The translations under genes and the position numbers were made by a program. Under the pieces are notes generated by a model. That model saw nothing but the letters and a program-made list of their open reading frames with translations. It had not been told where the DNA came from and did no database searches. A DNA stretch of 32,000 nucleotides from a bacterium. GTDB lineage: Bacteria > Zhuqueibacterota > Zhuqueibacteria > Zhuqueibacterales > Geothermadaptataceae. Below are positions 1 to 32,000 of this stretch, piece by piece. How positions within the stretch are numbered: position 1 is the stretch's first letter; each line of letters begins with the position of its first letter. The DNA lies in contig JAJRYV010000045.1 in the NCBI GenBank assembly GCA_024275575.1, positions 23,220 to 55,219 of the forward strand, read 5' to 3'.

Positions 1-375
1 GATACCGAAATAGTCGATATTCTTCAAAACCTCCGGCGTCACATCATTGATTTTATCCTGATATTTATCTTTTAAATGGGGCGGCACGGATTTTAACGGC
101 AAGTGGCTCGGCCGTGTGCGCGAGGTGTGTAAAAATGTACCGCCAGTGCGTGCCGCGCGGTTCACAACGTCGGCGGTTAATTCAAAAATATGATCGCTAT
201 TGTCAGCATGCTGATCAGGAATCATATCGACGAGCCCTGCCCAGCCACGGCTTATGCCTAACACCCGGTAGCCGTCGCGAATGGCGCGCAAAGTCACCGC
301 ACGAATTGCAGGATTAAGCCCCGGCACATCACCGCCCCCGGTTAAAATACCAATCGTCCCTTTGTAATTTTTCAT
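1..375 (-). CDS. pfkA: 6-phosphofructokinase (ATP- or PPi-dependent), N-terminal 125 codons; the gene runs off the left edge
   Basis: Absent from the ORF track because it is open to the window edge. The reverse complement from ATG (375-373) reads MKNYKGTIGILTGGGDVPGLNPAIRAVTLRAIRDGYRVLGISRGWAGL...TGGTFLHTSRT. GILTGGGDxPGLNxxIR and G(T)xLxTSR are phosphofructokinase-family signatures. Confidence 0.85.
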   Translation of the reverse strand, partial: MKNYKGTIGILTGGGDVPGLNPAIRAVTLRAIRDGYRVLGISRGWAGLVDMIPDQHADNSDHIFELTADVVNRAARTGGTFLHTSRTRPSHLPLKSVPPHLKDKYQDKINDVTPEVLKNIDYFGI

Positions 376-431
376 ATCTTCTTCCAATCGTTTTTTTAAA
401 TATACAATTTACTGATAAGATCAGGGTTTTC

Positions 432-1070
432 TCATAAATTCAATAATGTTTTGAGCTCTGAAAACCGGCGAATTCTCACACAGTCGGTGGAGGTTTCAAG
501 CCACTGCGGGTCCAGCAGCGCTGCTTGCAAACCAGCATTTTGCGCTCCCTGCACATCATAAACCGGGTGATCGCCGACACACAAACAATCCGCAGGCGAG
601 CATTGCAGGATATCAATTGCACGCAGAAAAATGCGGGCATCCGGCTTTTCGATGCCTTCAAGGGCTGAATCCAGGATGCATTTAAAGTAATAATCGAGCT
701 GAAATTTTTCCAACAATTCGTTTACCGAACCATCGGAATTCGAAATGATGCCAAGCGTTAGACCGACATCGCGCAAATCCCGGAGAATCTGTGGCACGCC
801 CGGTTCCGGGACACTCCAAAGGTGTGATTTCCTGTGCCGCGCGATGATGGCTTCAAAAACATCATCCAGTACAGGTTCAGACACACCTGCTGTACGCATC
901 CAGGCGCCAAACCAGAGTTTAAACGGATTCCGCGGCGCCTGCTGATACGCTTCCCGCTTCGTTATGGCGCCGATTTTATCGAATTCATTTTGGGGGATAT
1001 TCATCCAGCCTGTCGCCAATTTGGTGAAGAAATTTGCTGTCCGGAAACAACAGTGTATGGCCGACATCAA
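432..1070 (-). CDS. HAD-superfamily hydrolase (subfamily IA-like). As written it lacks motif I, which sits upstream in another frame (to about 1113).
   Basis: LGIISNSDG (motif II Ser/Thr region), ...EKPDARIF (motif III Lys) and VGDHPVYDVQGAQNAG (motif IV acidic) are present. The nucleophile motif KIIIFDVGHTLL is encoded at 1054-1080 in a different minus-strand frame that stops at 987-985. Confidence 0.75.
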   Translation of the reverse strand: MMSAIHCCFRTANFFTKLATGWMNIPQNEFDKIGAITKREAYQQAPRNPFKLWFGAWMRTAGVSEPVLDDVFEAIIARHRKSHLWSVPEPGVPQILRDLRDVGLTLGIISNSDGSVNELLEKFQLDYYFKCILDSALEGIEKPDARIFLRAIDILQCSPADCLCVGDHPVYDVQGAQNAGLQAALLDPQWLETSTDCVRIRRFSELKTLLNL

Positions 1071-1291
1071 AAATAATTATTTTGATTTTTCCTGGAGAGA
1101 TGGCTGTTTGCAATGAATTATTTTGCGCTCAATACTGTAAACTTAAATCCCATGAAACATAAAAAATTTGGCGAGTAATGCAACAAAAGAAATATCCGGC
1201 TAAAAAATAGCAGGCAGGAATTAAGCACTACGGTATGTGCGTATTATGCGATATTTATAAAAAAGTACTGAAATTAAATAAGTTACAAGCA

Positions 1292-1309
1292 GGCAAGCTC
1301 AGTGTCCGC
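1292..1309. repeat. Repeat family A core copy (GGCAAGCTCAGYGTCCGY)
   Basis: ggcaagctcagtgtccgc is an 18-nt near-identical match to the copies at 22487 and 24652. Intergenic. Confidence 0.6.
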
Positions 1310-1408
1310 ATTGCGCACTTAACAAATACGATCCGGATATCTATTGTTTTCTGTTCAGGTTTACCAGTTTGTATTCATTCAGTGGCTTATCTTGTGCATC
1401 ATCTACGT

Positions 1409-2881
1409 TTAATTCAAAATACCTTCCAGTGGTTTTTCGAGATTAAAGCCGAACAGGCGCGGGTTTTCACCGATGACGGCCGCTGAAAAAATATAATAGA
1501 CGTAATCCTGAGTTTCCCGTGGAAACTCAAATTTATTGACCACATTCCAGAAGTTGCGGTCGCGCGGATTTTTTGGCAGCTTGTTTAAAATACGAATCAC
1601 TTTTCCCTCACCCCAATTATACGAAGCCATCACCAGCAAGCCCGAGGCCTGCGCTTCGGTGCGATAGAGAAAGCGAATATATTTTACCGCCGCCCGGGTC
1701 GATTTTTTAAAATTATGGCGCTCATCCCGCGGGTCGGGCTTGCGCACATCCACCAGCGGGCCCAGTTTCAAACCAAAATGCACCGCTGTTGTCGGGATAA
1801 ACTGCCACATGCCTTTGGCGATCCCATACCGTGTCCGCGGGCCGCAATTGCGTGTATCAAAATCGCTTTCCTGCATCGCCAAGTAAAAAAACTGCGGCGG
1901 CAAATGGCTATCCACAAGCTGCGATGCGATGTATTTGATATAGCCGCGTTCGATAGCATTTTCCAGCGCCTTGCGGTAGCGTGGTGTCGAGCGCCAGCGT
2001 TTGATATATTCATTGACCCTGACCATAAAATCTTTCGGCACATTGAGTTCACATTCTCCGAAAATTCGCGCTACGCGCAAAATAATGCGCTCTTTTTCCG
2101 ACATGCCTTTGAGAAAGCCAAGCTCCGTCAGATATTTATCATACTGTGTTTCCATCTGCTGATATTTTTCCCAATGCTGTTTGCTGATCAGTTCTGAGCT
2201 CGAATCTCCGGCAACAGCATATATTTCCTCGGTGTTAAAAATTTGCAGTTCGACTTCTTTCATCTGGTAAAATAACGCCGAGGCCAGCGCATTTAAACGG
2301 TTCAAATGCGTCTGCTGATAATAAAGTACTGCAGCCGCTATCGCTAATAAAACAAATGACACAGTGGCAATTTGTAGCGTCAGCTTTTTATATTTTTTAT
2401 TCAGACGATTGAACCAGCGATCGACGACACGGCGCTGATAGGGTTTTTCTGATGCAGCTTTTGTAGCGCTGGCCATCATCGAGGCATTGATGGAGCGCAT
2501 CTCGCGCAGCCGTGCCGCCATCGTTTCACCGACGGCTCTCGTGATACGAAATCCCGGGCCGGCCAGGCGGCCGAACAAAAGTACATCGCCGCCGTTTAGC
2601 ACCGTCGGCTTTGTCACCAGGTCATTGTTAACCCAGGTCGCTTTATTTTCTTCAGGAATCAACAGCCAGCCATCGTCATTCAGGCGGATTGTGCAATGGC
2701 GTGACGCCATGTTTTCGGCATCAGGAAAGTGAATATCACAATGATCTGAGGAGCCTACCGTCAGGCTGGCATTGGAAAAACTGCGATTCACACCTTGATT
2801 TTTGCAAAACAAAAACTCCACAGATAATTTTTTGTGATTCTGATGCTCTTTTTCCGACACAACAACCGTCCTCAATTTCAA
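1409..2881 (-). CDS. FHA-domain / single-TM / lytic transglycosylase (SLT, family 1) fusion protein
   Basis: N-terminus: LTVGSSDHCDIHFPD...ASRHCTIRL...WVNN...LNGGDVLLFG (FHA pattern). TM segment: LTLQIATVSFVLLAIAAAVLYY. C-terminus: AMQESDF...GIAKGMWQFIP...ASYNWGEG (the ES / GLMQ-like / AYNxG motifs of SLT). The start at 2881 is TTG; a GTG 4 codons downstream is possible. Confidence 0.8.
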   Translation of the reverse strand: MKLRTVVVSEKEHQNHKKLSVEFLFCKNQGVNRSFSNASLTVGSSDHCDIHFPDAENMASRHCTIRLNDDGWLLIPEENKATWVNNDLVTKPTVLNGGDVLLFGRLAGPGFRITRAVGETMAARLREMRSINASMMASATKAASEKPYQRRVVDRWFNRLNKKYKKLTLQIATVSFVLLAIAAAVLYYQQTHLNRLNALASALFYQMKEVELQIFNTEEIYAVAGDSSSELISKQHWEKYQQMETQYDKYLTELGFLKGMSEKERIILRVARIFGECELNVPKDFMVRVNEYIKRWRSTPRYRKALENAIERGYIKYIASQLVDSHLPPQFFYLAMQESDFDTRNCGPRTRYGIAKGMWQFIPTTAVHFGLKLGPLVDVRKPDPRDERHNFKKSTRAAVKYIRFLYRTEAQASGLLVMASYNWGEGKVIRILNKLPKNPRDRNFWNVVNKFEFPRETQDYVYYIFSAAVIGENPRLFGFNLEKPLEGILN

Positions 2882-3159
2882 AAAATTCTGGATTTTTCCA
2901 TGAATTCAAAGTTTAATTTTTAATCTATTGGTCAAATGAAAAATCGGCATTTTCTGGAAGAGTGTTGAGGAATTTCGAAAGTCTTTTTGGGAAATAAATC
3001 GCTTCAGGCAGGGATGGAAATTTACCGCACGTTCGAATGACAATATCGAAATCAACTCAAGTAATAAAAATGAAATTTCGTTCTTTTGTCGGTATTGAAC
3101 GGTTTTAAGCATTAAAGTTTTCGCAGAAACCCGAAGCTTATTTTTATTCAAAAACCCCT

Positions 3160-4815
3160 TTAAATATCGATCGATGCATGCATAATCTGCTCTTCATAAT
3201 CGGCTTGTAAAGTAAAGCCAAGTTTTTCACAAACCCGTTGCATACCCTGGTTTTCCAGCAGAATCTGCGCAAAAACGCGGGTAATTTTCTCCGCTTTGCC
3301 GATGCGCAGTAACGCCGCAAGCAGCTCTGTTCCCAGGCCTGTCCGCTGATAGGTGTCGCTGATGAGAATCGCGAATTCAGCATCGCTTTTCCCCGGAATT
3401 CGCGTCAGCCTGCCGACGCCGATTATCTTTGCCCCTTCCATTGCTTCTCCATTCTCAACGACCAGCGCCATCTCACGGTCGAAATCATTAAAGCAAATCT
3501 GAGCCAGGCGGTCATGATCGATGCGTTGCACCAGCGCTACGGGATGAAAATAGCGAAAATAGATACTTTCTTCGGAAAGGTGCTGGTGAAAATCAACGAT
3601 TCCGGGTTCGTCTTCCGGACGGATCGGGCGGATTTTCACTTTTTCACCATTGCGTAAATGGCAACTATAAGTGTACTGCGCCGGATAGGGCCGTATCGCA
3701 AGTTTCGGCAATGAGGAGGCATCAAGCGACGGCTCATGCAGCACGATGCGCGCATCGAGAGCGACGAATTCGCCATAGGTATCATCTTCGTTTACCGATG
3801 AACGTACCAACAACGGATTGATATCAATCCTGTCAATCCAGCGTTGCTCCACGACGAGATAACTGAATTTAACCAATAATTTTTCCAGCTTTTGCAGATC
3901 AACTTTTTCACCAAAAGTTGAATTTTCCATGGCGCCGTAAATCCTGGTTTGCTCCATCATGCGCCGCGCCAGTGTCGTGTTGAGCGGTGGCAAAGCCAGT
4001 GCCCGATCGCGAAAAACTTCCACCAACTGACCACCGGAGCCGAACAGCAGCACCGGACCGGCCTGTGAATCAGTATAGCTACCGAGAACGAGCTCGAAGC
4101 CATCGTAGTTAACCATCGGTTGCACGAGCATGCCATTGAATTGCTCCGCACCGGCTTTATTTTCAACATGTTGACGAACCGATTCAAAAGCCGCTTCAAC
4201 TTCCACGGATGAAGAAAGATTCAGCTTCACACTGCTGCGGTCGCGTTTGTTGCTGATCTTTTCTGAATTATGCTTCAGCACCACCGGAAAACCGCTCTTT
4301 TCAGCCGCCGTCACAGCTTCCTTTTTCGTGCGTACGACTGATGATAACGCAACTGAAATGCCATAGGTTTCAAGCACGTTTTTTGTTTCTTCGGCGGTTA
4401 ATTTCGTCCGGCCGTCCTGCTTAATTTTATCAATTCTGGCAGCGATCACGTCTTTTGCTTCACTGTCGCCTTTTTCTTCGTTCGCTTGTGACGGCGTTTC
4501 GTATAATCCTTTCAGATTATAACTGTAACGCCACATGTAATTGAAAATGCGGCTCGCCGTATCCGGATATGGAAAAGTTGGGATACCGGTATTACTGAGA
4601 ATTTCGTTGCCCTTCTCCACATCGGTTCCGCCCATCCAGCTTGTGAGCAGCGGTTTATTGCGAATTTTTCTGAATGCTTTAATTTTTTCCGCCGTTTTTG
4701 TCGGGTCTGTTGTTGCTTGCGGTGAAAGGATGACGAGAATACCGTCACTGTTCGAATCTTTGCTGATGATTTCCAGAGATGTGCTGAATCTTTCCGGCGT
4801 TGCGTCGCCCTGCAA
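3160..4815 (-). CDS. Pat-type protein acetyltransferase / NDP-forming acyl-CoA synthetase, C-terminal fragment (ATP-grasp + GNAT). Same frame as 4876..5961, separated from it by one TAA.
   Basis: ATP-grasp-like region: KNVLETYGISV...GFPVVLK...GMLVQPMV. GNAT region: MALVVENGE...IIGVGRL...FAILISDTYQRTGLGTELLAALL. The annotated start is TTG, and the open frame continues upstream to the TAA at 4878-4876. Confidence 0.85.
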   Translation of the reverse strand: MQGDATPERFSTSLEIISKDSNSDGILVILSPQATTDPTKTAEKIKAFRKIRNKPLLTSWMGGTDVEKGNEILSNTGIPTFPYPDTASRIFNYMWRYSYNLKGLYETPSQANEEKGDSEAKDVIAARIDKIKQDGRTKLTAEETKNVLETYGISVALSSVVRTKKEAVTAAEKSGFPVVLKHNSEKISNKRDRSSVKLNLSSSVEVEAAFESVRQHVENKAGAEQFNGMLVQPMVNYDGFELVLGSYTDSQAGPVLLFGSGGQLVEVFRDRALALPPLNTTLARRMMEQTRIYGAMENSTFGEKVDLQKLEKLLVKFSYLVVEQRWIDRIDINPLLVRSSVNEDDTYGEFVALDARIVLHEPSLDASSLPKLAIRPYPAQYTYSCHLRNGEKVKIRPIRPEDEPGIVDFHQHLSEESIYFRYFHPVALVQRIDHDRLAQICFNDFDREMALVVENGEAMEGAKIIGVGRLTRIPGKSDAEFAILISDTYQRTGLGTELLAALLRIGKAEKITRVFAQILLENQGMQRVCEKLGFTLQADYEEQIMHASIDI

Positions 4816-4875
4816 ATCGATCGGATTGCGATGGCTCCAGGTTTTTGGAAGTATGTCGTCAAGAGCAGCAATGGT

Positions 4876-5961
4876 TTACGGTGTCAGTTCCGCCAACTTT
4901 CCGCCTGAGCGAATGAGCGAATCGGCGGCGAGAATTCCCGGCCCGCCGGCATTGGTGATAATTGCCAGCCGGTTGTTGCGCGGGCGGGGCTGCTTTGAGA
5001 GAATTTCCGCCATATAAAAGAGCTCGGCAATGGTTTCAACACGCAGAACCCCGATGCGGCGGAAGGCGGCCTCGAGCACTTCGTCACGACCAGCGGCGGA
5101 GCCGGTATGGGACAGCATGGCGCGGCTCGCTTCCTCAGTGCGGCCGGCCTTGATGACGATTATCGGTTTGCGCAACGCCACCTCCCTGGCTGCGGAAAGA
5201 AAGGCACGCGCATTGCCGATCGATTCCATATAAATTGCAATCGCTTTCGTATGGGGATCGTTGCCGAGAAAATCGATGAGATCACCCCAATTGACATCAA
5301 CCATGGAACCAACGGAAATGAAAGCGCTGAAACCGGTATTTTCCCGCAAACTCCAGTCGAGAATAGCGGTGCATAATGAACCACTTTGACTGATAAATCC
5401 AATATTGCCCGAATGGGCAAGATGTTTGGCGCAGGTTGCATTCAAACCCGATTTCGGCATCATGACACCAAGACAATTGGGACCGATAATGCGCATCGGG
5501 CCGGACTGTGCAATGTCGTAAATTTCCTTTTCCAGGTTATGTCCCTGATCGCCGATTTCACGAAAACCGGAGGAAATGACGATCGCACCTTTGACCTCGT
5601 GTTTGGCGCAGTTGCGCAAAACATCCGGCACCAGGCTGGCCCGGCTGAGTACAACAGCCAGATCGACTGCATCGGGAACATTTTGCAGGTCTTTATATGC
5701 CTTGATGCCCAATATGGCATCGAGTTGCCCATGCACCGGATAGACGACGCCGCCAAAAGGGTTTTGAATTAGATTGAGCATAACCGACCGGCCGATGCTG
5801 CCCTCCGCATCGGTGGCACCGAAAACTGCGATACTGCGTGGCGAAAAAACAGTTTCGAGACGGTGCTTTAATTTTGTTTTTGCACCCTCCAGGGCGATAT
5901 TTTCTGGCGATGAGTTCATTTTATCCTTTGAAAAATTAGCAATATGCGACAGCCTTATCAT
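4876..5961 (-). CDS. Pat-type protein acetyltransferase / NDP-forming acyl-CoA synthetase, N-terminal fragment (CoA-binding + succinyl-CoA-synthetase-like domains). Ends at an in-frame TAA.
   Basis: FSPRSIAVFGATDAEGSIGRSV...GGVVYPVHG...VDLAVV...IGPNCLGVM...GNIGFISQSGSL...AIYMESIG...KPIIVIKAGRT. The more likely start is the ATG at 5919, which is preceded by AAGGA. Confidence 0.85.
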   Translation of the reverse strand: MIRLSHIANFSKDKMNSSPENIALEGAKTKLKHRLETVFSPRSIAVFGATDAEGSIGRSVMLNLIQNPFGGVVYPVHGQLDAILGIKAYKDLQNVPDAVDLAVVLSRASLVPDVLRNCAKHEVKGAIVISSGFREIGDQGHNLEKEIYDIAQSGPMRIIGPNCLGVMMPKSGLNATCAKHLAHSGNIGFISQSGSLCTAILDWSLRENTGFSAFISVGSMVDVNWGDLIDFLGNDPHTKAIAIYMESIGNARAFLSAAREVALRKPIIVIKAGRTEEASRAMLSHTGSAAGRDEVLEAAFRRIGVLRVETIAELFYMAEILSKQPRPRNNRLAIITNAGGPGILAADSLIRSGGKLAELTP

Positions 5962-6222
5962 ATCTGTCTGCGTAAAATGCTCGTCGGAGATTTAACCCCG
6001 AGTATTCGCCCACCATGGAATCCTCACGGGAAAATTCGGCAGGATTCTACGAATGACAAACAAGCGGTAAATCCCTTCAGGCGGGTTTTTAAAAAGTAAT
6101 TGCCGGTTTCAGCCTGTGGCGGTACCGGCCTAACCAGGTACTTTTCAGGGTAAATAATTGTTTTTAATCAAAATCGCAATTAAAAAAGCAGGTATTTCAG
6201 GGAATTAATATCACCGGTATTC

Positions 6223-6624
6223 TTATTTTTGCGAAGTTGGGTCGCCCAGAAGAGAAGATTGCAGCGTCTGCTCGACAACACGCAGCAGCACATCCCGCTT
6301 TACCGGTTTCGTCAGGTAGGCGTCAAAATCCTGGATGGCGAATTTTTTTTCGAAATCACTACGGGCAAATGTACTGAGGATGATGACTTTTGCCGCCGGG
6401 CTCAACAGCCGAAGATGCTGCAGGCATTGAAGCCCATATTCGCTCGCATGCCGTACGGCGATGATGACCAGATTGAAGGGCAGTTGATCACAAAGCTCGT
6501 GCGCTTCTTTGAAGGTCTCCGCTACAAATACATTGTACTCATTTTTACTCAACGCTTTAAATAATGAACGCCGGTAAACAAGGTCGGATTCGAGAATTAA
6601 TATTCGTTGTTTCGTCGAGAGCAA
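6223..6624 (-). CDS. Stand-alone receiver-domain protein lacking the phospho-acceptor pocket (pseudo-receiver)
   Basis: CheY-like fold pattern: ILILESD...FNLVIIAVRH...VIILST...YLTKPV. By-eye alignment to CheY gives D12/D13/D57 -> E/S/A, with the Ser/Thr and Lys positions retained. Confidence 0.8.
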   Translation of the reverse strand: MLSTKQRILILESDLVYRRSLFKALSKNEYNVFVAETFKEAHELCDQLPFNLVIIAVRHASEYGLQCLQHLRLLSPAAKVIILSTFARSDFEKKFAIQDFDAYLTKPVKRDVLLRVVEQTLQSSLLGDPTSQK

Positions 6625-6903
6625 AATTCTTCACCCGGTTTTTTGAAAATGATCACCGGTATGGGAAACACCGGTTTATTTTGCGGATCGTAATAAAATG
6701 CGGGGGGAGGGTCAACAAGAATAATGCCATATACCTTGTAAAATTTTTAAATAAAAAAAGATGTGCCTATTCCTCATAAGCCCCTCTTTTTTAAGGGATT
6801 AAAATATTCAAAAACGCGCTTTAATACATTTTTTTTAAAAACCTTCTATTTATTTTTCTTAAAGGCAAAAAAAATCACTGCAAGATTCCTAAATTCGAGA
6901 AGT

Positions 6904-8289
6904 TCAAACATTATTCTCTTTGGGGTCGAGACCAAGCTCAGCCATTTTGCGATAAAGCGATGACAAACTCAAATCCAGCATTTTCGCTGCCGTTTTTTTC
7001 TCTGAATCAACGATTTCCAACACTTTGGTAATCTGCATTTTTTCAAATTCCGCGACGGCATCTTTTAAACCCATATTGGTGAAAACAGGCATTGCACCCT
7101 CGGCAGTTGTCGCCTGTGGCAGATGATCTGTGGTGATCATATCGCCATCGCATAAAATCACGGCGCGCTCGATCGTATTTTCCAGCTCGCGTACGTTGCC
7201 CTTCCAGGCATTGCCAAGAAAATAAGGCATCGCATCGATGCTGACGCCGGAAATACTTTTATTCATGTCATTATTGAATCGTTTGAGAAAGAAATTGATC
7301 AGCAGCGGGATGTCATCCCGGCGGTCACGCAGCGGCGGGATATAAATTCCCACGACGTTCAGACGGTAATACAAATCTTCCCGAAAGGCTCCCTTTTCGA
7401 TCTCTTCCTCCAGATTTTTATTGCTCGCAGCGATGATGCGCACATTGATGGGGATCGTCCGTCCGGCGCCAACCGGCATAATTTCCTGCTCCTGAATCGC
7501 CCGCAGCAACTTGACCTGTAAATTCAGCGGCAAGGTACTGATTTCATCGAGGAAAAGAGTGCCGCCGGAGGCCATACGGAACAAGCCATCCTTGTCTTTT
7601 ATCGCGCCGGTATACGACCCTTTGACATGGCCGAAAAGCTCGCTCTCGATCAAATTCTCCGAAATCGCGCCACAATTCACGGCAATGAATCGCTTCTGTT
7701 CCCGTGGGCTTTGCGAATGCAATAAACGCGCGACAATTTCTTTCCCCGTGCCGCTTTCGCCGGTGATGAGCACAGTGGAAGGCAACGGCGCGACTCGTGA
7801 AACCAGATTCAACACCGACTTAACTGCTTTGCTCTTGCCGATAAATTTGTATTTTTTCGAATGCGTGTCAGCGAGTTGTTCTTTCAAAAAACGATTTTCC
7901 TTGCTCAACGCATAACGCTCCAGTGCTTTGCTCACCGTGTGCAAAATTTCCGCCCGTTTGAACGGTTTTGAAATAAAATCATAAGCACCGTTTTTCATCG
8001 CTTCCACGGCTTTTTCCACTGTTCCGTGGCCGGTTAAAACGACCACTTCGATCTCCGGCCAGCTTTTTTTCACGGACTTGAGCAGCTCATTGCCGCTCAT
8101 CCCGGGCATCAGCATGTCGGTGAGCACGAGTGAAATATTTTCCCGTCCCAAAATAACTTCCGCTTCCGCGCCGTTGGCAGCGAGAAATGTCTTGTAACCT
8201 TCTTTATGAATAACACGCTCAAGTGAAACCCGAACGCTTTGTTCATCATCGACAATAAGAATTGAATATGATGATTCGTTAATCAACAC
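6904..8289 (-). CDS. Sigma-54-dependent Fis-family response regulator (NtrC/AtoC class)
   Basis: Receiver: ILIVDDEQ...LVLTDMLMPGMSG...KPF. AAA+ domain: Walker A GESGTGKE, sigma54-contact loop GSYTGA (GAFTGA variant), GAFREDLYYRLNV. C-terminal HTH: KTAAKMLDLSLSSLYRKM. Confidence 0.92.
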   Translation of the reverse strand: MLINESSYSILIVDDEQSVRVSLERVIHKEGYKTFLAANGAEAEVILGRENISLVLTDMLMPGMSGNELLKSVKKSWPEIEVVVLTGHGTVEKAVEAMKNGAYDFISKPFKRAEILHTVSKALERYALSKENRFLKEQLADTHSKKYKFIGKSKAVKSVLNLVSRVAPLPSTVLITGESGTGKEIVARLLHSQSPREQKRFIAVNCGAISENLIESELFGHVKGSYTGAIKDKDGLFRMASGGTLFLDEISTLPLNLQVKLLRAIQEQEIMPVGAGRTIPINVRIIAASNKNLEEEIEKGAFREDLYYRLNVVGIYIPPLRDRRDDIPLLINFFLKRFNNDMNKSISGVSIDAMPYFLGNAWKGNVRELENTIERAVILCDGDMITTDHLPQATTAEGAMPVFTNMGLKDAVAEFEKMQITKVLEIVDSEKKTAAKMLDLSLSSLYRKMAELGLDPKENNV

Positions 8290-9824
8290 GATGCAATCTC
8301 CTCTTTCTGATGCAGCATTTTATGCTGAATGGGAAGTATGAGAGTAAAAATCGTACCTTCCCTGACCTTGCTGGTAAAAGATATGCGGCCGCCATGCTCC
8401 TGCACGATCTGCATGGCAATGGCGAGCCCTAATCCGGTGCCCATATCTTTGGTTGTAAAAAAGGGTTCGAATATTTTATTCTGTTGATCGAAAGGAATGC
8501 CCTCGCCGTTGTCGGCAACGGAAATTTCGACATTCGCCCCTGCTGAAACCGCATGCAAACGCAGCACACCGCCATTTTTCATAGCGTCAAAAGCATTGCG
8601 CATCAAATTGAGAATCACCCGGCGGATTTGCTGCACATCGGCTGCGACTTTCGGCAATTCAGGTTCGATTTCACGAATGATTTCAATACCCTGGGAATTC
8701 GCCTCGGGCTCCACAAATTCGATCGTCGTCTGCAATAAATCTTCGAGACTGATCAGGTGAAAATCCGCTTCCGGCAGACGCGAGAACTGTAGATAATCTT
8801 CCGTCAGATCGGTGACCCGTTCAACCTCGTCCATGATCGCCTTGAGCAGGGTTTCACCCTCGCTGGAAATGCCCTCGGCAGCATATTTTAACTCATCTCC
8901 CAACAATTCGGCATTCAGGCTAATCGATGAAAGTGGATTGCGCACCTCGTGTGCAACTTTGGCCGCCATCTGTCCGATTATTGCCAGTCGTTCACTCTGA
9001 ATGATGCGCCTTTCCAATTCCTGTTGTTTGCGCATATCGAATTCAACCCCCATATAACCAACGGTTTTTTCACGTTCGGTTATGGAGGTGATCGAAAGCC
9101 AGACCGGAAATTCTTCACCATTTTTGTGACGATTGATAATCTGCCCGGCCCAACTACCGGTGATTTTGATCTGCTGCCAGATTTTTTCATAAAGGGCATC
9201 GGTGGTTTTTTGTGACCGAAGGATTGAGGTGCGCTGCCCGATCACTTCATCGTACGAATAGCCGTAAATACCGAGGAAGGCGCCGTTGACCTCGATGATG
9301 CGGGCATGCAGATCAGTGATGATAATGCCATCGGTACTGCCCTGAAAAGCGTTGTAAAACAGGTTGACGCGTGACGGCGGGCGGCGGCCATCTTCCTGCG
9401 GTTCCGCATCCCCGCCTGTCGTTGATTTGGCGCACATATCGAGAATGAACATACCCAAATCGTCGAAGAGTTGATCCAGTTGCCGGTTGATCTGCTGCAG
9501 CACTTGGGGTGATTCTGCAGCTTTGCCGAGGTCATCTTTAATTTCCCTTTTGATCGCGTTGATGATCAACTGCAGTTCACGATTGATGTTCAATAAGTAA
9601 TTGTGGGTGGAAAAAAATTGCTGCAGATTAGGCTGTAAGGTTTCGGATTCCGGATCATCTTGTGCAGCGTGCAGATAAGCCCAGACCTGCTGCAGGAATT
9701 CCGGCAATGAGGCAGCAGGAAAGTTAGCGCGAATTTGCTCCGAATTATTCAAGCGGTTGATCAATCGGCGAATGACGATTTTTTGCTGTGAATGAAGGTA
9801 TGTCGAAAAATTTGGATTCATCAA
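8283..9824 (-). CDS. Cytoplasmic PAS-domain sensor histidine kinase
   Basis: PAS-like segment: STDGIIITDLHARIIEVNGAFLGIYGYSYDEVIGQ. H-box: AHEVRNPL. N/G1/G2 boxes: LMRNAFDAM, DNGEGIP, GTGLGLA. No clear TM segment. It overlaps the regulator gene by 7 nt. The first codon is TTG and an ATG follows immediately at 9821. Confidence 0.9.
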   Translation of the reverse strand: MMNPNFSTYLHSQQKIVIRRLINRLNNSEQIRANFPAASLPEFLQQVWAYLHAAQDDPESETLQPNLQQFFSTHNYLLNINRELQLIINAIKREIKDDLGKAAESPQVLQQINRQLDQLFDDLGMFILDMCAKSTTGGDAEPQEDGRRPPSRVNLFYNAFQGSTDGIIITDLHARIIEVNGAFLGIYGYSYDEVIGQRTSILRSQKTTDALYEKIWQQIKITGSWAGQIINRHKNGEEFPVWLSITSITEREKTVGYMGVEFDMRKQQELERRIIQSERLAIIGQMAAKVAHEVRNPLSSISLNAELLGDELKYAAEGISSEGETLLKAIMDEVERVTDLTEDYLQFSRLPEADFHLISLEDLLQTTIEFVEPEANSQGIEIIREIEPELPKVAADVQQIRRVILNLMRNAFDAMKNGGVLRLHAVSAGANVEISVADNGEGIPFDQQNKIFEPFFTTKDMGTGLGLAIAMQIVQEHGGRISFTSKVREGTIFTLILPIQHKMLHQKEEIASC

Positions 9825-10023
9825 TTTGTGGTTTGGCCGGATGGCGTTTTTGGTTTTCTTTTAAACGTTGCAATTAACCTGACAAAGCAATATTTCAGGT
9901 CTGCAAAACTATCCAATTAGCCACCAAAAATCAAGCTGTTTTGCCTGAATTTTTATTGCGAAAGCCACTTAACCTTTATTAGTCATAAAATTTTGTTTTT
10001 GTATTATCTAAGTATTTTCTTTG

Positions 10024-10057
10024 CGTACTTTGCAACTTTGCGTGAGAATTATTCAGG
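10024..10057. repeat. Repeat family B, right-arm-only copy (TTCTTTGCG..CTTTGC..TTTGCGTGAGA)
   Basis: ttttctttgcgtactttgcaactttgcgtgagaa, compared with the right arms at 13490-13514 and 25357-25389. Confidence 0.6.
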
Positions 10058-10255
10058 TCAAAAAAGACGTTCCTCATCATTTTTCCATTTTACATTTGCT
10101 TTTGGCAACTGAATTATCGTTCCTGTTAATACAAACGATTCATTTCTGCCTTTTTTCAATTCTCGTCAGTAAACAACTTTGATCCAACGATTCATCCAAC
10201 TTATTGAAAAACAATCATTCCGCCAACCTTCTCAGAATCAAGCCGAGGAATTGCT

Positions 10256-11467
10256 ATGAACCGATTTAAAATCGCCATCGTTTATTTACTCTCTTTTACC
10301 TCCAGCGCAATACTCGCGCAAATCCCGAAGCTGATCAGCTATCAGGGCGCGCTCAGCGATTCCACCGGCGCCGCCATTGCTGATGGTGAATATACGATCC
10401 ATTTCCGTATCTACGACGATTCGACAAACGGAATTTTGCTCTGGAAAGAACGGGCGAATATGCACTTGATACGGGGAGTTGTGATTCACAGCTTGGGATC
10501 GGTCGAGCCGTTAACTCTCGCTTTCACGAAACCGTACTGGCTGGGAATGGCGATTGATGGTGAGCCGGAATTGCGGCCACGATTGCAATTTACCGCGGCA
10601 GCTTACAGCCTCGCCAGCGCAGCCAGTGAGAGCGTAAGCGGTGAAACAAACTCTTTCCCATCGCAGGTATTTGTCGGCATCGGTCTTGAAAATGCCGCTG
10701 AAAAAGCGTTAGATGTGAACGGCACCATTCGCTCCCGCAGCGGTGGGTTCCAATTCCCCGACGGCAGCATACAAACCACTGCTGCAGGTTCTGCCGCCAC
10801 AGCGGGCCGCAATTCTCTCGATGCCAGCGATGGCGATCCGGCTCAGGCCCTCTTTCTCAACCACAAAGGTGACGTGGGCATCGGCACGACGCAGCCCCTG
10901 GCCGGATTGCATGTACAAAAAAACGAAATCATTATGAATGGCCACACGCAAATCAGCGATCTGGAAATCGCCTCACCGAAATCTTTCATACGCTGGCATT
11001 TGCGCACAGGTGATGATATAACCGGACTGGCGCCGCACCAGTTGCATTTTCAATATGATGTTTTCGGAAATTATCGCAGTAATTTCAGTCTTCTCTCCAA
11101 TGGCACCACCGTCTTTCACCATAACGTCGGCATTGGCACTGCAATCCCGCGGGAAAAGCTATCGGTCAACGGTACCATCCGCGCCAAAGAAATCATCGTA
11201 ACACAGAAAAACTGGCCGGATTTCGTTTTCCAGCCGGCCTACCAATTGATGTCCCTTGAAGCGCTCGAACAGTTTATTGCTGAAAATGGGCATTTACCGG
11301 ATATTCCTTCAGCCGGGAAAATTGCAAAAGAAGACTTGCGCCTCGGCGAAATGCAGGCCAAATTGCTGCAAAAAATCGAGGAGCTCACCTTGCACCTCAT
11401 CGAAATGCAAAAAGAAAAAAATCCTGATTCTCTCCGTGCTGCTCTTGTTGGTTTTTATTTCTATTAG
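10256..11467 (+). CDS. Secreted surface / tail-fibre-like protein of unknown function
   Basis: GAGGAA Shine-Dalgarno sequence, then signal peptide MNRFKIAIVYLLSFTSSAILAQ. N-terminal IPKLISYQGALSDSTG...YTIHFRIY and C-terminal NWPDFVF...HLPDIPSA...LGEMQAKLLQKIEELTLHLIE resemble, from memory, a module recurring at the ends of FCB-group fibre-like surface proteins. Confidence 0.6.
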   Translation: MNRFKIAIVYLLSFTSSAILAQIPKLISYQGALSDSTGAAIADGEYTIHFRIYDDSTNGILLWKERANMHLIRGVVIHSLGSVEPLTLAFTKPYWLGMAIDGEPELRPRLQFTAAAYSLASAASESVSGETNSFPSQVFVGIGLENAAEKALDVNGTIRSRSGGFQFPDGSIQTTAAGSAATAGRNSLDASDGDPAQALFLNHKGDVGIGTTQPLAGLHVQKNEIIMNGHTQISDLEIASPKSFIRWHLRTGDDITGLAPHQLHFQYDVFGNYRSNFSLLSNGTTVFHHNVGIGTAIPREKLSVNGTIRAKEIIVTQKNWPDFVFQPAYQLMSLEALEQFIAENGHLPDIPSAGKIAKEDLRLGEMQAKLLQKIEELTLHLIEMQKEKNPDSLRAALVGFYFY

Positions 11468-13363
11468 CCCGGCACAAAAAAAGACGCAGCCATATCAGCC
11501 AAAAGCATTCACAATGCCGGCGCCCGGGCAACAATCGTCGCTCAAACGCTTATTACGCTTCCCATTCGCCAAAATAAACCGCAGCGATCTCAAAACCGGC
11601 ATTTTGCACGACCGCGTGCTTTCGTTCAACTTCGTAACCTTACGCAAATTGGATGGTAGGAAAAACAGTCCGGCCATCAATTTTGGAGATTTTAAAAACC
11701 TTTACTTTGAAATGGAGAATGCCGCATTGCCGCCTTTTGCAAGTCGCCCGTTGCCGCTTTTGCTGCAGGAAATAACCGCCCATTTACAAACCCAAAAATC
11801 CATGCCGCTTCTCATCGCCGATTTCGAATATGAGACCGTGGCAGAGGATGCACTGGCCCGCGGTAACCTGCGTGAAAATCAGGCGGGCCAATTCGAAATC
11901 GAGCCGGCAGTGCCAGAATCGCCTTTCGTGCAACACCGACTTTTTATGGCAGTAACGCCGAAAACAAAAATATACCACCGGCAAGTGGAGTTTCAACTTT
12001 CGGAAGATTTTCATTACGGTAATTCAAAAAACCCTTTGCAAAATTTCGAAATCGACTTTGCCGACGGTTTGGGAGTGCGCGCATTAAAAATATCAAACAG
12101 CCTCTGATTTTTCTCGAGGGTTTTGATAGCGATTCGATCACGCCGACAACGACGAGAGGTTTTGCCGAGTTATGGGAAATTATCAATGAGCACAATCTGG
12201 CGAGGCAGCTTCTGCAGCGTGAATTTGACATTCTGGTTGTCAATTTTGCCGACGGCGCTGATTTTGTGCAAAAAAATGCTTTTGCCGTGTTGCAACTTTT
12301 GCAGGAAATCGAAAAGCAGAGCGAATATAGCGGCAACACAGTTATCGTCGGCGCCAGCATGGGTGGATTGGTAGGGCGCTACGCGCTGACCTATGCGGAA
12401 AAATATGGTTTACTGCATCATACGTTTACCTTTATATCTTTCGATACACCACACCGCGGCGCCAATATCCCGTTGGGGGTGCAGGAATGGTTGCATTATT
12501 TTGCCAGCGATAGCCGTCAGGCAAAAGACGCCAACGCACAATTGAACACGCCGGCTGCAAAACCAATGCTGGTTTTGCAGCGTGGTGACAACACAGAGCA
12601 TGTCTATTTTTATAACGAACTGGCAAAACTCGGTTTTCCGCGGCAGACGAGCAATCTCGCCATGGCCAACGGCAGTAGTGGAGGGACGGGTTACGATTTT
12701 CAGCCGGCGGAAAAGATCATCGACTAGCGCTTCCGCCATTTTTGCGTCGATATCGACGGGCATGCCTATGCGGTCAATTCCGGACGCATTTTCTATGGCT
12801 GGGTTGATAAGTTGGGTTTCGACAACCCGAAAGCGACGGAAATTTTCGGGCCAGGCGAAGTCCCTTCGTGGGACAATTCTCCCGGCGGCGGCCGCAACAC
12901 CCTGGCCGACATCGACGATTCCAAACCCCGGGCAAAATGTGGCTTCACGTCAATTAAACTCGGCGATATCAGGGCGCCGTACCGGACGCATAGCTTTGTC
13001 CCGACGATTAGCGCGCTGGATATTTCCACCGATGATCTTTTTTTCCCGGCGATGATGGACAGCACCACCCTGCCGCTCACACCATTTGAGGATATTTTTA
13101 TACCGGAGACTAATGAAGAACATGCACAGATTACAGCGAAAAATGTCGTCTGGATTTTAAAAAAACTGGACCAGATATTGATCTCCGGTAAAACTTATGC
13201 CAGTGGCACAGCAAAAACAATTTTCGCTCCGATTGCAATCGAAATACAAAATTCCACTGTGAAAAGATCAGCAAACCTGACATTGCATGCAGGTGCAGAG
13301 ATTCGCCTCTCAGGTGAATTTCAAGCCATGTCCGGCAGTGAATTTCAAGCAAAAGTTGAATAG
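11436..13363 (+). pseudogene. Secreted alpha/beta-hydrolase (lipase/esterase-like, GxSxG) with a C-terminal coathanger-like repeat, disrupted by one frameshift and one in-frame TAG
   Basis: Fragments: 11421/11436-12107 (signal peptide ILILSVLLLLVFISISPAQ), 12023-12727 (KQPLIFLEGFD...VIVGASMGGLVGRYAL...SFDTPHRGA), and 12728-13363 (RTHSFVPTISALDI...AGAEIRLSGEFQAMSGSEFQAKVE). The frame changes at the A5 run 12086-12090. The TAG at 12725-12727 is in frame with the following 212 codons. Confidence 0.65.
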
Positions 13364-13443
13364 GAATTTTGAAAGTCCTGCGAAAATGATGACCGGAAAA
13401 AATAAATCACTGGTTAATCTTTTCAAAAGACTGTAATCTCTTC

Positions 13444-13514
13444 TCACGCAAAGATGCGAAAACGCTGAGATACGCAAAGAAAGACCGGCTTTTCTTTGCA
13501 TGCTTTGCGTGAAA
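13444..13514. repeat. Repeat family B, palindromic unit
   Basis: tcaCGCAAAGatgcgaaaaCGCTGAGAtACGCAAAGAAAgaccggctTTTCTTTGCatgCTTTGCGtgaaa. The arms are imperfect reverse complements. Confidence 0.7.
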
Positions 13515-13553
13515 CAAATGATTTTAAATCGGTGATCAACTAACCTTTACTAT

Positions 13554-13634
13554 CCTCGCGGAGACGTAGTGGCGCAGAGAAAAACAGCATAAAATATTTA
13601 AAAACAAAACTCTGCGTCTCAGCGACTCGACGAG
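13554..13634. repeat. Repeat family B-related diverged palindromic unit
   Basis: ctcgcggagacgtagtggcGCAGAG - AT-rich 30 nt - CTCTGCgtctcagcgactcgacgag. It shares the tgcgtNNctcagcg(ac) block with 13464-13480 and 25324-25342, in the opposite orientation. Confidence 0.5.
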
Positions 13635-13669
13635 ATGATTTCTCACTCCGCTCTGTTTTTCTTAACAAT

Positions 13670-16192
13670 TTGCCAAATCGCGATTTGAACCCCTGGCTCT
13701 ACGGTTTTTTCCCCGATACGGTCGTTCAAAATTACCGCGGTATACCCTATTTACATGTGCGCGGCAGCCGCGCCGATGAGATCGGCTATCAATTTGAAGG
13801 CATCAATATTCGCAGTGATTATACCGGGCTTTCGGTGATACGTTTTATCCCCGAGATATTGGCTTCGGTCGCGATCAACAAAACGCTCTCAGCCTCACAG
13901 GGCACAGCGAGTGCGTTCGTTTCTCATACATTTCGAATTCCATCACATAAGCTGCTCTTCTCCATCCGTGAAACCAGCGATGCTTTTACCAGCAGTTATA
14001 AAAAACAGGCAAACACCTATTCTTACGGCTATAACAACCTGCTTTTCACCGGTAAAGATCAGTTTTAAATGACAAACTGCAATTCATCGCCGGGCTCGAG
14101 ATGGAGCATTACGACGACCGCTACCACAAATTCTGGCCGGGGCTGACCCTCGGTGGAGCGGAAAAGCTCATCGAACTCAATCCCGACAGGGAGCCGCTGC
14201 CTTTTACAGCGATTTTTGGGGGAAACCAAATTGTACTCCAACCGGGCAATATTCCCGCAGCCAACAACGACCAGTGGCTTTTCAATGGCATGCTCAAATA
14301 TCAAAGCCAACTTGCCTCGGCAAAGCTCATCTACCTCGCTGACAAACAGACATTTCAGGCAAATAATGTCCCCATTCGCAATCTTTACAACCAGGCACGC
14401 ATTCCCGAAATCAGCGAACAGACGCAGGTCATTTCCGCGCAATTCGATTCAAAGCTGCCCTTTGCAGTTGAATCTCATTTACAGTTCGATTATTTCTCGT
14501 CAAGTACAAAAAAACGCGTGATCCGCTGCTTGGCGATGAGATTTTTCAATACAATGATAGCCTGGCCTATGAGAATATCGAAATACCGTTGGACTGGAAC
14601 GACAGGGGGGCTAATTCATACATTTACGGCTTTGAATTTATGTGGGACGGTCCTTTGCTTGCAGATTATGAAAAACGCACGGAAAGCCGGCTGTCGCTTA
14701 ATTTTGATCTACAGAAAAAATGGAAAAGCCATGCATTAAAAGGCGGTTTGCAATTTGAAAACAGCAAGCACCGCTATTATTTTGTTCCGGTAAATATATT
14801 TTAATATCGCGGATTTGAAGCGGAATTAAACAGTCTGCAAGAAAATATGTTGTCTACGAGTTACATTCAAAACTATGGCTACAACCTGTATGGCAATATG
14901 ACGGCTTCAGCCAGGCGCCGCGCAAACCGCAACAGATGCGTTTTTCTCTGCAGGTCGATCAGTCCCTGTTCACTTTCGGAATTAATTATGCATCGATTCG
15001 AACCGGGGCTTATCGTCAGTTTGACCTCACCAATCCGTATTGGGATCAAGGGAGATGCCAATTTTTCGCTGCCGATAGTGCTTTTGACATCGAAAAAAGG
15101 TTTACATATTTTCTACCGCAGCTCAACTGGAAATTCACCCAATCTGAAAAGCTGGTTTATCAACTCTATTTTGGCCGGCACGTTATATTGCCGAAACTCA
15201 GAGATGTCTACATGAGGCGATTGGAACAAAACACTCTCTATTACGGCGGTTTATTTTTCCCCTTTCCAAAAGGACCAAATGCCGATCCCGTCAAAGCGAC
15301 TGATCTTTCGTTTCTGCTCGAGTATGACTATTCTGCGGCGATGAATCTTCAGTTGGCGGTTTTTCAGCGCAGCTCGAATTCTTGGTTGCAGAGCAAATAT
15401 ATTCAGACACAACCGTTATCTTCGGTAACGAATTATGCTACATTGTCAAATGAGGGAGAAAGCCGCGGGCGAGGTTTTGAGTTGAATATAAAACTCCAGA
15501 AGCAGGGTATTCGTTTTGACGGGAATTACACTTTTTCCAGCATAAAAGGAAGCACAAGTTATCCGAATTCAAATGTCTTTGATGCACAACGTGAAAACCC
15601 GCTTTTTAATCGTGACAAGCAGCATAACCTGGAATTCAATCAAAGACATCGAATTAATGCCTGGCTCACTTTACAGGCCACAAAAGACAGGGGGATGTTC
15701 ATCCACAACAGCACGCTGTCCTTGCTCTATCAGTTTAATTCCGGGCATACTTTCTGGCAATTTGACGGCTCCCTTGGTGGCATAACTTCCCCCGAATACG
15801 GCAGCATTTTATCGAATGCGTCGTCACGGGGACGAAAAAACCCTTTTGAGATTACCACACCATGGATTCATAAATTTGATTTAATGCTGCAACGCAGGTT
15901 TGCTTTTGGCCGGTTTCAACCCCGGATATTTTTGATGGGGCAAAATGTTCTCAACCGAAAAAATGTGGAGCAAGTATACTGGCGCACCAGCAATACCGCC
16001 AACGACGGGACTTTTGCTGCTTGGGAAGGTTTGGAAAATATATGGATAAACGAATATGGAACTTCACTGCCTGATTTTTATCAAAAAATCAACATCGAGC
16101 ACCGCCAGCATTATGCTCGTCTTCAGGGCGGCGATCTCTTCGGCCATCCGCGGGAAATTCGTTTTGGCATGGCGCTGGACTTTGATCGATAA
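13670..16192 (+). pseudogene. TonB-dependent-receptor-like outer-membrane barrel gene, 5'-truncated, with 3 frameshifts and 1 in-frame TAA
   Basis: Plug-like LHVRGSRADEIGYQFEGINIRSD, barrel-like ...GESRGRGFELNIKLQ...NVLNRKNVEQVY...PREIRFGMALDF. There is no signal peptide or N-terminal domain. Frame changes occur at about 14060-14068 (T4), about 14507-14513 (A7) and about 14893-14900. An in-frame TAA lies at 14802-14804. Confidence 0.6.
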
Positions 16193-16436
16193 AGCTGTAA
16201 TGATTCCACCACTTGACGATCGATAAATTTCCGGGTCTGCTTTATTGATAAATTTTTCCCGGGAACCACAGAGATGAGCAAATTCAGCACATTTTTTTCA
16301 TGATGGGAAAAGTTTATATTCATTTTAAAAAATTTAGCGGGCTCAATTTAAGCCACTGATTCACCCAGATTGTACACAGATATAAAATCAGTGTTTAATC
16401 CATGCATATCAGTAGCTTAAATAATTTCCAATGGAA

Positions 16437-19328
16437 TCAGTTGACTGTCCCGCGCTTGACGATTTCTACCGCTACCCGGCGGTTTTGCTTGCGGCCTTCA
16501 TCTGTGGCGTTTGTCGCAACCGGAAATTTCGAGCTGTATCCGACAGCTTGCATCCGCTCTTCCGCCACACCTTTTTCAGCAAAATAGGCCAGCACAAAAC
16601 GGGCGCGTTTCAGCGATAAATCGCGATTATGGCCGTCGCTCCCCAGGCTGTCTGTATGGCCGGAAATCAAAATAATGCGGGCTGAATCGGCATAGAGTTT
16701 CGGCAGGTAACGGTCGAGGAAGCTGTCTAGTGCACTCTCGGTTTTGCGGGAAAAGCTCGACTGGTTCAGGTCGAATTTAACAATCAAATCCGTCGCCACA
16801 TCGATGACAAATTCAGCGCGGTTATCGGCTGCATTTTTGTCTTTTTCCAGCACAATTTCACTGCGGTTGATGATATCCAGAATAAAATTATCCCCCAGCG
16901 AAACACGCCGGTTGGCCTGTTTGCCGGCTTTTGTTGCATTGCTGGCAATCGGCCGCATTTCACCATAGCCGCGGGCGATAACACTGTTACTGTCTACCCA
17001 TTTGTTCAATTTCCCGGATGCGTCCCCGAGTTGCAGCAAATATTTCAGCACGCTGTTCGCCCGACGCTGCGAAAGCGCCTGATTGCGCGGTTCCGTATCG
17101 TCGGAATCGGTGTGCCCCTGAATTTCCACCGCCTTGTAAGGATTGTATGCAATGCGGGCAGCAAAGATTTTCAAAATGCGTTTATGCTCTTTTTGCAAAT
17201 TCATTTTGGAGTTCGGCCGTAAAAAATGTTTGGCAACATCGAATTCCGTATTGGCGAACGGATCCGTAAGATTAACCGTGTACTCAATTGTTTTTATTTC
17301 CCCTGCCGGCAGCTCAGCGATGCGCCAGTTGAGGATGTCCCCATTGACTTTTCCGGAGAAATTGTCAAAACTTTTCCATTTGACCAACGGCGAAAGCGTA
17401 TCAGCCACCTGGATATTTTTTGCCGGGGCAAAACCCTTGTTGGCAATCGTCAAGCGATATTTCAAATCGCCGCCGAATTTGCTGGGTTTCAATCCGCTAA
17501 GCTCGATTTTTTCGATTGAAACATTGGTAAAACAGCTTGAGTCTGCCCGCATTTCGTTATTGTCCTCATCGTTCTCCAGAATCAAATCGCTGGCATCCAC
17601 GCGGGCGATCAGGTGATAATCACCCCGGGTTGCATCGAGCAGAATTCGCCTTTGGAAGCGTTCCCCTACCCCGAGAAAAGCCAGGGTGTCCTGTAAGATC
17701 AGATTACCGCCAAGATTATTTTCAACAGGTGATTTGCTGGAGAGCACCTCCATTCCTCGCGACACCATCAAATCGACAATAGTTATAATCACCCGCTCGG
17801 CCGGCGCCTGGCCGTTATTGATGATCACCAATTCCGCCGCTGGTTCTTCACCGCACGCCACAGTGAGTTTTTCGATTTCGAGATCAGGCAAGCGAATGAT
17901 AAATTTGGAGATATGCCCGCCGTTCACATCGGCGATGCGATAGTGATGGTCTGAATCATAAGCGATAGTGGTCCAGAAATAGGTACCAGCACGCAACGCT
18001 TTAATTTTTGCATATCGATCTGAAACCGCCAGGCTGTGCAGCGGCCGGTTCCCACCGGTTGAGAGCAGTTTTTGATCGATAAATTGACGCTTTTTGCTAT
18101 ACTCTTTACCATACTCTACCCGGATATTTTTCAAAATCCGGATGAGTTTGGTGCTGTCATCATCGACGAGAAGCCAATATTTTACATTGTCAAAAATATC
18201 GCGATCGAGGGATTGCTGCCAATTCAATTCAACGGAATTATGGTAAATTTCCGCGGCAAATTGCGGATATTGCAGCCGGAAAGGTTCGGGGCCGACGAAC
18301 AGGTGGGATGCGGAAACATGCAACGTGTTGGCGAAATGGCCGATATTTTGTTTGTCCGAGCTTTCGAAACCACTCATCTCAAACTGGCCGGAAAAATTCC
18401 TGCCCAACAGTTTGTTTTTCAAAACACCGAATTTATCATCGAGACCGAGACTGATACCGAAGGAATAATTATTGAGCAAACCGCGATTTTTCAAGTTGAG
18501 CACGTATCCCACATAAACGGAAAAGACGCGCCCGAGATTGAGTTCGTAAGACAGACTGGCGTGATCATCTTCATCTTGAATGGCACGATAACCGAGGCCA
18601 AAACGCATCTGTGTGCCGCTGTGACTGCCGAGATAGAGACTCGAACCCAGGCGTACCGTCCGCGGTAGCGGTGTTTCCTCACGCACATATTTAATTGGCC
18701 GGCCGAGGTTCTGCACCGAAGCGCCAGCGGCAAATCGCCATGACTTGAGAAATGGAATTTTACTGTGCAGCGCAGCCCGCAGCAGTGATTTATAAATCAC
18801 GCCAAAATCGAAAGCCAGGGTGCTGGCCTGAAAACGATCGAGTTCACTGCGAAAATATTTGGCGTGCACACCGAGAGCGAAGCGATCGGCAAAACCCGGA
18901 AGCGTCAGACCATAACCGGCGCTTGCAATGAAATCACCCGCCTGCACCACGGGCATGCGATCTTTCGTGCTGTCGAATTCCGGCAGAAAAATATTGGAAA
19001 AACTGAGCACCAGTTTCTGCTGCCGCAGGTTGCCAATGCGAAATCGCTTGCCGGCAAAAATCGAAGTGGCGGTAAAATCGCTGAGCCAGTCGCTGTAAGC
19101 CGCTGACCAGCCGCTTTCCCGCCCCATGCCGATGAGGCCGGGGTTGCCCCAAAAACCGTAGAGATTATCGATATCGCTGACCAGCGCCGGACCGCTCACC
19201 TGCTGTTTGGCGCCCGGCAGAAATTTCAGAAAAGCGCCGCCGGTGCGAATCTGTGCCGGTAATTCCTGACAAACGAAAAAGTAGGCAACGACGAGAAATG
19301 AAATTATTAAAATTGATTTTTGTCCCAT
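16437..19328 (-). CDS. Large outer-membrane protein: PorV/FadL-like N-terminal barrel + CARDB/DUF11-like Ig modules + two C-terminal OmpA-type peptidoglycan-binding domains
   Basis: Signal peptide, then GGAFLKFLPGAKQQVSGPALVSDIDNLYGFWGNPGLIG (PorV-family opening pattern). CARDB-like ...LILENDEDNNE. DUF11-like LKYRLTIANKGFAPAKNIQVADTL. OmpA motifs occur twice: IQGHTDSDD...ALSQRRANSV...NRRVSL and ISGHTDSLGSDGHNRDLSLKRARFV...NRRVAVEIV. Confidence 0.8.
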   Translation of the reverse strand: MGQKSILIISFLVVAYFFVCQELPAQIRTGGAFLKFLPGAKQQVSGPALVSDIDNLYGFWGNPGLIGMGRESGWSAAYSDWLSDFTATSIFAGKRFRIGNLRQQKLVLSFSNIFLPEFDSTKDRMPVVQAGDFIASAGYGLTLPGFADRFALGVHAKYFRSELDRFQASTLAFDFGVIYKSLLRAALHSKIPFLKSWRFAAGASVQNLGRPIKYVREETPLPRTVRLGSSLYLGSHSGTQMRFGLGYRAIQDEDDHASLSYELNLGRVFSVYVGYVLNLKNRGLLNNYSFGISLGLDDKFGVLKNKLLGRNFSGQFEMSGFESSDKQNIGHFANTLHVSASHLFVGPEPFRLQYPQFAAEIYHNSVELNWQQSLDRDIFDNVKYWLLVDDDSTKLIRILKNIRVEYGKEYSKKRQFIDQKLLSTGGNRPLHSLAVSDRYAKIKALRAGTYFWTTIAYDSDHHYRIADVNGGHISKFIIRLPDLEIEKLTVACGEEPAAELVIINNGQAPAERVIITIVDLMVSRGMEVLSSKSPVENNLGGNLILQDTLAFLGVGERFQRRILLDATRGDYHLIARVDASDLILENDEDNNEMRADSSCFTNVSIEKIELSGLKPSKFGGDLKYRLTIANKGFAPAKNIQVADTLSPLVKWKSFDNFSGKVNGDILNWRIAELPAGEIKTIEYTVNLTDPFANTEFDVAKHFLRPNSKMNLQKEHKRILKIFAARIAYNPYKAVEIQGHTDSDDTEPRNQALSQRRANSVLKYLLQLGDASGKLNKWVDSNSVIARGYGEMRPIASNATKAGKQANRRVSLGDNFILDIINRSEIVLEKDKNAADNRAEFVIDVATDLIVKFDLNQSSFSRKTESALDSFLDRYLPKLYADSARIILISGHTDSLGSDGHNRDLSLKRARFVLAYFAEKGVAEERMQAVGYSSKFPVATNATDEGRKQNRRVAVEIVKRGTVN

Positions 19329-22180
19329 TATTGCACCAGTAAAAACTTAAGTTTACAATGTTGATCGGTCGTGTGTACGACCAGAATATAAGCGCCGCTG
19401 CCCATTTTTTTGCCGGAATTGACAAGACCGTTCCAATAGGTTTTGTGCAGCACTCCGGCGGAATAAACCCCCTCCTTCACCGTCGTGATATATGTTCCAA
19501 GAAGATCGTAAATTTTGATGGAAACCCGGTCGGTGCGGCAGGTTTCGAAATTGATTTCGAGATCGCTATCAACAGCCGGGGCGTAGACATTTTTATCGAG
19601 GAAACAATCAAGGCCGCAAAAAACCTGCAGCGAGTGTTCCGCCTTATTATTGCCCGGCTTTACATCGTCTGGATACTCGACGGTTGCCCGGTTTTGCAAT
19701 TCTGCCGGCAATTGCGGGATATCGGATAAAATAGTTGCCGTATATCGCAAAAATATTTTTTCACCGGGCTGTAATATGCGGTCGAAATACCAGCGGCCGC
19801 TATTTGTTGTTGAAAAATCCGGCCGCAGGCTGAAATCAGTGAGTTGCAGATAAATGGAAGCGCTGTCGGCGAGGGTGAAATTTTGAGCGCTGCCGGGCCC
19901 GTTGTTGGTGATTTCCAGTTCAAATTCGATTTCATCGCCGATTTTCCCACCCGCCTGCATCGCCCGCTTGAGAATGCTCAGGTCGGCCGGTAAATTTATT
20001 CTATCCGGCCGCAGGATTACCAACGCCGAATCCTGATTATTGCCCGAATTGCCGTCGCCCGGACTGACGATCTCAACAAAATTTTGCAGGGAAATAAAAT
20101 TTGCACCTGCAGCCGTGGCGCTCCCCTGAATAGTCAAATCGAGCTGTGCTGCGGGAGACAGAAAAAATCCCGGCCAGCGAATGGTATCGCTGTTTACTGT
20201 CAATCCCGGCTGCGAAGAAGTGATGTCCTCCGCGGTAAAACCCTGTGGCCATTTTTCCAGCAGATAAAAACTGAAAACCGTATCGGGCCCGAGATTGCTG
20301 ATTTCAATTTGATAATTGATAAACTGCCCGTAGTCAACAGTATCTTTTTGCGCCTGCTTGGTGACGCGCAAATCGCTGGAACGGGGAGTTGTACAGTCAC
20401 CGATTTTCACAGCGACTTGAGCAGAATTATTTGCCGCGAGGCTATCGTTTTTTGCGAATAAACTGGCGCGGGCCAGCATTTCCCCGGAAAAAACAGCAGG
20501 GACAAACGCGTCGATTTCAAACACTGCACTATCGCCGGCAGTGAGAAAATCCTGAGATGTCTGCCACAGAACAAAGCCCTGAGCCGAATCGATTTGCTGC
20601 CAGTAATCCGGCAGATTGAACAACAATGTTGCGGGCAAACCGGCTTGCAAAATAATGCTGCCGCTTGCGGTCGGCCCCGGATTTCGCACCGTATAGCGAA
20701 AACGGATGCTATCAGCAAGACAAACCGAATCCGCCGATGCCTGCAGATCGAGCGCCAGATCGGTGGTCTGATAAACATGCAGGGTCGAATCACGATTGTT
20801 GGCCGGATTGCTATCATATGGCGCGGCAACGCTGACTTTATTTTCGAGGAAAAGAGTTTGATCGGCGACGAGGCCTTCCAGTAGTTGCGCCTGATAACTA
20901 AAGATCAGCGAATCACCAGCTGATATTTTGCGATCGACCAGCCAGAAAAAACCTGAATCGTCGGTGCTGTCCGGTTCAGTTGTAAAATTGAAGGCGTACA
21001 GAAATTTATCCAGCGTATCCCGCACTGTAAATGCCGAGGCCTCATCGGGCCCAAGATTGCGCAGCACGAGGCGATAATCCAAAATCCCCGCTGCTGCGGG
21101 GAAACGCCAGACGCCGCTTTTTTCAATTGCCAAATCATAAACCGGCGCACTGCAGCGCGGATCAACGAGAATGGATTGCCGCACGAACTGGCTATCGAGT
21201 TGCGTATCACTGTTAGTAAAAATCTGGCAAATTAATTCCACAGTCGTGATACTGTCAAGTTGATCAAAAGTGATTTCAAGGGCAAGGTTTTGTTGAAAAT
21301 TCAATAAATCCGTCAGGCCCTGTGCCCCGGGTATCCAGCGGAAACTCAGCAGTGAGTCGAGACGAGAACTCTGCCATTCCGCGCTGGTATTTTTAATGGT
21401 CATACCGGGTGGTTCGACCATTTTTAAAACCAGACTGTCGATTTCCGATAGATCGAACAATTGCATGTCCGCTTCATCAACATCAAAAACGACATCGAGC
21501 TGACCGCGTTGAATGGCACAGTCCATGGTGAATTGCGGGTTGCATTGCAGGCGCAAATCATTTGTACAGAATGGTGAAAGCAAACGAACAAAAAAGATTT
21601 CAACACTTTCAGGTTCACTCCTGCCGCCGATTGAATTGCCGCTATTGGCGCCGGCGGAACCGGTGTCTGATAAATCGTAATAATTGACAAAATCAGGATG
21701 GGCTTCGGCGATTATTTTATAATGATTGATAATGATGGTATTGCACCCTTTTTCAAAATAAAACAAACCGGCGTCGCGGTTAACCAGCCCGTCGAACGCG
21801 GCGGTAGAATCATCAACCACGATTTTATAAGCCGCGTCAGCCGTGGTGATGTTGGGGTCTTGCGGGAAACGCAGTTGGCTGTTGCGAACATGCACATAAA
21901 AACTTTCATTTTTCTGTTTATTACCGCTATTGTAGTGGGCGAGTGTTTGGATATGAAAAAAACCTTCTTCGGGAAAATCATCGATATCGAAAGAAACACT
22001 GCGCGTCCAGTTGACCCAATGGGTGGTGTCGGCGAAAACACGCAATTCGTTATGCATGAAATCAAAAGAATAAGTTGAGCAACTATCCTGTGCTATCACC
22101 GGCATGGTGAACAGGAAAAAAAAGACGGGAAATAGCAGACGCCACAAAACCTGTTTGAAGTTTTGTTTGATTTTTTTCAT
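19328..22180 (-). CDS. DUF11-repeat cell-surface protein with a C-terminal FlgD-Ig / T9SS-type sorting domain
   Basis: Signal peptide LLFPVFFFLFTMPVIAQ. At least 4 repeats of the type DLxxxKxxx...xYxxxxxNxGPxxAxxxxxxD (for example DLSILKRAMQAGGKIGDEIEFELEITNNGPGSAQNFTLAD). C-terminus: VSIKIYDLLGTYITTV...YWNGLVNSGKKMGSGAYILVVHT...KFLLVQ. The stop overlaps the start of the downstream gene by 1 nt. Confidence 0.75.
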   Translation of the reverse strand: MKKIKQNFKQVLWRLLFPVFFFLFTMPVIAQDSCSTYSFDFMHNELRVFADTTHWVNWTRSVSFDIDDFPEEGFFHIQTLAHYNSGNKQKNESFYVHVRNSQLRFPQDPNITTADAAYKIVVDDSTAAFDGLVNRDAGLFYFEKGCNTIIINHYKIIAEAHPDFVNYYDLSDTGSAGANSGNSIGGRSEPESVEIFFVRLLSPFCTNDLRLQCNPQFTMDCAIQRGQLDVVFDVDEADMQLFDLSEIDSLVLKMVEPPGMTIKNTSAEWQSSRLDSLLSFRWIPGAQGLTDLLNFQQNLALEITFDQLDSITTVELICQIFTNSDTQLDSQFVRQSILVDPRCSAPVYDLAIEKSGVWRFPAAAGILDYRLVLRNLGPDEASAFTVRDTLDKFLYAFNFTTEPDSTDDSGFFWLVDRKISAGDSLIFSYQAQLLEGLVADQTLFLENKVSVAAPYDSNPANNRDSTLHVYQTTDLALDLQASADSVCLADSIRFRYTVRNPGPTASGSIILQAGLPATLLFNLPDYWQQIDSAQGFVLWQTSQDFLTAGDSAVFEIDAFVPAVFSGEMLARASLFAKNDSLAANNSAQVAVKIGDCTTPRSSDLRVTKQAQKDTVDYGQFINYQIEISNLGPDTVFSFYLLEKWPQGFTAEDITSSQPGLTVNSDTIRWPGFFLSPAAQLDLTIQGSATAAGANFISLQNFVEIVSPGDGNSGNNQDSALVILRPDRINLPADLSILKRAMQAGGKIGDEIEFELEITNNGPGSAQNFTLADSASIYLQLTDFSLRPDFSTTNSGRWYFDRILQPGEKIFLRYTATILSDIPQLPAELQNRATVEYPDDVKPGNNKAEHSLQVFCGLDCFLDKNVYAPAVDSDLEINFETCRTDRVSIKIYDLLGTYITTVKEGVYSAGVLHKTYWNGLVNSGKKMGSGAYILVVHTTDQHCKLKFLLVQ

Positions 22181-22434
22181 GTGTTTAGAGACCAGGTTTT
22201 TCTTATTACTGTCAAGGCTAAGTTTTCAATGTCATACCTACGCTCGGTTTATTGAGCATTGGGGGAGGAGCACAAGAGATGGGCCTGCTGGAATGACAAC
22301 CAATGGATTGTAGTGAAACTACAAGCGAATAAAAAATTTTCATAAAGAAATGCAAATTAATTTATAATACAAGTTAAATAATTTAATTTCAGCCTGACAA
22401 TTCCCCGTCTCCACTCTTCAACATGTTTTAGTAA

Positions 22435-22453
22435 TTTCACATGCAAAGAAAGG
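22435..22453. repeat. Repeat family B fragment (reverse orientation), abutting a family A unit
   Basis: tttcacatgcaaagaaagg is the reverse complement of cctttctttgcatgtgaaa. Compare 13491-13514, tttctttgcatgctttgcgtgaaa. Confidence 0.5.
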
Positions 22454-22475
22454 AATCTGTTCAGACAATCGAAGG

Positions 22476-22527
22476 GTTCCCGCTTTGGCAAGCTCAGCGT
22501 CCGTCCCACCCAACGGTGGCTGAGCCT
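22476..22527. repeat. Repeat family A, full hairpin unit (upstream of glnS)
   Basis: ttcccgctttggcaaGCTCAGCgtccgtcccacccaacggtgGCTGAGCct. It has a 7-bp stem (22492-98 / 22519-25) and is roughly 80% identical by eye to 24637-24688. Confidence 0.75.
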
Positions 22528-22547
22528 GAAGCTTGTTCCTCGGGTGG

Positions 22548-22574
22548 TTGCATCCCGCAGGCTCAGCGTCCGTC
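22548..22574. repeat. Repeat family A, half unit
   Basis: ttgcatcccgcaggctcagcgtccgtc shares tcccgc...gctcagcgtccgt with the neighbouring copy. Confidence 0.6.
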
Positions 22575-22739
22575 TGCATGAACAAGTGCTTACATTGGTT
22601 TATAGCTGATTATTAATGGGAAGTAAAACAGTTTCAAAACCACACATAATTCGAACTTGAGATTGTTAAAATAATTCGTATATTAACTTCAATTTTTTTA
22701 ACTGATCAACCAGGATTCAAAATCAGCAAAGGCGCTTAA

Positions 22740-24458
22740 ATGTCTGCAGGAAAAAACACCGCGGCCCCGACCGGAGGAAACGACAGCCACAAACCATCGA
22801 ACTTTATTAAAAACATTATCGACGAAGACCTGAAGAACGGCAAAAATGATTCGCGCGTGCACACCCGCTTCCCACCAGAACCCAACGGTTATTTGCACAT
22901 CGGGCATGCCAAATCCATTTGCCTGAATTTCGGGTTGGCGCAGGAATATAACGGTTTGTGCAATCTGCGTTTTGACGACACCAACCCTGTTAAAGAAGAA
23001 GACGAATACGTCAACGCCATCATCGAAGACGTCAAGTGGCTGGGATTCGACTGGCAGGAACGGCTATATTTCGCCTCCGACTATTTTGAGAAAATGTACG
23101 AATTCGCCATTGAGTTGATCAAAAAAGGCAAAGCCTATGTCGAAGACCTGAATGCTGAAGAAATTCGTCAGTATCGCGGCACTTTAACAAAACCGGGCAA
23201 GGCAAGCCCCAGCCGCAACCGCAATATCGCAGAAAATCTCGACCTGTTTGAGCGCATGCGTAAAGGCGAATTCCCTGACGGCGCCAAAGTTCTGCGCGCC
23301 AAAATCGATATGAGCTCCGGCAATATGAATATGCGCGATCCGGTGATGTACCGTATTTTGCATGCCTCACACCACCGCACCGGCGATAAATGGGCGATCT
23401 ACCCCATGTATGATTGGGCGCATGGATTGGAAGATTCCATCGAAAGCATAACGCACAGCATCTGCACACTGGAATTTGAAGACCACCGGCCGTTATACGA
23501 CTGGTTTCTCGATAATCTCGAAGATGTCCACCATCCCCGGCAGATCGAATTTGCCCGTCTGAACCTGACCTATACCGTGATGAGCAAGCGCAAACTGCTG
23601 CGGCTTGTCGCTGAAAAACACGTCTCCGGCTGGGACGATCCACGTATGCCTACGATTGCCGGTATGCGCCGTCGCGGCATCCCACCTGCCGCCATTCGCG
23701 ATTTCTGCAACCGTATCGGGGTGGCTAAAGCCGACAGCATGGTTGACCGCGCCATGTTCGATAGCTGCATTCGTGAGGAATTGAACAAAAAAGCCCAACG
23801 GGTGATGGTGGTGCTCGATCCGGTGAAAGTGGTAATCACCAATTACCCTGAGGATAAAGTCGAAGATCTGCCGGCTGAGAACAATCCGGAAGACGAGAAC
23901 GCCGGCTCACGCATGTTGCCGTTTTCACGGGAAATTTATATCGAGCGTGAAGATTTCCGCGAGGAAGCGCCGAAAAAATTCTTTCGCATGGTGCCGGGGC
24001 GGGAAGTGCGACTAAAGCATGCCTATTACGTCAAATGCACCGATTTTGTTAAAGATGAAACCGGGGAAATCACCGAGATTCACTACGAGTACGACCCCGC
24101 CACCCGTGGCGGCTGGTCCGATGATGGCCGCAAGGTGAAAGGAACATTACACTGGGTTTCCGCCATGCACGCCCTCGATATCGAAGTGCGGCTCTACGAT
24201 CACCTTTTCAGCAAAGAAAATCCCGACGATAGTCGGGACGAGACTGATTTTATCGAATATCTCAACCCGAAAAGTCTGGTGGCACTGAAAAATTGTAAAG
24301 CCGAACCGGGTCTGCGCGAATGCAAGCAGGGTGAACGATTCCAGTTCCTGCGCAAAGGTTATTTCTGTAGTGATAACCTCGATTTTACGGCGGGAAAGCC
24401 GGTTTTCAATCGCATCGTAGCGCTGCGGGATACGTGGAAAAAGATGCAGCAGAAATGA
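22740..24458 (+). CDS. glnS: Glutamine--tRNA ligase
   Basis: [18 protein letters not shown] (HIGH), [11 protein letters not shown] (KMSKS-type), NLRFDDTNP and [12 protein letters not shown] are class-I GlnRS hallmarks. The 572-aa length fits. Confidence 0.97.
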
Positions 24459-24636
24459 TAAATTGAAGCAAACAACGGTGCAACCATAACCGCTGTGGAT
24501 GAATGCCGCAGCCATTTTTTGGCAGAAAAGGCCAAACCGTTGAGTTCACGAATTAAATATGAACAGTTGGTGTCAGCACTGCGTTCATATCTCGCTTAGG
24601 CCAATTTCGCCACAGGCTGCAGCCTGTCTGAGGGGG

Positions 24637-24688
24637 GGTGCGTCCCGCCTCGGCAAGCTCAACGTCCGTTCCCCAGCGGAGCTGAGCC
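24637..24688. repeat. Repeat family A, full hairpin unit (downstream of glnS)
   Basis: ggtgcgtcccgcctcggcaagctcaacgtccgttccccagcggagctgagcc is co-linear with 22476-22527. Confidence 0.75.
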
Positions 24689-24738
24689 TATCATACTCCA
24701 AGGGATCCCTGCAGGTATAAAAATTCAGGAGGTAAAAA

Positions 24739-25242
24739 ATGATAGTAATTTTCATGCGTACAATGGGGCTGCTTCCTCTGTTGGTCGGTCTTTATCTGAT
24801 TCATTTTAGCGGGAAAACTTTACTCGAGGCTTACCAATCAACCGGCTGGAGCAGCACTGAAGGCGTGGTACTCTCATCAAAAATCGCCTTGTTATCTGTG
24901 ATAGATCGCTCGAGAAGAAACCCCATACCTATCGCCCGGGTTGAATACTCGTACACAGTCGCAGGAAAAACATATACCTCAACCCGCATTTCCCTCAATG
25001 ATTACGGCAGCAACATCAAAGGTCAACAGAAAAAAATCATCAACGGCTACCCTGAGGAGGCAACTGTTAAAGTCTTCTACGATCCCCAAAAACCGGGAAA
25101 TGCCATTCTCGAGCATCGAACGCCTTTCGTTTATTATTTCGGACTTGGCGGCGGCATAATATTCACCTTAATCGGCTATTTATTTATTTTCAAACTACCC
25201 GGACTTTTACACAGCCCGCAGCGAAAATTTCCACAAAAGTGA
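24739..25242 (+). CDS. DUF3592-like membrane protein
   Basis: Strong AGGAGG Shine-Dalgarno sequence 5 nt upstream. N-terminal TM, then GWSSTEGVVLSSKI...ARVEYSYTVAGKTYTS...VKVFYDPQKPGNAILE, then a C-terminal TM. This matches the DUF3592 architecture as recalled. Confidence 0.7.
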   Translation: MIVIFMRTMGLLPLLVGLYLIHFSGKTLLEAYQSTGWSSTEGVVLSSKIALLSVIDRSRRNPIPIARVEYSYTVAGKTYTSTRISLNDYGSNIKGQQKKIINGYPEEATVKVFYDPQKPGNAILEHRTPFVYYFGLGGGIIFTLIGYLFIFKLPGLLHSPQRKFPQK

Positions 25243-25312
25243 ATGGGATTTTTTTTGAATTTTCACTTTTCCCTAACCCAGATAAACCGGAACTTGAAAA
25301 AAAATTCCAAAG

Positions 25313-25389
25313 CGCACGCAAAGTCGCTGAGAATACGCAAAGTTTTTTTTAATCTTTTCTTTGCGATTCCTTTGCGTCTTCGCGTGAAA
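25313..25389. repeat. Repeat family B, palindromic unit
   Basis: gcgCACGCAAAGtCGCTGAGAatACGCAAAGttttttttaatcTTTTCTTTGCGattcCTTTGCGTcttcGCGTGAAAt is co-linear with 13444-13514. Confidence 0.7.
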
Positions 25390-25531
25390 TTTTTTCTTTT
25401 GAGGATTTAGATCAATATTTCTTGCCAAAAAATGGCAGAAAATAATTTGTCAGTTGCTAAGATAGGGAATTTGCATTGCCGCGCACACGGTGAAATGCCG
25501 GTGATATTTGAGGTGATTTTTTATCCGCTAA

Positions 25532-26212
25532 ATGTTGAATATGTCGAATTATTACACGAAAAATCTCGCAGCCGGGCGTCTGAAAAAATGTTATGATCTG
25601 GCGCCCGGACGGGTGCGCCAATATCTCGAGGCAGAAATCGAGACCGTCCGGGCACGCATCAAGCACGGTGATCACGTGCTCGAACTGGGCTGTGGTTACG
25701 GCAGAGTGCTCGCAGCGCTACAAGGTGAGACCGATAACTTGTTCGGCATCGATTTATCGGTTGAAAATCTGCATTTTGCCCGCCATGAATTTTTATCGGG
25801 TCACACAGTCTGTTTATTTGCCATGGACGCTTACAATCTCGCTTTCCGAACACCATTGTTCGATCTCGTTTTTTGCATTCAAAACGGCATTTCCGCTTTT
25901 GGCGGCGAGGCCGGAAAACTGATTCGTGAAGCCATACGCGTCACCAGACCGGGCGGTACGGTGTTTTTTTCCAGTTATGCCAGCAAATTCTGGTCACAGC
26001 GCTTGCATTGGTTCAAAGTTCAGGCAGTGCATGGATTGATCGGCGAGATCGATTATGAGTGCTCGGGCAATGGAATCATCGTTTGTAAAGATGGATTTCG
26101 GGCAACGACTTTTTCGCCGGCAAATTTCGCAAATTTATTAAACGGATTAAACTGCACAGGCCATGTTTTTGAAATCGATAATTCAGCCGTATTTTGTGAA
26201 ATTCGGGTTTAA
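25532..26212 (+). CDS. Class I SAM-dependent methyltransferase
   Basis: Motif I VLELGCGYGRV, post-I LFGIDLS, motif II/III ...FDLVFCIQNGISAF...RPGGTVFFSSY. Confidence 0.85.
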   Translation: MLNMSNYYTKNLAAGRLKKCYDLAPGRVRQYLEAEIETVRARIKHGDHVLELGCGYGRVLAALQGETDNLFGIDLSVENLHFARHEFLSGHTVCLFAMDAYNLAFRTPLFDLVFCIQNGISAFGGEAGKLIREAIRVTRPGGTVFFSSYASKFWSQRLHWFKVQAVHGLIGEIDYECSGNGIIVCKDGFRATTFSPANFANLLNGLNCTGHVFEIDNSAVFCEIRV

Positions 26213-26733
26213 TACTGATCATTTTACCACAGCAATAAAGCTTTCCGCACCGCCGCAAAATCGCCTACCTGCAATTTTACCTCATAAAAACCGGTTATAC
26301 ACGAAACCATTTCCGCCGGACACCCGGGGCAGAGTGAAAAAATGAAGTGAAAAAATTCTCGCTGCTGTTTTTCGAAAATTTCCGACTCAACAGAAGGCGA
26401 GTTTTTTGTTTTTAGTCGCAACGACGCCGGATAAAAACACTGAACTCCTTTGTCTGGTTGGTTGTTGTTACGGATAGTGCACTCGAGGTTTTGTTGAATG
26501 TCCCCAGAAAATTATGACTGGAAACAATAAATCGTAACTCGTTCAGCCATATCCGCTTGGCGGGATTTTCTTCCTGCTTGTCAAACGGTAGAATCCCGCC
26601 GTCGGATTGCATCGGGGATTCCTTGATCGGGCAGCATGTGAGCTTAAATCCCTGATGAGCATATTGGGGCTGAATAGCTACTGAAAAGTGCGTCGCACGC
26701 AGCTCCGGGTTTGTTGCAAAAAGGCTAAACTTT

Positions 26734-26759
26734 TAAGAGCTGGAGGATTTCTCCGATAA
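26734..26759 (+). promoter_or_regulatory. Candidate sigma-28 (FliA)-type promoter upstream of the motor cluster
   Basis: TAAG (26734-37) - 14 nt - TCCGATAA (26752-59), against the consensus TAAA-N15-GCCGATAA. It lies 33 nt upstream of the ATG at 26792, with AAGGAAAA as a Shine-Dalgarno sequence in between. One match only; not validated. Confidence 0.3.
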
Positions 26760-26791
26760 AGGGTAAGACTCTTCAACAAAGGAAAATCAGG

Positions 26792-28582
26792 ATGAAAATG
26801 ACATTTGACGAATTTCTGAAAAAGGTAATCATTGCCGGAATTCTTTTGGGATTGCCGATTTGCAGCCTCGGCGCCCAGTCCCGGATGAACGATAATTCTC
26901 TCGAAAATATCGAGAACACGATGGAAGCCAACCTGTCGTGGAATCTTGAAACGGCTTTACTCAATTATTTTCCAGAGACCAAGTTCGTTGTTAAAGCCAA
27001 TGTGCAACTTGAAAAAGTCCGGCAGGTAACTGCCCTGCCGCCATTGCCGGATGTTTTGTTAAAAAGAGAAGTCACTTCCTTGCCTGGTTTGCCTTTTATT
27101 CCGGGTCAGGAACGGCAAAAGGCGAAGCAAAACGACAAGTTCCGTTCTGTAGCTGAAAAATCGAATGTAAAAGTAAAACGGCTCACCGTCAATGTGCTCG
27201 TCGATAATAGTTTCACTGAAGGCGACTGGGCTTTCATCCGGCGCCTGGTTTCCCTTTCCGCCGATATGGACCCGCGTCGCGGCGACCGGGTTTCGGTGGA
27301 AGCTTTTGACTTTCCTGTGAAGTCCAATTATTTTAACTCGCCGCCCCCAAAAATCAGCGCCGACAGCAACGCCCAAAATGCTTTTGCCCAATCCCTTTTT
27401 CCGGATGAACAAAAAGCGGGTTTTGACTGGCGGCCGTTTATTTTTGCTGCTGTGCTGGCCGGTATTTTTCTCATCATTCTTTTCTGGGGCATGAATTCGA
27501 TTTTGAAAAAATTGAACCAGGAGCCGGCCATTGAAAAAGAAGCGCCGCTGCCGGCCCGGCAGGAAAAACAGTCAGCGGAAGCGGACCAGGAAAAGGATGC
27601 GCAATTCGCCATGAAATCTTCGGTGGTCGATGCCATTGTCGGCACGCCGGCGGCGGCAGCCGACGTCATTAAAGACTGGGTGAAAAATGATGCCGGCAGC
27701 GGTGTTCGTGATGCGGCGGTTCTCTTCCGCGCCACCTCAAAAAATCTCAATAAATTTCTCGCCGAATCCCTCGGCGCACAAATTTCTGCAGACGTGCAGG
27801 AGCAGATCGATTTGTTGCCGCAGGATGAGATCGACCGGGCCGGAGCTGAAGTGGTCAAAAAGTTTGATGAAAATCTGCGTAACACGGCGCTTTCGGCGAT
27901 CCGCAATGAGGAGGAAAGTGACGCGCTGGCCTTTTTACATCAATTGACAGACGACCAATTATTGCACCTGATCAAACCCCTGAAAGATGGTGTTTTGGCC
28001 ATCGTATTGGCACAATTGCAGCCCGAACGCGCTTTCCGCATCATTAAATCGCTGGACCCGCGCAAGCAGCCTGCAGCGCTCGCAGCCATGGGTAATGTGG
28101 AAAAAGTGCCGGCCGATGTCTACCAGCATATTGCCAAACAACTGCTGACGCGGGCAAAAGACGTTGAGAAAATGCGCTTCGTGCGCGCCGACGGCATCGA
28201 TGCGCTGGTTAATATCCTCGATTTTATGGATGATTTTGATCAGGAGCAAATTCTCGAATATATCGATACGCAAGATTTGAATTTATCCCAGCGCATCCGG
28301 GCGAAGTATATGACATTCAACCAATTGGTGGAATTGCCGGCTGAAAAAATGCGCGAACTGGCCTTTACCGTTGATCGCGACCTGTTAGCCAAATCCCTCA
28401 TTCATGTCGACGATGTGACGGTGAACCGCATCATCGAAGCACTGCCCGACAAGCTGGCGGAAATGGTACAGGCCAGCCTCGAAGCCGGCAGCGAAGTCAG
28501 TGAAGAAGAAGTCACACGTGCGCGCCGGCAGTTGATGCGTACCGTGCGTCAATCCGGAATTGCCAAAGAAACGGTAAAATAA
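26792..28582 (+). CDS. Two-TM inner-membrane protein: FliF/YscJ-like periplasmic ring-building motif fused to FliG-like middle + C-terminal (torque) domains
   Basis: TM1 is aa 11-28. Periplasmic part: LETALLNYFPETKFVVKANVQLE ... VKRLTVNVLVDNSF...IRRLVSLSADMDPRRGDRVSVEAFDF (FliF/YscJ RBM pattern). TM2 is aa 214-234. Cytoplasmic part: GVLAIVLAQLQPERAFRIIKSLDPRKQPAALAAMGNVEKV (FliG_M-like), ADGIDALVNILDFMD...ILEYI...SQRIRAKYMTFNQLVELPAEKMRELAFTVDRDLLAKSL...ALPDKLAEMVQASLEAGSEVSEEEVTRARRQLMRTV. This last stretch is co-linear by eye with E. coli FliG ...MFLFENLVDVDDRSIQRLLQEVDSESLLIALK...NMSQRAADILRDDLANRGPVRLSQVENEQKAILLIV. Confidence 0.7.
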   Translation: MKMTFDEFLKKVIIAGILLGLPICSLGAQSRMNDNSLENIENTMEANLSWNLETALLNYFPETKFVVKANVQLEKVRQVTALPPLPDVLLKREVTSLPGLPFIPGQERQKAKQNDKFRSVAEKSNVKVKRLTVNVLVDNSFTEGDWAFIRRLVSLSADMDPRRGDRVSVEAFDFPVKSNYFNSPPPKISADSNAQNAFAQSLFPDEQKAGFDWRPFIFAAVLAGIFLIILFWGMNSILKKLNQEPAIEKEAPLPARQEKQSAEADQEKDAQFAMKSSVVDAIVGTPAAAADVIKDWVKNDAGSGVRDAAVLFRATSKNLNKFLAESLGAQISADVQEQIDLLPQDEIDRAGAEVVKKFDENLRNTALSAIRNEEESDALAFLHQLTDDQLLHLIKPLKDGVLAIVLAQLQPERAFRIIKSLDPRKQPAALAAMGNVEKVPADVYQHIAKQLLTRAKDVEKMRFVRADGIDALVNILDFMDDFDQEQILEYIDTQDLNLSQRIRAKYMTFNQLVELPAEKMRELAFTVDRDLLAKSLIHVDDVTVNRIIEALPDKLAEMVQASLEAGSEVSEEEVTRARRQLMRTVRQSGIAKETVK

Positions 28583-28593
28583 GAGAGCCTGTC

Positions 28594-29760
28594 ATGACGC
28601 AAAAAACTAAAAAATATATTCACCATATTCTCATTTTGGCTGTTTTTGCCATTTCGCCGCTTGCCGCGCAAATGGAGAATCAGGCAGGACGAAAACCGGA
28701 GAATAAACCGGTTGAGAAAAGCATGCTTTTCAACCTGCTCGAGGATATTTTTGTGCAGGTTGCGCAAGCGGCACCGGAGGTGGGAACCGATCTTGAGCGC
28801 ATCGCCGTCTATCATTTGAAAGTGGATGAGCGCTATATTCCACCGGCATTACGCACACATATCGAAGCGAGAATTGCCGAAATTTTCCGTGATATCGAAA
28901 TGCCGAAACTGGTCTCGCTGCCGGAGCTGAACACGATGAAAATCGTTTCCACCGACAGCAGTTTTCGCATCGTCAATACACTGCCTTCACCGCACGAATT
29001 GTGGAAAATCGGCAAACGCCTGCGCATCGACGCTTTTATGGATGGCGCCATAACCTATTTGCCCGGCAAAGCGCTGTTGCTCGATTTGAAACTGAATAAA
29101 GTGGGTAGCAGCGAAGTCGTCTGGTCGCGTTCATTTGCCTCCTATATCGACGATCCCGACCTGCCGTCGACGAATCCATTCATGAAATCTCTCGTTGCCG
29201 GATTGGAAGTCTATCCCATCGAATGGGATGTGGCCGATTCCGATACTCTGATTCACAGGAACGCCAGCAATCAACTGAAACAGCAAACGGTGTATTTCGG
29301 TGTGCATCAATATTTGTGGGAAAAAAGCCGTTTGCGTTATGAATTTAGCATCGGGCTGGCATTCCTCACCGACGGCCTGAAGCTGAACAATACTGCTTTT
29401 ACAAAATCCGCGTTTTACGGCAGTTCTTCGACCACGGGTGGTTTCTCCATCCCGGTTTCCTACAATGTCCGTACGATGATTTATTCAACACTGGTAGAAA
29501 ACAGTAAAAGCAATCGCTCCGATTGGCTCTCGGCGTATTTTTCATTGACGCGGCATTTCGCCATGAAAATGCCGGATTTCACCAGTATTACGGTCGGTCT
29601 GCGCACGGATTTTACACAACGTTTTTCCTTTTCTGCAGGTTTGAGCATGGTGCTCGGCAAAGAATTCGAATCACAGATGGTGAAATCCAGCGGTGAGAAA
29701 ATCAATTTAAAAATCAGCGGTATGCAATATGAGTTGATGCTGTTGCAGCTTTCATTTTAA
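28594..29760 (+). CDS. Exported protein, probably outer-membrane associated: CsgG/FlgO/LpoB-like N-terminal pattern + C-terminal beta-rich region ending in Phe
   Basis: Signal peptide ILILAVFAISPLAAQ. Then RIAVYHLKVDERYI...IGKRLRIDAFMDGAITYLPGKALLLDLKLNKVGSSEVVWSRSF (periplasmic scaffold pattern). The C-terminal half alternates hydrophobic residues and ends YELMLLQLSF. Function unknown. Confidence 0.5.
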   Translation: MTQKTKKYIHHILILAVFAISPLAAQMENQAGRKPENKPVEKSMLFNLLEDIFVQVAQAAPEVGTDLERIAVYHLKVDERYIPPALRTHIEARIAEIFRDIEMPKLVSLPELNTMKIVSTDSSFRIVNTLPSPHELWKIGKRLRIDAFMDGAITYLPGKALLLDLKLNKVGSSEVVWSRSFASYIDDPDLPSTNPFMKSLVAGLEVYPIEWDVADSDTLIHRNASNQLKQQTVYFGVHQYLWEKSRLRYEFSIGLAFLTDGLKLNNTAFTKSAFYGSSSTTGGFSIPVSYNVRTMIYSTLVENSKSNRSDWLSAYFSLTRHFAMKMPDFTSITVGLRTDFTQRFSFSAGLSMVLGKEFESQMVKSSGEKINLKISGMQYELMLLQLSF

Positions 29761-29790
29761 ATAATGGTTTAAAAAATAGAGGTCTTTGTC

Positions 29791-30507
29791 ATGTTTTTAA
29801 AACAGAAATATACAGTCATTGCTCTTGTTTTTTCTGCCATCCTTTTTTTGCATTGTGGCGGCAGCAATAACACTGCAGTGAAAGATTTGCCCGCTAAGGC
29901 CGGCACAGAAAAAGCATTAACACCTGAGAAAATCGCTGCGCTCGACCAAAAAGCTGATTCGACAAAAACCGCTGAAGAGAAGAAACGGCAGAAGACGATT
30001 GTCACCGAGCTCGATGGCGCCAAACTGAAGAAAACCCAGAGCTATCCTTACATCAGCATCAAGTTCTATCAGAAGGATACGGATGTGGAAATGGTGCTCG
30101 ATCCACTTTCAACAAACATCGATCTCGACCTCAAGCGGCGACCAGATGGCACCCTTGAAGTGCGAAAAGGTGATGAGGTTTTAACTCAGATGGGGCCGAA
30201 AGACAGCACGAAAACATCATCACGCAGGACGGCACCATTTGATCCCAGTGAGGATTTAACCGACGATATCATTCGGGATATCAATCTGGCGCAGCAACTT
30301 TTTTATCAAAATGAATATGATGACGCGCTGAAGATTCTCAATTCCAGCCTGGAGAAGAAACAAACGGCTTCAGCTTATGCCCTCGGCGGTTCCATCTATT
30401 TCGTCAATGGCGAGATGAACGAAGCGGTGCGGGCATGGGAGAACGCCCTGAAAATCAATCCTGATCTCGATGAATTAAAGGGGCTTGTCGCGCGTTACAA
30501 GAAATAA
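29791..30507 (+). CDS. Exported (possibly lipid-anchored) TPR-repeat protein
   Basis: The hydrophobic leader ends at ...ILFLHC(22)GGS; the lipobox is non-canonical. The C-terminal AQQLFYQNEYDDALKILNSSLE...AYALGGSIYFVNGEMNEAVRAWENALKINPD reads as TPR repeats. Confidence 0.6.
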   Translation: MFLKQKYTVIALVFSAILFLHCGGSNNTAVKDLPAKAGTEKALTPEKIAALDQKADSTKTAEEKKRQKTIVTELDGAKLKKTQSYPYISIKFYQKDTDVEMVLDPLSTNIDLDLKRRPDGTLEVRKGDEVLTQMGPKDSTKTSSRRTAPFDPSEDLTDDIIRDINLAQQLFYQNEYDDALKILNSSLEKKQTASAYALGGSIYFVNGEMNEAVRAWENALKINPDLDELKGLVARYKK

Positions 30508-30534
30508 ACTGAATATCAAATAGAAAGGTAAGCC

Positions 30535-31356
30535 GTGTTTACATTATTAGGCGTCCTGCTCGGCGTCGCTCTGATCGCCTGGGGAATTATTTCAGGCCAG
30601 GCCACACCGGATGTGTTTCTCAACTGGCAAGGTGTGGCCATCGTTTTCGGCGGCACCATTGCTTCAACGTTCATTTCACACCCTTTCCGTGAGGTCTTTC
30701 GCGGATTTATGTCCTATTTTGTTATCTTTCGTTCCGGCCGGGTTGATTATGTTAAAGTCATCGACAAAATGGTGACGGCCATCCGCATCGGTCAACGCGA
30801 CGGCATTCCCGCCATGCAAAAGCAGATTAAGGCGCTGAAAGGTCTGTGGATTTTTAAAGATGGCGTTCAGATGCTGGCCAATGGTTATACCCGCGAAGAA
30901 GCAAAAGCAACGCTGGAAGATCAGGTTCGCTGGAAGGTAACCCGGGAGCTGAAGCAGCGCGATCTTTTCAACTCGATGTCGCAAGCGGCACCGGCCTTCG
31001 GCATGATCGGAACGCTCATCGGTCTGATCAATATGCTGCTGACACTGCAATCAAACCCTTCCGATGTTGGCTCCGGTTTGGCCATTGCTTTGATCACGAC
31101 ATTTTATGGATTGATCATGGCAAACATGGTTTTTGCACCCATCGGCGCTAAAATTGAAGATCGCGCCGAGACCAACCTGCTTTTCGAGACCATTCAGATG
31201 GAAGCTGTATTGCTGCTTTATGACAAGAAAAACTATATCTTCGCGCGTGACAAGCTCGCAGCCTATCTCAACGCCGGATCACGCAAAAAACTTATCAAAG
31301 TCGCCGGAAAAGGCTCTTTGCAGAAGAAACAGGGATTCATTAAAAAGGCGGCATAA
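30535..31356 (+). CDS. motA: MotA/PomA-family proton(ion)-channel stator subunit
   Basis: Four-TM topology with a roughly 100-aa cytoplasmic loop between TM2 and TM3. AAPAFGMIGTLIGLINML...GLAIALITTFYGLIMANMVFAPIGAKIE is the MotA_ExbB channel signature. GTG start after GAAAGG. Confidence 0.85.
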   Translation: MFTLLGVLLGVALIAWGIISGQATPDVFLNWQGVAIVFGGTIASTFISHPFREVFRGFMSYFVIFRSGRVDYVKVIDKMVTAIRIGQRDGIPAMQKQIKALKGLWIFKDGVQMLANGYTREEAKATLEDQVRWKVTRELKQRDLFNSMSQAAPAFGMIGTLIGLINMLLTLQSNPSDVGSGLAIALITTFYGLIMANMVFAPIGAKIEDRAETNLLFETIQMEAVLLLYDKKNYIFARDKLAAYLNAGSRKKLIKVAGKGSLQKKQGFIKKAA

Positions 31357-31358
31357 AA

Positions 31359-32000
31359 ATGCAACTCGATCTTCCACATCAGAATATGATAAAATCAAAC
31401 AAAGGGGAGAGCCAAACCTGGATGATGTCCTACAGTGATTTGGTGACGCTGCTGCTGGCGTTTTTTGTCCTGTTTTTCGCCATATCGCAGGTTGATCAAG
31501 CCAAATTTGAAGCTATCATGGAATACTTCAGTGAGAGTGATAAACTACCGTTGAGCGAACTGGAAAAAGTCGTCGAGCAATTGGTGGCTGAACACAATCT
31601 GCAGGAAAGTGTTGAAGTTGAACTCACAGGAGAGGGACTGCTGTTGACCTTTCAGGACAAGATTCTTTTTGATTCGGGTAAAGCCAATCTGAAGGAAGGC
31701 GCCTACCCAATTTTGGGGGGCATTGGCGATATTTTAAAAAGCGAAAAAGTGGCGGATCGCCATATCAAAGTAGAGGGACACACCGATACGGTTCCGCTGA
31801 GTAAAAAATCGGATTATCCGTCAAACTGGGAACTGTCTGCCGCACGGGCAACACATGTCATCCGCTATCTCATCGCCAAAGAAGTTGATCCGCATCGCTT
31901 TGTTGCCATTGGTTATGCCGATACGCGGCTGCGCATCGAAGAATCCGGGGCAAAGCGGGGGTTGCAGGCAAATCGCAGGGTGAGTTTGATTATCAGATAA
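31359..32000 (+). CDS. motB: MotB/PomB-family stator subunit with an OmpA-like peptidoglycan-binding domain
   Basis: WMMSYSDLVTLLLAFFVLFFAIS (TM with the conserved channel Asp), then FDSGKANL...VEGHTDTVP...SNWELSAARATHV...GYADTR...NRRVSLII. There is a 2-nt gap after motA. The stop codon is the last triplet of the window. Confidence 0.85.
   Translation: MQLDLPHQNMIKSNKGESQTWMMSYSDLVTLLLAFFVLFFAISQVDQAKFEAIMEYFSESDKLPLSELEKVVEQLVAEHNLQESVEVELTGEGLLLTFQDKILFDSGKANLKEGAYPILGGIGDILKSEKVADRHIKVEGHTDTVPLSKKSDYPSNWELSAARATHVIRYLIAKEVDPHRFVAIGYADTRLRIEESGAKRGLQANRRVSLIIR

Follow-up and report, generated by a model that had tools for sequence, protein, structure and literature searches.

Five open reading frames, all on the forward strand, occupy positions 26792–32000 of the window (the whole stretch of 32,000 nucleotides that was analysed), separated by gaps of 11, 30, 27 and 2 nt (Table 1). 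This arrangement had been described in an initial annotation made from the letters alone, which also placed the end of the window at the motB stop codon, and both points agree with the ORF coordinates. The start given there for the module (26734) is not sustained, as it lies 58 nt 5′ of the earliest possible start codon at 26792. In the NCBI annotation gene 1 begins at the second methionine (P0001, 594 aa). The sequence AGGAAAA is located 7 nt 5′ of the gene 1 ATG.

The upstream neighbor is a methyltransferase gene (25532–26212), lying across a spacer as had been noted. The spacer contains no ORF of 80 aa or more and no Rfam or tRNA match. A promoter search of this region gave no sigma-54 consensus and sigma-70-like sites at background level, and none was identified. 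Over the 26 kb upstream, which had been read as free of flagellar genes, none of the 18 larger ORFs is flagellar.

Table 1. Positions and assignments of the five genes, the domains of the gene 1 protein and the upstream spacer.
Feature	Position	Strand	Extent	Assignment	Basis
Upstream spacer	26213..26791	+	579 nt	Presumed promoter and 5′ UTR site	
Gene 1	26792..28582	+	596 aa	Natural FliF(RBM3)–TM–FliG fusion, presumed rotor subunit	Pfam, PDB sequence matches, AF2, Foldseek
Gene 1, N-terminal hydrophobic segment	26792..26878	+	aa 1–29	Signal peptide or TM1, ends ...LGA-Q	AF2 helix 3–28
Gene 1, RBM3-like domain	26900..27316	+	aa 37–175	Periplasmic ring-building domain	AF2, Pfam, Foldseek
Gene 1, proline-rich insert	27017..27133	+	aa 76–114	Conserved insert, LPPLPDVLLKREVTSLPGLPFIPGQ...	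AF2, family alignment
Gene 1, TM helix	27431..27514	+	aa 214–241	Joins periplasmic ring domain to FliG-like part	AF2 helix 214–241
Gene 1, FliG-like region	27572..28576	+	aa 261–595	Cytoplasmic; N-, M- and C-like domains	Foldseek
Gene 1, torque-helix equivalent	28445..28486	+	aa 552–565	PDKLAEMVQASLEA	Alignments to A. aeolicus and T. maritima FliG
Gene 2	28594..29760	+	388 aa	Orphan exported protein, probable outer-membrane β-barrel	AF2, signal peptide
Gene 3	29791..30507	+	238 aa	TPR lipoprotein	Pfam TPR_1 1.7e-8, TPR_2 1.4e-7
Gene 4	30535..31356	+	273 aa	Flagellar-type 4-TM MotA (PomA/MotP-like) stator subunit	Pfam MotA_ExbB 1.3e-22
Gene 5	31359..32000	+	213 aa	MotB stator subunit	Pfam MotB_plug 3.3e-18, OmpA 5e-17

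The FliF–FliG fusion protein

Within the gene 1 protein Pfam detects YscJ_FliF_C over aa 115–174 (9.8e-8, 33 bits against a cut-off of 23.8), together with FliG_C (9.2e-16), FliG_M (9.2e-7) and MgtE_N (2.5e-6). Among PDB sequences it matches FliG (3hjl, 1.5e-12; 1lkv, 6.6e-9). The AF2 model (pLDDT 70.6) is matched by Foldseek to FliG at 3.6e-7 and to the FliF S-ring with TMt values of 0.55–0.58. The FliG_M/C and YscJ_FliF profile matches that the initial annotation proposed to seek are therefore present, with the FliG and FliF RBM3/S-ring folds confirmed in the model.

The periplasmic part contains the one FliF/YscJ ring-building motif that had been read from the sequence. It has the predicted topology α1β1-[insert]-β2α2β3, and Foldseek aligns it with the RBM3/S-ring structures 8z5v, 6sd3 and 8z4d with a probability of 1.00 and E ~1e-2. 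An RGD motif lies at aa 163–165; G164 and D165 do not vary in an alignment of 53 family sequences drawn from several phyla, and at least 90% of these sequences keep R163. The proline-rich insert is predicted to be disordered (pLDDT <50), and P98, G99, L100, P101 and P104 are each at least 90% conserved in the same alignment. Judging by the published topology of FliF RBM3, the insert would occupy the place of the β-collar, with a putative role in partner binding or collar formation.

The protein had been described as having two TM helices. The mid-protein helix stands, a hydrophobic segment near aa 200 being found in 134 of 136 full-length representatives of the family. The N-terminal segment, by contrast, looks like a cleavable signal peptide, which may leave the mature protein with a single TM helix. 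An [A/G/S]-Q junction closes this segment in each of the 19 family members that have an N-terminus, and the leader of gene 2 ends likewise. The junction fits the Bacteroidetes-type 'Q-rule' for signal-peptide cleavage, and for this reason cleavage of gene 1 is predicted.

The cytoplasmic part had been assigned to the middle and C domains of FliG. Both are present, but the restriction to these two does not hold, since the region aligns over 316 columns with the complete A. aeolicus FliG (3hjl), including its N domain. The C domain superimposes on the MotAB-bound FliG fragment 8ucs_H with TMt 0.80 and an rmsd of 1.6 Å. The TIGR00207 fliG model matches at 7.5e-18, far below its equivalog cut-off, and the FliM-binding EHPQR motif is absent from the protein. 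In the torque-helix equivalent K554 takes the position of E. coli R281, where 51 of 53 family members have a basic residue. The positions of FliG D288 and D289 are A561 and S562 in the subfamily of the window; in the wider family 25 of 53 members have E at the second of these.

The stator and the orphan envelope proteins

Genes 4 and 5 encode a stator of flagellar type, in agreement with the 4-TM MotA/PomA-type channel and the MotB-type subunit with channel Asp and OmpA-like peptidoglycan anchor that had been recognized initially. The best NCBIfam models for gene 4 are MotP (7.5e-41) and PomA (2e-38), matched over the full length, and in the PDB it matches C. sporogenes MotA (6ysf, 2.9e-35) and PomA (5e-26). 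Its APAFGMxGT motif and the proline of TM4 are kept at all loci. Gene 5 matches NCBIfam MotS at 6.4e-49, with the TM aspartate Asp27 (31437–31439), a plug and a peptidoglycan-binding domain. At 19/19 loci the protein keeps the Asp, the plug sequence SQVDQxKFE and the motifs NWELSxAR...NRRV. Within the subfamily of the window MotA R90 and E98 are replaced by Q(R) and Q. Together with the A-S in place of FliG D288/D289, this changes each of the two canonical charge pairs between MotA and FliG, and their contact may therefore be weak or of another kind. The distant member L026 has DD-E at the D288/D289 positions; it retains the canonical R...DD pattern and has an acidic MotA residue at the position equivalent to E98.

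Genes 2 and 3 are orphan families confined to this five-gene operon. The translation and signal peptide of gene 2 confirm an exported protein ending in LLQLSF. It has no family match in Pfam, NCBIfam or PADLOC, and no sequence match in the PDB. An α/β N-terminal domain is followed by a β-rich C-terminal half, for which the AF2 model (pLDDT 39.7) predicts ~12 long strands over aa 147–387. The signal peptide, this low-confidence β-strand model and an aromatic C-terminal end resembling a β-signal suggest that the protein is probably located in the outer membrane. Eight relatives were found among 5.8 billion proteins, each sharing its source contig with a homolog of the fusion protein, and homologs of gene 2 are present at 20/20 operon loci. 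Two of 15 gene 2 family members give weak matches to FlgO (PF17680; best E 0.0043), and an hhalign comparison with a CsgG protein was not significant.

The exported TPR protein proposed for gene 3 is borne out by the Pfam matches, and a cysteine (Cys22) after the signal peptide makes it a lipoprotein. An orphan middle domain precedes two C-terminal TPR repeats. TPR repeats are found in 15 of 15 family members, and a cysteine follows the hydrophobic leader at 17 of 19 loci. A PDB profile search with gene 3 returned generic TPR proteins only.

Recurrence of the operon

All 20 non-redundant related loci of sufficient length carry the same five genes in the same order, and at each of them the five ORFs are intact. 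These loci come from Calditrichota/Calditrichaeota, KSB1, Fibrobacterales-like and Elusimicrobiota MAGs and from untyped metagenome contigs, with identity to the window falling to about 18–25% in the Fibrobacterales-like and Elusimicrobiota members. The operon is unchanged in at least four bacterial phyla, and the repeated occurrence of the full set in one order across phyla excludes chance as the origin of the arrangement. A profile search with gene 1 gave 166 clusters at 50% identity with E ≤ 1e-30, under taxon names that include Fibrobacterales and Elusimicrobiota. Among the best 150 of these clusters 136 are at least 530 aa in length, and 134 of the 136 have a mid-protein TM helix, placing the architecture in at least 134 lineages at <50% identity.

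The initial annotation had asked whether the cluster continues into a flagellar gene set beyond the window. In the relatives motB is the last gene of the operon, the following gene being on the opposite strand or unrelated, and the flanks are unrelated and mostly housekeeping genes. Within ±10 kb of the eight annotated loci there are no flagellar genes. Since genes 2 and 3 are seen only in this operon, the stator genes are not an ordinary MotAB paralog beside unrelated genes. No plasmid homologs of the system were found, and a literature search found no published description of it.

Relationship to flagellar and other ion-driven motors

We consider it fairly likely that the genes constitute a single operon for a self-contained rotor–stator machine, powered by ions and assembled from parts of the flagellar motor, that functions independently of a flagellum. 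The operon recurs unchanged in several phyla and never beside other flagellar genes, and it is therefore probably an undescribed envelope machine. Such a machine was proposed at the outset, and the proposal is supported by the profile matches, the gene order, the end of the operon and the nature of the MotAB genes. It is most likely driven by the PMF, and either a descendant or a sister of the flagellar motor core of FliF MS-ring, FliG and MotA5B2/PomAB. The RBM3/S-ring-type domain and the FliG N-, M- and C-like domains are homologous to those of that core, the C domain superimposes on MotAB-bound FliG_C, and the stator has the 4-TM MotA and a MotB with Asp, plug and OmpA-like anchor. The mechanism is presumably the same, with stator rotation turning a FliG ring. 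The differences are that FliF and FliG are a single polypeptide, that this polypeptide has neither RBM1 nor RBM2 nor the long β-collar, that genes for an export apparatus, rod, hook, L/P rings and filament are not found nearby, that the canonical interface charges are changed in the subfamily of the window, and that two orphan envelope proteins are obligatory partners. The absence of EHPQR indicates that there is no FliM/N switch.

By homology with the flagellar motor, the gene 1 protein would be exported N-terminus first, and its RBM3-like domain would oligomerize to give a ring resembling the S-ring at the periplasmic side of the inner membrane, tied by one TM helix per subunit to a cytoplasmic FliG-like ring. 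Stators of MotA5B2 type (genes 4 and 5) would dock around this ring, open their plugs and grip the peptidoglycan via the OmpA-like domain. The flow of H+ or Na+ through the Asp27 channel would then turn MotA against the FliG_C-like domain, and the ring would rotate. Genes 2 and 3 may provide an outer-membrane-anchored periplasmic part, in which the gene 2 domain is possibly FlgO-like. This could be a scaffold holding the stators in place, which is the function of FlgO/FlgP and of the TPR proteins PflA/PflB in complex flagellar motors, or it could receive the movement of the rotor through the conserved LPGLP loop. Because the operon encodes no EHPQR motif, export gate, rod or filament, the motor probably turns in one direction only and serves an output other than a flagellar filament, for example surface motility or an outer-membrane process. 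An output component is not recognizable among the five genes.

A conventional flagellum is a less probable setting, and we regard it as unlikely. The operon would then encode a paralogous or specialized rotor–stator, or the only FliF/FliG of the lineage, with the remaining flagellar genes elsewhere and with genes 2 and 3 as periplasmic motor accessories of H-ring or PflAB type. Every recognizable domain in the operon is flagellar, and relatives bear the JGI label 'flagellar motor switch protein FliG'. Full flagellar gene sets are known from cultured Caldithrix abyssi (Calditrichota) and from KSB1 clades II and IV (PMC5317091, PMC9012183), so that the host of the window may be flagellated. Accessories of the required kind exist, since outer-membrane FlgO/FlgP and TPR proteins serve as stator scaffolds (PMC7990780). 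The scaffolds of Vibrio (H/T-rings FlgO/P/T, MotX/Y), Campylobacter/Helicobacter (FlgP, PflA, PflB) and Borrelia (FlcA) comprise outer-membrane-anchored and TPR proteins encoded with, or needed for, the recruitment of MotAB. Gene 3 as a TPR lipoprotein and the weak FlgO matches of two gene 2 relatives recall these, but genes 2 and 3 have no significant sequence homology to them and accompany a rod-less minimal rotor. Moreover, the periplasmic part of gene 1 (~180 aa) is without RBM1, RBM2 and the export-gate housing of FliF, the FliM-binding motif is missing, and neither in the window nor at the eight annotated loci does the operon adjoin flagellar genes. It is present in Elusimicrobiota MAGs, and most free-living members of that phylum are reported to lack flagellar structural genes and yet to have motAB and fliG homologs of uncertain role (bioRxiv 10.1101/2022.07.08.499144). 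The genome scan did not recover the flagellated C. abyssi, though it could have passed over a divergent copy.

A non-rotary analog of Tol-Pal or Ton assembled from flagellar parts is likewise an improbable reading. MotAB would here energize single fusion proteins that form no ring, the FliG-like domain merely coupling to the cytoplasmic face of MotA, with the TPR lipoprotein as adaptor and the proline-rich periplasmic segment contacting the gene 2 protein to gate or remodel it. The gene set superficially resembles tolQ-tolR-tolA-tolB-pal-cpoB (5:2 motor, periplasm spanner, outer-membrane-associated protein, TPR protein), and the canonical torque charges are lost in the subfamily of the window. 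Within the periplasmic part of gene 1, conservation is highest in a proline-rich loop predicted to be disordered, which recalls the spacers of TonB/TolA. Yet this segment is only ~40 residues long, and the periplasmic domain is a FliF RBM3-type motif, whose fold is known for forming rings. Nor is the stator ExbB/TolQ-like (TolQ 3e-3 against MotP 7.5e-41): it belongs to the flagellar 4-TM type and has the large cytoplasmic domain, whose dedicated partner in a rotary interface is FliG_C.

A decaying relic of a lost flagellum, now without function, is very improbable. Non-motile bacteria commonly carry partial flagellar sets, and in 11% of them a rotor protein is present although the filament is absent (PMC12199754). 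However, the intact ORFs, the invariant motifs that survive at 18–25% identity across phyla and the co-evolution of two orphan genes with the flagellar-type genes indicate that purifying selection has acted on the set over a long time. An anti-phage system like Zorya, with a motor of MotAB type passing a signal to effectors, can be virtually dismissed, as the match of gene 5 to ZorB models (7e-21) arises because both are MotB homologs, ZorA is matched at just 9e-4 against ~1e-40 for flagellar MotP/PomA, ZorC/D/E-like nuclease, helicase or other effector genes are absent, and the flanks are housekeeping genes rather than defense islands, with no homologs on plasmids.

The closest precedent for the fusion that we compared is the natural short-FliF and FliG-like fusion of the Chlamydiaceae, which has a signal sequence, RBM-type periplasmic domains and a TM helix in hosts without flagella (Bergeron 2016, PMC4768692). 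That protein is ~330 aa in length, with an RBM2-like domain and one further RBM, and a FliG_M-like domain only; it has no operonic motAB and its proposed partner is the injectisome (PMC4768692). The gene 1 protein, in contrast, is ~600 aa in length and combines an RBM3-like domain with all three FliG domains (N, M and C), and MotAB is encoded alongside it in every case.

The parallel drawn initially with GldLM, Agl/Glt and ZorAB holds as a functional analogy, but homology does not extend beyond the MotAB-type stator. GldLM/T9SS, AglRQS–Glt, ExbBD–TonB, TolQRA–Pal and ZorAB share the concept of a 5:2 inner-membrane ion motor serving an envelope process from a compact operon. Those motors act via a periplasmic extension of the B subunit or via TonB, TolA or GldM and not through a FliG ring, and their A subunits are without the cytoplasmic domain that generates torque in the flagellum. 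The five-gene operon differs from them in having retained the flagellar pairing of stator and FliG.

Gene 1 and the predicted stator

The five genes at the 3′ end of the window lie on the same strand, and the ORF listing gives the gaps between them as 11, 30, 27 and 2 nt, the values read in the initial annotation. That reading had placed the start at 26734; the first start codon is 58 nt further downstream. The final base of the window is, as had been noted, the last base of the motB stop codon.

Features of the window and predicted structural elements of gene 1, with the ranges of phmmer E values for the five proteins in the four most distant loci
Feature	Position	Strand	Description	phmmer E
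Gene 1	26792–28582	+	ORF	1e-34 to 2e-71
Gene 2	28594–29760	+	ORF	2e-9 to 8e-26
Gene 3	29791–30507	+	ORF	3e-9 to 2e-24
Gene 4 (MotA)	30535–31356	+	ORF	2e-24 to 3e-57
Gene 5 (MotB)	31359–32000	+	ORF	2e-29 to 9e-51
Leader of gene 1	26792–26878
Leader of gene 2	28594–28671
Gene 1 N-terminal hydrophobic helix	aa 3–28		AF2
Gene 1 periplasmic α1	aa 37–59		AF2
Gene 1 periplasmic β1	aa 66–75		AF2
Gene 1 disordered loop	aa 76–114		AF2
Gene 1 β2	aa 126–137		AF2
Gene 1 α2	aa 143–156		AF2
Gene 1 β3	aa 166–171		AF2
Gene 1 TM helix	aa 214–241		AF2
Gene 1 cytoplasmic part	aa 261–595		AF2, all-helical
SAM-methyltransferase	25532–26212
Spacer	26213–26791		579 nt
FHA–SLT protein	1409–2881	−	490 aa
Two-component genes	6223–9824	−	sigma-54 type
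ORFs without Pfam match	10256–16192	+	403, 283, 183, 132, 212 and 418 aa
DUF11 giant genes	16437–22180	−	963 and 950 aa

Gene 1 matches the Pfam families FliG_C (9.2e-16), YscJ_FliF_C (9.8e-8, aa 115–174), FliG_M (9.2e-7) and MgtE_N. Both FliG domains exceed their Pfam cut-offs, and the YscJ_FliF_C match scores 33 bits against a cut-off of 23.8, over the last 64 model positions only. Alignment with PDB sequences gives ~20% identity to the FliGs of known crystal structure (3hjl, 1.5e-12). We calculated an AlphaFold2 (AF2) model with 20 homologues as input (pLDDT 70.6), and compared it with the PDB using Foldseek. The cytoplasmic part matches full-length FliG (3hjl, 316 columns, E 3.6e-7), the C domain matches the MotAB-bound FliG_C fragment 8ucs_H (TMt 0.80, rmsd 1.6 Å), and the periplasmic part matches FliF in its RBM3/S-ring region only (8z5v, 6sd3 and 8z4d; probability 1.00, TMt 0.55–0.58). 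From the Pfam, AF2 and Foldseek results we conclude that in gene 1 the RBM3 part of FliF, and no other FliF ring-building motif, is naturally fused through a TM helix to a FliG with its N, M and C domains. The FliF/YscJ motif and the FliG middle and C domains recognized initially are present, and the FliG part extends to all three domains.

A canonical FliF has RBM1–RBM3, a β-collar and two TM helices in ~550 aa, where RBM1 and RBM2 cradle the export gate. Gene 1 has only ~180 periplasmic residues, with a ~40-residue proline-rich loop at the position of the β-collar, and the RBM3 fold (α1β1-insert-β2α2β3) carries its C-terminal RGD...F motif ahead of TM2. Neither is the protein a FliG orthologue, which would be soluble, ~330 aa in length and recognized by TIGR00207; it is membrane-anchored, has 596 aa and scores 65 bits as against 226.7. 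The N/M/C armadillo-like architecture and the C-terminal torque helix of FliG are nevertheless present. The periplasmic motifs LPGLPxxP and RGD are conserved across the family, with G164 and D165 invariant and R163 and P175 conserved in at least 90%. The LPGLP loop is invariant yet predicted to be disordered. Family-conserved residues in the FliG part are W296, G304, F358, F381, P552, A577 and R586.

Alignments of relatives (A1 and A2) show that the leader closes with [A/G/S]-Q in almost every sequence, for gene 1 and gene 2 alike. This ending is the signal-peptidase I 'Q-rule' known from Bacteroidetes, which we take both leaders to follow. It suggests that the N-terminal 'TM1' of gene 1 is cleaved, so that the mature rotor protein may be single-pass. 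Of the two TM helices originally assigned, both appear as hydrophobic helices in the AF2 model and the first may be a cleaved leader. Among published proteins the chlamydial FliF–FliG fusion comes nearest, but it differs in being half the size, in having an RBM2-like domain and FliG_M only, and in having no MotAB (PMC4768692).

Gene 4 aligns end-to-end with MotP (7.5e-41), PomA (2e-38) and C. sporogenes MotA (2.9e-35), and gives 3e-3 with the TolQ model and 9e-4 with ZorA. It has four TM helices with a large cytoplasmic domain between TM2 and TM3 and conserved prolines in TM3 and TM4, in agreement with the MotA/PomA-type channel first proposed. In its relatives the MotA channel motifs, APAFGMxGT and the TM4 Pro, are kept. 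The scores of gene 4 fall below the NCBIfam equivalog cut-offs, and it is for this reason not an orthologue of any named stator. Gene 5 matches MotB_plug (3.3e-18) and the Pfam OmpA-like domain (5e-17) and has its TM Asp at D27, bearing out its assignment as a MotB with a channel Asp and an OmpA-like anchor. All 19 loci compared retain Asp27, the plug and the peptidoglycan motifs. Judged by sequence, genes 4 and 5 encode a flagellar-type stator. In the Elusimicrobiota locus L028 (14758–15783) MotB has 341 aa in place of the usual ~213, and the added C-terminal extension has a faint TPR match, as if part of a TPR/scaffold function had been fused to MotB.

The interface between rotor and stator would be only partly canonical. 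The equivalent of E. coli R281 is basic in 51 of the 53 gene 1 family members. The equivalents of D288 and D289 are A-S in the Calditrichota/KSB1 subfamily; the second of these positions is E in 25/53, and a single distant member has DD. On the other side, the charges equivalent to MotA R90 and E98 are not kept, these positions being variable, with Q-R...Q-K in the window and Q(R)/Q(K) in the subfamily. Acidic MotA residues at FliG-facing positions occur only in the distant loci L026 and L027, and in L026 such a residue is found alongside an R...DD-E torque helix. We read the changes as re-wiring, in particular lineages, of an interface that was canonical in the ancestor; they could also reflect a weakened or different MotA–FliG contact. 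The EHPQR motif of FliG_M that binds FliM is absent, being KPLKDG in gene 1 and K[DGE]E[SPD]xG across the wider family, where Glu alone is commonly retained at these positions. Since EHPQR is not retained and no FliM/N is encoded in the operon, a switch in this motor is unlikely.

Genes 2 and 3 and the recurrence of the operon

Searches of Pfam, NCBIfam, PADLOC and PDB sequences, the last also by profile, returned nothing for gene 2. Its AF2 model, made with 8 sequences, is poor (pLDDT 39.7), and contains an N-terminal α/β domain and ~12 long β-strands; the C-terminal end is a conserved L-Q-x-[ST]-F. Weak matches to Pfam FlgO were found for 2 of 15 relatives (E 0.0043). Gene 2 is plausibly an outer-membrane β-barrel that carries a FlgO-like domain in the periplasm. 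Gene 3 had been described as an exported TPR protein, and a leader followed by Cys22 makes it a lipoprotein; the rest comprises an orphan middle domain and a pair of TPRs at the C-terminus. Of 19 relatives, 17 keep the lipoprotein Cys. Both gene 2 and gene 3 represent orphan families found in this operon alone.

In a Calditrichaceae MAG (locus L023, 1405–2548) the gene 2 homologue is divided between ORFs of 127 and 244 aa, the sole disrupted copy seen. The split could reflect a frameshift, a pseudogene or an error of assembly. The closest relative, L001, has a CsgG-family gene (8249–9175) ~800 nt upstream of the operon that is not conserved elsewhere. Comparison of gene 2 with this neighbour by hhalign was not significant (probability 2.5%).

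Calditrichaeota and KSB1 MAGs contain gene 1 homologues with 40–76% identity. Across 1.84 billion representative proteins, a profile search returned 166 clusters at E <= 1e-30. Among the best 150 of these, 136 are at least 530 aa in length; of those 136, a mid-protein TM helix is present in 134, and the PGLP-like and RGD motifs in 113 each. The few cluster members that carry a name, on which the taxonomy of the distant family is based, derive from MAGs of KSB1, Fibrobacterales and Elusimicrobiota. A word-indexed search with the broad alignment A4 of the gene 1 family returned the close subfamily alone.

We examined gene order in the neighbourhoods of close and distant (18–25% identity) members using phmmer with the five proteins of the window. 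All five genes were found in the same order and on the same strand, with short gaps, in every locus of sufficient length (n = 20, non-redundant), which favours the system proposed in the initial annotation. The flanks vary in each locus and are mostly housekeeping genes, such as tatAC–tyrS, clpXP, tilS–ftsH–folE and folP–cdaA–glmM. The gene 3′ of motB in the relatives is on the opposite strand or unrelated, and never flagellar. The operon therefore ends at motB, the downstream context of the window being taken from its relatives. Conserved order together with conserved motifs is the signature of a functional, co-inherited module, and purifying selection on the five genes is evident in at least four phyla. 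Upstream of the operon in L026 there is a PilZ-domain gene (5409–5813), which is not conserved in the other loci.

The distribution also bears on whether the operon is part of an ordinary flagellum. No flagellar genes (fliH/I/J, fliM/N, flhA/B, fliPQR, rod, hook or flagellin) are present in the 26 kb upstream in the window, where none of the 18 larger ORFs is flagellar, as had been claimed, nor were any found within ±10 kb in L001, L003, L004, L006, L025, L026, L027 and L028. Related organisms can carry flagellar clusters, as do Caldithrix abyssi and KSB1 clades II and IV (PMC5317091, PMC9012183). In the loci examined, however, the operon always lies apart from flagellar genes, and gene 1 lacks RBM1, RBM2 and EHPQR. 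The operon moreover occurs in Elusimicrobiota MAGs, and most free-living Elusimicrobiota are reported to be without flagellar structural genes, yet to have fliG and motAB of 'unclear' role (10.1101/2022.07.08.499144). We therefore regard membership of an ordinary flagellum as unlikely.

A proposed mechanism and its alternatives

To our knowledge FliG_C is the only partner of the cytoplasmic domain of flagellar MotA, and ring building the only role of an RBM3 domain. RBM3 and FliG joined by one TM helix would make a rotor with an S-ring-like face in the periplasm and a FliG ring in the cytoplasm. Driven by an ion gradient, MotA5B2 units gated by the plug and anchored to peptidoglycan would turn it. 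Genes 2 and 3 might form an outer-membrane-anchored scaffold for the stator, by analogy with complex flagellar motors, in which outer-membrane FlgO/FlgP and the TPR proteins PflA, PflB and FlcA are needed for MotAB recruitment (PMC7990780). Alternatively genes 2 and 3 could be the load, with the LPGLP loop of the rotor a candidate ligand of the TPR domain. Surface motility or an outer-membrane process are natural candidates for the output. We infer function, ring formation, coupling to the outer membrane and, in this genome, independence from flagella.

A non-rotary transducer resembling TonB or TolA is conceivable, since gene 1 has a proline-rich loop and the operon includes a TPR protein and a probable outer-membrane protein; against it stand the fold of gene 1, which is one that builds rings, and the flagellar type of the stator. 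Membership of Tol-Pal or ExbBD-TonB itself was rejected, gene 4 matching TolQ at 3e-3 versus MotP at 7.5e-41, and the operon containing no TonB_C or TolA domain. A relic of a lost flagellum was rejected on conservation, a Zorya-like defence system on gene content (ZorA at 9e-4 only, and no PADLOC match for genes 1–3), and a plasmid-borne or mobile element on finding no plasmid match; the TPR/OmpA/ExbBD cellulose-binding complex of Fibrobacter succinogenes was also rejected, as it comprises other proteins and has no FliG.

The initial interpretation, a self-contained PMF-driven trans-envelope machine, passed the tests that were run, on profile matches, gene order and flanks. We know of no FliG–MotAB rotor–stator pair outside the 40-gene flagellum. 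The operon is real, widespread and apparently undescribed, a set of known families in a new configuration, with a substantial probability of representing a new class of ion-driven envelope machine. Tentatively, and at somewhat less than even odds, we suggest a fourth kind of envelope machine built on a 5:2 ion motor. MotAB would spin a FliF–FliG ring that has no coupling partners other than an outer-membrane barrel and a TPR lipoprotein, and would power surface motility or an outer-membrane process in lineages without flagella such as free-living Elusimicrobiota. Because only the rotor–stator pair is present, it is perhaps a surviving relative of the pre-flagellar motor rather than a reduced flagellum. 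No description of the system was found in full-text searches of the open-access literature. The five-gene operon is not described in a survey of MotAB evolution (PMC12505986) nor in one of flagellar loss, which raises the possibility of another function for orphan rotor proteins (PMC12199754).

The operon would account for the puzzling fliG and motAB of non-flagellated Elusimicrobiota. It offers a concrete candidate for a minimal working motor that is amenable to experiment and simpler than the flagellum, with one rotor protein and no switch, for structural and biophysical work on torque generation. It may also expose a new mode of motility or outer-membrane energization in poorly known sediment phyla.

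The region upstream of the operon

The neighbour of gene 1 is a SAM-methyltransferase, as originally described, beyond a spacer that is long for so compact a region. The spacer contains no ORF of at least 80 aa, no Rfam family, no tRNA and no recognizable promoter. Sigma-70-like sites upstream of the operon are at background level, and neither there nor in the rest of the window did we find a sigma-54 promoter consensus. The 18 larger ORFs include a HAD hydrolase, an FHA–SLT protein, a CoA-ligase/GNAT pair, a sigma-54 two-component system, several orphans, two DUF11/OmpA giants, GlnRS and a DUF3592 protein.

The two-component genes encode, consecutively, a PAS histidine kinase, an NtrC-type sigma-54 activator and a stand-alone receiver domain. 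The six ORFs without a Pfam match at E <= 1e-4 partly overlap, making the gene calls there uncertain. The two giant genes are neighbours with DUF11 repeats and CARDB/Ig-like domains; one C-terminus comprises two OmpA-like peptidoglycan-binding domains and the other a weak FlgD_ig-like domain. Both probably belong to the cell surface or envelope, and they are not part of the motor operon. The FHA–SLT protein has an N-terminal FHA/YscD-cytoplasmic-like domain and a C-terminal SLT lytic transglycosylase domain, an unusual pairing of phosphopeptide binding with peptidoglycan cleavage.

Follow-up and report, generated by a model that had tools for sequence, protein, structure and literature searches.

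The window, by which we mean the whole 32,000-nucleotide stretch analysed, carries on its + strand a gene (26792..28582, ATG start) for a 596-aa protein that, judged from its sequence, Pfam matches and homologues, is the RBM3, second transmembrane helix (TM2) and probable tail of FliF joined to a whole FliG with N, M and C domains. It is encoded with four other proteins, namely a 388-aa protein, a short TPR lipoprotein, MotA and MotB. We consider it rather likely from this gene content that the five genes specify a flagellar-type rotor/stator core that works without a flagellum and delivers its output to the periplasm or outer membrane, and the module probably represents an ion-driven rotary machine that has not been described before.

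Domain architecture of the fusion protein

The preliminary description of this DNA had read the frame as a natural FliF-like/FliG-like fusion; the open reading frame proved real, and all the sequence features that had been listed for it were found. An exact look-up of the window's own fusion protein returned no record. Four Pfam families matched above their gathering scores: YscJ_FliF_C (PF08345; aa 115-174, 33.0 bits vs. a cut-off of 23.8), FliG_M (PF14841; aa 389-459, 29.4 bits vs. 25), MgtE_N (aa 352-433, 28.4 bits), which overlaps the FliG_M region, and FliG_C (PF01706; aa 490-587, 58.5 bits vs. 23.3), the strongest of the four.

The protein begins with a hydrophobic segment (aa ~8-28; 26813..26875, +) that had been described as TM1 (aa 11-28). 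The segment is indeed there, but its Kyte-Doolittle hydrophobicity is 1.96 vs. 2.65 for the main transmembrane helix, and its core of only about 12 residues is followed by LGA-Q; most homologues end the segment in A-Q. A short core with this ending resembles a signal peptide, and the segment is probably a cleavable one rather than TM1.

Next comes a periplasmic domain like the FliF RBM3/S-ring domain (aa ~37-175; 26900..27316, +), recognised by family profile, Foldseek and Pfam. The match of the profile to 9yh6_Oj, an S-ring chain of FliF, covered 138 of 147 positions (E 4.7e-5); the profile also matched both RBM3 halves of full-length FliF (12dr_A residues 243-291 and 420-454), and Foldseek matched the domain to MS-ring/S-ring chains with a target-normalised TM score of about 0.55. 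The RBM fold expected here is thus present, and the sequence evidence identifies the single RBM specifically as RBM3 of FliF. PrgK was among the weak Foldseek matches of the fusion protein (2y9j_Y, E 0.24). The RBM1 and RBM2 domains of FliF form the inner M-ring and house the export gate. Only about 35 residues precede RBM3 in the fusion protein, which has no Pfam match to PF01514 (YscJ_FliF), the family that covers RBM1 and RBM2. The periplasmic part is accordingly as minimal as had been supposed, with a single RBM in about 180 aa. It had also been said to lack a collar, but an insert is kept at the collar position, between the RBM3 halves (aa ~76-122; 27017..27157, +). This insert measures about 45 aa, compared to about 128 aa between the RBM3 halves in 12dr_A, at the site of the FliF beta-collar. 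It contains a family-specific motif, LPGLP, conserved to 90% or more throughout the broad family, and its pLDDT is <50 in the monomer AF2 model.

The main transmembrane helix, equivalent to FliF TM2, was located at aa ~214-241 (27431..27514, +) by a hydrophobicity scan and as an AF2 helix at 214-241, in agreement with the strong helix placed earlier at aa 214-234, and it lies at aa ~200-330 in essentially all family representatives. An acidic linker follows, as described, at aa 242-262. Beyond it, a motif like the C-terminal tail of FliF (aa ~276-300; 27617..27691, +; G284, P286 and W296) was found as a weak sub-match of only 5 bits to residues 573-594 of the 8z4d chain, the C-terminus of Vibrio FliF (VRALVANEPELAAQVVKNWMND). 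With a profile of aa 255-385, this sub-match stands directly before the FliG_N match described below and is co-linear with it. The Trp of the G-x-P...W motif is present in 113 of 153 family members and the Pro in 120; a 38-aa profile of the tail alone gave only chance-level matches, none of them significant. The resemblance of this region to the FliG-binding C-tail of Vibrio FliF is suggestive.

FliG_N binds the FliF C-terminus, and the preliminary description had the membrane anchor substitute for it in this protein. Our results contradict that part: by the following sequence and structure comparisons the fusion protein is more complete than was held and retains a FliG_N-like domain, together with the N-M connecting helix (aa ~303-373; 27698..27910, +). 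We made a profile of aa 255-385 from 27 diverse members of the family and searched it against solved structures; it matched the Vibrio FliF-FliG chain 8z4d at residues 619-683 (E 1.8e-5) and Thermotoga FliG_N (5tdy_B residues 7-63, E 1.7e-4); the match to Salmonella FliG residues 5-72 had E 0.16. The helices are modelled by AF2 at pLDDT 83-88, and Foldseek aligned 316 columns to full-length Aquifex FliG (3hjl). Our assignment of FliG_N rests on this sub-region profile and not on Pfam, whose FliG_N model scored 23.2 bits, under its cut-off of 25, and was placed on the M region. Pfam FliG_N matches in relatives were likewise rejected as evidence for the domain, being cross-matches onto FliG_M.

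The remainder of the protein is co-linear with FliG_M and FliG_C, as had been seen for aa ~385-590. In addition to the Pfam matches, phmmer against the PDB aligned aa 345-587 with residues 66-318 of FliG from Aquifex (E 1.5e-12); FliG from Thermotoga matched with E 6.6e-9. The EHPQR motif of FliG_M is the FliM-binding site. In the FliG_M-like domain (aa ~381-465; 27932..28186, +), identified by Pfam and by an HMMER alignment to Thermotoga FliG, this site is replaced by HLIKPLKDG, the aligned residues being P-L-K-D-G at aa 396-400. HLxKPLKxG is invariant in close homologues. Across the wider family the Glu is the one residue of EHPQR that is often retained (116/153); the window protein has Leu there.

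The FliG_C-like domain (aa ~468-596; 28193..28579, +), supported by Pfam and by structure alignments, contains YMTF (aa 506-509), which HMMER aligned on the MFxF motif, bearing out the earlier reading of YMTFNQL as MFxF-like. A by-eye alignment to E. coli FliG had suggested a diverged torque helix (aa 552-566), and HMMER gave the same correspondence. K554 keeps the basic charge of R281, and A561, S562 and S570 replace D288, D289 and R297. A basic residue occupies the R281 position in 145 of 153 family members. The FliG equivalog model TIGR00207 reached 65 bits, under its cut-off of 226.7. FliG in the fusion is part of a membrane protein, not a separate soluble protein.

Family breadth and gene module

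Twenty-one full-length close homologues of the fusion protein were collected (40-76% identity), among which about 90 positions are invariant. At least 166 clusters at 50% identity matched it at E<1e-30, nearly all of them 560-780 aa long, and the fusion architecture and transmembrane layout recur in some 150 cluster representatives, which puts the features described above far outside chance. All known members come from uncultured bacteria and are annotated as hypothetical or, wrongly, as FliG. The reading frame is intact in all complete copies of the gene that we saw.

This breadth bears on whether the open reading frame could be an assembly chimera of two genes, or its cytoplasmic part a generic MgtE_N/ARM-like helical repeat, both of which had been raised as possible refutations. 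Either is hardly credible. The repeat reading can draw on the MgtE_N match, which is above the gathering score and overlaps the FliG_M region, and on the FliG_N matches in relatives that also fall on the M region. It was rejected: FliG_C at 58.5 bits outscores MgtE_N, the best sequence and structure matches are all FliG and are co-linear over the N, M and C domains, and MgtE appeared in Foldseek only at E 0.46. The chimera was rejected on the 21 full-length homologues and the at least 166 clusters with one architecture; the same fusion is present in independent NCBI, JGI, ENA, Logan and Tara assemblies.

The five-gene module is complete, and in the same order, in 15 of the 15 sufficiently long Calditrichota/KSB1 loci, while the flanking genes vary. 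Most of the distant loci, whose hosts include an Elusimicrobia metagenome-assembled genome (MAG) and a gammaproteobacterial MAG and which come also from metagenomes, carry the module as well; three gene orders were seen. Among ten distant loci, MotA was adjacent in eight, with MotB wherever the contig extends that far, and two had no adjacent MotAB. A TPR or short protein was adjacent in all ten, and an unannotated protein of ~360-420 aa, similar in size to the 388-aa protein, adjoined the fusion gene in nine. The neighbourhoods examined (+/-8-10 kb) contained no families of the flagellar switch, hook, rod or export apparatus, and the 25 loci long enough to show them had no fliE, fliF, fliH, fliI, fliM or fliN neighbours. 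Gaps of 2-30 nt separate the module genes, as would be expected if they form one operon, and scanning this operon for Rfam families, promoters and terminators turned up nothing of note.

Envelope partners

Directly 3' of the fusion gene in all complete loci is the gene for the 388-aa orphan protein (28594..29760, +), a predicted outer-membrane beta-barrel with a signal peptide, an N-terminal alpha/beta domain and a beta-rich C-terminal half. It had no Pfam (including outer-membrane protein families), NCBIfam or PDB profile match. Recognisable homologues were found in five distant loci and in locus L024. The predicted outer-membrane location is suggested by amphipathic beta periodicity, which exceeded the 95th percentile in 17% of windows vs. 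5% expected and was enriched in the C-terminal half, and by the C-terminus, ...LLQLSF or ...LQYxF, whose terminal aromatic residue is conserved. An AF2 model built from eight sequences showed about 10 long strands, but at a pLDDT of only 39.7 it was too poor for a fold search. One orthologue had a faint match to FlgO (E 0.13).

The next gene (29791..30507, +) encodes a 238-aa lipoprotein that combines a small beta domain with a pair of TPRs at its C-terminus (TPR_1/TPR_2 matches). Its lipobox Cys is conserved, 14 of 15 orthologues having a Cys after the signal segment. The C-terminal region is orthologous in distant loci. Some distant loci also encode a Sel1-repeat protein.

Stator genes and the predicted rotor-stator interface

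MotA (30535..31356, +; 273 aa) is of the flagellar-stator type, with 80.3 bits to Pfam MotA_ExbB (PF01618), four transmembrane helices, a flagellar-type cytoplasmic domain and the prolines of PAFG and APIG. Its closest solved structure is Clostridium sporogenes MotA (PDB 6ysf, E 2.9e-35). The best NCBIfam matches, MotP (139.9 vs. 394) and PomA (132.2 vs. 341), were below their cut-offs, and similarity to TolQ in NCBIfam was marginal (E 0.0033). In a MotA tree the module sequences clustered against three flagellar references, but bit scores between their subgroups were no higher than those to Clostridium MotA, which makes their monophyly no more than possible. MotB (31359..32000, +; 213 aa), whose stop codon occupies the window's final three nucleotides, has a plug (MotB_plug, PF13677, 65.5 bits), a channel Asp27 in SYSDL and an OmpA-like peptidoglycan-binding domain (PF00691, 62.5 bits). 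Its best NCBIfam matches were MotS and MotD, with MotS reaching 167.2 of the required 264 bits. With the plug, Asp27 and OmpA domain of MotB and the prolines of a MotA nearest to flagellar MotA/PomA, the stator looks functional by sequence.

We also looked at the MotA charges, where the preliminary description had suggested that compensatory changes might be found. The charges are changed, the equivalents of R90 and E98 being Q87 and Q95 in the window protein, but comparison of MotA R90/E98 with FliG D288/D289/R281 across 10 rotor-stator pairs revealed no clean compensatory pattern. Family members mostly have Gln at the R90 position. At the E98 position, five of the six distant loci examined have an acidic residue, but the window's clade does not. 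Since the canonical charge pairs are lost on both partners in that clade, the interface may work differently or fail.

Discussion

What the sequences show is the set of domain homologies, the conserved fused architecture and gene module, the retained Asp27 and plug of MotB and the changes at the charge pairs; a ring, its rotation, its point of coupling and its role are our inference. RBM3 domains would assemble an S-ring-like ring above the inner membrane, setting a FliG ring on its cytoplasmic face. MotA5B2-type units would be held to the peptidoglycan by the OmpA-like domain of MotB, and ions passing Asp27 would cause them to push the torque helix of FliG_C and so turn the ring. Because the module is without RBM1/RBM2, export gate, rod, hook, filament and FliM/FliN, torque would go to periplasmic or outer-membrane partners rather than to an external filament. 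The most likely coupling point would be the LPGLP loop at the collar position, contacting the lipoprotein, the 388-aa protein or both. As to the role, our guess is that the module performs some mechanical task in the envelope, for instance moving the cell over surfaces, secreting material or maintaining the envelope itself. That a rotor can work as one covalent chain is shown by engineered single-chain FliF-FliG fusions, made in Salmonella and Vibrio, which form rings efficiently and in Salmonella rotate and support motility (PMC10941966).

The same engineered fusions would also suit an ordinary flagellum in which a lineage-specific fused rotor works with components encoded elsewhere in the genome. 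Every domain is flagellar in origin, some sources annotate relatives as FliG, and the phylum has a cultured, flagellated member, Caldithrix abyssi, with a normal flagellar gene set (PMC5317091). We nevertheless think this improbable given the absence of RBM1 and RBM2, the replaced FliM-binding site, the lack of flagellar neighbours in 25 of 25 loci long enough, the constant presence of two non-flagellar envelope proteins and a FliG equivalog score far below its cut-off. The module may also be an accessory part of a flagellum. Nor do we put much faith in a decaying, functionless relic of a lost flagellum, which would account for flagellar parts without a flagellum and for the loss of some canonical functional residues; this is very improbable for a gene whose frame is intact in every complete copy, with about 90 invariant positions among homologues of 40-76% identity, new invariant motifs of its own (LPGLP, and HLxKPLKxG in close homologues) and a five-gene module kept over several phyla in three gene orders.

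It is unlikely, on our estimate, that the ring is a static or regulatory platform that recruits MotAB and opens it as a peptidoglycan-tethered ion channel or Tol-Pal-like tether, or that senses envelope load without turning continuously. The loss of canonical torque-generating charge pairs in the window's clade would fit such a platform, and the partners are loosely like Tol-Pal/CpoB in that they include an OmpA-like domain, a lipoprotein with TPRs and a predicted outer-membrane protein whose periplasmic domain is alpha/beta. However, nearly all family members have a basic residue at R281, the E98 position is acidic in most of the distant loci examined, and the TolQ similarity is marginal; the conserved FliG_C fold, MFxF-like hinge, flagellar-type MotA cytoplasmic domain and MotB plug are hard to reconcile with a platform that transfers no torque.

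Compared with known systems, the putative rotary module has an RBM3/S-ring domain and TM2 in common with the flagellar FliF-FliG core, as well as all three FliG domains, an MFxF-like hinge and a torque helix that would face a stator of MotA type. It differs in having no RBM1/RBM2, a much shorter collar insert and probably one transmembrane helix, in lacking EHPQR and D288/D289/R297, in having no export, rod, hook or FliM/FliN genes nearby, and in its constant partners, namely an orphan protein predicted to lie in the outer membrane and a lipoprotein with TPRs. The stator resembles MotPS, PomAB and Clostridium MotAB in its four-helix MotA and in the plug, channel Asp and OmpA-like domain of MotB, but falls below the equivalog cut-offs, has Q87/Q95 at positions that vary within the family, and shares its gene module with a fused rotor instead of belonging to a group of flagellar or chemotaxis genes.

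TPR proteins adjoining flagellar genes are widespread stator scaffolds (PMC11870540), and the lipoprotein, encoded with stator genes, may be analogous to the periplasmic scaffolds of complex flagellar motors, among them the TPR proteins PflA/PflB, the Sel1-repeat protein MotX and FlgO/FlgP/FlgT, although we found no significant homology to these and its TPR part is only about 65 aa. The inner-ring protein of the injectisome, SctJ (PrgK/YscJ), likewise has a predicted N-terminal export signal, one or more periplasmic RBMs and one C-terminal transmembrane helix; the fusion differs in that its RBM is FliF RBM3, it is not lipidated and it carries a complete cytoplasmic FliG. We know of no SctJ with a complete FliG. 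ExbBD-TonB, TolQR-TolA/Pal, GldLM, AglRQS and ZorAB are 5:2 ion-driven motors of the MotA/MotB family put to non-filament use, as the module would be, probably by delivering energy to the outer envelope. Their output passes through B-subunit extensions or partners (TonB, TolA, GldM), with no FliG/FliF ring, whereas the module's stator is flagellar-type, with plug and torque-interface domain, and would be partnered by a FliG ring. To our knowledge, a FliG ring is the only partner that takes torque from MotAB-type stators.

FliG and FliF are regarded as flagellum-specific. In a full-text literature search we found engineered FliF-FliG fusions only and no description of a natural fusion family, and a 2025 paper on MotAB evolution makes no mention of it. 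We see a slim chance that the module is a survivor of a pre-flagellar rotor-stator core instead of a stripped-down flagellum. In that case a single-chain ring protein of RBM3, transmembrane helix and FliG, driven by MotAB, would have delivered work to the envelope; the flagellum would have arisen from such a motor and the type III export apparatus, with the gene split into fliF and fliG, and the co-folded FliF tail and FliG_N of modern flagella would be the scar of that fission.

The family keeps the rotor-ring protein, torque domain and stator; the flagellum-making parts are missing from its module, and outer-envelope partners have been gained. It offers a minimal and genetically compact system for rotor-stator coupling, with a one-protein rotor, no switch, no export gate and naturally re-wired charges, and a data point on the old question of how evolution put the flagellar motor together. 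If our preferred reading of a motor without a flagellum is true, the module would be a new ion-driven rotary machine to set beside the flagellum, Ton/Tol, GldLM and Zorya, and the first flagellar-type rotor put to another use.

Architecture and spread of the fusion protein

The fusion gene (26792-28582, + strand) begins with an ATG codon and encodes a protein of 596 aa. Four Pfam families matched this protein above their curated cut-offs: YscJ_FliF_C at aa 115-174 (33.0 bits, cut-off 23.8), MgtE_N at aa 352-433 (28.4 bits, cut-off 25.9), FliG_M at aa 389-459 (29.4 bits, cut-off 25), and FliG_C at aa 490-587 (58.5 bits, cut-off 23.3). The FliG equivalog model TIGR00207 aligned positions 69-319 of its 338 with aa 337-587, at a score of 65 bits that falls below the cut-off of 226.7. 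When the protein was compared with PDB sequences by phmmer, aa 345-587 matched residues 66-318 of Aquifex FliG (E 1.5e-12), and Thermotoga FliG was also matched (E 6.6e-9). A hydrophobicity scan placed one segment at aa ~8-28 and a second, far more hydrophobic one at aa ~214-241; an acidic linker (aa 242-262) comes next. Since these analyses recover two hydrophobic segments, an acidic linker, an RBM-type region, FliG_M, and FliG_C, all features listed in the preliminary description are present. Its by-eye alignment of the torque helix was likewise reproduced by the phmmer alignments to PDB sequences: K554 is equivalent to E. coli R281, A561/S562 to D288/D289, and S570 to R297, and the MFxF hinge position is occupied by YMTF (aa 506-509).

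A word-index search identified 21 full-length homologues (559-608 aa, 40-76% identity) in Calditrichota and KSB1 MAGs, most with the same Pfam combination, and their alignment contains ~90 invariant columns. When 1.84 billion cluster representatives were searched with a profile, at least 166 family members were recovered at E<1e-30. Nearly all are 560-780 aa long, with a strong TM at aa ~200-330 between a weakly hydrophobic N-terminal segment and ~370 cytoplasmic residues. The named members come from KSB1, one Elusimicrobia MAG, and one gammaproteobacterial MAG; the others are unnamed metagenome proteins, including some from marine Tara samples. In databases, family members go under the names "hypothetical protein," "FliG C-terminal domain-containing protein," or "FliG." The recurrence of the same architecture in the 21 homologues and the representatives led us to reject an assembly chimera of two genes, and a generic ARM-type repeat in the cytoplasmic part was rejected on the sequence and structure matches to FliG.

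The periplasmic domain is FliF RBM3

When a profile of the periplasmic region was built from 21 diverse family members, 138 of its 147 positions aligned with the FliF S-ring chain 9yh6_Oj (E 4.7e-5). In full-length FliF (12dr_A), the profile matched residues 243-291 and 420-454, the halves of RBM3 that lie on either side of the beta-collar. The AlphaFold model of the fusion protein (mean pLDDT 70.6) matched MS-ring and S-ring chains in Foldseek with probability 1.00, E ~1e-2, and a target-normalised TM of ~0.55. Because profile and structure searches agree on these chains, we conclude that the single RBM is FliF RBM3. Neither RBM1 nor RBM2 had a Pfam match in the fusion protein, which has no room for either. 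The earlier suggestion of one RBM in place of three plus a collar therefore stands for the RBM, but the collar site retains an insert of ~45 aa, compared to ~128 aa for the FliF collar. Within this insert lies LPGLP, the most conserved periplasmic motif across the whole family.

The N-terminal hydrophobic segment, previously described as TM1 (aa 11-28), is present but looks like a cleavable signal peptide rather than a TM, since its hydrophobic core, only ~12 residues long, precedes LGA|Q, and A-Q ends the segment in most relatives. If cleaved, the protein would have a single-pass, SctJ-like topology.

FliG_N is retained

The preliminary description proposed that a covalent membrane anchor had replaced FliG_N; our results contradict this. 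A profile of aa 255-385 made from 27 diverse family members matched FliG_N residues 619-683 of the Vibrio FliF-FliG fusion chain 8z4d (E 1.8e-5), residues 7-63 of Thermotoga FliG_N 5tdy_B (E 1.7e-4), and, at E 0.16, residues 5-72 of Salmonella FliG. We read the 945 residues of 8z4d as 16 (taken to be a tag) plus 578 plus 351, assuming a FliG of 351 aa; with this tag and the loss of the last two FliF residues from the chain (PMC10941966), residues 619-683 correspond to approximately FliG 25-89. Foldseek aligned 316 columns of the fusion model to full-length Aquifex FliG (3hjl, E 3.6e-7), and aa 261-373 are modeled as well-predicted helices throughout. Pfam FliG_N matches in relatives were discarded as evidence for the domain, as they fall in the FliG_M region and represent cross-matches.

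Directly upstream of the FliG_N match and co-linear with it, the same profile search paired the region of G284, P286, and W296 with 8z4d residues 573-594, VRALVANEPELAAQVVKNWMND, the extreme C-terminus of Vibrio FliF. By this alignment, the Trp would correspond to FliF W575, which we take to be important for FliG binding. Because the sub-match is a weak one of 5 bits and a 38-aa profile of the motif alone gave no significant match, homology to the FliF C-tail is suggestive only. Taken as a whole, the fusion protein appears to join FliF(RBM3-TM2-tail) to a complete FliG. Such a product would be expected if adjacent fliF and fliG genes were read through and the N-terminal half of FliF was lost. 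The two genes overlap in Vibrio, where a one-nucleotide deletion gives the laboratory fusion (PMC10941966).

A five-gene module without flagellar neighbors

Downstream of the fusion gene lie genes for a 388-aa orphan protein (28594-29760), a 238-aa TPR protein (29791-30507), MotA (30535-31356), and MotB (31359-32000, with its stop codon as the last triplet of the window), separated by gaps of 11, 30, 27, and 2 nt. Among 18 loci taken from GTDB genomes, all 15 of sufficient length carry the five genes in this order, and the flanking genes are unrelated between loci. In a sample of ten distant family members, MotA adjoins the fusion gene at eight loci, with MotB following wherever the contig reaches that far; a short TPR or lipoprotein-sized gene adjoins it at all ten and an unannotated ~360-420-aa protein at nine, in three different gene orders. 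Across several phyla, rotor and stator genes thus stay linked to those for two envelope proteins. Neither the module neighborhoods nor the rest of the window contained flagellar export, rod, hook, FliM, or FliN families.

In one distant locus, L020, a BBP2_2/Wza/Wzc/Wzy locus for exopolysaccharide export (12614-19415) borders the module, but context beyond the module is otherwise unconserved. L020 (5191-6663) and L022 (12340-13746) also encode an extra Sel1-repeat protein of ~470-490 aa beside gammaproteobacteria-like module variants; the two copies are 30% identical and recall MotX, a Sel1-repeat stator scaffold. In the third order, which runs from an unknown protein through TPR, fusion, and MotA to MotB, an unannotated ~450-470-aa gene follows MotB (L025, 11807-13222; L028, 11581-12927), and the L025 copy showed no similarity to the Sel1 proteins by BLAST. 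At L027 (11609-14801), an aldo-keto reductase gene and then two DDE transposase genes take the place of MotAB after the fusion gene and its TPR neighbor, and the module there may be disrupted or rearranged.

Elsewhere in the window, two abutting genes on the - strand encode large surface-type proteins: one of 950 aa (19328-22180) contains DUF11 four times and ends in a FlgD_ig-like region similar to a type IX secretion sorting domain, and one of 963 aa (16437-19328) combines DUF11/CARDB with two OmpA domains and an N-terminal region that is weakly PorV-like. This pair is not conserved beside the module in other loci. Also on the - strand are a 490-aa protein (1409-2881) with an unusual pairing of FHA and SLT lytic transglycosylase domains, the former also matching the YscD cytoplasmic-domain family; adjacent ATP-grasp_5 + GNAT (3160-4815) and CoA_binding + Succ_CoA_lig (4876-5961) genes, which together make up the parts of a Pat-like protein acetyltransferase or an ADP-forming acyl-CoA synthetase, divided between two genes; and an overlapping sigma-54-dependent response regulator (6904-8289) and PAS histidine kinase (8283-9824), for which we saw no tie to the module. 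Three + strand ORFs of 403, 212, and 418 aa (10256-11467, 14101-14739, and 14936-16192) lack Pfam matches at E<=1e-5.

Stator and envelope components

Among solved structures, MotA matched Clostridium sporogenes MotA best (E 2.9e-35) and PomA next (E 5e-26); in NCBIfam, MotP and PomA were the top models, both scoring under their cut-offs. By these comparisons, MotA is closest to flagellar stators. Both channel prolines are retained, and MotB has a plug (65.5 bits), Asp27 within SYSDL, and an OmpA-like domain. The MotA loop charges are altered, with Q87 and Q95 at the R90 and E98 positions. Of 153 family members, 145 have a basic residue at the R281 position and 65 have Glu or Asp at the D289 position; the R297 position is unconserved. 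Among 10 rotor-stator pairs, Arg occupies the R90 position in one only, five of six distant loci have an acidic residue at the E98 position where the window's clade has none, and we found no clean pattern of charge compensation.

The TPR protein, which comprises a small conserved beta domain and ~65 aa of TPR, is a lipoprotein, since 14 of 15 orthologues keep a Cys behind the signal segment. Searches of Pfam, NCBIfam, and PDB gave no match to the 388-aa protein. The AlphaFold model of this protein, although poor (pLDDT 39.7), predicts an N-terminal alpha/beta domain followed by ~ten long strands; the C-terminal half is enriched in amphipathic beta periodicity, and the C-terminus is conserved (...LLQLSF / ...LQYxF). 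With low confidence, we interpret it as a protein with a periplasmic domain and a probable outer-membrane barrel. A faint match of one orthologue to FlgO (E 0.13) is a lead only.

Proposed function and origin

The module encodes a FliF-RBM3/FliG rotor subunit and a flagellar-type stator whose ion path and peptidoglycan anchor are intact. A full flagellar cluster is present in Caldithrix abyssi, which belongs to the phylum and has been cultured (PMC5317091), and the fusion might accordingly be an ordinary flagellar rotor. We consider such a role unlikely, given that RBM1, RBM2, the FliM-binding EHPQR site, and the usual flagellar gene neighbors are all missing and the FliG equivalog score is low. 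A decaying relic of a flagellum is strongly argued against by the ~90 invariant alignment columns and the maintenance of the module across several phyla. The loss of the charge pairs makes a static or Tol-Pal-like platform possible, although such a platform would account poorly for retention of the whole torque domain.

We infer instead that RBM3 would build a ring, as in FliF and engineered FliF-FliG fusions (PMC10941966), and that MotAB units would turn this ring via FliG_C. Because the module is without an axle, export gate, or switch, output would be passed to periplasmic or outer-membrane partners, most plausibly via the LPGLP loop. Flagellar motors commonly have TPR proteins as periplasmic stator scaffolds (PMC11870540), and the TPR lipoprotein may just as well be a scaffold as the load.

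The module could be either a derivative of the flagellum or its ancestor; on this direction, a rough MotA tree containing only three flagellar references was uninformative. A full-text literature search for a natural FliF-FliG fusion family returned engineered fusions only, and a 2025 survey of MotAB evolution that analysed gene neighborhoods names FliG in its introduction only. We regard as new here the repackaging of flagellar rotor and stator parts as a flagellum-free module.
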